Assembly (NCBI GenBank): GCA_963693365.1
Contig: CAVNZM010000001.1
Location: 2,124,907 to 2,188,906 of the forward strand
Source: Amoebidium appalachense
Taxonomy: Eukaryota; Protista; Ichthyosporea
Length of the DNA: 64,000 bases
Reading direction: 5' to 3'
Shown: positions 1 through 64,000 of the stretch, in pieces
Position numbering within the stretch: position 1 is the first letter of the stretch
Layout of the letters: each line of letters starts with the position of its first letter
Notes under the pieces: generated by a model
Databases searched by the model: none
The model's input: the letters and a program-made list of their open reading frames with translations, nothing else
What the model was told of the DNA's origin: nothing
Program-made: the position numbers and the translations under genes

Positions 1-2680
1 GCAGGCAGTTGCTGCCGGGTGGGTGTGGTTTGTTGCTGCTGGCCGGGTGGCCCATGCAGGCCCTGCAGGCTGGGTGGCCCCTGCGGTGGCTGCCGGTGTG
101 GGCTGCCTGCTAGGGCTGCAACCTGAGGCTGCTGCTGCTGGCGTGGTGGCTCCTGTTGGTACTGTCGGCTGGGTGGCCCGTGCTGGGCCGGCCGGCCGGG
201 GCTGCAAACTGCTGCTGCAGGCAGCTGCTGCAGTGTGGGTGGGGTCGGTTGCTGCTGGTTGGGTGGCTCTGGCAGGGCCTGCAGGCTGGGTGGCCCCTGC
301 TGTGGCTGCCGGTGTGGGCTGCCGGCAGGGTCTGCAGCCTGCGGCTGCTGCTGCTGGCTTGGTGGCTCCTGTTCGTGCTGTCGGCTGGGTGGCCCGTGCT
401 GGGCCGTCCGGCCAGGGCTGCAATCTGCTGCCGCAGGCAGCTGGTGCAGTGTTGGTGTGGTCGGTTGCTGCTGGCTGGGTGGCCCAGGCGGGGCCTGCAG
501 GCTGGGTGGCCCCTGCTGTGACTGCCGGTGTGGGCTGCCTGCTGGGGCTGCAGCCTTTGGCTGCTGCTGCTGGCTTGGTGGCTCCTGTTTGTGCTGTCGG
601 CTGGGTGGCTCGTGCTGGGCCTGCCGGCTGGGGTTTTCTGCTACCTGCTGCTGCTGCCGTGTGGGTGTGGTCGGTTGCTGCTGGCTGGGTTGTTCTGGCA
701 GGGCCTGCAGGCTGGGTGGCCCCTGCTGTGGCTGCAGGTGTGGGCTGCCTGCTGTGTCTGCAGCCTGAGGCTGCTGTTGCTGGCGGGGTGGCTCCTGTTG
801 GTGCTGTCGGCTGGGTGGCCCGTGCTGGGCCTGCCGGCCGGGGCTGCACGCCGCCGCTGCAGGCAGCTGCTGCAGTGTAGGTGTGGTCGGTTGTTGCTGG
901 CTGGGTGGCCCTGGCAGGGCCTGCAGGCTGGGTGGCCCCTGCTGTGGCTGCCGGTGAGGGCTGCCTGCTGGGGCTACAGCCTGCGGCGGCTGCTGCTGGC
1001 TTGGTGGCTCCTGTTGGTACTGTCGGCTGGGTGGCCCGTGCTGGGCCGGCCGGCCGGGGCTGCAATCTGCTGCTGCAGGCAGCTGCTGCAGTGTAGATGT
1101 GATCGGTTGCTGCTGGCTGGGTGGCCCATGCAGGGCCTTCAGGCTGGGTGGCCCCTGTTGTGGGCTGCTGGCGGGGGCTGCAGCCTGAGGCTGCTGTTGC
1201 TGGCTTGGTGGCTCCTGTTGGTGCTGGCGACTGGGTGGCCCATGCTGGTCCTGCCGGCCGGGGCTGCCTGCTGGGGCAGCGGCAGGCCGATGCAGCAAAG
1301 TGGGTGTGGGTTGGTGCTGCTGGGTGGGGCTGCAATCTGCTGCTGCAGGCAGTTGCTGCCGGGTGGGTGTGGTTTGTTGCTGCTGGCCGGTTGGCCCATG
1401 CAGGCCCTGCAGGCTGGGTGGCCCCTGCGGTGGCTGCCGGTGTGGGCTGCCTGCTAGGGCTGCAACCTGAGGCTGCTGCTGCTGGCGTGGTGGCTCCTGT
1501 TGGTACTGTCGGCTGGGTGGCCCGTGCTGGGCCGGCCGGCCGGGGCTGCAAACTGCTGCTGCAGGCAGCTGCTGCAGTGTGGGTGGGGTCGGTTGCTGCT
1601 GGTTGGGTGGCTCTGGCAGGGCCTGCAGGCTGGGTGGCCCCTGCTGTGGCTGCCGGTGTGGGCTGCCGGCAGGGTCTGCAGCCTGCGGCTGCTGCTGCTG
1701 GCTTGGTGGCTCCTGTTCGTGCTGTCGGTTGGGTGGCCCGTGCTGGGCCGTCCGGCCGGGGCTGCAATCTGCTGCCGCAGGCAGCTGGTGCAGTGTGGGT
1801 GTGGTCGGTTGCTGCTGGCTGGGTGGCCCAGGCGGGGCCTGCAGGCTGGGTGGCCCCTGCTGTGACTGCCGGTGTGGGCTGCCTGCTGGGGCTGCAGCCT
1901 TTGGCTGCTGCTGCTGGCTTGGTGGCTACTGTTTGTGCTGTCGGCTGGGTGGCTCGTGCTGGGCCGGCCGGCCGGAGCTGCAATCTGCTACTGTAGGCCG
2001 CCGCTGCATTGTGGGTGTGGTCGGTTGCTGCTGGCTGGGTGACCCTGGCAGGGCCTGCAGGCTGGGTGGCCCCTGCTGTGGCTGCCGGTGTGGGCTGCCT
2101 GCTGGGGCTACAGCCTGAGGCTGCTGCTGCTGGCTGGGTGGCTCCTGTTGGTTGGGTGGCCCGTGCTGGGCCTGCCGGCCGGGGCTGCACGCTGCTGCTG
2201 CAGGCGGCTGCTGCAGTGTGGGTGTGGTCGGTTGTTGCTGGCTGGGTGGCCCTGGCAGGGCCTGCAGGCTGGGTGGCCCCTGCTGTGGCTGCCGGTGTGG
2301 GCTGCCTGCTGGGGCTGCAGCCTGCGGCTGCTGCTGCTGGCTTGGTGGCTCCTGTTGGTGCTGTCGGCTGGGTGGCCCGTGCTGGGCCGGCCGGCCGGGG
2401 CTGCAATCTGCTGCTGCAGGCAGCTGCTGCAGTGTAGGTGTGATCGGTTGCTGCTGGCTAGGTGGCCCATGCAGGGCCTGCAGGCTGGGTGGCCCCTGCT
2501 GTGGCTGCCGTTGTGGGCTGCCGGCAGGGGCTTCAGCCTGAGGCTGCTGCTGCTGGCTTGGTGGCTCCTGTTGGTGCTGTCGACTGGGTGGCCCATGCTG
2601 GGCCTGCCTGTTGGGGCTGCCTGCTGGGCCAGCGGCAGGCTGGTGCAGCAAAGTGGGTGTGGGTTGGTGCTGCTGGGTGG
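1..2680. repeat. GC-rich tandem minisatellite, ~216-bp unit with a 1344-bp higher-order repeat; runs off the left edge of the window
   Basis: The unit recurs at 216-bp spacing (ggctgcaa motif near 200 and near 416). Sequence at 1 recurs at 1345, and the ORF pairs 156/1500 and 235/1579 are offset by 1344. Confidence 0.95.
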
Positions 2681-4360
2681 ATCCGGGGTCCCCCTCCTCC
2701 TGATACCACCCCGTCTGGGACGGGTGTGCCTGGGGGGGAGGGGGGGGGGTGTCCTGGGGGGTGGGGGGGATGCCCGGGGGGTTGTTGGGGTCGGCTGTGT
2801 ACAGTGGGATGATGGGACTGCTTGTTGGGGGTACGGGTGGGGGGGCTCCGGAGGGGGAGGGGGTGCTGGCCAGCCATATTGGACGGCCAGCTCCTTGGCC
2901 CTCTCCCAGAAACCCTGTGGATTTGCCGCCCGGTCCGTTGCATTGAGGAGCCGGTGTAGCTCCGCGTGCTCGTTGTCCTCCGGGAAGACCTTCGTCGGTT
3001 TTGACGTGGACTTCTCTGGTTTGCTCTTGGTCCGGCCCACTGTGGTTTTTGCCACCGAGAGAATGGTGGCGGCCATGTACTCCCATCTCCCTTCCACCTC
3101 CGCCTGGGTAGGGGTGGTGGTTGGGGGGGACGTGAAGGCTGCCTCCGTGCCGGTGGTAAAACGTGCCCAGTCCTCCTGTGTGGTGTTCGGTTTCAGCTGG
3201 AGTCTCGGTGTGGGTTGGTTTCGGGTTGGCCCTGGTCCCTGGCCCGGCAGGTTAGGATGGGGCCCAGTTTCGCACCAGGCCAGGTGGTGGTCGGTGTGAA
3301 GATCCGGTAATTCCGTGACGGAGGCTGAGACCAGTGCCGGGCGTAACGCCGCCGGGATGTATACGTAGTCGATGCGTGAGCGGTGGGGACCGCTGTGGTA
3401 CGTATATTCCCTGGTGGTGGGGTGTTCGGCTCGGTAGCTGTCTATGAGTAGATGGGCGTCCATCAGCTCGTGGAGCAGCCCGGGCACGAGTCCTGTGGGC
3501 ATTGCCTGTGCTGAACTGGGGCCGGTTTCGGGCCGTGCCCTGTCCAGAGTAGGGTGGCACACCTCGTTGAAATCCCCGGCCACGATGACAGTGGTGTCGT
3601 TGGGGGCCGGGAGGGAGGTGAGAAATCTGGCTACCTGTGAGGTGAGTCGACGGGCCTGTCTGACGTTTCCCTGTGTTGCATTCGTGTGTTGATAAAGTCC
3701 TATCACCCACGTTGTGTGCCGTTTTGTGTGATATGGAATAGCTAGCATTCGTGCATCTTTGCTATGTGGTTTTCCTTGGTGTCTAAACCACGTTTCGTTT
3801 GTAAGTATCACCACCCCCGTGTAGCGGAATCGTGTTTCCTCCTGGGCTAGTGACGGTGTGGTTTGGTCATTGGACGAGCTCTCTGCCACCGGGATACCGG
3901 CCTCTGAGGCAGAGAGTGTTGTGTGTGTGTGTCCAGTGGTGGTGGCTGGTGGGCATACATACGTGGCACGCATGGGGATACCTTCGTTTCGAATGGAAAA
4001 CTTTGTGCGTGTGAAGGAGCCCGGGGTGGTCCCGGTCTCCGTCAGAATGACTACGTCCATGTCTGCAAAGGCAGCCCACCTGGCTGCCTCGACGATCTTG
4101 TCCTGGCCGGTACGAGTGGTAGGTCCGGCCAGGTTTAAAGTTCCAATCCGAAGGTGGCTGTGTGGTTTGGCTGGTGGTAAATTTGCGTGGTTGATGGGCG
4201 AGACTAGCTCCCCTTCAAGTGCTTCCAGGGCTGTGTTCTGGTGGATCATGTCTGTGGCCTCTGGACCCGGACTTTGCGCTGTGCCGAGTGTTTGTGTGGT
4301 GTCGGGCGCTACCCCCTTTGCCGGCGCCGGGTGTCCGGGCGGGGGGGATGGGGTCGGCAT
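2108..4360 (-). pseudogene. LINE ORF2 N-terminus: APE/EEP endonuclease plus linker, continuing into the repeat array
   Basis: Motifs LRIGTLNLAG, DVVILTET, VIVAGDFNE, YTY..RSRIDYVYI and TDHHL, followed by the post-EN helix WEYMAATILSVAK. Confidence 0.85.
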
Positions 4361-4420
4361 TATGCCTGCCCGTCCCCATGCGATGGGGGACGGGCACCTT
4401 GGTCAGTTCCCCGTGTCGAG

Positions 4421-6690
4421 TTAACCGGAGGACCTGTGTGGTGTGGATGGGCGTGTGGGCTGTGTGGGTTGGCGTTGTGAGGGGGCCCCTGGGGGCCCCC
4501 GCCTTGGTTGGGGGGGGCGCCGCTGTTGGGGTGTTGTGCCTCTGTGGGCCTCAATGGCTCGGTGGCTTGGGGGTCTCGGGTCTCTGGGGTGGAGTGCTCT
4601 CCCCCCCTCCCCCCTCCCCCCCCCCCTAGCCCCGTCCAAACGGGCTTCCAGTGTGAGGGCAAGGCGGTCCCCTAGCCGTTCGAGCATATAGTAACCATCG
4701 ACTGCTCCATACCCCTCAGCTGGGCAGTCGTATCCTGCACCTCACGGTGCACGTTGTGTATGGTGGCCCCCTGGCTGGCCAACTGTAGTTCGAGCCGGTT
4801 TACTCGAGCCGTCAGGTCCGCCACGGGGTCCCCTGTGGGCGACACCGGCGGAGGTGGGGACGGGGCCTGGTAGGGCTGGTGCGACGGCGCGGAGGCCAAT
4901 GATTGGTCGTCTTCGTCTGGGGCCTCGAGTGGTGGTGTGTTGTCTGTGGGATGTGTGCTCTGCCCTAGCCGCGGGTGGTCGAGGAGCACGGTCGCCCTGT
5001 CCACGGTGGTGAGGCGGGCACGTACTGTGTATTCGCGGGGGCTTGGTGCCCCGGTATTAAACGACAGAAGTATTCCCTCCGGGTGGTCCCGGAGGTATGG
5101 GTAGTCCGTGTGGCTTACGGGGATGGGCATGGTGATGAAGTGGTGCCCTGTGACCCTACACTTATTCACCTCTGGGGCTCTGCCGGCTCTACCCTCCCGG
5201 GTGGCCCCCTCCCCGGGGGGGCCAAGGCCGGAGTACGTGAGTGCCTGGCGGAGTGCCTGGACGTGTACATAGTCCCGCCACTCAATCACGGTGGCGAAGA
5301 AAGAGTCGTCAGGTGGGTCTAGACTACTCAAGCCCACCAACACGATAATACCCGGTGCGAAAAGGGGTTTCCGTTGGCATTTATATGCGGGGTGGCCCAG
5401 TCCCCCACAGTTACCGCAGTTTCGGCGGCGTTGCAGGCATGTGGCGATGGGGTTACTGGGGTTTCCGTGTACGTGTAACGGCCGGTTACAGTACGGACAA
5501 ACACCTGGTGCGGTTTTTGGGGCACTCATCCGGTTCGTGCCCCACCTCCCGACAGGTTAGGCACTGAACAAACGGGCACTCTGTGTCTGTTAGTTTGTGG
5601 GATTGCTCCCAACACAACCCACACATGTGAGACTGTGGGATGGGGATTAGCAACAGAACTGCCTCTGACTCCTCCCCCCCCCCCCTCCTGTGTCGGAAAG
5701 GGTCGGGCCTGGGGCCACTCGGGAGGGGTGTCCACCACACGGGGGGTGGGGTTGGTGTTCTCATAGAGGCGATGATCGTACCCCTCGAGATGGGGGAGGC
5801 GTGTGTCCTCGTTTAAGCCGGGTGTGGTGATAGCCCAGGCCCGGTGCCTGTGCATTGCAGGGGCCGTCGTCATGTATGTTTCCTCCACTAGAGAGGTCCG
5901 GTTGACCCTAAAGTGTTCTCGGAGATTTATTATGCGTTTTCTATGGTGTTCGTCGTCAGGAAAAACCACCTCATAATTACCCTCATACGCCCAGTGCTTC
6001 CTGGCGATACGGAAGTTGGGGTTTGGGGGGAGCCAGGTTACGGTCACTGGGTGAAGGTCTATGGCATATAGCACGGTTGCCACGTCACTTGCTCGTCCTA
6101 TCCTCGGAACATTGCACGTTTCTACCGTTCTATTCGGGATTAGGACCATGTACCGTGTGGGGTTCGGGCGGATGGAGGGGTGGGGTGGGGGGGCAGGTAA
6201 AATGCCCTCCCCCACCAGTGCTGTGACTAGTGCCTCCCACTCTGCTTCTGTGCCTACCATGATCTCTATGCCCCGTTGGTTTCGGTTGTGCACCAGGTAC
6301 CTGTTTGCTAGGTTCTGGGTGCTGACGAAGTCATACACCCGAGCCAACCAGCCCGCTTCAGAGTGTCCGTCGTCTGCTGGCAGGGGACACAGTATGGAAA
6401 GGGTGGGGGCGTTAGTTTTACCTGGTATGGCATAGTCCGTCCTGTGCGTGAGGTAGACCTCTCCATCTCCTCTGTTTCCTCCTTTCCTCTTTTGCCCGAC
6501 AAGCGCTCGTTTCCTCCAGAGCCCGGGGGATGATGAGGGTTCGCTCCCACCCCCATGCTTTCCCCCATCGGTTGTGTGGTTTCTACCGACTCGGTTGCCC
6601 TATCCATGTGATTGGGTGTGGGTGGGTTTAAGGTGGATATTGCAGTGAGGGACGTGTCCTAGTCTAGCTCCATGTGGTTTTCCATGGTAG
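4421..6690 (-). pseudogene. LINE ORF1 (gag-like, several CCHC zinc knuckles, C-terminal coiled coil), broken by frameshifts
   Basis: Pieces 6308-6607, 5526-6347, 5486-5764 (CGLCWEQSH..C, CLTCREVGHEPDEC), 4672-5529 (CGNCGGLGHPAYKC; DLTARVNRLELQL) and 4421-4687. The start is approximate. Confidence 0.75.
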
Positions 6691-7674
6691 GGGTGGGGGC
6701 AGCTATGTTTTGGGTAGCGTTTATTTGCTAGATGGTTGTTGACTTTGTGTGTGCGAAAAGGGTGAGTGCAGGATGCTGGTATCTGTGGATACGGCTACTC
6801 TGTGCGCGTTCTACTCTGCTACTGTGTGTGTGAATTCTGTGCCGTTAATGTTTTTCCCCCCAGACAAAGGTCACTACCACTGAAAGAGGAAACGTTGGTT
6901 TTGTGTCAAGTGCAGGGAAAAAAAGGGGGGGCTCCTTTCCGGCGCGTAACTCCCGTGCCCGCCGGCCTACTGGGACGGCTTTTAGTGTCCCCTGTAGCTA
7001 ACATGTACCTCTATCCGCTTGAGTTTTTCTGGGTCCGGCTGTTAGGTGTGCTAGGAGTTCTCCGTTGGACTAGAGGAGCTAGAAAACACGTTTTCACGTG
7101 TTTCCGACCAGTTTTCGTGGCGACCTGTGCTACTTAAATTTTAACCTGACAAAAATGCACGGAATGTCTACTCTGATTGGCCATCTCTATGGGTTCTGGT
7201 GCGGTCTAATGTGCCTATTGGTTGACTTAATGCGGAATTTGCAGAATCATGCAGCCTAATCACCGATTACATGTGGTTTTGATGTGATCGGGAGCCGGAC
7301 ATGGTGCGACTGTCAGAATTAGGATTAGGTGGTCGGGTTTTTTGCATGCGTTAGCCTATATCTCTAGCTAGCAGCACATAGTGGTCTTAGCCGCTCCAGA
7401 AACACACAACAAAAGTTATTTTAGTTTAAATTAAAATTTAGCGGAAAAACCACGTGTTTTCTTAGAAGGTCGCCAACTTCGATGACCAAATGCGCCCAAG
7501 AGATGGCGTCGGAGACCCTACATGTTATATATGTTACTATGTCGAAATGAAGTGAATTTCACGTTTTTCACCTTTTTGAGGCCTGGTTACTATGCAACTG
7601 CGCTAGAAATAGCGATCGTCTAAAAATAGGTTAACTAGGACAAAAGTGTCCGAATAGATCTGTGCGAATTATCA

Positions 7675-8276
7675 ATCAACTCGTGTCATCATCAAGGAAG
7701 TTCTAACCTATGACATACTGCAAAGACTCAGACATATCACACTTAACCTTGATGATTGGTTAAAGCCCGGCAACACATGAAAACTAAAGTAAATTAATGA
7801 AGTCTGAACACACATGTTATTCTAAGTGTAGCCTAAGTGTGTTACCGTCCAATGAACACGTATTAAGTAACACAAATCTACCTAACATATATTAGTAGAA
7901 AAGAAATACGATTATACACATGAAGACAAGGAGAGAAAGAAAAGAAAATAAGGAAGGAGAAAGAGAAAGGAAAAGAGAGCACAGATCAACAAACAAGATA
8001 GCAATAGCATAACTATAACCAGAGATATTTATGTACACACGAACATGTACACGTCTCTCCCTGAGTGGGTGGATCCGTGTACACACATATAAATATTCTA
8101 ATCGATATCACAATACACGATTAAAGCCGATACAACACGATTACAAGTATACAAGCATATCGGAGATCGATGCTACACTTTACATTCGGAGTGTGGCATT
8201 TACACTAAGCATATGAACTGAAACATAACACAAACTGAGAAGATCTTACCATATGTAAATACTACGTATTACAACA
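7675..8276 (-). mobile_element. Truncated Copia family-A LTR (5' ~600 bp)
   Basis: Near-identical to 24351-24954; begins TGTTGTAATACG at 8276 on the minus strand. Confidence 0.92.
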
Positions 8277-9926
8277 GTTGGAATGCGTATGCTCTGTCGG
8301 AATGTGTTTTTCTATCTTCTGATAGAACCGATTGGTTCTCCCTCTTTAGTTGTGATAAGATGATAAGTCGCAAGTACAAAAGGAACCGAGAGCACAATAA
8401 AGAATCAGTTGTTGTTTGAATCAATGTCTCGCGAACAACTCCGATTGCCCTCTCATGAATGTGTTAGTCGTGTTTTACATGACACCTCTGTGCACTCTGC
8501 TCCCTTAGACCCGTACAAAACAACAGGTTATAGGCCCATTTTCGCACGCTCTCGCAACACATACTCACACTGTAATCGAAAATACTCAAATTTGAATAGC
8601 GATCTGATTCCTCTCTCGCGCATCGTCTGACTGATTGATCACCATGTTGGAGATACCTGCGTATCTCAACCTCAGCCCCTGGAAAGGGGATGGCACCACG
8701 GACAAGAAGTCCGGCAAACGTCTCACCTATTATGAGTGGGAACCCGTCATCTTCCGGTACCTCCGTACTACCACCGCGGCCAAGTTAGTGCCCGTCATCA
8801 AGGCCCCCGAGTGGGTCGACCCTTCCGACGAGAACGAGTGGCATGGCTATCACACTGAGGAGGCCTACACCGAGGCTTCCAACTTCCTTGAACAGATGTT
8901 TACTCAACTCGTCTCCAATGATGAGCTGTATAACTCTGGCCAAATCCACGATGATGTGTCACCTGCCCAAGCTTTCCACAACGTCCGTATGACCTATGCG
9001 GCTGAACGTGAAGATCGTGCTCGTCAAATCTTCCTCGACTACCATGAGCTTGAACTCAAAGACTTCAAGACCGTCACGGCCTACCTCACCATGGCACGCC
9101 GTCTGTGCACTACCCTGCACATCCTCGAAGAGCCCATTCCTCACAAGACCATGGTTGATAACTTCTTTATCCACCTCAAAAAGAACCGTAAGTTAGTTTG
9201 TTCAGACATCCAGGCCATGATTGCCGACTACTTCCGTCGTACCATCAACTACGAGACCTACAACCGTCTAATCAGTGACATCCGAGCTGCAGAGATCCGT
9301 GAAGGTCTCATCGACTCTGGGTCCGGGTCCTCCTCAACCGTCCGAACAGCACGTGCCCTGCAAAGCCGTGTCCTCACCAAGGACTCGGCTTCAAACGTCC
9401 ACGTATGCCCAGTAAAGGAGTACTTCTCTACTCTTGAGCCGTACCCCCCGACTGACGTCCACGGCCTCGGCATCGTCACTGCACATCACCGTGGTGTCAT
9501 CAACCTGGCCGTCACCTACAACGGAGTAACATCAGTACTGAGCCTAAACACCCTCTACGTACCCGACTCCCCAGCCTTCCTGATTTCCCCCTCCATAGCC
9601 TCCAAGTCGGGTCTCCTTGCCCACCTCGATGATGAGGATGAATTCCCATCCTACCTCTACACTCGTGGTGGCAACATCGTGTGTTCCCTCACAGGCACAG
9701 ATGGACTGTACTTCATAACCGACTATGAGATACGTCCCTCCATCCCTCGGACCGTCACTGCTCTGGTAGCCAACGTCAAGGTCAACAATGACCCTCAGCT
9801 CTGGCACCACCGTCTCGGCCATAGTGCCCTGTCCACCCTCACCAAGATGGTGAGAGGTGACCTCGTGACAGGCCTCCCCTCATCCCTCTCAGTGGCTGAC
9901 ACCACTGACTGCTTCGGTTGTGTCTC
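8277..9926 (+). mobile_element. Copia family-B fragment: ~250-bp LTR (8277-8525), PBS GGTTATAGGCCCA (8526-8538), gag-PR-pre-integrase
   Basis: The LTR reads (T)GTTGG...AAAACAACA and is followed by a copia-type PBS. The element is cut at 9927 by a family-A LTR. Confidence 0.8.
8644..9926 (+). pseudogene. Copia-B gag / protease / GAG-pre-integrase, internally deleted and truncated
   Basis: The N-terminus resembles the family-A gag (WKGDG..TYYEWE). It contains the protease motif DSASNVHVCP and LWHHRLGH...CFGC. Confidence 0.85.
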
Positions 9927-10718
9927 TGTTGTAATACGTAGTATTTACTGTTGTAATACGTAGTATTTACATATGGTAAGATCTTCTCAGTCTGTGTTAT
10001 GTTTCAGTTCATATGCGTAGTGTATATGCCACACTCCTATTATGTAAAGTGTAGCATCGATCTCCGATATGCTTGTATACTTGTAATCGTGTTGTATCGG
10101 CTTTAATCGTGTGTTGTAATATCGATTAGAATATTTATATGTGTGTACACGGATCCCCCCACTCAGGGAGAGACGTGTACATGTTCGTGTGTACATAAAT
10201 ATCTCTGGTTATAGTTATGCTGTTACTATCTTGTTTGTTGATCTGTGCTCTCTTTTCCTTTCTCTTTCTCCTTCCTTATTTTCTTTTCTTTCTCTCCTTG
10301 TCTTCATGTGTATAATCGTATTTCTTTTCTACTAATATATGTTAGGTAGATTTGTGTTACTTAATACGTGTTCATTGGACGGTAACACACTTAGGCTACA
10401 CTTAGAATAGCATGTGTGTTTAGACTTCATTAATTCACTTTAGTTTTCATGTGTTGCCGGGCTTTAACCAATCATCAAGGTTAAGTGTGATATGTCTGAG
10501 TCTTTGCAGTATGTCATAGGTTAGAATTTCCTTGATGATGACACGAGTTGACCTTAACTAGTGTCTGTGTCCTATCGTGTACGTCTCCGCGTACCGGATC
10601 TCTCTGAAAGCAATTGGTTCTTAGTGATTGGTTTCTATTAGAGATAGATCTGATTTCCGACTGGTCGGAAATCATGTATGGATTGGACTTAGAGGAATTT
10701 CAGGTATTTATTCGAAGA
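9927..10718 (+). mobile_element. Copia-A LTR: a 22-bp LTR start (9927-9948) followed by a second LTR (9949-10718) that is interrupted by the Ngaro element
   Basis: TGTTGTAATACGTAGTATTTAC occurs twice in tandem. LTR similarity ends at ttcgaAGA (10718). Confidence 0.92.
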
Positions 10719-12098
10719 GGTTTTATTTGTGGAAATTATTGACATAAATATTTTTCTGGGTAAACACGTAGGATGGGTGTTCGATACCAACATAACCATG
10801 TAGGCTTCACTTTCGTGTTTTAGCAGTTAGCGGTTGGCTGCCCGCACACGGGCACCAAGTAGCCAATCAAAACATCAGATACCATAGATCACTAGACCGA
10901 GTTATGATTGGCTCGGATCAGATTTCACATATCACTAGATCGATTTTGATTGGCTCAGATCGGTAGGCTTAGGTATATAAGCACGACAGTTTTTAGCAGA
11001 TCAGCAAGCTACAAACACATCTTCTGTGTTTAGCATCCACAGCCTTACAGCTATATATTCCTTTTCATTCTCCCTATCTTTCCCTACGCCGGTCAGCATG
11101 CCGCCGAAAAAGCGCCAGGCCGCAGCCGCCGCCCCTGCCGCGGCACCTAAGCGCCTGACCCGCAGCGACCCCCGCCACAGGCTGACCAACGCTCCCGCGG
11201 ACACTGACGCGCCTCCAGCGGCCCATACCACCACGGACCCGGACCCGCCGGCCACTCTCCCCTCCACTCCTGAAGTCCCCCCTCAGGCCCCGCCGTCCCC
11301 GCAGATGACTTCTGAAGACGCCGTCCTTGCCGCCCTCACCGCCATCAGCACCCAGATGGCTGGCGTCCTGGCTGCTCTCACCAACCGCGACGCTCCCGCG
11401 CTCCCCGCCGCGCCCTCCACACCCGGGGAGGTTTCCCCGGGGCTGCATCTCGGCCCTGACCTAGACCTACCTGCCCTGCCCGCGCCCCCCATCACAGGTG
11501 AGAACACTGGCGACATTCAGCCGGGCACACTCCCGCTTCCCCCCGCGGATGTGCTGGCAGATTTGCGCGCCAATCGTTTCGTCGACCTGTATAAGTTCAC
11601 CCCCGCCGCCCTCCTGGCCCCATCCAAGAAATGTCAGCATCTGCGCATGGCCGACGACGGCAGCATCGAGACTTTTCGCCAAGACAAACCCGTTCCCCTG
11701 CGTTCACTCGTCATTTGGATCCAAGCTTGGACCCATTACATGGCCGCCAAGCACCACCTCGGCCTCCCCACGGACAAAAACGTACTTTGGACTCAGCACA
11801 TCACTCGCCTCAGCACCCGATACCCGTGGGCCCAGATCCACAACTATGACGTATACGCCCGCACCGTTGCCCACCAGCAGGGTCGGGCTCCGATCGAGTG
11901 TCCCAACCTGCTCGCCCAACTCCACCAGGATCTCCTCCTGCCACCCACTCTGCTCATCCCGGACGCATGTCAGCGCTGTGGCTTCCCCGACCACCCCAGC
12001 GCGGCCTGCCCCATGTACCCCAAGCCCGGCTGTGGTCTTGACGGCTTTAAGTGTTGTAATACGTAGTATTTACATATGGTAAGATCTTCTCAGTTTGT

Positions 12099-14278
12099 TG
12101 TTGTAATACGTAGTATTTACATATTGTAAGATCTTCTCAGTTCGTGTTATGTTTTCATTCATTTACTTAGTGAAAAAGATGTGCTCCTTGTACGTAAACT
12201 ATGACATCTATCTCCAGTGTATTTGAGTACTTGTAATCGTGTTGTGTCGGCTATATTCGTGTGTTTAGATATCGATTACAGCAACTGATTATAGGTACAC
12301 GAGTCTACCCAGTGAGGTAGAAACGTGTACATGTTATGTGTACATGAATATCTTCGGTTATAACTGTGTTTTGCTGTTCGTGTTTTCTGTCCTGCTTTCT
12401 TTTCTTTTTCCTCTTTCTTCTTCTTTCTTTTCTCTTTCTTTCTTCTCTTGTTTCCTTTCACATAATTATATTTCTCTCTCACTAATATACGTTGAGTAGA
12501 TTTATATTACTCGTTATGTTTTGATTGGTAGAAAAACACTTAGGCTACACTTTAGCTTGTCAGGTATGATTCATAGCTTAGTCAAACACTTTTGTTTTGT
12601 GTGTTGCCGTACTATATCCAATCAGTGGACTTAGTCAGAAAATGTCTGAGTCTTTGTAGCCGATGATAGGTTAGAAACATCACCTCTTTCCTCGTTACTC
12701 TTCACCTCTTTTCTTTCTTATAGCTGTGACCTATGGTGTGCGTTCCTGTGCCTCCGGATCTATCCGGGAAATAATCAGTTAATTGTGATTGGTTATTTTA
12801 GACATAGATCTGATTTCCGACTGGTCGGAAATCATGTATGGATTTAACTTAAGGGAATTTCAGGTATTTATTAGCGATCAAAATAAATTGAGTTCAGTCG
12901 TGTCTAAACATTGATGTCTGTTGTGTACACTTCTCCGATCGCTCCGTGTTTTGTTGTTGTGTGTGTCTGTGGTGTTTTCACACTGCACCACTGTGTCTCT
13001 GCTTACATCCCAAATACTTATACAATTAAACAGGTTATGGGCCCAGATGCACGCTCCCTACACACACCTAGACCTAGCGATCGTTAAATTCCTGGTACAC
13101 ATCATAGCTGTGGTCAGCTCCTCATGCATCTTGGTGCTGAGGCTGTGTACATCCATCCCCGGCGTCCGTCCGTAACCGGTCCCACGTGACTCCTCTTGAC
13201 AAGATCTGACTCATCTTGACAAGAGCTTTTGCCACGCCTTGACACCCGTGACATCCTCGCAAGTTCAAATTCCAGCTTGCACTCCTTCCAGCTCCGTCCT
13301 GGTTTCTCTCCGTCACGCCAAACCGTCCTCCACCCTTGGTTCTGCAATCGCGCTCCAAGTTCCTTGACACTTCACCGACGTGGTCTCAACCGCGCCGCCC
13401 TGTCTACCCAGGCCTGAGGATCCTGCATCGAAATCCCATTCCATCCGATTTCGAACCCCGTCAACCCGCATTCGAATATAATTTCACACCCCGTCTGCGT
13501 TCCAATCGACGATAATTTGACACCCCGTCTCGATCCGACTTGACCTTCATCCATCAAGTCCATCTGAAGTATCCAAATTCGGTACTTCTTTCCAGTCTAC
13601 CGTGTTCCACCCCGTCCAAGCCCTTTGTGCTTCCCTCCTCCCTAGGAGTCCCGACCCTGAGTCCCTCCAGAACCGTTTACCGTGTCCAACCTGCTTCCTT
13701 CCAGGATTTCCAACCCTGTTTTCGGCCATGTCTCCCCTTACCGTGCCGTCACTGTCAATGGCCCCCTCACATTCCATTGATCTGCCCTGCATTCCGGCAG
13801 CAGTTTCCCCCCATCACGTGGCCAACCTCGTCGAGATGCCAGCTACCACCAGCTCTGCACGGGCAACAGCTACCCCTGCAGCTGTTTCCCCCCCATTACC
13901 ACCCGACCCCGGCCAGCAAGACACGTGCTGCCAGGTCCGGCCGTTCCCATCCACGTTTCTAGCCAGCCTACCGTGCTGCCTGCCCGCGTTTCCGAAACCC
14001 CTGCCCCCGACCCAGTTAGTACCAGTTAGTGGAATGATTACTACCTACTTTACCACCATCATTATTTCATATGTATTGCCTTTGTGGGTATGCCCACTTA
14101 GGGTTTATATATAAGGTTTGACCTGTACCATGACTCTACTCTATCTTTCACTGGTTTAAAACCCAGTTAAACAAACCCCGACTATACACGTTATATATAT
14201 TTGTTGTTTTTGCCCCGGTTCCTCCCCCCCCCTCCCCCCCTTCCCCCCCCCCTTCCCCCCCCCCCCCTCCCCCCCCTT

Positions 14279-14309
<31 letters not shown>

Positions 14310-14853
14310 GAAAAGTCCAAACTTTAATTTTTTTTTTCCGTTTCTGTTCTCAAGTGGGGAGATTTCACTAGTTCAGTGGGGATATGATAACACAAACTTC
14401 AAAGTCTTAAGTGGGGATGTTGTAATACGTAGTATTTACATATTGTAAGATCTTCTCAGTTCGTGTTATGTTTTCATTCATTTACTTAGTGAAAAAGATG
14501 TGCTCCTTGTACGTAAACTATGCCATCGATCTCCAGTGTATTTGAGTACTTGTAATCGTGTTGTGTCGGCTATATTCGTGTGTTTAGATATCGATTACAG
14601 CAACTGATTATAGGTACACGAGTCTACCCAGTGAGGGAGAAACGTGTACATGTTATGTGTACATGAATATCTTCGGTTATAACTGTGTTTTGCTATTCGT
14701 GTTTTCTGTCCTGCTTTCTTTTCTTTTTCCTCTTTCTTCTTCTTTCTTTTCTCTTTCTTTCTTCTCTTGTTTCCTTTCACATAATTATATTTCTCTCTCA
14801 CTAATATACGTTGAGTAGATTTATATTACTCGTTATGTTTTGATTGGTAGAAA
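12099..14853 (+). mobile_element. Non-autonomous Copia derivative (variant A' LTR 12099-13032, PBS 13033-13046, PPT 14409-14417, truncated 3' LTR 14418-14853)
   Basis: PBS GGTTATGGGCCCAG and PPT AAGTGGGGA. The internal region has no recognisable pol and is shared with 32198-34171. Confidence 0.88.
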
Positions 14854-15294
14854 TCGCAGGCCACCAGCCGATCATGATCTGATTCATGCGATCGGACTGG
14901 ATAACGATACCATCTTCCAACATCCCCACTCAGGACGAATCGCAGAATCAGGTTAGGGTGGACTGCCCCCTCAGTCCCCACTGAACCTCTGTTCATGCTA
15001 CCATTTTGGATTTTGTCCTGGTGCAGAGACTAGCGATCTTGCTAGCCTTGAGATCACAACCTAACCACTGCCGATGGTTGTGATGACGCCAGTAAAGGCG
15101 TGCTGGCTTTTACCCCAGCGAGAAGAGGATGAGAAAAAGATGATCCCGACGGGATTTGAACCCGCGACCCCTCTATCTCCGGTCGAGTGCTCTCTACCAA
15201 CTGAGCTACGAGATCGGTTAAGATCTCGCAGGCCACCAGCCGATCATGATCTGATTCATGCGATCGGACTGGATAACGATACCATCTTCCAACA
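14854..15294 (-). mobile_element. TRIM-like miniature LTR element: ~290-bp 5' LTR (15294-~15005) containing a tRNA-like gene, ~81-bp internal region, truncated 3' LTR
   Basis: 69-bp direct repeat at 14854-14922 and 15226-15294, beginning TGTTGGAAG on the minus strand. PBS-like TGGTAGCA at 15003-14996 and PPT GAGTGGGGA at 14931-14923, directly before the second TGTTGG. Confidence 0.75.
15141..15215 (-). tRNA. tRNA-like gene embedded in the TRIM LTR; non-canonical anticodon loop CCGGAGA, resembling Cys/Phe/Tyr scaffolds
   Basis: Acceptor stem GATCTCG/CGGGATC, A box TAGCTCAGTTGG, D stem GCTC/GAGC, T arm GCGGG-TTCAAAT-CCCGT, and a TTTTT terminator 3 nt downstream. Confidence 0.8.
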
Positions 15295-16548
15295 TTTGTG
15301 TTATGTTTCAGTTCATATGCTTAGTGTATATGCCACACTCCTATTATGTAAAGTGTAGCATCGATCTCCGATATGCTTGTATACTTGTAATCGTGTTGTA
15401 TCGGCTCTAATCGTGTATTGTAATATCGATTAGAATATTTATATGTGTGTACACGGATCCACCCACTCAGGGAGAGACGTGTACATGTTCGTGTGTACAT
15501 AAATATCTCTGGTTATAGTTATGCTATTACTATCTTGTTTGTTGATCTGTGCTCTCTTTTCCTTTCTCTTTCTCCTTCCTTATTTTCTTTTCTTTCTCTC
15601 CTTGTCTTCATGTGTATAATCGTATTTCTTTTCTACTAATATATGTTAGGTAGATTTGTGTTACTTAATACGTGTTCATTGGACGGTAACACACTTAGGC
15701 TACACTTAGAATAGCATGTGTGTTTAGACTTCATTAATTTACTTTAGTTTTCATGTGTTGCCGGGCTTTAACCAATCATCAAGGTTAAGTGTGATATGTC
15801 TGAGTCTTTGCAGTATGTCATAGGTTAGAATTTCCTTGATGATGACACGAGTTGACCTTAACTAGTGTCTGTGTCCTATCGTGTGCGTCTCCGCGTACCG
15901 GATCTCTCTGAAAGCAATTGGTTCTTAGTGATTGGTTTCTATTAGAGATAGATCTGATTTCCGACTGGTCGGAAATCATGTATGGATTGGACTTAGAGGA
16001 ATTTCAGGTATTTATTCGAAGATCAGAATAAATTCAGTTCAGTCGTGTCTAAACATTGATGTCTGTTGTGTACACTGCTCCGATCGTTTCGTGTTTTGTT
16101 GTTGTGTGTGTCTGTGGTGTTTTCACACTGCACCACTGTGTCTCTGCTTTCATTCCAAATACTTATACAATTTAACATTAAGCCGCCCCAAAAGCCCGGC
16201 GGGGGTCAAACCCCTAACCGCCCTGGCCCGCAACCCGGCCCGGCAAAACCGGCCCGACCCGTGGATCTACCCGCGACGCACTGCAGGAATTTCCACATTA
16301 ACGGTCGGTCCTGCGCTAAGCAGCCCTGCCCCTTCTCCCACGTGTGCCCGCTCTGCTCTGGCACACACCCCCGCAAAGACTGCAAGCACAATGCCTAGTC
16401 TACGCGCACACCCACACACACAGCTAGAACATAGGGGTTAGGAGCTAGGACACACGAGTACAGGGAAACGGAGCTCGGGAGCACGGGCCAATAGGGCTGA
16501 GTACAAATTTCGCAGGCCAACTACGGCGCCCGCGCGCGTCAAGAATAA

Positions 16549-18526
16549 ATGTCCCTACACAAAGACGTTTATTCTGGCCACTGCACATAATTTTACTCCC
16601 CCCCCCCCCCATCCCACGAGCCTCCCCCCCCCCCCCTTACACTCACCTAGCACTCCCTCCCCCCCCCCTTCTTCTACCTCTGTGTCCGCCCACACCCCCG
16701 CGTGCTCGGGCACATTCCCCTGCACAGGGCCCCGCTGCCCTCCCTGCATCACCTGTGCCCAGCTGCCCTACTCTGACCCCCCGGGGCCCTGCTGCCCCCC
16801 CCCCCCCCCCCCCCCCCCCCTCCCCCCCCCCCCCCCCCCCCCGCTGCCGGGATCTCCCCAAGGGTGCCCCACCCTTGCTAACCACCCCTTCCCCCGAGGC
16901 TCAGACCCGGAGGCCCGCCCGCTGCCCCAGCACCACATTGACACCTCCCGCCTCCGGGAACTGCTGGCCTCCTACCCAGACCAATCATTCGCCGCACAAC
17001 TCCTCCACGATGTCGAATTCGGCGTCGACAGCGGCTATCGCGGCCCCTCCACCTCTCGGGTGGGCCCCAACCTACCCACCACCCCGGAGGCAGCTGCCGC
17101 TATCACGGCGGATATTGCCAAAGAAGTCGCCCTCGGCCACCTGCGCGGCCCCCTCCCCCCGGCCCAATTCTTTGACGAATTTCCGGTCCACCGCTCCTCC
17201 CCCATCGGCGCCGTTACCAAGAAAGGGAACCCCCCCAAGTACCGTCGAATCCACCACCTCTCCTGGCCCCGGGGTAGCAGTGTCAATGACAGCATCACCT
17301 ACCCCGACGAACTTCAGTACATTCGCGCCCGGGATGTCACCCAGCTCATTCTCGACGCCGGCCCCGGCTGCTACATGGCCGTGGCAGATGTGCAGGCTGC
17401 CTTCCGGCACATGCCCATCCGACCAGAAGACCACCACTTAATGGCATTCAAATGGCAGGGGCATTTTTACGTTGAAACCAGACTGCCCTTCGGCCTGAAA
17501 TCTAGCCCAGCCATCTGGGAACGGATCGCGGCCACCCTACAGTGGCTGGCACACCAGCACGGTATTACCCCCATCCGCCACTACGTAGACGACTGGATTA
17601 TAGTCGCCCCCACACAAGAGCAGTGCCAACGTCACCTATCCACCTTCCTGCAACTCTGCCGAGAGCTGGACATTGCCATCTCCGAAGACAAGATGCAGGG
17701 CCCGGCTACCCGTGTCGTCTTCATCGGTATCGAATTCGACTCCATCGCCATGGAGGCACGAATCCCGGCTTCCAAGCTCTCGGACCTACTCGACCTCACT
17801 TCCCACCCAAAGCCCACCATCACCATTCGGGACCTCCAGTCCCTCCTCGGCAAACTCACCTGGTGTGCCCAGCTGGTTCCCCCCGGGAGGGCCTTCTCCC
17901 AGCGCCTATGGGCCCTTCTCCGGACCCACCCACACCTTGCCGGCCACCACCACATACGACTGACTGCTGCCGCCCGGGCCGACATAGCCGAATGGCACCA
18001 GTTCCTCACATCATGGAATGGGGTCCACCTCATCACACCCCCCACATACACCACCCTGGCCACCGATGCTGCCGGATCGGTGGGTCTAGGAGGCCACTGG
18101 CTCGACCAATGGTTCTTCATGCCCTGGTCCCCCTCCACCCAAGCCCTCTATGCTCATGAGGGTAAACTCGGTTCTTCCGTCATCGAACTCCTGGCCATCG
18201 CAGCCGCCGTGGCCCTCTGGGCCCCCTCCTGGTCCACCCACCATGTCCGTATTTTATGCGACAACACGGGTGCTGTGTCTGACCTGCACTCCCGGTCTTC
18301 CCCCCACCCCGTGATGGCCAAACTTATTCGGTTCATCACCCGCATGGAAATGCAATACCAATTTACGTTACAGGCATCCTACCTACCAGGACCCCTCAAC
18401 CATCTGGCCGATGCCATTTCTCGTAACCAACTTCCCCGGGCCCGACGACTCCGACCTTCCCTGCAACCGGAGCCCTGCCCCTTCCCCTCCTGGGTCCACG
18501 AGTTCCTATCCCTTCCCTTGGGCTAA
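16549..18526 (+). CDS. Ngaro ORF2 reverse transcriptase-RNase H (the N-terminus crosses poly-C runs, so the frame is uncertain before 16682)
   Basis: KYRRIHHLSWPRGSSVND, ADVQAAFR, RLPFGLKSSP, HYVDDW, TDAAGSVGLGG, IELLAI, CDN, NHLADAISR. Confidence 0.93.
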
Positions 18527-18529
18527 CCC

Positions 18530-18927
18530 CCCCCCCCCCCCCCCCCCCCCAGATCTCCCGTTCCGGAGCAACACTGGCAGATTGGCCCCCCACTTTGCTC
18601 CGGCCGAGCTGCGTCGAGCCACCACTACCCTGCAGGAATGCCAGGCCCTGAGTCTCAACCTCGACTCTCGGGCCTTTTACTCCCGGGTGCAAAAAGTGTT
18701 CATCGATTTCTGTGTGGCATCTCGGCTGCAATCCTCCTCCGGGTCCTCCCTCCCGGCCTCCCCCCACACCGTGCAACTTTTTCTCGCCTGGTGTGCCCAA
18801 CGAGGGGTACAGGCCTCTTCCTTAACCGGCTACAATTCGGCCATCACCAGGCTCCACCTCGACATGGGCCTCCCTGCTCCCTACCCCCACGACAAGTCTC
18901 TGGCCTGGTTCCTACGGGGGGTGGGCA
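18530..18927 (+). pseudogene. Ngaro ORF3 tyrosine recombinase, N-terminal fragment
   Basis: TVQLFLAWCAQRGVQASSL.GYNSAITRLH matches the start of 35407-36249; truncated by the junction to a Copia LTR. Confidence 0.85.
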
Positions 18928-21900
18928 TATAAATATTGTGGCATCTAATCGATATGACAATACACGATTAGAGCCGATACAACACGATTACAAGTATACA
19001 AGCATATCGGAGATCGATGCTACACTTTACATAATAGGAGTGTGGCATTTACACTAAGCATATGAACTGAAACATAACACAAACTGAGAAGATCTTACCA
19101 TATGTAAATACTACGTATTACAACATCCCCACTTAAGACTTTGAAGTTTGTGTTATCATATCCCCACTGAACTAGTGAAATCTCCCCACTTGAGAACAGA
19201 AACGGAAAAAAAAAAAAAATTAAAGTGTGTACTTTTCCGGGGGGGGGGGGGGGGGGGGGAGAAGGGGGGGGGGAGGGGGGGGGGAAGGGGGGGGGGAAGG
19301 GGGGGGGGAAGGGGGGGGGGAGGGGGGGGGGGGGGGGGGGGAAGGAACCGGGGCAAAAACAACGAATATATATAACGTGTATAGGCGGTGTTTGATTAAC
19401 TGGGTTTTAAACCAGTGAAAGATAGAGTAGAGTGATGGTACAGGTCAAACCTTATATATAAACCCTAAGTGGGCATACCCACAAAGGCAATACATATGAT
19501 ATAATGATGTTGATAAAGTAAGTAGTACACATGAGAAAATCACTCTTGAAGTAGGTCGGGTCAATCCACAATATCCGGTAAACAAAGTCGAGCACGATGG
19601 TGGACATGACTCGGGCCGGGGAGGGGTTTGGTGAGTATGTCAGCTAAGTTGTGGGCTGACTCAACGTAGTGGACAACCACGTCCCCACTGGCAATGTAGT
19701 CCTTGGTGTTGTGATACCGGACGGCAATGTGTTTGGTACGGTGCTTGATGCCGGTGGAGTTGACGATGGCAATGGTCGACTGGTTGTCACAGTACACCGG
19801 AGTCGGAGCAAGCATGGGACAGCCGAGTTCCTTGAAGAGGTCACGGACCCAAGCAACTTCTTGGGTGCCAGCATTGAGAGCAATCAGCTCAGCTTCAGTG
19901 GTGCTGGTGGCCGTGATGGGCTGGAGCTTGGAGTACCAGATGACGGGCATACCAGCAAACACGATAATGTAGCCGGTGGTAGACTTCTTGCTGTCGGCAC
20001 AACCAGCAAAGTCAGCATCCGTGTAGCATTCGAGTATGGGGGACTGGGTGGCCGAGTACTTGTAGTCAATGCCAAGGTCAATGGTGCCGAGCAGGTACCG
20101 GGCCACACGACGGAGAAGGTCCCAGTGAGTCTTGCCGGGGTTGGTGCTGAACCGACCAAGGAAGCCGATGGCATAGGCAATGTCGGGACGTGTGCACCGT
20201 GCCACCCAGAGGAGACGGCCGAGTAACTCACGGTAGGGCACGGTGAACGGTTGGGGGGGGCAATCAGCCAGGGAGACGGTGGTGCCTGCAGGGATGGGGG
20301 TAGACTTGGACTTGGCATCGGTGAGGTTGAAGTCGTGGATGATATCCATGATGTAAGACCTCTGGTGCATGTGGAGGTGATGGGGATCAGAGTGATTAAA
20401 ATCAACACCGAGCATACGGTCAAATGGACTCATACGACAGCTGGCCATCTTGCTGATGTGGGCAGCCAGGTCACTGGCAGCAGTAGAACCCCGGGTGTTG
20501 GTGATGGTGGAGTCATCGACGTAGTTACCAGCCCGTACCACATCGTTGTTGGGGAAGAACCGGAGGTAGATGCACGGGTCGGTCTTAGTACGGGTCAGGC
20601 CATGGGCAAGAAGAATGCCGTCGAGGAAGTCGTACCAAGCCTTGGAGGCTTGCTTGAGGCCGTACAGGGCTTTCTTGAGTCTCCAGACCTTGCCAAGTGT
20701 GGCCATGGTGATGAATCCCGGGGGTTGTTTCATGTAGATGGTCTCGGTGAGTGGGCTGTTGAGAAAGGCCGTAGACACGTCGAGTTGATGTATGTCATGA
20801 CCTTCAACAACGGCCAGAGCTAGGATGGCACGGAGAGCAGCCGGACGGATGACAGGGCTCTCAATCAACTCATAGTCAACACCGTATTGCTGACTGAAGC
20901 CTTGAGCAACACCACGTGCCTTGATCTTGGTGTCACCAGCCGAGTTGAGAGTTTTCTCGGAGACAATCCACTTGAAGCCGACGATGTTAGCACCAGGGGG
21001 AGGGTCAACAAGTTCAAAGATGTCTTTGTCGACGAAGGCTTGATACTCAGCAGTCAGGGCTGACTTGACCTGATCACCATTGGGTCCGGAACAGAGTTGA
21101 CGGACAAGTTTGGGTAGTTGGTCGATGTTGATGGGGGGACCGGGGGGGACTGGCAGGGTGGTGGTGGCTTGAAGTCCAACCTTGCCCTGGAGACGGGCAG
21201 AACGACGGGGTGCAGGAACCGGGGTAGGTGGAGACGGTGGGGGGGGAACTTGGAAGTTCGGAAGTGCAGGGGGGGCAACCTCCGGGCTGGACGGGGCCGA
21301 GTGGAAGTTGTCGGGGGAGCCGGGTCGGATGGGTGTGACGTTGCCAGGGCCAGGATGAGGGTCGGCAGGCTGGACGGGCACGGGGGCAGGGGGGCCGGTG
21401 GGGGGGGGTGTCGGGGGAACGACGATGGCAGGAGGGGGGCCAGAGTACACCAGACAAACATCATCTTCAGTGTCAACTGTGGGGGGTGGGGTGGTCGAGG
21501 TAGCAGTGGTGTCGGGGGTCGGAAGGGTTGATGGAATGTCGGACGGGAGATAAGCTGATTCGTCGAAAATCACATCACGGAAGAGGCCGACACGATGGGT
21601 GGTGGCATTGAAGATCCGGTGGCAGTGTGATTGAAGATCATAGCCGATATACATGCCGAGTTTGACGGTGGGGGCCAGCTTGTTCCGTTTAGAGGCTGGC
21701 ACGTGAGTGTAGGCAGGGCAACCGAACACTTTGAGCTCGGAGATGTCGGGCTTGACACCGTAGAAAACCTCGAATGGTGTACGACCATTGGCAGTCGTGG
21801 ACGGGGTGACGTTGATGATGTAGGCGGCATGTTGGAGGGCCTCAGCCCACAGTTTGGGAGACAGAGACTGATCTTGGACTTGATGGAGGAGGCAACGGAC

Positions 21901-24900
21901 AATCTCTTGGAGGAACCGCATACGTCGTTCAACATAGCCGTTCAGTTGAGGGCAGTCCACCGGAGCATAGCTGGCCTTGATGCCCTGGGAGAGGCAAAAA
22001 GCACGGGTATCCTTGGAGGTGAACTCAGAGCCGGAGTCGAAGTGGTAAACACCAACTTTGGAGGGGGCATGGGTGGCAACGAGGTTGGTGTGAGCTGTGA
22101 GAATATCCAGGGTGGTGGTACGGTCGGCCATCGGGTAGATCTTGACGAGGCCAGAGGCACGGCAGACAGTGACGAGAGCAACCTTGGAACCTCCGTACGA
22201 TGTTGTGGTAGGCTCAAAAAAATCCCAATGCCATTCATGACCGGGGATGTTGGAGTGAGGACGGTCACCCCTGAACGGAGCCTTGGTGGTCTTACCCATA
22301 ATGCAGCCATGACAATCAGGAACATCACAGTCGAGGACAGAGGAGGGGAGACCAATAACAAGGTCGTGTTTCACCATGTCCTTGATGCTGGTCATAGCTC
22401 GGTGCCCCAGACGATGGTGCCAGATGGATGGGTTAACACTGGTAGTGGCAGCCAGAGCCACAGGACGAGTGGGTGGTTGAATGGTGTAGTCCTTGAAGTA
22501 ATACAGACCGTTGTGTAGACGGAGGTTGACGAGATGACGGCCGGTGAGTCGGTCGAAGAGGAATGACGGAGTGGAGGCATCGTTCAAATCACCCTTGATG
22601 TATTCGGCAGCAGCTTGGGATGTTGAAATGAGGAAGGCTTGGCCAGACGGGGTGTAGTAGGCTTCAATGGTTAGGGTGGTAGTGCCATGGTCGGTGGTGG
22701 TGTTGATGACGATATGGCCGGTGTGAGTGGCCAAGACGGGGGTGCCATTGAAGGCAGCAACGGGAGTCGGTGTCGGAAGGGGAGTGAGGTCATGGAAGAA
22801 CTCACGGGTGGGGCAAACAGTCATGTTGCACCCGGAATCCCAGGCAGGGTCGGAGGACACGGGGACGGAGCTAGCATTGTATGCCGAGAAAGCAAAGGAG
22901 ACAGATTTCTCACTGCCTTGACGGGAACGGTTGTGTCTGGACATACGGCATTTCGGCTCAGGGCAATCGATGATCGTGTGATCAGGCTCGTGGCAGTAGG
23001 AGCATTCTTTCACGGACGGGGTGTTAGAACGAGCCGGGGAATCAGAACGACGGGAACCCGAGAAACGGGAACGACTGGGGGAACGAGACGTGGACCGGAA
23101 GGCAGGCCGGTGGGGGGAACGGGATCGGGTGTGCTGACGGGAGAGACGAGTTCGGAGGTCCGTGCCAGAGGTACGGTCAAGTCGGGTGCGTAAGTCACGG
23201 CGAGGAAGATCACGGGGGGGAGCACTGGCATTTAATGCCATGCTGGACTTGGAGGCACGGTGGGCACGGTTGTTCCGGAGTTGCATCTTGAGGTCTTGAC
23301 GTAACTCGATGCCCTTGACGTGGTTATGGAGGGACTCGAAGTCGGGGAATAGCTTATCACCGAAGTGATAGTCTTCGATAAGACGATTGAACTCAGGGGT
23401 GAGGTCGTCTCTGGTGGTGAGTTCATTGAAGAACTTCTCAGCTAGACGAGTGAAGTGAATGGACTCATCTTGGAGAGACTGGAGCTGGTTCACGATGGTC
23501 TGCAGACGGCTCAGGTAGGTGGTGAATGATTCACCGGGCTGAAGGGCACAGGCATCCCACTGACGGTGAAGGATGCGGATCTGATCGGGTTTGCCTTGGA
23601 GATAGTGTTGACGGAATTTCCACATGGCCCGTTCAGGGTCCATGCCAATACGGTACTGGGCAACGGTGGTGAGGACGGAAGGGTCGATGTTCTGTATCAT
23701 ATGGAGCAGGAGGCAATTGCGGGCCTCTTTGAGTTCCGCGGTAGTGCCGTAGCCATAGAAGGGGGGTTCACCGTCAACCGCGACGGTGGTAGGGGGGACG
23801 TAGTTGTCAGCAAGGACAACATCCACGAGTCGGACACCTTTAGTGCCGGTCATCATGCCGAGAAAAATGATTTCCCATTGAAAATAGGTAGTTTTGCTAT
23901 CGGGACCAGTCTTCCCTTCACCTTTCCACATGGTGATTTTGTTTACGCCAGTTTTGTTTGGATCCATGATTGAAAAACGAGCGCGAGTTCTAGATGTGTG
24001 TAGGGAGCGTACAAAAGGGCTGCATAACCTGTTAACTTCTATAAGTATTTGGGATGTAAGCAGAGACACAGTGGTGCAGTGTGAAAACACCACAGACACA
24101 CACAACAACAAAACACGGAACGATCGGAGCAGTGTACACAACAGACATCAATGTTTAGACACGACTGAACTGAATTTATTCTGATCTTCGAATAAATACC
24201 TGAAATTCCTCTAAGTCCAATCCATACATGATTTCCGACCAGTCGGAAATCAGATCCATCTCTAATAGAAACCAATCACTAAGAACCAATTGCTTTCAGA
24301 GAGATCCGGTACGCGGAGGCGTACACGATAGGACACAGACACTAGTTAGGATCAACTCGTGTCATCATCAAGGAAGTTCTAACCTATGACATACTGCAAA
24401 GACTCAGACATATCACACTTAACCTTGATGATTGGTTAAAGCCCGGCAACACATGAAAACTAAAGTAAATTAATGAAGTCTAAACACACATGCTATTCTA
24501 AGTGTAGCCTAAGTGTGTTACCGTCCAATGAACACGTATTAAGTAACACAAATCTACCTAACATATATTAGTAGAAAAGAAATACGATTATACACATGAA
24601 GACAAGGAGAGAAAGAAAAGAAAATAAGGAAGGAGAAAGAGGAAGGAAAAGAGAGCACAGATCAACAAACAAGATAGTAATAGCATAACTATAACCAGAG
24701 ATATTTATGTACACACGAACATGTACACGTCTCTCCCTGAGTGGGTGGATCCGTGTACACACATATAAATATTCTAATCGATATTACAATACACGATTAA
24801 AGCCGATACAACACGATTACAAGTATACAAGCATATCGGAGATCGATGCTACACTTTACATAATAGGAGTGTGGCATTTACACTAAGCATATGAACTGAA

Positions 24901-24954
24901 ACATAACACAAACTGAGAAGATCTTACCATATGTAAATACTACGTATTACAACA
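18926..24954 (-). mobile_element. Ty1/Copia element, family A: 5' LTR 24030-24954, PBS, intact polyprotein, PPT, truncated 3' LTR 18926-19125
   Basis: The LTR reads TGTTG...TTAACA. PBS GGTTATGCAGCCC; PPT AAGTGGGGA at 19126-19134. Confidence 0.96.
19561..23967 (-). CDS. Copia gag-pol polyprotein (gag CCHC, PR, IN, RT, RNase H), 1468 aa from the ATG at 23967
   Basis: CSYCHEPDHTIIDC; WDSGCNMTVCP; WHHRLGH..CHGC; DSGSEF..NGYVER; LDVSTAFL, LYGLKQA, YVDD; YTDADFA, TEAE, CDN, NLADILTK. Integrase precedes RT. Confidence 0.97.
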   Translation of the reverse strand: MDPNKTGVNKITMWKGEGKTGPDSKTTYFQWEIIFLGMMTGTKGVRLVDVVLADNYVPPTTVAVDGEPPFYGYGTTAELKEARNCLLLHMIQNIDPSVLTTVAQYRIGMDPERAMWKFRQHYLQGKPDQIRILHRQWDACALQPGESFTTYLSRLQTIVNQLQSLQDESIHFTRLAEKFFNELTTRDDLTPEFNRLIEDYHFGDKLFPDFESLHNHVKGIELRQDLKMQLRNNRAHRASKSSMALNASAPPRDLPRRDLRTRLDRTSGTDLRTRLSRQHTRSRSPHRPAFRSTSRSPSRSRFSGSRRSDSPARSNTPSVKECSYCHEPDHTIIDCPEPKCRMSRHNRSRQGSEKSVSFAFSAYNASSVPVSSDPAWDSGCNMTVCPTREFFHDLTPLPTPTPVAAFNGTPVLATHTGHIVINTTTDHGTTTLTIEAYYTPSGQAFLISTSQAAAEYIKGDLNDASTPSFLFDRLTGRHLVNLRLHNGLYYFKDYTIQPPTRPVALAATTSVNPSIWHHRLGHRAMTSIKDMVKHDLVIGLPSSVLDCDVPDCHGCIMGKTTKAPFRGDRPHSNIPGHEWHWDFFEPTTTSYGGSKVALVTVCRASGLVKIYPMADRTTTLDILTAHTNLVATHAPSKVGVYHFDSGSEFTSKDTRAFCLSQGIKASYAPVDCPQLNGYVERRMRFLQEIVRCLLHQVQDQSLSPKLWAEALQHAAYIINVTPSTTANGRTPFEVFYGVKPDISELKVFGCPAYTHVPASKRNKLAPTVKLGMYIGYDLQSHCHRIFNATTHRVGLFRDVIFDESAYLPSDIPSTLPTPDTTATSTTPPPTVDTEDDVCLVYSGPPPAIVVPPTPPPTGPPAPVPVQPADPHPGPGNVTPIRPGSPDNFHSAPSSPEVAPPALPNFQVPPPPSPPTPVPAPRRSARLQGKVGLQATTTLPVPPGPPINIDQLPKLVRQLCSGPNGDQVKSALTAEYQAFVDKDIFELVDPPPGANIVGFKWIVSEKTLNSAGDTKIKARGVAQGFSQQYGVDYELIESPVIRPAALRAILALAVVEGHDIHQLDVSTAFLNSPLTETIYMKQPPGFITMATLGKVWRLKKALYGLKQASKAWYDFLDGILLAHGLTRTKTDPCIYLRFFPNNDVVRAGNYVDDSTITNTRGSTAASDLAAHISKMASCRMSPFDRMLGVDFNHSDPHHLHMHQRSYIMDIIHDFNLTDAKSKSTPIPAGTTVSLADCPPQPFTVPYRELLGRLLWVARCTRPDIAYAIGFLGRFSTNPGKTHWDLLRRVARYLLGTIDLGIDYKYSATQSPILECYTDADFAGCADSKKSTTGYIIVFAGMPVIWYSKLQPITATSTTEAELIALNAGTQEVAWVRDLFKELGCPMLAPTPVYCDNQSTIAIVNSTGIKHRTKHIAVRYHNTKDYIASGDVVVHYVESAHNLADILTKPLPGPSHVHHRARLCLPDIVD

Positions 24955-25818
24955 CATATGCTTAGTGTATATGCCACACTCCTATTATGTAAAGTGTAGA
25001 ATCGATCTCCGATATGCTTGTATACTTGTAATCGTGTTGTATCGGCTCTAATCGTGTATTGTCATATCGATTAGAATATTTATATGTGTGTACACGGATC
25101 CACCCACTCAGGGAGAGACGTGTACATGTTCGTGTGTACATAAATATCTCTGGTTATAGTTATGCTATTACTATCTTGTTTGTTGATCTGTGCTCTCTTT
25201 TCCTTTCTCTTTCTCCTTCCTTATTTTCTTTTCTTTCTCTCCTTGTCTTCATGTGTATAATCGTATTTCTTTTCTACTAATATATGTTAGGTAGATTTGT
25301 GTTACTTAATACGTGTTCATTGGACGGTAACACACTTAGGCTACACTTAGAATAGCATGTGTGTTTAGACTTCATTAATTTACTTTAGTTTTCATGTGTT
25401 GCCGGGCTTTAACCAATCATCAAGGTTAAGTGTGATATGTCTGAGTCTTTGCAGTATGTCATAGGTTAGAATTTCCTTGATGATGACACGAGTTGACCTT
25501 AACTAGTGTCTGTGTCCTATCGTGTACGTCTCCGCGTACCGGATCTCTCTGAAAGCAATTGGTTCTTAGTGATTGGTTTCTATTAGAGATAGATCTGATT
25601 TCCGACTGGTCGGAAATCATGTATGGATTGGACTTAGAGGAATTTCAGGTATTTATTTGAAGATCAGAATAAATTCAGTTCAGTCGTGTCTAAACATTGA
25701 TGTCTGTTGTGTACACTGCTCCGATCGTTCCGTGTTTTGTTGTTGTGTGTGTCTGTGGTGTTTTCACACTGCACCACTGTGTCTCTGCTTTCATCCCAAA
25801 TACTTATAATATTTAACA
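24955..25818 (+). mobile_element. Copia-A LTR lacking its first ~61 bp; abuts the leader of Ngaro copy 2
   Basis: Near-identical to 15314-16177; ends ATTTAACA with no PBS following. Confidence 0.92.
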
Positions 25819-25876
25819 CTTTTGCTATATTTTCTTTTTTCCTTTCTTCTCCCTATCTTTCCCTACGCCGGTCAGC

Positions 25877-27079
25877 ATGCCGCCGAAAAAGCGCCAGGCC
25901 TCAGCCGCCGCCCCTACCGCGGCACCTAAGCGCCTGACCCGCAGCGACCTCCGCCACAGGCTGACCAACGCTCCCGCGGGCACTGACGCGCCTCCAGCGG
26001 CCCATACCACCACGGACCCTCCGGCTACTCTCCCCTCTACTCCTGAAGTCCCTCCTCAGGCCCCACCGTCCCCGCCGATGACTTCTCAGGACGCCGTCCT
26101 TGCCGCCCTCACCGCCATCAGCACCCAGATGGCTGGCGTCCTGGCCGCTCTCACCAACCGCGACCCTCCCGCGCCCCCCTGGGCGCCCTCCGCACCCGGG
26201 GAGGTTTCCCTGGGGCTGCATCTCGGCCCTGACCTGGATCTACCTGCCCTGCCCGTGCCCCCCATTACAGGTGAGAACACTGGCGACATTCAGCCGGGCA
26301 CACTCCCGCTTCCCCCCGCGGATGTGCTGGCAGATTTGCGCGCCAATCGTTTCGTCGATCTGTATAAGTTCACCCCCGCCGCCCTCCTGGCCCCATCCAA
26401 GAAAGGTCAGCATCTGCGCATGGCCGACGACGGCAGCATCGAGACTTTTCGCCAAGACAAACCCGTTCCCTTGCGTTCACTCGTCATTTGGATCCACGCT
26501 TGGACCCATTACATGGCCGCCAAGCACCACCTCGGCCTCCCCACGGACAAAGAAGTACTTTGGACTCAGCACATCACTCGCCTCAGCACCCGATACCCGT
26601 GGGCCCAGATCCACAACTATGACGTATACGCCCGAACCGTTGCCCACCAACAGGGTCGGGCTCCGATCGAGTGTCCCAACCTGCTCGCCCAACTCCACCA
26701 GGATCTCCTCCTGCCACCCACTCTGCTCATCCCGGACGCATGTCAGCGTTGCGGCTTCCCCGACCACCCCAGCGCGGCCTGCCCCATGTACCCCAAGCCC
26801 GGCTGTGGTCTTGATGGTTTCGAGCCGCCCCACAAGCCCGGCGGGGGACAAACCCCCAACCGACCCGGCCCGCAACCCGGCCCGGCACCACCGGCCCGAC
26901 CCGTGGATCTACCCGCAACACACTGCAGGAATTTCCACAACGGTCGTTCCTGCGCTAAGCAGCCCTTCCCCTTCTCCCACGTGTGCCCGCTCTGCTCTGG
27001 CACACACCCCGCAAGGACTGCAAGCACAATGCCTAGTCTACCCGCACACCCACACCCACAGATAGAACATAGGGGCTAG
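25877..27079 (+). CDS. Ngaro ORF1 (gag-like), copy 2; the last codons are frameshifted relative to copy 1
   Basis: Highly similar to 11098-16398, with CCHC and a degenerate CCCH. Confidence 0.85.
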   Translation: MPPKKRQASAAAPTAAPKRLTRSDLRHRLTNAPAGTDAPPAAHTTTDPPATLPSTPEVPPQAPPSPPMTSQDAVLAALTAISTQMAGVLAALTNRDPPAPPWAPSAPGEVSLGLHLGPDLDLPALPVPPITGENTGDIQPGTLPLPPADVLADLRANRFVDLYKFTPAALLAPSKKGQHLRMADDGSIETFRQDKPVPLRSLVIWIHAWTHYMAAKHHLGLPTDKEVLWTQHITRLSTRYPWAQIHNYDVYARTVAHQQGRAPIECPNLLAQLHQDLLLPPTLLIPDACQRCGFPDHPSAACPMYPKPGCGLDGFEPPHKPGGGQTPNRPGPQPGPAPPARPVDLPATHCRNFHNGRSCAKQPFPFSHVCPLCSGTHPARTASTMPSLPAHPHPQIEHRG

Positions 27080-27950
27080 GAGCTAGGTTACACGGGTCCA
27101 AGGACACGGAGCTCGGGAAAAACGGGGCACTAGTGCTGAGTAACATTTTTCGCAGGCCAACTACGGCGCCCGCGCGCGCCAAAGAATAAATGTCCCTACA
27201 CAAAGACGTTATTCTGGCCACTGCACATAAATTTACTCCCCCCCCCCATCCCACGAGCCTCCCCCCCTTACACTCACCTAGCGCTCCCTCCCTTCTTCTA
27301 ACTCTGTGTACGCCCACACCCGCGCGTGCTCGGGCATCCCCTGCACAGGGCCCCGCTGCCCTCCCTGCAAACCCTCCCTCGGGCCCAGCTGCCCTACTCT
27401 AACCCCCCGGGGCCCTGCTGCCCCCCCCCCCCCCCCCCCCCCCCGATGCCGGGATCTCCCCGAGGGTGCCCCACCCTTGCTAACCACCCCCTTCCCCCCG
27501 AGGCTCAGCCCCGGTGGCCCGCCCGCTGCCCCAGCACCACGTTGAAACCTCCCGCCTCCGGGAGCTGCTGGCCCCCCTACCCAGCCCAATCATTCGCCGC
27601 GCAGCTCCTCCGTAACCATCTTCCCCGGACCCGACGACTCCGACCTTACCTGCAACCGGAGGCCTGCCCCTTCCCCTTCTGGGTCCACAAGTTCCTATCC
27701 CTTCCCCTGGGCTCACCCCCCCCCCCCCCCCCCCCCCCCCCCAGATCTCCCCTTCCGGAGCAACGCTGGCCGATTGGCCCCCCACTTTGCTCCGGCCGAG
27801 CTGCTTCGTGCCACCACTACCCTGCAGGCATGCCAGGCCCTGAGTCTCAACCTCGACTCTCGGGCCTTTTACTCCCGGGTACAAAAAGTGTTCATCGATT
27901 TTTGTATGGCATCTCGGCTGCAATCCTCCGCCGGGTCCTCCCTCCCGGCC

Positions 27951-30900
27951 TGTAAACAACTGTACACATGAACTGTACATGTTTACTAAAGAATGTGATC
28001 TACTAGCACACGATTCGTGCTTTGTCATGAATATCACATAAATATTATGTCCGCACCAATAGGACTCACTCTGACCTAAGAATTGAACCATATATGGTTC
28101 TTCCGCTGCATACCACATAAACGAAGTGAACCAATAAGAGGTTTGCATAAATAGGACGAAGGTCTGACTGGCTCGGACCGCACCAGAATCACGAATGGCA
28201 TGTTGCCACCCGCGCTGGCCGCGGATGAACCAATCCTGGGCCTTGATCCGAAACCTGGGGGCTATATAACAAAGCCGTCCCAGTACGGGGATCACATCAG
28301 TGAAGTCTGAGACAGACTGAGTCGGCCCATAGTAAAAGCAACCTGGCCGCGTGTGCCTTTCTACCCGTTCTCTGTCTTTATTTTGATTCAGTTGTACTCT
28401 GCCTTATCCTAACTAGTCCAACTGTTTACATTGGCGACCGCGGCAGGACACTGTTATACATTGCCAACTGTTTACATTGGCGACCGCGCAGTTCAAGAAT
28501 CTCGCATCCTTCGAATCTCACATCTTTCAATCAGTTCAAGAATCTCACATCTTTCAATCAGCTTAAGAATCTCCCATGGCCGATCACAATCCTTTTTACC
28601 CCGATGATAGGCACATCTTTCCTTGTCCGGCTTAGAATATATACACCGACAAGTTTGAAGTGGCCAGCCCACCTACACGGAAAGAATTGAAAGCATGTAA
28701 AACTTCTTTTGCTACGACACATCAAAAATGTGAAGAAAAACGAACACACAACGAAACAACGAATACACGAACAAACGAATAAAGAATTGCTAACGAAGCA
28801 ATGAACCAACGAAAAACGAACCATCACGAATACGCAATGAAATAAAGAGTTAACGACAAGCGAATGCATAGAGGAAATACGAAATGAATGCAACACAAAA
28901 CAAAACAAAGTAACGAAGTTATCAAACGACAAAAAACGAAAAACGAAAGCAAAATGAAATGGAAACACGAAAATGAAAAGAACGAATGCACAACACAGCT
29001 TAGGTTGCAATGCACACGGCCCCCTCTATGTTACGAAGAAAAGAAAACCGTTGCCCTTGCGTGCATTGCGCTATTGCACACTGTCATCGTGTCCATGCCA
29101 CCACCTGCACGTCCACACTCGCAACCCAGATGCACGGCCACTTTCAGCACAAATGCACTTAACGAAGAAGATAGTCGCTGTTGCTATAGCATGTAGGACC
29201 TAAGATCTTATGAAAGTAGTGTTGCATGCATGCTTCGAATCCCTTGCTGTTCTCGAATACAGCATGCCCCATAGTTTAGCGCACAGGATGCACATGCGCA
29301 TGAATGTATGCTGGCATGCCTAAACACATTACGAACATATGCCTGACTCATGTATGGCGGCCCTTCCTGGTGCCACGCCCTAACGAATTTGCACTCTTGG
29401 TGCACAAAAGGCATGTAATAAAGTCGATGCAGAACTTTTGTTCATGCATGTGAAAAACAAAGAAGGTGTTGGGTACGAATTTTAAGGTGAATGCCCGTCT
29501 GTGGCAATACTGTGTAACATACCAATTACACTGTCAAGCCTTGCACTAGCTGCCGGCACACCCCCACCAGAACAAAAGAATGTGGTATGGGCACCGCTCC
29601 CTCACAACCCCATCATACAGTGTCAGTATTTTGGCTGGAAGCCTTTCAGTTTCGAATTACGAATACCCTCCTTCACTACTGAAGAAAGTGACGTGGAAGA
29701 CGAATACGAATACGAATGCAAGGTGTTGTTGACTAACACATCGGACCATCATGTGTACCTAGGCCCTGGTACGGAGGTGACCATGTTATTCCCTTGCAAT
29801 ATGATGACACTGTAACAATTTAGCACGTGCATACCCCACAAATGGGCACATGCGGGAGACAACCCCACAAGCTGCCTTATTGGGCACCTCTGCTAAAACG
29901 AATATTCTTCTCACGAAGGAACAGAAGAATGCCACGAACACGAACCACACACTCACCAGGCAGCTACTTACATCTAATGTATGTAAGAAGTAGGGTGTGT
30001 GAACGGGGTAACTTCATGAACACCAACACGAAAGAAAGCACAGCACAAAGCAGTTCCACGAATACGAATGGTTTTGGTATTCCACATAACGAACAGAACC
30101 TACAGTAGGGCCACCTACAAATGAAGCAGAGGATGGGGCACCATCCAGACCTGCACTGGAGGATATGAAAACACGAAGCGCGCTCACGAAGTTGCTTACA
30201 AAAGAAAGGGCGACTGTGACGACTTTTCTTTTTAGGCCAAGCCTCCAGAAGAATGTATTATGCCTGGAATCCCCCTGCTCAACGGAAATGGCTGGCAAAT
30301 GGGATACGAAAACTGCTCACGAATGGAAGCATGTGTTTTCTGAAGAAGACTTGCTCTGCCTACCCTCTTCTTATGAATTATGAACCGGGTTTTTAATGGT
30401 TCTGACGGGCTGATATATTTCTTTATGTCGCCCAACGAAGAACACTTAGGGCATTCTTATTCATGTTATTCCCGGCTCCGATGATGCAGGGTTAAAGCTG
30501 AAAGGAAAGAAGTGCTCTTTGTTCATGAAAGAAGTGGCTTTTCCGGCCATGGTGACTCGCCTTACAGTCTTAAGGTAGAACCGGGATAAGGAGCAGTGGC
30601 TAAGCCTTGAAGCTATCCACCACTACCTGAGCTACGAAGTGACCTAAGGCTTGAGTTATATTCATTATCGAATGTTTGGTATGATCATTCATCCACACAA
30701 CTAAATTACTCGCAATTGAAAACGAATCTGCGGGAGTGTCCTAAAAAGGAAAAATTCCCCAAAAAGGAAAATATTACTTCTACAGAAAAGGCCAAGCACA
30801 GAGACGAAGCGAACAATCCGCACGCACACTCTGCAACAATCTTCGCCACGAAAATGAAATCACAGAAGAATGCTGCATGAATTTACGTTTTGGCAAATGA

Positions 30901-33900
30901 AGAAGTGCTCATAGACGTGCACAACTCTATTCAACCGTCCTTGCTCTGTTCTGCCCAGCAGCTCGGCGCACAAGAATTCTCGCTGAAGGTTGTTTATCGC
31001 CTCTCAGCCTGGTGGTTTGCTTGTCTAACGACACCACCAGGCTCCCGACAAGGGGGGGAGTGTAAACAACTGTACACATGAACTGTACATGTTTACTAAA
31101 GAATGTGATCTACTAGCACACGATTCGTGCTTTGTCATGAATATCACATAAATATTATGTCCGCACCAATAGGACTCACTCTGACCTAAGAATTGAACCA
31201 TATATGGTTCTTCCGCTGCATACCACATAAACGAAGTGAACCAATAAGAGGTTTGCATAAATTGTTAAATTCTATAAGTATTTGGGATGTAAGCAGAGAC
31301 ACAGTGGTGCAGTGTGAAAACACCACAGACACACACAACAACAAAACACGGAACGATCGGAGCAGTGTACACAACAGACATCAATGTTTAGACACGACTG
31401 AACTGAATTTATTCTGATCTTCGAATAAATACCTGAAATTCCTCTAAGTCCAATCCATACATGATTTCCGACCAGTCGGAAATCAGATCTATGTCTAAAA
31501 TAACCAATCATAATTAACTGATTATTTCCCGGATAGATCCGGAGACGCGGGAACACACACCATAGGTCACAGCTATAAGAAAGAAAAGAGGTGAAGAGTA
31601 ACGAGGAAAGAGGTGGTGTTTCTAACCTATCATCGGCTACAAAGACTCAGACATTTTCTGACTAAGTCCACTGATTGGATATAGTACGGCAACACACAAA
31701 ACAAAAGTGGTTGACTAAGCTATGAATCATACCTGACAAGCTAAAGTGTAACCTAAGTGTTTTTCTACCAATCAAAACATAACGAGTAATATAAATCTAC
31801 CTAACATATATTAGTAGAAAAGAAATACGATTATACACATGAAGACAAGGAGAGAAAGAAAAGAAAATAAGGAAGGAGAAAGAGGAAGGAAAAGAGAGCA
31901 CAGATCAACAAACAAGATAGTAATAGCATAACTATAACCAGAGATATTTATGTACACACGAACATGTACACGTCTCTCCCTGAGTGGGTGGATCCGTGTA
32001 CACACATATAAATATTCTAATCGATATTACAATACACGATTAAAGCCGATACAACACGATTACAAGTATACAAGCATATCGGAGATCGATGCTACACTTT
32101 ACATAATAGGAGTGTGGCATTTACACTAAGCATATGAACTGAAACATAACACAAACTGAGAAGATCTTACCATATGTAAATACTACGTATTACAACATCC
32201 CCACTTAAGACTTTGAAGTTTGTGTTATCATATCCCCACTGAACTAGTGAAATCTCCCCACTTGAGAACAGAAACGAAAAAAAAAATTAAAGTGTGTACT
32301 TTTCCGGGGGGGGGGGGGGGGGGGGGGGGGGGAAGGGGGGGGGGGGGGGGGGGAAGGGGGGGGGGGGGGGGAGAAGGGGGGGAGGGGGGGGGGGGGGGGG
32401 GCAACAACAGCAAAGGAAGAAAACAACCAAGGAAAAAAAAAAAAATATGCAGGTGAAGGCATATAATATATATATTAACGGGAGCCAGCCGTGGAAACAT
32501 TAACCTATGTGTTGTGACTCAGTGGGACTGGGAGTCGGCCAGTATTCGCAAAGGTGGCTAGCCTCAGGTGTATATGTGTTGTGCTAATCGATGAACCCTT
32601 AAAGTGGGCAAACCCCACTTAAGGCAAAAAAAAAAAAAATACATATACAGAATCGTAGTAGTAGACGTTCCAACTGGGAAGCAGTGTAGAGGAAGCTGCT
32701 GTCCAGGGCCCCAGGTGTAGTAGAAGACCACACGATGATCACTGCACAAGGTCGGGCACACAGAGTCGATCACGGTGAGTGACATGGCTGGGACCCGGCA
32801 GTGACTTGGTAAGGATGTCAGCCAAGTTGTTGGCAGACTCGACATAGTTGACGACAACATCCCCACTCAGGCTGGGGGGGGGGAGGATAGGGGATGGGGG
32901 GTATCGAGGACGCAAACGGTAGACAGGACAACGGGGGTCACGGCATTTGGATGCAGTGTGTCGAGGGTAGCCACACGTGGTAGGGCGACCGGTGGAGGGA
33001 TTGATGACCAAGGAGGAGTAGACTTGTCGTAGTTTGGAATTCGCTGAGGGGGGCGTCGAGGGTGCTTGCTGCTCGGGGTGACTGGGAAAGGCCGAACAGG
33101 GAGGGGGGTAGGTCTTCACGGAATTTGGGTTGGGATGAGGCACGACGGAGGCAGGGTCAAGTGCAGGTAATTCCGGACGGAGGAGGTTAACTGGGGCGGA
33201 TGCAGGGGCTTTGGAAACGGGGGAAGGCAGCACAGCAAGCTGGCTGGAAACGTGGATGGGAACGACTGGACCTGGCAGCATGTCTTGCTGGCCGGGGTCG
33301 GGTGGTAATGGGGGGGAAACAGCTGCAGGGGTAACTGTTGCCCGTGCAGAGCTGGTGGTAGCTGGGATCTCGACGAGGTTGGCCACGTGATGGGGGGAAA
33401 CTGCTGCCGGAATGCAGGGCAGATCAATGGAATGTGAGGGGGCCATTGACAGTGACGGCACGGTAAGGGGAGACATGGCCGAAAACAGGGTTGGAAATCC
33501 TGGAAGGAAGCAGGTTGGACACGGTAAACGGTTCTGGAGGGACTCAGGGTCGGGACTCCTAGGGAGGAGGGAAGCACAAAGGGCTTGGACGGGGTGGAAC
33601 ACGGTAGACTGGAAAGAAGTACCGAATTTGGATACTTCAGATGGACTTGATGGATGATGGTCAAGTCGGATCGAGACGGGGTGTCAAATTATCGTCGATT
33701 GGAACGCAGACGGGGTGTGAAATTATATTCGAATGCGGGTCGACGGGGTTCGAAATCGGATGGAATGGGATTTCGATGCAGGATCCTCAGGCCTGGGTAG
33801 ACAGGGCGGCGCGGTTGAGACCACGTCGGTGAAGTGTCAAGGAACTTGGAGCGCGATTGCAGAACCAAGGGTGGAGGACGGTTTGGCGTGACGGAGAGAA

Positions 33901-35389
33901 ACCAGGACGGAGCTGGAAGGAGTGCAAGCTGGAATTTGAACTTGCGAGGATGTCACGGGTGTCAAGGCGTGGCAAAAGCTCTTGTCAAGATGAGTCAGAT
34001 CTTGTCAAGAGGAGTCACGTGGGACCGGTTACGGACGGACGCCGGGGATGGATGTACACAGCCTCAGCACCAAGATGCATGAGGAGCTGACCACAGCTAT
34101 GATGTGTACCAGGAATTTAACGATCGCTAGGTCTAGGTGTGTGTAGGGAGCGTGCATCTGGGCCCATAACCTGTTAAATTGTATAAGTATTTGGGATGTA
34201 AGCAGAGACACAGTGGTGCAGTGTGAAAACACCACAGACACACACAACAACAAAACACGGAACGATCGGAGCAGTGTACACAACAGACATCAATGTTTAG
34301 ACACGACTGAACTGAATTTATTCTGATCTTCGAATAAATACCTGAAATTCCTCTAAGTCCAATCCATACATGATTTCCGACCAGTCGGAAATCAGATCTA
34401 TGTCTAAAATAACCAATCATAATTAACTGATTATTTCCCGGATAGATCCGGAGACGCGGGAACACACACCATAGGTCACAGCTATAAGAAAGAAAAGAGG
34501 TGAAGAGTAACGAGGAAAGAGGTGGTGTTTCTAACCTATCATCGGCTACAAAGACTCAGACATTTTCTGACTAAGTCCACTGATTGGATATAGTACGGCA
34601 ACACACAAAACAAAAGTGGTTGACTAAGCTATGAATCATACCTGACAAGCTAAAGTGTAACCTAAGTGTTTTTCTACCAATCAAAACATAACGAGTAATA
34701 TAAATCTACCTAACATATATTAGTAGAAAAGAAATACGATTATACACATGAAGACAAGGAGAGAAAGAAAAGAAAATAAGGAAGGAGAAAGAGGAAGGAA
34801 AAGAGAGCACAGATCAACAAACAAGATAGTAATAGCATAACTATAACCAGAGATATTTATGTACACACGAACATGTACACGTCTCTCCCTGAGTGGGTGG
34901 ATCCGTGTACACACATATAAATATTCTAATCGATATTACAATACACGATTAAAGCCGATACAACACGATTACAAGTATACAAGCATATCGGAGATCGATG
35001 CTACACTTTACATAATAGGAGTGTGGCATTTACACTAAGCATATGAACTGAAACATAACACAAACTGAGAAGATCTTACCATATGTAAATACTACGTATT
35101 ACAACATAAATAGGACGAAGGTCTGACTGGCTCGGACCGCACCAGAATCACGAATGGCATGTTGCCACCCGCGCTGGCCGCGGATGAACCAATCCTGGGC
35201 CTTGATCCGAAACCTGGGGGCTATATAACAAAGCCGTCCCAGTACGGGGATCACATCAGTGAAGTCTGAGACAGACTGAGTCGGCCCATAGTAAAAGCAA
35301 CCTGGCCGCGTGTGCCTTTCTACCCGTTCTCTGTCTTTATTTTGATTCAGTTGTACTCTGCCTTATCCTAACTAGTCCAACTGTTTACA
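27951..35389 (+). mobile_element. Non-autonomous Gypsy-type LTR element (480-bp LTRs at 27951-28430 and 31061-31262 plus 35112-35389)
   Basis: TGTAAACA...TGTTTACA ends; TSD CGGCC (27946-27950, 35390-35394); PBS TGGCGACCGCGGCAGGAC (tRNA-Arg-type 3' end); [13 protein letters not shown] at 31051-31060; RT remnant AGLKLKGKKCSLFMKEVAF near 30486. Confidence 0.9.
31263..35106 (-). mobile_element. Complete non-autonomous Copia derivative with 935-bp LTRs (34172-35106, 31263-32197), inside the Gypsy 3' LTR
   Basis: TSD TAAAT (31258-31262, 35107-35111); PBS GGTTATGGGCCCAG; PPT; RNase H tail remnant NLADILTKSLPGP in ORF 32739-33602. Confidence 0.93.
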
Positions 35390-35394
35390 CGGCC

Positions 35395-36249
35395 TCCCCC
35401 CACACCGTGCAACTTTTTCTCGCCTGGTGTGCCCAACGAGGGGTACAGGCCTCTTCCTTGGTCGGCTACAATTCAGCCATCACCAGACTCCACCTCGACA
35501 TGGGCCTCCCTGCTCCCTACCCCCACGACAAGTCTCTGGCCTGGTTCTTCCGAGGGGTGGGCAGATGGCAGCTTTCTCACAACATCCGACCCCGATCATC
35601 CACCAGGGAGCCCCTCCTGCCCTCCCACCTTAGCCTACTCCATGGCCAGTGCCCCACCAAGGCCTCCTCGGCCAATCTACGGCTATGGACGGCCCTCATC
35701 GTCGGTTTCTGTGGTCTCCTCCGTTCGGGGGAATTTACCTCCAAAACCCTGACTTCCTTTGACCCGTCCCGTCACGTTAAACGGAAAGACGTGACCTTCA
35801 CCTACACCCCCACCGGTGCTTTGTCCCATGCCACCCTCCACCTGCCAACCTCTAAGACGGATGTACAGGCCCGAGGTGTCAACGTCACTCTAGCTGCCCT
35901 GCCCTTCACCCAATTCTCCCCAGCCCATCTCCTCCGGCAGTTCCTGGATACAACGTCCGGTCAACCCAACGACCCCCTCTTCAGTCTCGGTGGCATCCCC
36001 TACACCAAGAGTGCTTTCTCTGCCGACTTCCGTGCCCTCCTCTCCCGGGCAGGCTTGTCACCCTCCCGGTTTGCCGGACACAGCCTCCGCATCGGGGGGG
36101 CCACAGCACTGGCTGAGGCCGGGGTCGACGACTCCCGGATCAAACAACTCGGCAGGTGGTCCTCCGACTGTTTCCTGATCTATACCCGACTTCGTCCGGC
36201 CTCCATTGCTGCCACTACCACACGTGTATTCGCCTCTATTCTTAAGTGA
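35395..36249 (+). pseudogene. Ngaro tyrosine recombinase catalytic domain (N-terminus at ~27740-27950, split by the Gypsy insertion)
   Basis: GLLRSGE, LPTSKTD, GHSLRIGGAT and LGRWSSDCFLIY give the R-K-H-R-W-Y catalytic set. Confidence 0.93.
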
Positions 36250-36277
36250 AACCTTTGGAGCAAGCATACTGCTCTCG

Positions 36278-36923
36278 TGCCGTGGTTTACAACCATTGCA
36301 GGTTCACTTTCGTCCAAGGGGATGTCCCCCTAGAGGCAACACACGTCCCGGAGTAGTTTTCATAGAGGTTTTATTTGTGGAAATTATTGACATAAATATT
36401 TTTCTGGGTAAACACGTAGGATGGGTGTCCGATATCAACAGGCTTCGTTTCATGTTTTAGCAGTTCGCGTTCGGCTGCCCGCATACGGGCACCTATTAGC
36501 CGATCAAAACATCAGATTCCACAGATCACTAGACCGAGTTTGATTGGCTCAGGATAAGATTTCACATAACACTAGATCGGTTTTGATTGGCTCAGTTCGG
36601 CAGCCTTAGGTATATAAGCACGACAGTTTTTAGCAGATCAGCAAGCAACAACACATCCTCTGTGTTTAGCACCTACAGCTTTACAGCTATATTTTCTTTT
36701 TCACCCACCCACCTACACCCTACACTCAACCCCCATTGATCCCCACATACGTGCTGTTTTTTCACGGGGCGAAGACTTCCCCCGTTTTTTGGGCACAAGG
36801 ACCTCACGGATCAATAAATTGATGACTGGGGGCTTGCCGTGGTTTACAACCATTGCAGGTTCACTTTCGTCCAAGGGGATGTCCCCCTAGAGGCAACACA
36901 CGTCCCGGAGTAGTTTTCATAGA
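36278..36923 (+). repeat. Split direct repeats B1 (36278-36366), A2 (36367-~36700) and B2 (36835-36923)
   Basis: The two 89-bp B copies are identical by eye, and A2 is similar to A1 at 10719. Confidence 0.93.
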
Positions 36924-37126
36924 TTTGATTGGTTTATCGATTTCACATTCCTGAGTATAAAAGGAACTTCATCTTGAAATAAATATCAAGCAGTCGAATT
37001 CATTTCCTATGGTCCCAGTAATCGTTCCACCTCTCCGGTTGTGTTTCTCCCGTGTGTCTCTGTGTTGTGTATAACATAACACCCATCTGTGCTCTCTGCT
37101 TCCCCGTTTACCCACACAAAACAACA
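36924..37126 (+). mobile_element. 3' part of another Copia-like LTR, the target of Ngaro copy 2
   Basis: Contains a TATAAAA box. Ends ctgtgctctctgct...caaaacaaca, resembling the family-B LTR end at ~8487-8525. Confidence 0.5.
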
Positions 37127-37551
37127 CGGAACGTGCGGTGCCTGTCGGCCCTCAAGTAACGGTTGGCGAGCCTGGCCGTGTATTCGAGCTCGTTCTCGGC
37201 CCGGGTAAAGGCCTCGAGCTCCCCGTCGACGCCGTCGGTGTGAGTCTCGTCCTCGTCGTCAGGGATGAACCGTGCTGCCAGACGTTTCTGGCCGAGCGTA
37301 CGGGTGACCATCTCGTCGCGCTCCTCGTCGTACTGTTGCTCGTATATACGAGCCGGGGGGTTTACGCTGTTTACTCGAGGCAAAGAGAACCAGTCTCAGG
37401 TATGGGGGGGGGGGTTTTGCTCGGAATATCCCCTCAGCGGTATATCATGATCACGTACATAGATGTCGGGTGGTGACTATATATCAGGGTTTACTTTCTC
37501 TACGAAACACCATAAAGACTACAAGGAGAAATCAATTAGTTGGGGTTCCCC

Positions 37552-37605
<54 letters not shown>

Positions 37606-37688
37606 GGGCTCCCCTCGGGACACTCGGTATCAGCTGGTTGTGTGTGTGTGTGTGTGTGTGTGTGTTTGTGTGTGTGTGCGCGCGTGCG

Positions 37689-40600
37689 CTATAATTTTGT
37701 AGTGATGTGTTTCTCAAGCCAATCAATACATCTAATAAACAGGTCGTAGTTACGCGTGTTTAGTATAAAATCAAGGATGTTGTAATTTACAGGTAGGCTA
37801 TCTTTCTGGGTGTCTGTTGTGAATGTGACGTGTGTGTGTTGCGGTATTATGTGGTCTATCAAACTACATTTGGCGATACATGACCGGTTAAACTGGTGTG
37901 TGTGTGTGTTGTTTGGGCATGCAAATGATGCCACCTTATACTTATTAGATCTCCACTGTATAGCACGTGTACAGTAAAAGCGTGGTAATTGATCAATAAT
38001 ACCATCAGCTAGAGAAAGACCAGTTCTACAGGAAGGTAATATGTATTTAGGTGTTATACACTTGCGAGTGCCATATTTGGCAATATGGTTGAGGCGGTCA
38101 GTATATATAAAACGAGACATAAGGCTTAGTTTTTCAAGGTGTATGCTTTCATCGGGTCTAGTGTCGTGTGGTATCTTTTTCCATTTGTTATATTGCGTGA
38201 TTATCTTGTGATTGTGTACATGTTTAATAAGTAAGTGGCAGTCCAAAGTCACACACACACTATTGCGGGGTTTATTTGTATTTGTGCCCAGGGGAGAAGG
38301 GGAGAGAGAGGGGGGGAAAGAGGGGAGAGGTGAGGAGGGGACAGGTCGGATAGAGAAGAGAGGGTGGGAGGGCAAATACTTCTTTAAGCGGCTTATGTGC
38401 TTATTGAATTTCAGCGCGAGATAGGATACTCTAGCAGCTATTGGGACCAGACCATATATCGAGAGCGTTACAGGCCCAGGTTTACAACAGTTGTTAGATA
38501 GAAAGGAGGCAACTTCTGCTTCAAGGAAATTTGCCAAGGGTTTAAGCGCTCTAGTTCTCTCTTTCTTGATCCAAGCGGCGAGAAGGGGTAAACCATATTC
38601 ACATGCCGGGAAGACAAAAGTGCGAATAAATGTAAGTCTAATAGAAGGATGGAGGGGTGTGTCTTTAAAAATATTAGCCGAGAAGAAAGCTAACCGCTTA
38701 CGAGCCAACTCTACCCTCTTTTCGACCATATGGGGAAACATAACACCAACAGAATCAACCGGAACACCAAGATATTTGTATTCTGGAACTATAGGTACAG
38801 GTTTAGATGATAATGTAAATGTGTGTAAATTGTTAGCTATATCAGGTACAAGAACACCACATTTGTCTATGTTAAGGATCATAAGGTTTGCCTTGCACCA
38901 CTCTGACACTACATCGAACAATCTTTGCAGGCGTCTAGGGGTACGGGCAAGGAGGGACAGATCATCAGCATAGAGAAGTGCAGGCGGAAAGTTATTAATA
39001 GGGTCATCGTTTTCGGCGTAAATCTTGACAGCCAAATCATCTATAAATAGGTTAAACAAAAAGGGGCTAAGCAATGAACCCTGCAAGAGACCTCTAGTAC
39101 GAGCAAAACCATATGAAAGATGCCCATTAACCACAGCTCTACCATAGGTTTGAGACAAGAGTGCTTCTAACAGAACACCAATGCAGTGTGGTACACCCCG
39201 TGCAGCAAGCTTTTCCCATAGGAGACCAGGGGAGACAGAATCGTAAGCAGTTTTCCAATCAATAAAGCCAACATATTGTGCACCAACTTGCATAGAATCG
39301 TGCAGTGCCATTATTTGAACATAACATGAATTGTTTTTACGAAAAGCGGATTGGCATGGGTGTATGTGAAGAATAGATTGAAACCTAGGGTGATGTGCAA
39401 ATAACCTAAGTAAGCAAGCTTCAAAGAATCTACGAACAACCTGGGTTAGTGTAATGGGGCGAAACTTTAAGGATGATATGGGGCCCTCAGAGTCCTTCTT
39501 AACTATGGGGATCACTAAGGTATCTAACCAAGATGACGGGACATGTCCACATTTAACACACCAAGAAAAGAGAGAGCTTAACATGATAGTAAGATCAGGT
39601 TTAATAGCACGATCACTTTCCTTTTGTGGGTAGGAGGGAACAAGGATTTTAAGAAACCCAGCAGGGAGTCCATCAGGTCCACAAGACTTACTAGAGCTAT
39701 AACTAGATATCACAGACCATATGGCATCGGGACTGAAAAAGGGGAGGATCGATTCTATGGGGATAGATGGGTCTACAGGCCACACAATAGGTTTCTGAGC
39801 GGGGGTCCTATCTTTAAACAGTTCCGAGAAATACTTATCAGAGTCTATGAGGGGGTCTCCAGTGGTATCACCAATAATACGAGCAGGGGGGCCAAATCGA
39901 TTCATACTAGCAAGCCGGCGCAAGCTTTCCTTTTGAGACAGGGGTTCACCTAGTCTAGCGGGAGTGGTGTTTGGTAACAAGAGAGCATCGGGATATTCCT
40001 TCCTACCACCGCCAGCATAATCACCGAGATCTATCAAATCATCAACAATAAAGTTAGTGCATGTATCTAGTACGAGATGTGAATCTGGCCTGGCTTGTGC
40101 AGATTCTAATAGGCGCATATATATAGGGTGTTTCGTAGCATAGCATACACATACATCAACTCTACCCCACTGTGACTTAAGCTGGGATAGACGGAGGCGA
40201 AAGGTGGGAGGGGGAGGGGGGAGCAGATCAAGGGAGATCTTAGGTAGGAAAAGGATAGGAGAGTGGTCAGATGACCTAGAGAGGTTAGGAGGGAGAGAGA
40301 GTTTTGACATGGTTGATGGCCAAAAGGCCACTCCCCAGTCGGTGTTGTGGGCATGGGATATTTGAGGGAACCGCAAAGTGTGACTTTGGACATACCTTGC
40401 TAAAGGGATAGCACGCTCCGGGGGCTTAGATGGGTACCCGACACTCACTTGCAGTGTGTCTGTGTGGTGGAGTCGCGTGTTAAAATCACCTAAAATAACA
40501 GTGGACATTGGTAACTGTGACAACTCGTGAGTCAATTCGACAACCGACATAGATGGTGGGTAATATACAAAAGTAAAAACATTAGAAAGAAACTCTATAG

Positions 40601-40889
40601 AAACCGAGAATTCCGTTTTTGCTACCGGTTTGCACTTCACTCTCACGTGTGGTGCGGCAAGTACAATAATGCCTCGGTTTTTCGCGTAACCGGGGTGTGT
40701 GGATGTGTCGACCAATGTAGAGTTGAATTTGTGGTGGTTTTTAAACTGTGTTTCGCAAATCACTGTAAACGTGTGGTTGTTTGTCTGTTGTTGTATGTAG
40801 CTGATTTTATCGTCGAGTGTCCCGGGGGGGAGGCCCTTTTGGGGGCCCAGTGTCCGAGCATTCCAGAAGAAGAAGGATAAATTAGGCAT
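37689..40889 (-). CDS. LINE ORF2: APE endonuclease plus reverse transcriptase
   Basis: FWNARTL, ICETQ, LGDFN, SDHSPI; GPDG, FRPITL, FIDWKTAYDSV, GLLQGSLLSPFLFNLFIDDL, LLYADDL, YKYLGV. Confidence 0.96.
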   Translation of the reverse strand: MPNLSFFFWNARTLGPQKGLPPGTLDDKISYIQQQTNNHTFTVICETQFKNHHKFNSTLVDTSTHPGYAKNRGIIVLAAPHVRVKCKPVAKTEFSVSIEFLSNVFTFVYYPPSMSVVELTHELSQLPMSTVILGDFNTRLHHTDTLQVSVGYPSKPPERAIPLARYVQSHTLRFPQISHAHNTDWGVAFWPSTMSKLSLPPNLSRSSDHSPILFLPKISLDLLPPPPPTFRLRLSQLKSQWGRVDVCVCYATKHPIYMRLLESAQARPDSHLVLDTCTNFIVDDLIDLGDYAGGGRKEYPDALLLPNTTPARLGEPLSQKESLRRLASMNRFGPPARIIGDTTGDPLIDSDKYFSELFKDRTPAQKPIVWPVDPSIPIESILPFFSPDAIWSVISSYSSSKSCGPDGLPAGFLKILVPSYPQKESDRAIKPDLTIMLSSLFSWCVKCGHVPSSWLDTLVIPIVKKDSEGPISSLKFRPITLTQVVRRFFEACLLRLFAHHPRFQSILHIHPCQSAFRKNNSCYVQIMALHDSMQVGAQYVGFIDWKTAYDSVSPGLLWEKLAARGVPHCIGVLLEALLSQTYGRAVVNGHLSYGFARTRGLLQGSLLSPFLFNLFIDDLAVKIYAENDDPINNFPPALLYADDLSLLARTPRRLQRLFDVVSEWCKANLMILNIDKCGVLVPDIANNLHTFTLSSKPVPIVPEYKYLGVPVDSVGVMFPHMVEKRVELARKRLAFFSANIFKDTPLHPSIRLTFIRTFVFPACEYGLPLLAAWIKKERTRALKPLANFLEAEVASFLSNNCCKPGPVTLSIYGLVPIAARVSYLALKFNKHISRLKKYLPSHPLFSIRPVPSSPLPSFPPSLSPSPLGTNTNKPRNSVCVTLDCHLLIKHVHNHKIITQYNKWKKIPHDTRPDESIHLEKLSLMSRFIYTDRLNHIAKYGTRKCITPKYILPSCRTGLSLADGIIDQLPRFYCTRAIQWRSNKYKVASFACPNNTHTHQFNRSCIAKCSLIDHIIPQHTHVTFTTDTQKDSLPVNYNILDFILNTRNYDLFIRCIDWLEKHITTKL

Positions 40890-42066
40890 CGGTTTGGTCC
40901 GACACCTGTGGGGTTGGTTCCCACTTGTCGCTTACGGGGTCGTATGCACGACCTTCCGCCAGCGCGAACAGTTCGCAGAAGAGCTCGATTTCCATCTCGC
41001 ATCGGCGTTTGCGCTCGAGCAGTTTCTCACCAGAAAACATTGGTTCCTTCGTGTCCGTGTCTATCACGCTCGTAGCATCGTTTTCCAACTTTGCGAGGAA
41101 CTCTTTTGCCTTGCTGATGCGTACACGACAACGTGTGGCGCACGCATTCTTAGCAGACACTTTACGTTCTTTGTCTGCTTTCTGAATGTTTTCCGGCGCG
41201 CATGGGTCGTAGCTTGGGAGGTGGGTGAAGAAGCTTCCACACCCCTTTGTCGCGTCACGGATGAACGCACGGTTATAGTCGCCCCGTACTGCTACTTCCA
41301 GCACATCGTGTCCAATGAAGGACAGACAAAGGATGCGAGAGCACCGGAAGCCGAGAGCCTTGAAGATGGACCACATGGCCCTGTGTGGGCGTCTGCCGTG
41401 CTTGACTTTGAAATACACCCTCTCGTATTTGGGTGGGATGTTGATGTTACCGTTTGCTTGGGTGTTCCCCTTAGCCGGCGGTTTGGGAGGGGAGTTGCGG
41501 CGGTACTCGTTGCCTGCAAGAATGCTGGCATATGTTTCCTTGGCAATTTGGCGGAGCTCGGGTGTTTCACGAGAGTTCGCATATTCTAGGAACTCTGCCG
41601 GGAGCTGTGCTTCCGGTCCTGTGTTGTTTTGTGTTGGGGTGGAAATGTCTCCGTCGCGAGATGTTTGCTCATGAGTTTTGGGGTTTTGCGATCCACTAAT
41701 GTTTAGCTGGGCTGTGAGTGAATCAATGGTGAGCTTGAGTTGGGTATTTTCTGTTTGGAGTTTTTCTATCATGTTCTTGAGTGGTAACAGCTCATTTAGC
41801 TGTTTCTTAACGAGGGCAAGTTCTGCCAGTACTGTATCAACCGAAAGTTTCGGCATGGTTGTTATTGTGTTTCTACGGAGTGGTGTGGTGTTATTCTGAA
41901 TGGGTAGTGTATTGTAAATAGGTGTTGCGCTTAGTCTAAGGCGATGTTTTTCTGGTTGTGCATCTGTGGTAGGTGTATCTGCTGGACGTTTTAATGGTCG
42001 CACATGTGTGATGGGTGTAGATGGAACTTTGAAAGAGGTTCTGAAACGATTATAGGCATGTGCCAT
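40882..42066 (-). CDS. LINE ORF1 (coiled coil, no CCHC)
   Basis: A 394-aa ORF directly upstream of ORF2, with the heptad stretch IEKLQTENTQLKLTIDSLTAQL and a TYASI motif. Confidence 0.85.
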   Translation of the reverse strand: MAHAYNRFRTSFKVPSTPITHVRPLKRPADTPTTDAQPEKHRLRLSATPIYNTLPIQNNTTPLRRNTITTMPKLSVDTVLAELALVKKQLNELLPLKNMIEKLQTENTQLKLTIDSLTAQLNISGSQNPKTHEQTSRDGDISTPTQNNTGPEAQLPAEFLEYANSRETPELRQIAKETYASILAGNEYRRNSPPKPPAKGNTQANGNINIPPKYERVYFKVKHGRRPHRAMWSIFKALGFRCSRILCLSFIGHDVLEVAVRGDYNRAFIRDATKGCGSFFTHLPSYDPCAPENIQKADKERKVSAKNACATRCRVRISKAKEFLAKLENDATSVIDTDTKEPMFSGEKLLERKRRCEMEIELFCELFALAEGRAYDPVSDKWEPTPQVSDQTDA

Positions 42067-42559
42067 GACATGGATGGGGGTGTTCCCCGGCCCTTAGGGC
42101 CACGGATGGCCTGGTTTAGGGGTGGATGCGCGAAGGATACTATTTATTAGCAGATAATAAAGAGCGACATTTGAATCGATGTGTGCGACTGAATCGATGT
42201 GTTTATAGTTATTTTAAACATGATTTGAATGGTGCCGCCTACGAAGTATATGGAGTACTGACTGGGCTCACCCCGTGTGCCCGAACACTCCCGCTCTTCC
42301 GTGACACCGCCACCATCAAAAAGCGAATTTGGCTGCCGCCGCAGGAGTGATCATCTAAATTCCCCCTTTTAGAAAAAAAATTGAGAGCTACCTACCTCAG
42401 AATGTATCAGCTGTAGGTGTACATGGTGTGCATGCATGTATGCCCACAGTCTGGTTACTTCAAAGGTCCTGTGATGCCTGTGCTCTGCTGCTGGTTTGAA
42501 CCACCACCAGTGGCATATGTGGGTGGCACGGTATCGGACCATGTACACGTGTGTGTACG

Positions 42560-44700
<2,141 letters not shown>

Positions 44701-45180
44701 AGTACTTACGTTTGCTACACATGATTTGTTATTCGTGTGAATAATCGGCCGAGTTTATTTATGTTCGATGATTAGCATATCCGATAGACTTTTTTACGTG
44801 CAATCCTTGTTTCTGGCGTATGCATACAGCACTAAGAACGAGAGTACTGTACTTAATAACTCACATATTTTAGTATCTTAATATTTAGTGCCTGACACAC
44901 CTAAGCTTGTTATACATCATTCAAGTAATTTAATTCATGATCATAAGGCTTATAATATCACGCCGCAGACAACCCCTTAGCCATACTTGTTTGGAGTCTG
45001 AATGATTACGCTTAGGATTTCGCACTCTGTATTTCTCATAGATGAAAACTGATGAACTTCTAATACATAGCACACACAGCTCTTGTATTTCTAATAAAAA
45101 AAAACTTATGAATGTTCAATTAGCACACATCAACTCTGGTATTTCTAATAGATAAAAACCAGTAAATTTTCATTTACACG

Positions 45181-46281
45181 TTAACGCCTGCGGGTGATTT
45201 CCGGCAACAACGATTTCCAATCAACCTTAACCAAACTGTACTCACACGCTATACCACCGCCAAATTTGGTGTTTGGCTCCTTATGGAAAATTTCCATTTG
45301 CTCCTGCTCGTAAAGAAGCGTGAAAAATCTATCAACCTGTTCGGGTGAGGGTTTAAAGTGACTTGCCATATGAAGCTCTATCTGCATTTGGTCAACAGGG
45401 GGAAACATACCCCTCTCCAATAAAGGCAAGAGAACTTCCATCTCGCTCCCTTCGATGTCTATCTTAAAGATATCGATATGTTCGTGTCCCAATTCCTGCA
45501 TTATCGTTTTGATGGTCTTGTGAGGGACCCTGTTCCTCAGCGTGGCGTTCCGGTCGTCTGCAGAAATGAAATACTGGTGATAGTTGACAAAACCCGGTTT
45601 TCCGACGGGATACCCGAAATCGAACGTGTGCAACTCAACCTGTTTTGCAAAATGTTGGTGCATAGCAAGCTCAAAACTGAAATCATTGTTGGAACCGAGG
45701 GAATACACAATAGCGGGCCTCTTGATGCGATGCGGGTTACATATCCACTTCCCACCATCACCCCAGTGCCCCAGGCGTCTCTCATAGGGACAACTGAATG
45801 TAGGCTCCCAATTATCCTGAAAGTATGCGTTCCCTTCTTTTCTACTTCCGGCCCAATTGAAGTTAGCTCTACTCATAGCCATAGGCATGTTGATCTGGCG
45901 CTTAAACTGCTTGTTGCGAATGAGTCTACGGACCTTCCACCCTTCTACCGTGTCTTTGTGTAGCCCCAGTGTAATAAGTCGGTCGTCTTCATCAATTTTG
46001 CTGGGGTCCGCATCTGATTCCAAGTTCACCTCTGTCGTATTCGTGGGACCATGATCATAATGGATAGTATTACCCGCCAGTAGTGCACGTGGTGTGTGCC
46101 ATTTGTTCGAGTGTGCCACAAAGGAAATGCACAAAAGCAGTAGAACGCAGGCTGCAACAACTCGGTTTCGTTGGGCAGAATTTGACGCGCTGGTGTAAAT
46201 TCCCTTCAACCTTTCTGACATTTTGTAATTTTTCTTGTTACTGACTGCCGTCAACGTAACACTGATTTTGGGGTTCTCCAT
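45181..46281 (-). CDS. METTL24/FkbM-like SAM-dependent methyltransferase with an N-terminal signal anchor; intronless
   Basis: EPTFSCPYERRLGHWGDGGKWIC, VYSLGSNNDFSFE, IDIFKIDIEGSE, QMQIELH; hydrophobic stretch VVAACVLLLLCISFVA. The start could be 46281 or 46221. Confidence 0.85.
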   Translation of the reverse strand: MENPKISVTLTAVSNKKNYKMSERLKGIYTSASNSAQRNRVVAACVLLLLCISFVAHSNKWHTPRALLAGNTIHYDHGPTNTTEVNLESDADPSKIDEDDRLITLGLHKDTVEGWKVRRLIRNKQFKRQINMPMAMSRANFNWAGSRKEGNAYFQDNWEPTFSCPYERRLGHWGDGGKWICNPHRIKRPAIVYSLGSNNDFSFELAMHQHFAKQVELHTFDFGYPVGKPGFVNYHQYFISADDRNATLRNRVPHKTIKTIMQELGHEHIDIFKIDIEGSEMEVLLPLLERGMFPPVDQMQIELHMASHFKPSPEQVDRFFTLLYEQEQMEIFHKEPNTKFGGGIACEYSLVKVDWKSLLPEITRRR

Positions 46282-48702
46282 GAGGTGCACTTTTACATAA
46301 ATGTATCAGTAGAACTGCGCTAACATGTGGATATTGATCCCAAAAAGATACATGCGTAGTTGCAAGCGCTTGAGTGAGCAGGCCCCCTTTTCCCCAGAAA
46401 TTTCAGTGACCGTGGAGAAAGATTTTCCCTTCAGCTCGTACGCGCCCGTAACAACGTAAAAAACCATTCGTCTACTAATACTCATGCATTAAATACATGC
46501 GTGCATGTGGCGGAAATGGGTCACCGTACCGTCGTGGTCACGGTTAGTAGTGTTGCCCTGCCAACGTTATCGGCGTATCTCAGTGAATTTTCAATGATTA
46601 GATAAAATAAATAAATTCAAGTGTCCGTGCATGCAGGGGGACTTCTCTCAATGGTTGGTTGGTTGTACATTCATCATAGCAGTCTTGAAAATCTAAAAAA
46701 GGCAAGGTGAAAACTTTTTTTTGACACTCACAGAGGTTAATAAGCAAAGCCTAGCACTAAGGCTAACACAAGCGCTTGAGTGGTGCAAGCTAATTTGTGC
46801 AACAAATTTATATCTTCGCCCTTTCAATTTTAGGAAATTTGTGTATCCAGGTGCCATTGTGCCCGGAAGCCCCCTAGAACATGTGTACAATGAACCAGCA
46901 CAGTGCACGTCACTCACATCGGAAAACAGATCGCATAAACCCATAAAAGTCTTTATTTTCTATGCTGTAGAACATGTTTCATATAGCCTTACACATTTTA
47001 TGACACTAAAATAATATGCTTAAATTCTGAATTCACAAGTTTATCTATTTGCTGCGATGATTGATGCACGTAAACTTATACGAGACTCCTGACCCCCTAG
47101 AGTCGCAGGCCTCCGAGTGACCAATCCGCGCACATCACCCACGCAAATAGATCCACAAAGATCTAAAACAAACATGTGAAAACATATCAGAGCTAATAGA
47201 CAGCGCTATGAGTGGCACACGGGCATACATAGATACGGTAACATAACATAACTATAACGTTAATTTACTGCCTTATATTTCCTTCTTTTGCTTGTGCATG
47301 GTACTTCACCGTTGTAATGCATTTTCAATCCGTGCCCTGGCATGCCCTTGCCCTGGCTGTATGTACTACTACTACATAGTTTTCTTGCAGCCTCTCCGAG
47401 TCGATCCTGATGATGATGATCGATGGTGCCGGCCGGAGTTGATGTGGCAGAGACAAATGTACACTGTACCCGTCTCTGTACACGTGGATCGATCAACTTG
47501 AGTACGGTCACATGCACATGTACGTAATATTCTAGACTGAGTAATTTTGACCTTGACTGGAAGGTAGGTGTCAGTGGAGGGAGGGGGGGCCGGGACGGGC
47601 GTCGGGGTGGGCGGGGAGACTGGGGGGGGGGGAGGGGGGGGGGGGACAGTCGTGAGTGAGTACATCCTCCGGCGGATGGGTGGATACTCAACCGCACCCG
47701 TGGTACATGGTGGTCCCCGAGGGGAGGATCCTTGGATTCAGTCATCCTACACTCTCGTACCGTTCGGACGGTGGCAGGATTGATTAAATATTTAGTTTTA
47801 TTAGTATGATCATTAGGCTGACAAAGGCTGTATGCAGTTACGTATACCATGACGATAATATAAATTGATGCAATTGACATATTTTAAAGCCATGCAGCAC
47901 ACAGTTCCAGTTCAAAACTAACTTAAATAGTTTCCATACGATATTGTGCACGTGGCTTCTGATTCAAATTCTCTCCTTCCCCAGATCTAGATCTCAGAAC
48001 CCCCCCCTCCCCCCCCCCCCCCCTCCCCCCCCCCCCCTGCGGCCACGCTTCAACTAACGCAGAGTGCTCGGGGCCGGGGGGGAAGGGGGAGGCATCGTGA
48101 GCACAAAATGCGCGTCAGATCTCCAGAAATTCCGGATACCAAGGGAAGCTTCATTCAGAACTGCGTACCTTGATGCTGAATCCTGATACTATCACCGTAG
48201 TAAACTATTTTTCTGTCTCCCATTGCACATGCTGCTCTGTTGCGTGTTAAAACACCACCTATTGTAACAACGTGCACAAAACTACCCACAAAATCCAACT
48301 AACTTTTCGAGCTGTGCCAACCGAAACAAGTTCCACTTAAACAAAAAAGGAAACGAGGGAGACCAGACAAAACTAAATAGATATCCCAGTGGCACCCTAT
48401 GGTAAGTAAACTTTAGAAGCCGAAACTAGAATCTCAAGCATGCCACGATTCAACCATCAAAACATCGCCAGATAAGTGCATGTGTATTTCCGAAACCCAA
48501 ACGGCTGAACCTCAAGCTTGTGTACACATGGCAAGAGAATGAACCCCAAAGTAAACATACCGAGCGTTATGAACAATATCACACATGCTTTGGTTGAAGT
48601 GGGGTCGAATCGGGGGAAGGGGAGAGGAACTGAAAGGGGATCATTGACCCGAAAGCAAGAAAGCGGAAATTAGACGAGGATGAAGGAGGGAGAGGGAGGT
48701 AA

Positions 48703-48738
<36 letters not shown>

Positions 48739-49062
48739 ATCAAACATCAAAGGAACGAAACAAACAGCAAATAACCCTATAAACAACCAGGTTCAGCAAT
48801 CAAAAGAATGAGCACTCTATTCGATATCAAACAAGTACTGTGAATACTGGCATGTATGCGTAAGTTCCTATATTATGTGTTGTGAAAGTGGCATGGGCCA
48901 AACTATATACACAAAGCATTCATATCCAAACCGGTAATTTTAGACCACACACACCCTTCAGACCCCACAACGTACCACTTTAAAGAGGGGGGAAGGGGGG
49001 GGGAGGGGGGGGGGGATCTGGTTGGAAACTCAAATTTCCCGCCTAATGTGCATGCCGGCTGC

Positions 49063-49862
49063 CTATTGGTCATCCATGTCGAACTGCTCCTTGTCGTCAT
49101 CAGGGTGGTCCTCCATATCGCTCAACTCGCTCCCTGGAGAAAAGACATCAAAAAAAGAAATAAATATCGTATATCACTGTGTCAAGAGTGATATGATAAG
49201 AGAGTACAAAACACCAGTCTTCCAAACGGTAAAAGCGGACCTTTACATCGTTCACGAATAAAATTTATCGTCCACATGTAACATGTATCGTCCACGCAAA
49301 AAACGGTTATGTAGCATTCACAGCGTTGCACGATCAGGGGAAGGGTTGTGCGGGGGGAGATGGGGGATGCAACATGATACACTTGTGCATAAATGAGCAC
49401 AAGTGTGAATGGTGTCTGTTTGAGTGAATAACTAATGGAGCCCCACAAGGATCATGAGGGGGAATCATCAAATGGCAGAGACTAGAGTATTATAGGGAAA
49501 AGGGAAGGCAAAAACAGGGGTGGGGTAGCGGGGGGGGTGGGGGGGTGGGGTGGGGGGGGGGTGCTGTGCTGTGAGTGTGTGGGAAAGTGGGACGTGGTGG
49601 TGGCGTAATTTTTTTTTTTTTTTTTTTTTTGTTGGGGGGGGGGGGGGGGGGGGGATATATAGACAGGTGAGAGGGTGGAAGTGAAATGAGGGGGGAACGG
49701 GGAACGAGAGAAATCATCGTGTGTGTCTGTGTATGTTTGATCTAAACAGACGTTGGAGTGCCAGGATGTGGGGTGAAATAAAGACGAAGCAGACATAATA
49801 CAGCGTGGGGGTTATGATTCGCCTCTGTGAACATGCGTGTGTTCGTGTGTGTGTGTGTGTGT

Positions 49863-49928
<66 letters not shown>

Positions 49929-49958
49929 ATATGCGAGATGGAAAGAAAGAGTGTGTGT

Positions 49959-50025
<67 letters not shown>

Positions 50026-50127
50026 ATATGCGAGATGGAGAGAAAGAGTGTGTGTATTGTGTGTGTGTGTGTGTGTACATGTGTGCGTGCGTGAGAGGGA
50101 GGGAGGAGAGTAGGGAAAGAGGAGAGA

Positions 50128-50177
<50 letters not shown>

Positions 50178-50889
50178 ACTACGTGTTTGTGTGTACGCAT
50201 GAATGTGTGCGTATACATGCGCACGTCCGTGTGTGTGTGTGTGTGTTGTGTGTGTGTGTGTGTGTGTTGTGTGTGTGTGTGTGTGTGCGTGTGTGTTCCC
50301 CCATTTGTGCATACATGCACACACTGGACAGAGAGCATGACAAAAACTATAGGTTTCCCACACAAAAGCACAGCATATGTGCACGTACCCTCCTCATCGC
50401 TAGCTGCATCCTGGTGGCCCGCAGCTCTCATCTGCTCCTCGGTGGCAAACCGCTTGACATAGTCTGACCCCCCAACCATAAGCACTCAGTACAAACACGA
50501 ACACGACGTTCTAACTACTACTCAGAACAGAACAAACAAAAACACGACGTTCCACCTACTATTCAGAACAGACACGAACTCCACGTGCTACATATGGTTA
50601 AACGGTTAACGGCTCAATACAGACTACGTACCCAGTCAGACTACATGGATTAGCTGACTCCCGGGATAGCTTCAATCTAAAAAGGACGTCACGCCGAGAT
50701 ACTTCCATGTATAGAAACATCTCAGCGTGACGTCATACGCCATAACGATTATAGCCGGCGGCAGCTAAATTTTGATAGTCTGACAGCGTATATAGTCTGT
50801 ATTGAACCGTTGGACCTTAACACATCCACAGACTTCTTACTACCCGACCCATCTTTCTTCCTTTACCCCCAACCCATCTTTCTTCCTTT

Positions 50890-50932
<43 letters not shown>

Positions 50933-51066
50933 CACACACCCCCAAACACACACACCTCGGGGATGCCGCGTGACATGTCCTTCTCTTCTTTCCCCCACTA
51001 AAGGGTACGACCAGAACAGTCCAAATTCTAAAAACTACCCCCTCCCCCCCCCCCCCCCAAAAAAAA

Positions 51067-51097
<31 letters not shown>

Positions 51098-51170
51098 TTT
51101 AAGCCATCCACACAAACATACGCATCCAGGCCCACACACACAACCACACGCGCCCTTGCACACGCACGCA

Positions 51171-51242
<72 letters not shown>

Positions 51243-54200
51243 AAAAAAGAGGGAGAAAAGAAAAAAAACCACCTACACACTCAGCACACTCTATGTTCTT
51301 GTTCTCACACCACCCCATCCTTCACACACAAAGACTCACATCCGTGTGCACACACAAAAACACTCTGAGAACACACACGACTCTGTGCCAATTACCCCCT
51401 CCCCCCCCCCCCCCCCCCCCCCTCCTCCTCCACCCCTTTGTTCCCCCAGCACCACATGCGAAAACCCCCCCTCTATCTCCCCCTCCCTCCCAACGCACAC
51501 ACACATCCACCTCCCCCCTTCCCCCCTACGCAACCACCCACCCACCAAATCACCCTACCCCATCCCCTCACCACCTCCCCTCCCCTCATCCCCCCCTCGC
51601 ACCCCCCCCCCCCCCTCCCCCCCCCCCCCACTCCCCCTCCACCCCCCCCCCCCCCCGTCCCCCCATCCCCCCTCCTCTCCCCCTCCCCCCCCCCCCCCCC
51701 CCCCCCCCACAAACACACACACAAACACACACACCTTTGACCTTTGCCTTGTATGCCTCAGGCTGGCGCATGAGCAGTGCCGCCGCCTCCCCGTTGAGAG
51801 GGTCGGTTGGGTTTGGATACATCAGTAGCTGAGGGAGGAACGTCTCAAACACATTCAGGAGGTCTGTGTGGTCAAAAGAAGAAAAAAAAAAAGGAAAAAA
51901 AGGGGGGAAGGGAAGGGGTGAGGGAGGGAAGGGTTAGAATGTGTTGCCGAGCACAATCATGATGGACAACACAATGCGTAAGTTGAAGAGCCCTGAACAG
52001 ATGTTTTTATGTGTGTGCATGTTGCCAGGAAAACAGTTGAACGGGTCGAGCACACGCGCTTTGTGAATACGTATTCAGAAGGATGCATACGAGCCACACG
52101 AGGTAGTTTTGTGTAAGCACATGAGCACATATGCTGCATGCATATGTGCAAAAGTGTCTATGTAGGCTACCCAGAACAAGTGTGCGTATGTGGGAAAGGG
52201 GATGGAGGGGCAGCAAGCCAACATACCATACATGGGACTCCATGTCTGATTGATAACATCCAAGCACACGGATCCGGACCTGCAAAAAAAAACATGTAAG
52301 TGCAACATACAACCACCACGGGGGAAAGATATGACTCCTCAAACATAACAGCATTGCATGCAATTGTAAGTGACCTCCAACCACAAGAAGTGTGCATTGT
52401 TCCTCCAGAAAACCATGACCGACAATCACGAACAGGTAACATGGCGAGATGTAGAAGATAGAGAGCAAGGACAAGAAGTTAGCAGTCACTTTGAAAATTC
52501 TTTCCGACCAACACGAAAAAGGCAGCGGGAGAACGAGGGGTGGACGGGTGTGAGTGTATGTGTGTGTATCTATTTGTGTGGGTGAGAGATGGGTGGGTGG
52601 GTGTGTTTAGGGCGGGCGGGGAAGGGGGAGGGGGGGGGGGGGGGGGGGGGGAAGGTAGGCAAAGGGGATTTTCCGGACCATCGGCATGTAGGGAGATGCA
52701 AGGTTAGGCCCATTACTTTTAGATACCTGGGGTACTAGTGGTGAAAAACCCCATTCAATACAAGGGACACCACATTTACACCACATTTCCATGTACTGAT
52801 TAAAGTGCGTGCAGGGTGCCTCTGGATGAAGATGTATTTAGGAGGAAATGTGTGCCGAGGAAGAGGAGCGGGGGGCGGGGGGGGGGTGTTAGAGGTGGTG
52901 TTGATGGTTGAATGTAACCTTTGGGAAGGTTTTGCGAGCGTCCATGTGAGGAGGGGGAACGAGGGGGGGGGGGGGGGGGGGGGGGGGTGAGTATACATTT
53001 CATCGATGTTGGGGTGGAAAATCTTGTTCATAAATCCGATGGACGGAGACTTGTAAGGGTAGGCCTCGGGAATGTGGCACCGCACTCGCCAACACCCGCC
53101 CTCATAGGGGCCTGGGGAGGGAGGAGTTCGGTTAGAAAAAAAAAAAAAAAAAACACACGCAAAAACTTAATCGGATTCAAAGGGAAAAAAACACCAATAC
53201 GGACTACACAAACAGCTTGCAACGGATGCAGGGTCAGTCCTCGGGGGGTGGATGGTGGTCGTAGAAAGGGGGGGGGGGGGGGGGGGGGGTTTCAGAGGTG
53301 GACAGCAAGGTTTACAAATGAAAGAACACAGTACAGAGAATGTGTGCCATGAATCTGAGCATGACTCGCAATCCCCGCAGCTTGCTATATAGCCAAGGCC
53401 ATCCTCACCCCAAACGATCTGCAGCCCACTCTTTCTCCTCGGCAAAAAGCACAAAAAGGGCTAAAATATGTGGTTGAGGTGGTAGGGTGGGTGGGGGTTG
53501 GAAGTTGGAGGGGGGGGGATGGAAGGGAGAGAGGGGAAGGGGGGGGGGGGGGGGGGGGGGGGACGTGTCAAGTGGAAGGCGACGCCAATAGAAGGAAGGT
53601 GAGTGCAGAACTAGAACTCTGCAAAAACAACCTATAGGCATGCACCAGGCAGGCAGGGAGGGGAAGGGGGGTTAGAATGCACTCCAGGGTACGAAGTACA
53701 CATTCTAGGGGGGGGGGGGGGGAGGGCGGAGATAAAGAAGTTGCACCCACTATCTTTGGGCCCAAAGAAATTGACGTGGAACTCCAGCATGCTATCGTTG
53801 ACCAGTTCAACCTCATAGTCTGACATCATCCTGTGCACCAGCAACTGGTCAGGTATTTGGACTTCCACATGCGTATGTCCTTAGTACCGATTTATCGTGC
53901 AGCCTTCAGACAAAGAAGAAAGCCGAAGAACAGTAAGGCACACAGCACGCTTTTGTCCAACCCGAACCGCCCAAACAATGGTTATGTCGATCTAATTTCT
54001 AAACCTTTCTGCATTATTCCCCTCATAACATATTGTCTACAACAAGGCCACCTCTTCAGGGGGAGGTGCAAAAATGCACCCCGTAACTCGTCCCGTGCTC
54101 GTCCACCCCCCCCCCCCCCCCCCCCCCCACCACACACACACACCCACACACACACACCACCACCACCACCACCACTGCCTACCCTCGCCCTTCCTCGACC

Positions 54201-54291
54201 AGGACTCCTAAAAGAAGAGACAGGAAGAGGAGAAGGAGCGCACTTACAGCTTCATGACGTCCGTTTCAATCCTTCTGCGTGGGGACGACAT
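49063..54291 (-). CDS. UBE2H: Ubiquitin-conjugating enzyme E2 H (Ubc8 orthologue), 7 coding exons, 188 aa
   Basis: Exons 54291-54248, 53830-53751, 53111-52997, 52279-52227, 51863-51735, 50463-50389 and 49133-49063 are all GT-AG and in phase (567 nt). Protein reads [60 protein letters not shown], with an acidic tail. Confidence 0.96.
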
Positions 54292-55911
54292 TTTCTGATC
54301 CCTGCGTCTGTCAAATAGGAGACTTAGCACTCCACGCCTACTTCCCCTTCATCAAAAGCAAGCCAGCTCGCCCAGCATCAAGTTAACTCCCATCAGACTT
54401 TAGAACTGCCAAAACCAAACAGCCACACAAGCTCCACACGCACACACGCCCCAACCGAAGCACTTGGTATCAGCACGCATGTGCAAGATGAAACATTACC
54501 GGGAAAGGGAACAAGGTCAGGAACGTTAGGCAGCAACAAGCAATTCCAAGTCAATATTTACACTGGTTGCTCAGCTCGACTGAGCTCGGAGCAAAATAAA
54601 GAAACACCCCAAAAGTGGCATCAGGTCTTTGTGCTATTGAGTGGGCGAGTTGACAACGGCTCCACGCACGGATATCAGCGAAGGAAAGAAACGGACTACA
54701 ACTATACACTGAGAAGTGATAATGAAACGTACAATATAAATCTCACAAAAATTGGCGCGAGGACTTCCAACTTGTGACGTTGGAAAGCTCAAACAGCCGA
54801 ACGGAGAGTCACCAAAAAGGAGAGTGACGTGTCTCTGGATCGCTCCACTATTTATATGTTCAGGAGGTTAGAGGGGGGTAACAGAAAGCAAGCGAGCAAG
54901 TGTGTAGCTGAGGAATATGTCGCCGGTTTAAAGCCACCAAAATGCAGTAGTAGAGATGCAAACAATTTACCAAACAAGACTTTAAGAAGAAAAGAAAAAA
55001 AAAAACGAGTCTTTATGATTGCTTTATGGGCGTATATGTGGGATTTCTGCGCTATGAATCTCTCAGCAATACTTGCCAGGCGCATAGGTGATATTCTCTG
55101 CTTCGCTCATACCATGACGTCACGAATGGAGCTGTTTAAGCGAATCAAAACACTAGAAGCTTTAGAGATGGTATCCGGTTTTTATTCTGCATGATAAACA
55201 ACTCATCAAAGATCGCTTTCAGGTCATCACTTTGGGTTAACCAATCATAAACGGTCTATATGAGCCATTTGAGGACAGTGGGGGGCCAGTTTCAAGAAGT
55301 CTACTAAGTGTTCTAAACTTATAAATATCCTTTCATCACTCAAAAAAAAAAAAAAACACATAACTGGATTATTACTTTCCTTTTTTTATCTATTTTTATT
55401 GTTCCTACATGGTCAAAACTCAACTTTTCTTCTTGTGCTAAGCGCCGAGCCGCGTTCGGCCGTGTGATTGGTCAAAAACGAACTCTCGTACTCACCTTGC
55501 GAAGTTGCGAGTCTCCAAAATCGATATCCTTGCATGAGTTTCACTCAGCCTGTGTGTAATACTGTGTGTGTATAAGTTATAATTTGACGTGATGGTTACA
55601 TACTAAGTGCTCTACATATAGCTATGTTTTTGAAAGAGAAAACAAGCATATAAGTTTCTAACAAACAAATATTTAATCAAGCTCATCGAAGCTTTATAGG
55701 GCATTCGCACATCATGCATTCTTTGCTTCGCAATTAAGTAAGATCTCAAAACACAGTAAAGGCTACTGAGAAAGTCATCAGGCAAGACATATTTCATCAT
55801 TGTTCGACCGCCTGTTTCTGTTATATTCCCTTTACCCGCAAGCAGCTTTTATTAGCTAACAACTAGCCCATAAATCACGTGCTGAGTACAGATTCAGCCC
55901 TCCCGTTCATC

Positions 55912-58486
<2,575 letters not shown>

Positions 58487-58622
58487 ATCCGGTGCATGAG
58501 TTTAATTTGTGTCTTGTATCGGTTTTTGGACACACGTGCACACGCGCAGGCGCACACACACACATACACACTGAAGCAACGCACAAATTGACATTGTCAT
58601 GTACAGCGCGCGGTCACGTACC

Positions 58623-58717
<95 letters not shown>

Positions 58718-58745
58718 CGACATAGCACGTACACACACACACACG

Positions 58746-58786
<41 letters not shown>

Positions 58787-58803
58787 ACACACAAACACAC
58801 ACA

Positions 58804-58836
<33 letters not shown>

Positions 58837-58887
58837 GGCACACACACACACATACACACATGCATACACACCAAACACGGCAAACAC

Positions 58888-58921
<34 letters not shown>

Positions 58922-59306
58922 GCGTCACACACGCACACAAACTTGACACACACACACATACGCACAGCCATCAACTATTATTTATTATTGGCAACACTTG
59001 GCAAAGCAGCAACAGTTATCGTTTTAAAGATGTGTGCAGGCGTAAAAAGTTAAATTATCGGAATGATTACTATTATACAGGGGCCAATCGGAATTCATAT
59101 ACATGGAATTTCACCTCCATGATAACTTACTGTACCTCATTGATATTGACATGTATACACGCGTGTGTGTGTGAACACATACGCGACTCTCTCAAGATCT
59201 TCCACCCTCTCCTCTTTCTCTTTCTAATCCACCCCCCCCCCCCCTCCCTCTCTTTCCCCCCTCCCTCCCTTTCTCTTCAGCTCCCTCTTTCTCTCTCTCT
59301 CTCAGA

Positions 59307-59482
<176 letters not shown>

Positions 59483-59819
59483 CTCGTACACACAGTCTCT
59501 CTCGCTCTCTCCGAGACTCCCCCCCCCCCCCCCCCCCCTTTTTTTCTCGCTCTCTCTCAGGCTCTAGATTATAAATATATTCTCTCTTTCTCAGATCTCT
59601 GAAACAGACCTGTGTGTATTTAGAATGTGCCACTGCCACGTGGGTCGGTGTGTGCACATGTGTGTGTGCGGGTGCTCCCCCCTCCCTCAAGCTTCCCCCT
59701 CCTTCCCCCCCCCCCCCCCCCCCCCCCCACCACCACCACCACATGAATAATTTATGGACAAGTTCAACATGAGTTTTTACTACGGTGTCATATGTGGTGA
59801 CTAATAGCCTCGATCATCG

Positions 59820-59929
<110 letters not shown>

Positions 59930-59930
59930 C

Positions 59931-59989
<59 letters not shown>

Positions 59990-60408
59990 CACACACACAC
60001 ACATACACACGTATACCCGTGACCCACAAACACAAACACACAACGTTAACCTTCCCCCCCAAAGGTGATACTATACCATGGCCATGTGACTATTAGTATA
60101 TCTTCTTTAGAGATGATGGTGGCGGCCGTTACATCCTGAGGTTGCACGCATGGACTGTGTTGCTCCCGAACTTGATTCTGTGTGGTGTGTGTGTGTGTGT
60201 GTGTGTGTGTGTTGGGGGGGGGGGGGGGGGGGGGGGAGACTGTGTCCTGTCCTTCTGTGTGTGTGTGTGTTTGGTGGTTATGTGTGTGTGTGTGTGTGCG
60301 CGCGCGCGCGAGTGTGTGCACTCCGGCTAAGAAAACGGTTTACATTAATGGACCCACGGTGCCCTGACACGTCACTTAATTAATACTCCCTGGCTTTATG
60401 CGCCTTTC

Positions 60409-60574
60409 TGTGCGAAAACGAGTGCATATATCTCTGCGTACATTTGAGGTTTGTGTTCGTTTGTCATTGGGTGTGTTTGTGTGTGTGTGGTGTTTGTGTA
60501 TCACACTGTGTGTGTATGTGTGTATGTGTGTGTCCGTGTCACGATGCACGGTGTGTGTGCGTAGCCTCCCCCCC

Positions 60575-60654
<80 letters not shown>

Positions 60655-60707
60655 AAGCTGCCCAGAAAAAGGAACCACGTGACTCAGGGGGCGGGGCGGG
60701 GGGGAGG

Positions 60708-60747
<40 letters not shown>

Positions 60748-60974
60748 GAGGGTGGGGGGGGGGGGGGGGGGGGCACTGGTGTCTGTGCGAGAATGTGTGC
60801 ATATGTCTGTGTGTACGTTTGGATTTTGTGTTCGTTTGTCACTGGGTGTGTTGTCTGTGTGTGGTGTCACGTGTGTGTGTGCACGTGTGTGTATCACAAT
60901 GTGTGTGTGTGTGTGTGTGTGGCTCCGTGTTGCGGTGCACGCGTAGGGTGTGTGTGTCCTCCTGCCCCTCTCTT

Positions 60975-61006
<32 letters not shown>

Positions 61007-61079
61007 CCTTCCTAACCCCCTGTTCTGTAGGTCTTTTTTCTGGGCGGCGATTTTTTTTTTTTTTTTTTTTTTTGTGGGG

Positions 61080-61118
<39 letters not shown>

Positions 61119-61325
61119 AGGAGGGGGGGGGGGGGGGGGGGGGTGCCGTGCGAAAATTTGTCCATGTGTCTGTGTGTACAATTGAATTTTGTGTTCATTT
61201 GTCACTGGGACCTGGTGTGTTTGAGTGTATGGTGTGTGTGTGTGTGTGTGCACGTGTGTATCACAATGTGTGTGTGTGTGTGTGTGTGTCTCCATATTAC
61301 GGTGCACGGTGTGTGTGTGCCCCCC

Positions 61326-61372
<47 letters not shown>

Positions 61373-61420
61373 ACCACCACCACACACACATACACACACA
61401 AGTACCCACACACACACAAA

Positions 61421-61455
<35 letters not shown>

Positions 61456-61521
61456 ACGTGGCCCAGAAAAAGGAATCACACGACGAGGTTGGGGTTGTTA
61501 CGTGTGTTCCACGGTGTGTGG

Positions 61522-61581
<60 letters not shown>

Positions 61582-61718
61582 GCTGGGGGCTGTGCAAAAA
61601 TGTGTGCATATGTCTGAGTGTGCGTTTGGCATTGCAGTGTCACAAGTTGTGTGTGTGTGTGTGTGTGTGAGTGTGAGTGTGGCTCGATCCGTGTCATGGT
61701 GCACGGTGTGTGCGTGCC

Positions 61719-61753
<35 letters not shown>

Positions 61754-61799
61754 TGTCCTGTGGGTCCTTTTCTTGGGCTGCCACGGTTTTTTTTTTTTT

Positions 61800-61852
<53 letters not shown>

Positions 61853-62104
61853 CTGTGCGAAAATGTGAGCATGTGTCTATGTGTACATATTGGGATTTTG
61901 TGTTCGTTTGTCACTGGATGTTTTTGTGTGTGTGGTGTGTGTGTGTTTGTGCACGTGTGTATCACAATGTGTGTGTGTGTGTGTGACCATATCACGTTTC
62001 ACGGTGTGAGCCTCGTGTGTGTGCCCCCTCCCCCCCCCCCCCCCCCCCACCCACCACCACAACCACCACCACCACCACCACCACAAAAAAAAAAAAAAAA
62101 AAAA

Positions 62105-62143
<39 letters not shown>

Positions 62144-62200
62144 GAAGGAAGGAAAACTCCCGAAGCCCAGAAAAAGGACCCACAGGGCAAGGAGAGGATA
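60409..62200. repeat. Degenerate minisatellite of five ~260-440-bp units containing poly-C, poly-A/T and poly-G
   Basis: Unit starts (gtgcgaaaa-like) near 60409, 60785, 61148, 61591 and 61855, with the shared motif tgtgttcgtttgtcactgg. Confidence 0.85.
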
Positions 62201-62499
62201 CTACGGCCGAAAAACCTTTAATATTACTGTAGACCCTTAACCGTATCATAGTACGGGTATATTGAAAGTGAGTGACCCACATGTCCCGTACTGAGATGTG
62301 TAGTATATGTATGTATGTATGTATGTATGTAGGTATGTAGGTATGTATGTATGTATGTATATGTATCATGAGATGCCATGTATGTATCTATCTATGTATG
62401 TATACATGATATATATATCTATGTGTATTTATAAAGCATAATATGTAAAACCAGCCCCCGGGTATGATGATATGGCAAAACAGCACTCGCATTCCTGCT

Positions 62500-62555
62500 G
62501 CATTAATTAAGGCCTCCTAAATAGCACACCTATTTAGGAGGCCTTGGCATTAATT
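62500..62555. repeat. Perfect 16-bp hairpin flanked by a 9-bp direct repeat (tiny palindromic insertion)
   Basis: GCATTAATT + AAGGCCTCCTAAATAG-cacac-CTATTTAGGAGGCCTT-g + GCATTAATT. Confidence 0.85.
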
Positions 62556-64000
62556 CACGGAGGGCTAAAAATAAAATTATATCATAACTTAGCTGTTTTA
62601 AACTTCTAATTTATTACTGTAGCGTGCACCAAATATAGTCAACGCTCTATCACCTGTTGAACTTGGTAGGTAGATATTTTTGGCTTATTATTATCAACGG
62701 GTTTCAAGTCACACCGTTCAAGTTCGTGGAGAAAATACAATAATGGCCTACATTGTATACATGTGAGCCGCGCATTCCTACCGCATTCTTTTTTCAATCC
62801 TGCCATCAGCAGTACCGTGAGTTCTACAAGAAAACATGATTGGTCTTATGTCATAACTTTTCACCCCATAGGTAAGTATGTACAGATGTATGGAGTGTAC
62901 TCAGAGGAAGCGGTGCGTAACGTGTGGACGATAAGAACCGGTACCATAAAGCTTTTTCCAAATCAACCGTGTATGCGTCTTTACACTCTTTATATTGTTT
63001 TAAAAGGTCGGCCTATACGTTCATGCATCCTGCAAACCTTTTTCTGTGCATGCATACAACGATATCGATCAAGAAAATACTACATAGTTGGCAGCTGAGC
63101 TCCTCACTAACTAATACGTACGTACATGTCGCTTTTCCTTTTTTTTTTTTTTTTAGCTAGCTGTTTATGTAGCATTTCATTTTGATAACACCGTACCCGA
63201 CATCGAATATATATCTATGTACCAGGTCGATAACGCTAGGGGAATACGAAGCAAATAAATATCCCCTCATGGCTGAGACTGGCCTCTCTCTTGTGCCCCA
63301 GGGCCGGGTAAGCCTATATTTTGTAGGCTTGGTAAACTGCGTTAACCCCTTGCTATGTCAATGGCATTTGAATTTCTCTTGTGTATGTATTGTCCATGAT
63401 ATTAGTACTGGCGCGCCGTGCACAGACACGGAGGATTTGTTCCAGCTGCAGCTTTCTCGAGAAAAGTGTGTATATCTCCTTACCTCGTGTATGCCTGAAA
63501 TGTACATACGTAGGCTGATATGGTTATGCAACCTGCAAGGCTGCAAGCCTGCAACACCATTTTCTACTATGTCACAACGAAAGTAACGTGTGTGCACGTC
63601 CTTGCTGCACGTACGTTCAGTATGTAACGTGCCTGTCAATGGCATTCGGATTTATTCTTGTCGCTATTCGAAGCTTTGTAAACCTAACTTACTTGTTACC
63701 TAAGGCTTTTAACTTAGCTTAATAAGGTTATTCGGCGAAACGGCGTAGTCTGAATGGCTATATATCATGAGCAGATCTTCGCACTCAGATTCTAACCCAG
63801 GCGCAGGCCGGTATAAAAAAAGCAGCTTGTGCGCAATGCCACAAAGTACAACATTTGGACAAACCACGTCCTGACCTGTTTTCAAACTCTGTCTACCGTT
63901 TGGTACTACAGAAAAGATGCCACCTCTATACTCTCGCGTGCTGGCCGCTCTCCGTCACCAATGTCGCGGCGTTCGGCCTCTGCTACTACAGTGGCGGGCC

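What the first reader, a model, noticed from the sequence alone, without database searches (positions are those of the whole stretch)
14854..15294. TRIM-like retrotransposon carrying a full tRNA cloverleaf in its LTR (tRNA analogue of Cassandra)
Seen on the minus strand, in order: TGTTGG start, 79 bp, a 75-nt tRNA fold with intact A and B boxes and a TTTTT terminator, LTR end ..ATCCA(AAA), PBS-like TGGTAGCA, ~81 bp of non-coding internal sequence, PPT GAGTGGGGA, then TGTTGG again (a 69-bp identical copy, cut just before the tRNA). The stems pair but the anticodon loop (CCGGAGA, C at position 33) is non-canonical. Known: plant Cassandra TRIMs carry 5S rRNA Pol III promoters in their LTRs, SINEs use tRNA heads but lack LTRs, and TGGTAGCA complements the animal-type tRNA-iMet 3' end. 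Inference: this is a Pol III-linked miniature LTR parasite, or the tRNA mimic serves as a TFIIIC barrier against silencing or as a packaging signal. I do not know a described tRNA-in-LTR family, but I could not search.
Basis: partly seen in the sequence, partly recalled or inferred. Interest (0 to 1): 0.85.

Follow-up and report, generated by a model that had tools for sequence, protein, structure and literature searches.

The report
Helenus-type mini-retrotransposon in animal-relative protist
A real, gene-less miniature LTR retrotransposon carries a tRNA-like sequence in its terminal repeat; it belongs to the Helenus type described in 2024, lies in what is likely an ichthyosporean protist (a host group not listed for that type), and sits tail-to-tail with a Copia element inside one five-base target duplication, so it likely borrows Copia machinery.

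Summary
The anatomy is real: a 291-bp LTR with a tRNA-like unit (Rfam 54.7 bits), PBS, 81-bp internal part, PPT and 69 bp of a second LTR. The type is not new: it is Helenus (Kojima 2024, PMC10886601), and this scan noted Helenus-type elements on other DNA (64 findings).

Public runs point to a multi-copy family with the tRNA in a full LTR. A neighbouring gene places the host likely in Ichthyosporea, a group absent from Kojima's table.

Extras:
- The 3' LTR was cut by a fusion to a Copia element. The pair lies tail-to-tail inside one 5-bp duplication in a Copia solo LTR.
- The PPT/LTR junction matches the local Copia, but the PBS does not.
- The end of U3 forms a predicted 20-bp hairpin with the tRNA's 5' arm (0 of 3000 shuffles).
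- U5 is long and structured.

Pol III transcription and the identity of the helper are inferred, not shown. Verdict: a new member of a known kind, in a new host lineage.

The parts
15004..15294 (-). 5' LTR, 291 bp (TGTTGG..CCAAAA)
15216..15294 (-). putative U3, 79 bp
   Evidence: U3/R/U5 labels are inferred from the Pol III model
15196..15244 (-). predicted 20-bp hairpin between the end of U3 and tRNA nt 1-20 (5 G.U pairs)
   Evidence: -24.9 kcal/mol, 0 of 3000 shuffles
15141..15215 (-). tRNA-like unit (putative R region), C33, GGA anticodon, short variable loop, G.A in anticodon stem
15197..15208 (-). A box (TRGCY at tRNA position 8, YGG at 17)
15152..15161 (-). B box (GGTTC / GTTCRANNC)
15134..15138 (-). 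T5 run, putative leaky Pol III terminator; the only T-run of 4 or more on this strand
15027..15119 (-). four predicted hairpins in the 137-nt U5
   Evidence: z -4.2, 0 of 200 shuffles; equally stable on the other strand
14996..15003 (-). PBS TGGTAGCA, 3'-end tRNA-Met(i) type
   Evidence: same first 8 nt as the GalEa PBS; starts 7 fungal Helenus internal parts
14923..15003 (-). internal part, 81 bp, with a second AGTGGGGA box at 14982-14975
14923..14931 (-). PPT, shared with the local Copia (16 of 19 nt across the PPT/LTR junction)
14854..14922 (-). 3' LTR remnant, 69 bp, identical to the 5' LTR start
15295..15299 (+). right copy of the 5-bp duplication TTTGT (Copia-A LTR positions 43-47)
12094..12098 (+). 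left copy of the 5-bp duplication TTTGT
12099..14853 (+). non-autonomous Copia-family element B; 3' LTR cut at position 436 and fused tail-to-tail to the TRIM
12052..16177 (+). Copia-A solo LTR (925 bp, own duplication TTAAG) split by the B+TRIM insert
18926..24954 (-). Copia with an open 1528-codon gag-pol frame (19561-24147); candidate helper family

Best explanation
This is one truncated copy of a Helenus-type TRIM, a gene-less LTR retrotransposon of a likely multi-copy family that is likely transcribed by RNA polymerase III from the tRNA-like unit in its LTR and likely copied and inserted by Copia proteins in trans. Shown: LTR with tRNA-like A and B boxes, PBS, PPT, second LTR, and a U3 end flush against a 5-bp duplication in a Copia LTR. 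Inferred steps: (1) Pol III starts at the tRNA unit of the 5' LTR and sometimes reads through the T5 run. (2) It stops at the T5 of the 3' LTR, giving a roughly 450-nt RNA with the tRNA unit as R at both ends. (3) In the 3' copy the end of U3 would pair with tRNA nt 1-20 and hide it from tRNA-processing nucleases; the 5' copy has no U3 in front. (4) Host initiator tRNA primes at the PBS and the PPT primes the second strand. (5) A Copia integrase inserts the cDNA near the start of Copia LTRs. The tRNA unit is likely a promoter, not a working tRNA. For this copy's damage, I give about 0.5 to a second insertion at the same site followed by a deletion, about 0.4 to one integration that used a Copia-B end and a TRIM end, and 0.1 to other routes.
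For: Definition and examples in PMC10886601. Kojima's box motifs are present. 19 of 24 listed runs hold at least half of the words (four coded organisms, 5 named studies plus 8 rows with no study; one run may be the source). In 4 runs laid: X1 and X6 give a 400-nt contig that passes from the PPT through U3 into the tRNA (joint 15225 to 14854); X2 gives a 400-nt contig and a different flank at the LTR start; X6 has another branch at 15023; X10 has an LTR contig at depth 4540 against an internal contig at 2128 (about 2:1), with minor variants at 27-73. Neither new flank is in the window. The PPT/LTR junction matches the local Copia at 16 of 19 nt (0-1 of 2000 shuffles as good). 3 of 3 mapped insertion sites in Copia-A LTRs lie in the first ~66 of 925 bp (the third read by eye). 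U3/tRNA hairpin 0 of 3000; duplex 0 of 2000.
Against: No direct RNA evidence: all runs are contigs, and the RNA label of X1 is a guess. A closed loop can be assembled from a 69-bp repeat alone, and the tool warns that depth is not copy number; only 21 of 238 pieces were shown. The T5 sits 2 nt after the tRNA in the 5' LTR, so read-through must be assumed. The PBS differs from that of every Copia read in the window: A and B have GGTTATG and D has GGTTATA, the anticodon-loop type, and TGGTAGCA occurs once in 64 kb. The helper may therefore be a family not seen here. The cloverleaf is marginal in the energy model: 151 of 250 shuffled U3 also bring the acceptor stem below 0.01, and 10 of 250 do as well as the real one. 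The host placement rests on one gene.
Confidence: 0.75

Rival explanations
1. A Helenus by anatomy, but transcribed by Pol II (from U3 or from the Copia LTRs it sits in); the tRNA unit acts as a TFIIIC barrier or as a processing signal that defines the RNA ends.
For: T5 directly behind the tRNA in the 5' LTR; insertion into Copia LTRs; Pol III transcription of Helenus is unvalidated.
Against: No TATA or poly(A) motif in the element (recalled motifs); intact A and B boxes beside a decayed anticodon arm; the U3 hairpin would mask both tRNA copies in a transcript that starts upstream.
Confidence: 0.14
2. The family spreads mainly as tandem arrays or 370-nt circles (one-LTR DNA circles or retrozyme-like circular RNA) rather than as dispersed two-LTR copies.
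For: Closed 370-nt loops in X1, X6 and X2, with no branch listed for X1; the LTR end lacks CA at the PBS; tandem arrays are known for Cassandra and one fish Helenus.
Against: LTR:internal depth is about 2:1 in X10, not 1:1; no ribozyme in Rfam up to E 10 and no core motif on the sense strand; this copy has a clean U3 end at a 5-bp duplication; a terminally redundant RNA or a two-LTR element gives the same loop.
Confidence: 0.07
3. A one-off tRNA or SINE insertion in one LTR, or a local 69-bp duplication with no family.
For: The window has one copy and its 3' LTR stops before the tRNA.
Against: The tRNA-bearing LTR is at high depth in four runs, with variant bases and other flanks; the break is a fusion to Copia-B.
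Confidence: 0.03

Closest known systems
Helenus (TRIMp3), Kojima 2024, PMC10886601; fungal families such as Helenus-5_PSt, Helenus-1_CCin, Helenus-1_AmAr
   Same: Non-coding TRIM within the 311-1263 bp range; TGTT start; tRNA-like unit with boxes A and B followed by a T-run; PBS TGGTAGCA flush with the LTR; no self-priming match; Copia-type context.
   Different: Host likely ichthyosporean (not in Table 1 or the supplement). The tRNA lies in the 5' half of the LTR with 137 nt of structured U5 behind it, against roughly 10-55 nt by eye in the fungal LTRs I read (supplement parts 1 and 4 of 11, plus snippets). The U3 anti-tRNA hairpin and the fusion to a Copia are not described in the parts I read. 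None of three marker strings tied it to a listed family.
Cassandra (plants) and Ajax (nemerteans)
   Same: Small-RNA-derived Pol III promoter inside the LTR of a TRIM.
   Different: They carry 5S rRNA sequence; here there is a tRNA fold and no 5S match.
GalEa-clade Copia (PMC5445492, PMC3587641)
   Same: PBS TGGTAGCAGAGC right after the 5' LTR; the first 8 nt are identical.
   Different: Autonomous; no such element is in the window; the match stops after 8 nt.
Double insertions at one target site (McGurk and Barbash 2018, PMC5932611)
   Same: Two elements at one site, including inverted LTR pairs; deletions often span hobo tandem junctions.
   Different: There the tandems are surveyed per element family and often keep the target motif between them; here two unrelated families are fused, both inner ends are lost and there is no microhomology.
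Retrozymes (PMC4918200, search listing only)
   Same: Small non-autonomous LTR elements with structured RNA.
   Different: No hammerhead or other ribozyme found here.

Membership tests
Helenus | TRIM shorter than about 1 kb, no coding capacity | tested here: met
   441 bp here, 659-663 bp predicted; no ORF of 150 aa or more overlaps it
Helenus | two LTRs in direct orientation | tested here: met
   291-bp LTR plus 69 identical bases of the second; the second is truncated in this copy
Helenus | tRNA-derived sequence in the LTR with TRGCY and YGG (box A) and GGTTC (box B) | tested here: met
Helenus | tRNA-like unit present in both LTRs of one copy | tested here: inconclusive
   contigs run from the PPT into the tRNA and LTR:internal depth is about 2:1, but no single molecule or full copy was seen; no genome is held
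Helenus | PBS next to the 5' LTR | tested here: met
Helenus | PPT next to the 3' LTR | tested here: met
Helenus | 4-6 bp target site duplication (5 bp in fungi and plant, 4 bp in animals) | tested here: inconclusive
   5-bp TTTGT flanks the Copia-B plus TRIM unit; if B inserted first, the TRIM's own duplication length is not fixed
Helenus | repeated family | tested here: met
   depth in the thousands against 27-73 for minor variants in X10, other flanks in X2 and X6; a hint from contig depth, not a count
Helenus | tRNA-like unit usually non-functional (isotype/anticodon disagreement) | tested here: inconclusive
   Ser anticodon with a short variable loop, C33 and a G.A pair (tRNA-Ser long arm and U33 rule recalled); tRNAscan-SE not available
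TRIMp3 | transcription by RNA polymerase III | not testable with these tools
   only contigs available
Cassandra / Ajax | 5S rRNA-derived sequence in the LTR | tested here: not met
   no 5S match up to E 10
Retrozyme | self-cleaving ribozyme in the LTR | tested here: not met
SINE2 | tRNA head at the 5' end with a LINE-type tail and no LTR, PBS or PPT | tested here: not met
   the tRNA lies inside an LTR, with PBS and PPT

The most novel reading that the evidence does not exclude
This locus is a frozen co-integration: one Copia integrase complex joined the U3 end of a Copia-B cDNA and the U3 end of a Helenus cDNA to one target (single TTTGT duplication), and the two free ends were trimmed and joined. 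That would be direct genomic proof of a Helenus helper, and of one with a different PBS type. The element would also use a U3-encoded anti-tRNA hairpin as a switch that hides its 3' tRNA copy from processing, a rule not described for Pol III-type TRIMs, in the first single-celled holozoan host.
Probability: 0.25. Interest if true: 0.65.

Novelty: new member of a known kind. Interest (0 to 1): 0.38.

Why it matters
Three things remain of value. (1) A Helenus in an ichthyosporean would sit between the fungal and animal families and looks like the fungal, Copia-linked form; that bears on whether Helenus is old in opisthokonts or was born repeatedly. (2) Kojima states that Pol III transcription is unvalidated and that it is not known how a TRIM's dependence on its helper is kept. 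A young family beside an open-frame Copia, sharing its PPT and one target duplication, makes both questions testable. (3) Copies will be miscalled as tRNA-Ser(GGA) genes, as ARAGORN did here.

Tried and rejected
No whole genome is held, so full copies could not be counted. Exact-pattern scans found nothing in metagenome contigs, viral contigs or prokaryote genomes.

Parent tRNA: phage tRNAs match at about 75-81% in the 25 rows shown of 124 (mostly Ile, also Asp and Asn), so the isotype is unresolved.

Composite tRNA joining both RNA ends: predicted at 0.99, but also in 33 of 33 U3-shuffled and 31 of 33 U5-shuffled controls (the third control did not finish, and timed out). It is generic, so rejected as evidence.

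Masking of the 5' tRNA copy by the start of U5: not specific (149 of 300; duplex 1638 of 2000). The first masking control (204 and 162 of 300) used rounded values with many ties; repeated unrounded it gave 10 of 250 (dinucleotide shuffles) and 1 of 300 or 2 of 150 (mononucleotide shuffles).

Self-priming: no complement of the PBS in the element. Ribozyme: none. A defective-U5-end model was considered and given low weight, because published Helenus LTRs also end without CA.

The Copia protein search gave no relative above about 40% identity and no host clue. 28 further ORFs had no Pfam hit. The tRNA unit alone is not more stable than shuffles (z -1.2).

Full report
Observation. From 15294: TGTTGG, 79 bp, a tRNA fold at 15215-15141, T5 at 15138-15134, the LTR end at 15004, PBS TGGTAGCA, an 81-bp internal part ending in GAGTGGGGA, and 69 bases identical to the LTR start (14922-14854). 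ARAGORN calls tRNA-Ser(GGA), the only tRNA in the window. Rfam gives 54.7 bits, E 1.7e-10. The fold has C33, a G.A pair in the anticodon stem and a short variable loop. By recalled rules (U33; long arm in tRNA-Ser) it is likely not a working tRNA.

What is known. A paper search found Kojima 2024 (PMC10886601). I read parts 1-4 of 6 of the text, the figures and tables section, passages, supplement parts 1, 4 and 10 of 11 and two term searches in the supplement. Helenus is defined as a TRIM with tRNA-derived sequence in its LTRs, with PBS, PPT and 4-6 bp duplications, 311-1263 bp long. It is listed in rust and agaric fungi, six animal phyla and Selaginella. [quoted passage not shown] Seven of the 11 occurrences of tggtagca in the supplement are starts of fungal internal parts. 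The same 8 nt begin the GalEa Copia PBS, complementary to the 3' end of tRNA-Met (passages of PMC5445492 and PMC3587641). Kojima's box motifs are all present here.

Is there a family? No genome is held and the window has one copy. Of 24 listed runs, 19 hold at least half of the words. I laid 4, all as contigs. X1 and X6 give a 400-nt contig that closes on itself with a 370-nt period, passing from the PPT through U3 into the tRNA. X2 gives a 400-nt contig and a second flank at the LTR start; X6 has a branch at 15023. Neither flank is in the window. In X10, an LTR contig has depth 4540 and an internal contig 2128, while minor variants have 27-73; this fits tens of mostly two-LTR copies. All four runs show a 2-base shorter, canonical D loop. 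Limits: a loop can arise from the repeat alone, depth is not copy number, 217 pieces were not shown, and X1's RNA label is a guess.

Host. The window holds Copia, LINE and tyrosine-recombinase frames and a methyltransferase gene. The best of 278 hits to that gene, after itself, is 73% identical and comes from Amoebidium parasiticum. In a tree of 27 rows chosen from those hits, it groups with that protein and one unnamed row (100/98), next to a group holding Creolimax and Sphaeroforma (93/88, not starred). The host is likely an ichthyosporean; this rests on one gene. No ichthyosporean is in Kojima's Table 1 or supplement. Paper searches found no report: 0 papers; no Amoebidium in the 20 listed of 465; 3, 10 and 3 listed; none on this by title or abstract start. 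A term search of PMC11244446 gave no mention of tRNA or SINE. Repbase and Dfam could not be searched.

Setting. A 925-bp Copia-A solo LTR (12052-16177, duplication TTAAG; 911 of 925 identical to the 5' LTR of the open-frame Copia at 24954) is split at its positions 43-47. TTTGT stands at 12094-12098 and at 15295-15299. Between them lie element B (12099-14853, plus strand, 3' LTR cut at 436) and the TRIM (minus strand, 3' LTR cut at 69), tail-to-tail and without microhomology. The outer ends are thus the U3 end of B and the U3 end of the TRIM. B's LTRs differ at 4 of 436; 0 of 69 in the TRIM fits the same age (p 0.53) but does not prove it. Two routes fit. One is double insertion at a preferred site plus a deletion (precedent: passages of PMC5932611); truncated LTRs are common in this nest and insertions cluster near the LTR start. 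The other is one integration using ends of two cDNAs, with host repair of the free ends (related one-ended events in retroviruses: a passage of PMC7912079). My searches for this exact case found no description (passages of PMC11899658). Either way, a TRIM end sits at a site that a Copia-family end also used.

Helper. The TRIM and the local Copia share 16 of 19 nt across the PPT/LTR junction (0-1 of 2000 shuffles) and both repeat the AGTGGGGA box upstream. Their PBSs differ: the Copia families have GGTTAT(G/A), the string that starts most fungal Helenus internal parts I read and that I take to be the anticodon-loop iMet type. So the superfamily is likely Copia, but the family is open.

RNA structure. 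U5 has four hairpins (z -4.2, 0 of 200; whole LTR z -5.6, 0 of 100), equally stable on both strands. The end of U3 pairs with tRNA nt 1-20 over 20 bp, with 5 G.U pairs (-24.9 against -10.5 +/- 3.0 kcal/mol, 0 of 3000); the opposite strand folds at only -15.2. In a Pol III transcript only the 3' tRNA copy would have U3 in front, so the hairpin would hide that copy from processing. This is a prediction, and shuffled U3 often breaks the cloverleaf too (151 of 250 below 0.01). An old inverted duplication with no role is not excluded. A composite-tRNA fold and masking by U5 failed their controls. No ribozyme, 5S or self-priming signal was found.

Earlier scan notes. None by sequence, in this genome or for this lineage. 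By words, 64 findings in at least 19 genomes mention Helenus-type elements (8 shown, unchecked). Two gave leads that I tested: ribozyme and self-priming, both negative. I also read passages of PMC13570524 and PMC7215508.

Verdict. The element is a Helenus by the paper's working definition (about 0.9); two features are inconclusive only because this copy is broken. The Pol III plus Copia mechanism is inferred (0.75 overall). It is a new member of a known kind in a likely new host lineage, with an informative junction and an unusual LTR layout. Interest 0.38.

Noticed in passing
window 18926-24954 (-): Copia with an open 1528-codon gag-pol frame; best relatives only about 40% identical in RT/RNase H; its 3' LTR is cut near 200 bp and it is inserted near position 62 of another LTR of its own family.
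   Followed up: partly
window 9927-9949, 12052-12099, 24954-24955: Copia-family insertions cluster in the first ~66 bp of the family's own 925-bp LTR, which hints at self-targeting.
   Followed up: partly
window 7675-8276, 9927-10718, 14418-14853, 18926-19125: Truncated LTRs in this nest mostly keep the U3 end and lose the U5 side, which might reflect one-ended integration.
   Followed up: no
window 31263-35106 (-): Young non-autonomous Copia derivative (LTRs 934 of 935 identical, duplication ATTTA). At 32855-32871 its foreign internal part joins the RNase H tail at a 17-nt string identical to the TRIM's PPT/LTR junction.
   Followed up: partly
window 15091-15114 (-): The loops of the first two U5 hairpins (GGTAAAAG and TTTACT) are complementary over 6 nt: a possible kissing-loop or dimer signal.
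   Followed up: partly
window 8277-9926 (+): Fragment of a second Copia family with a short (~250 bp) LTR, flanked by two outward-facing Copia-A LTR ends.
   Followed up: partly
window 35263-36249 (+); 37689-40931 (-); 2108-4402 (-); 16442-18526 (+): Tyrosine recombinase frame (DIRS-like, label recalled) and LINE-type RT and endonuclease frames.
   Followed up: no
window 45181-46305 (-): Single-frame Methyltransf_22/FkbM methyltransferase gene, used here to place the host.
   Followed up: yes
window 1-2680; 60408-62192: A ~216-bp tandem repeat array and a second degenerate repeat block.
   Followed up: no
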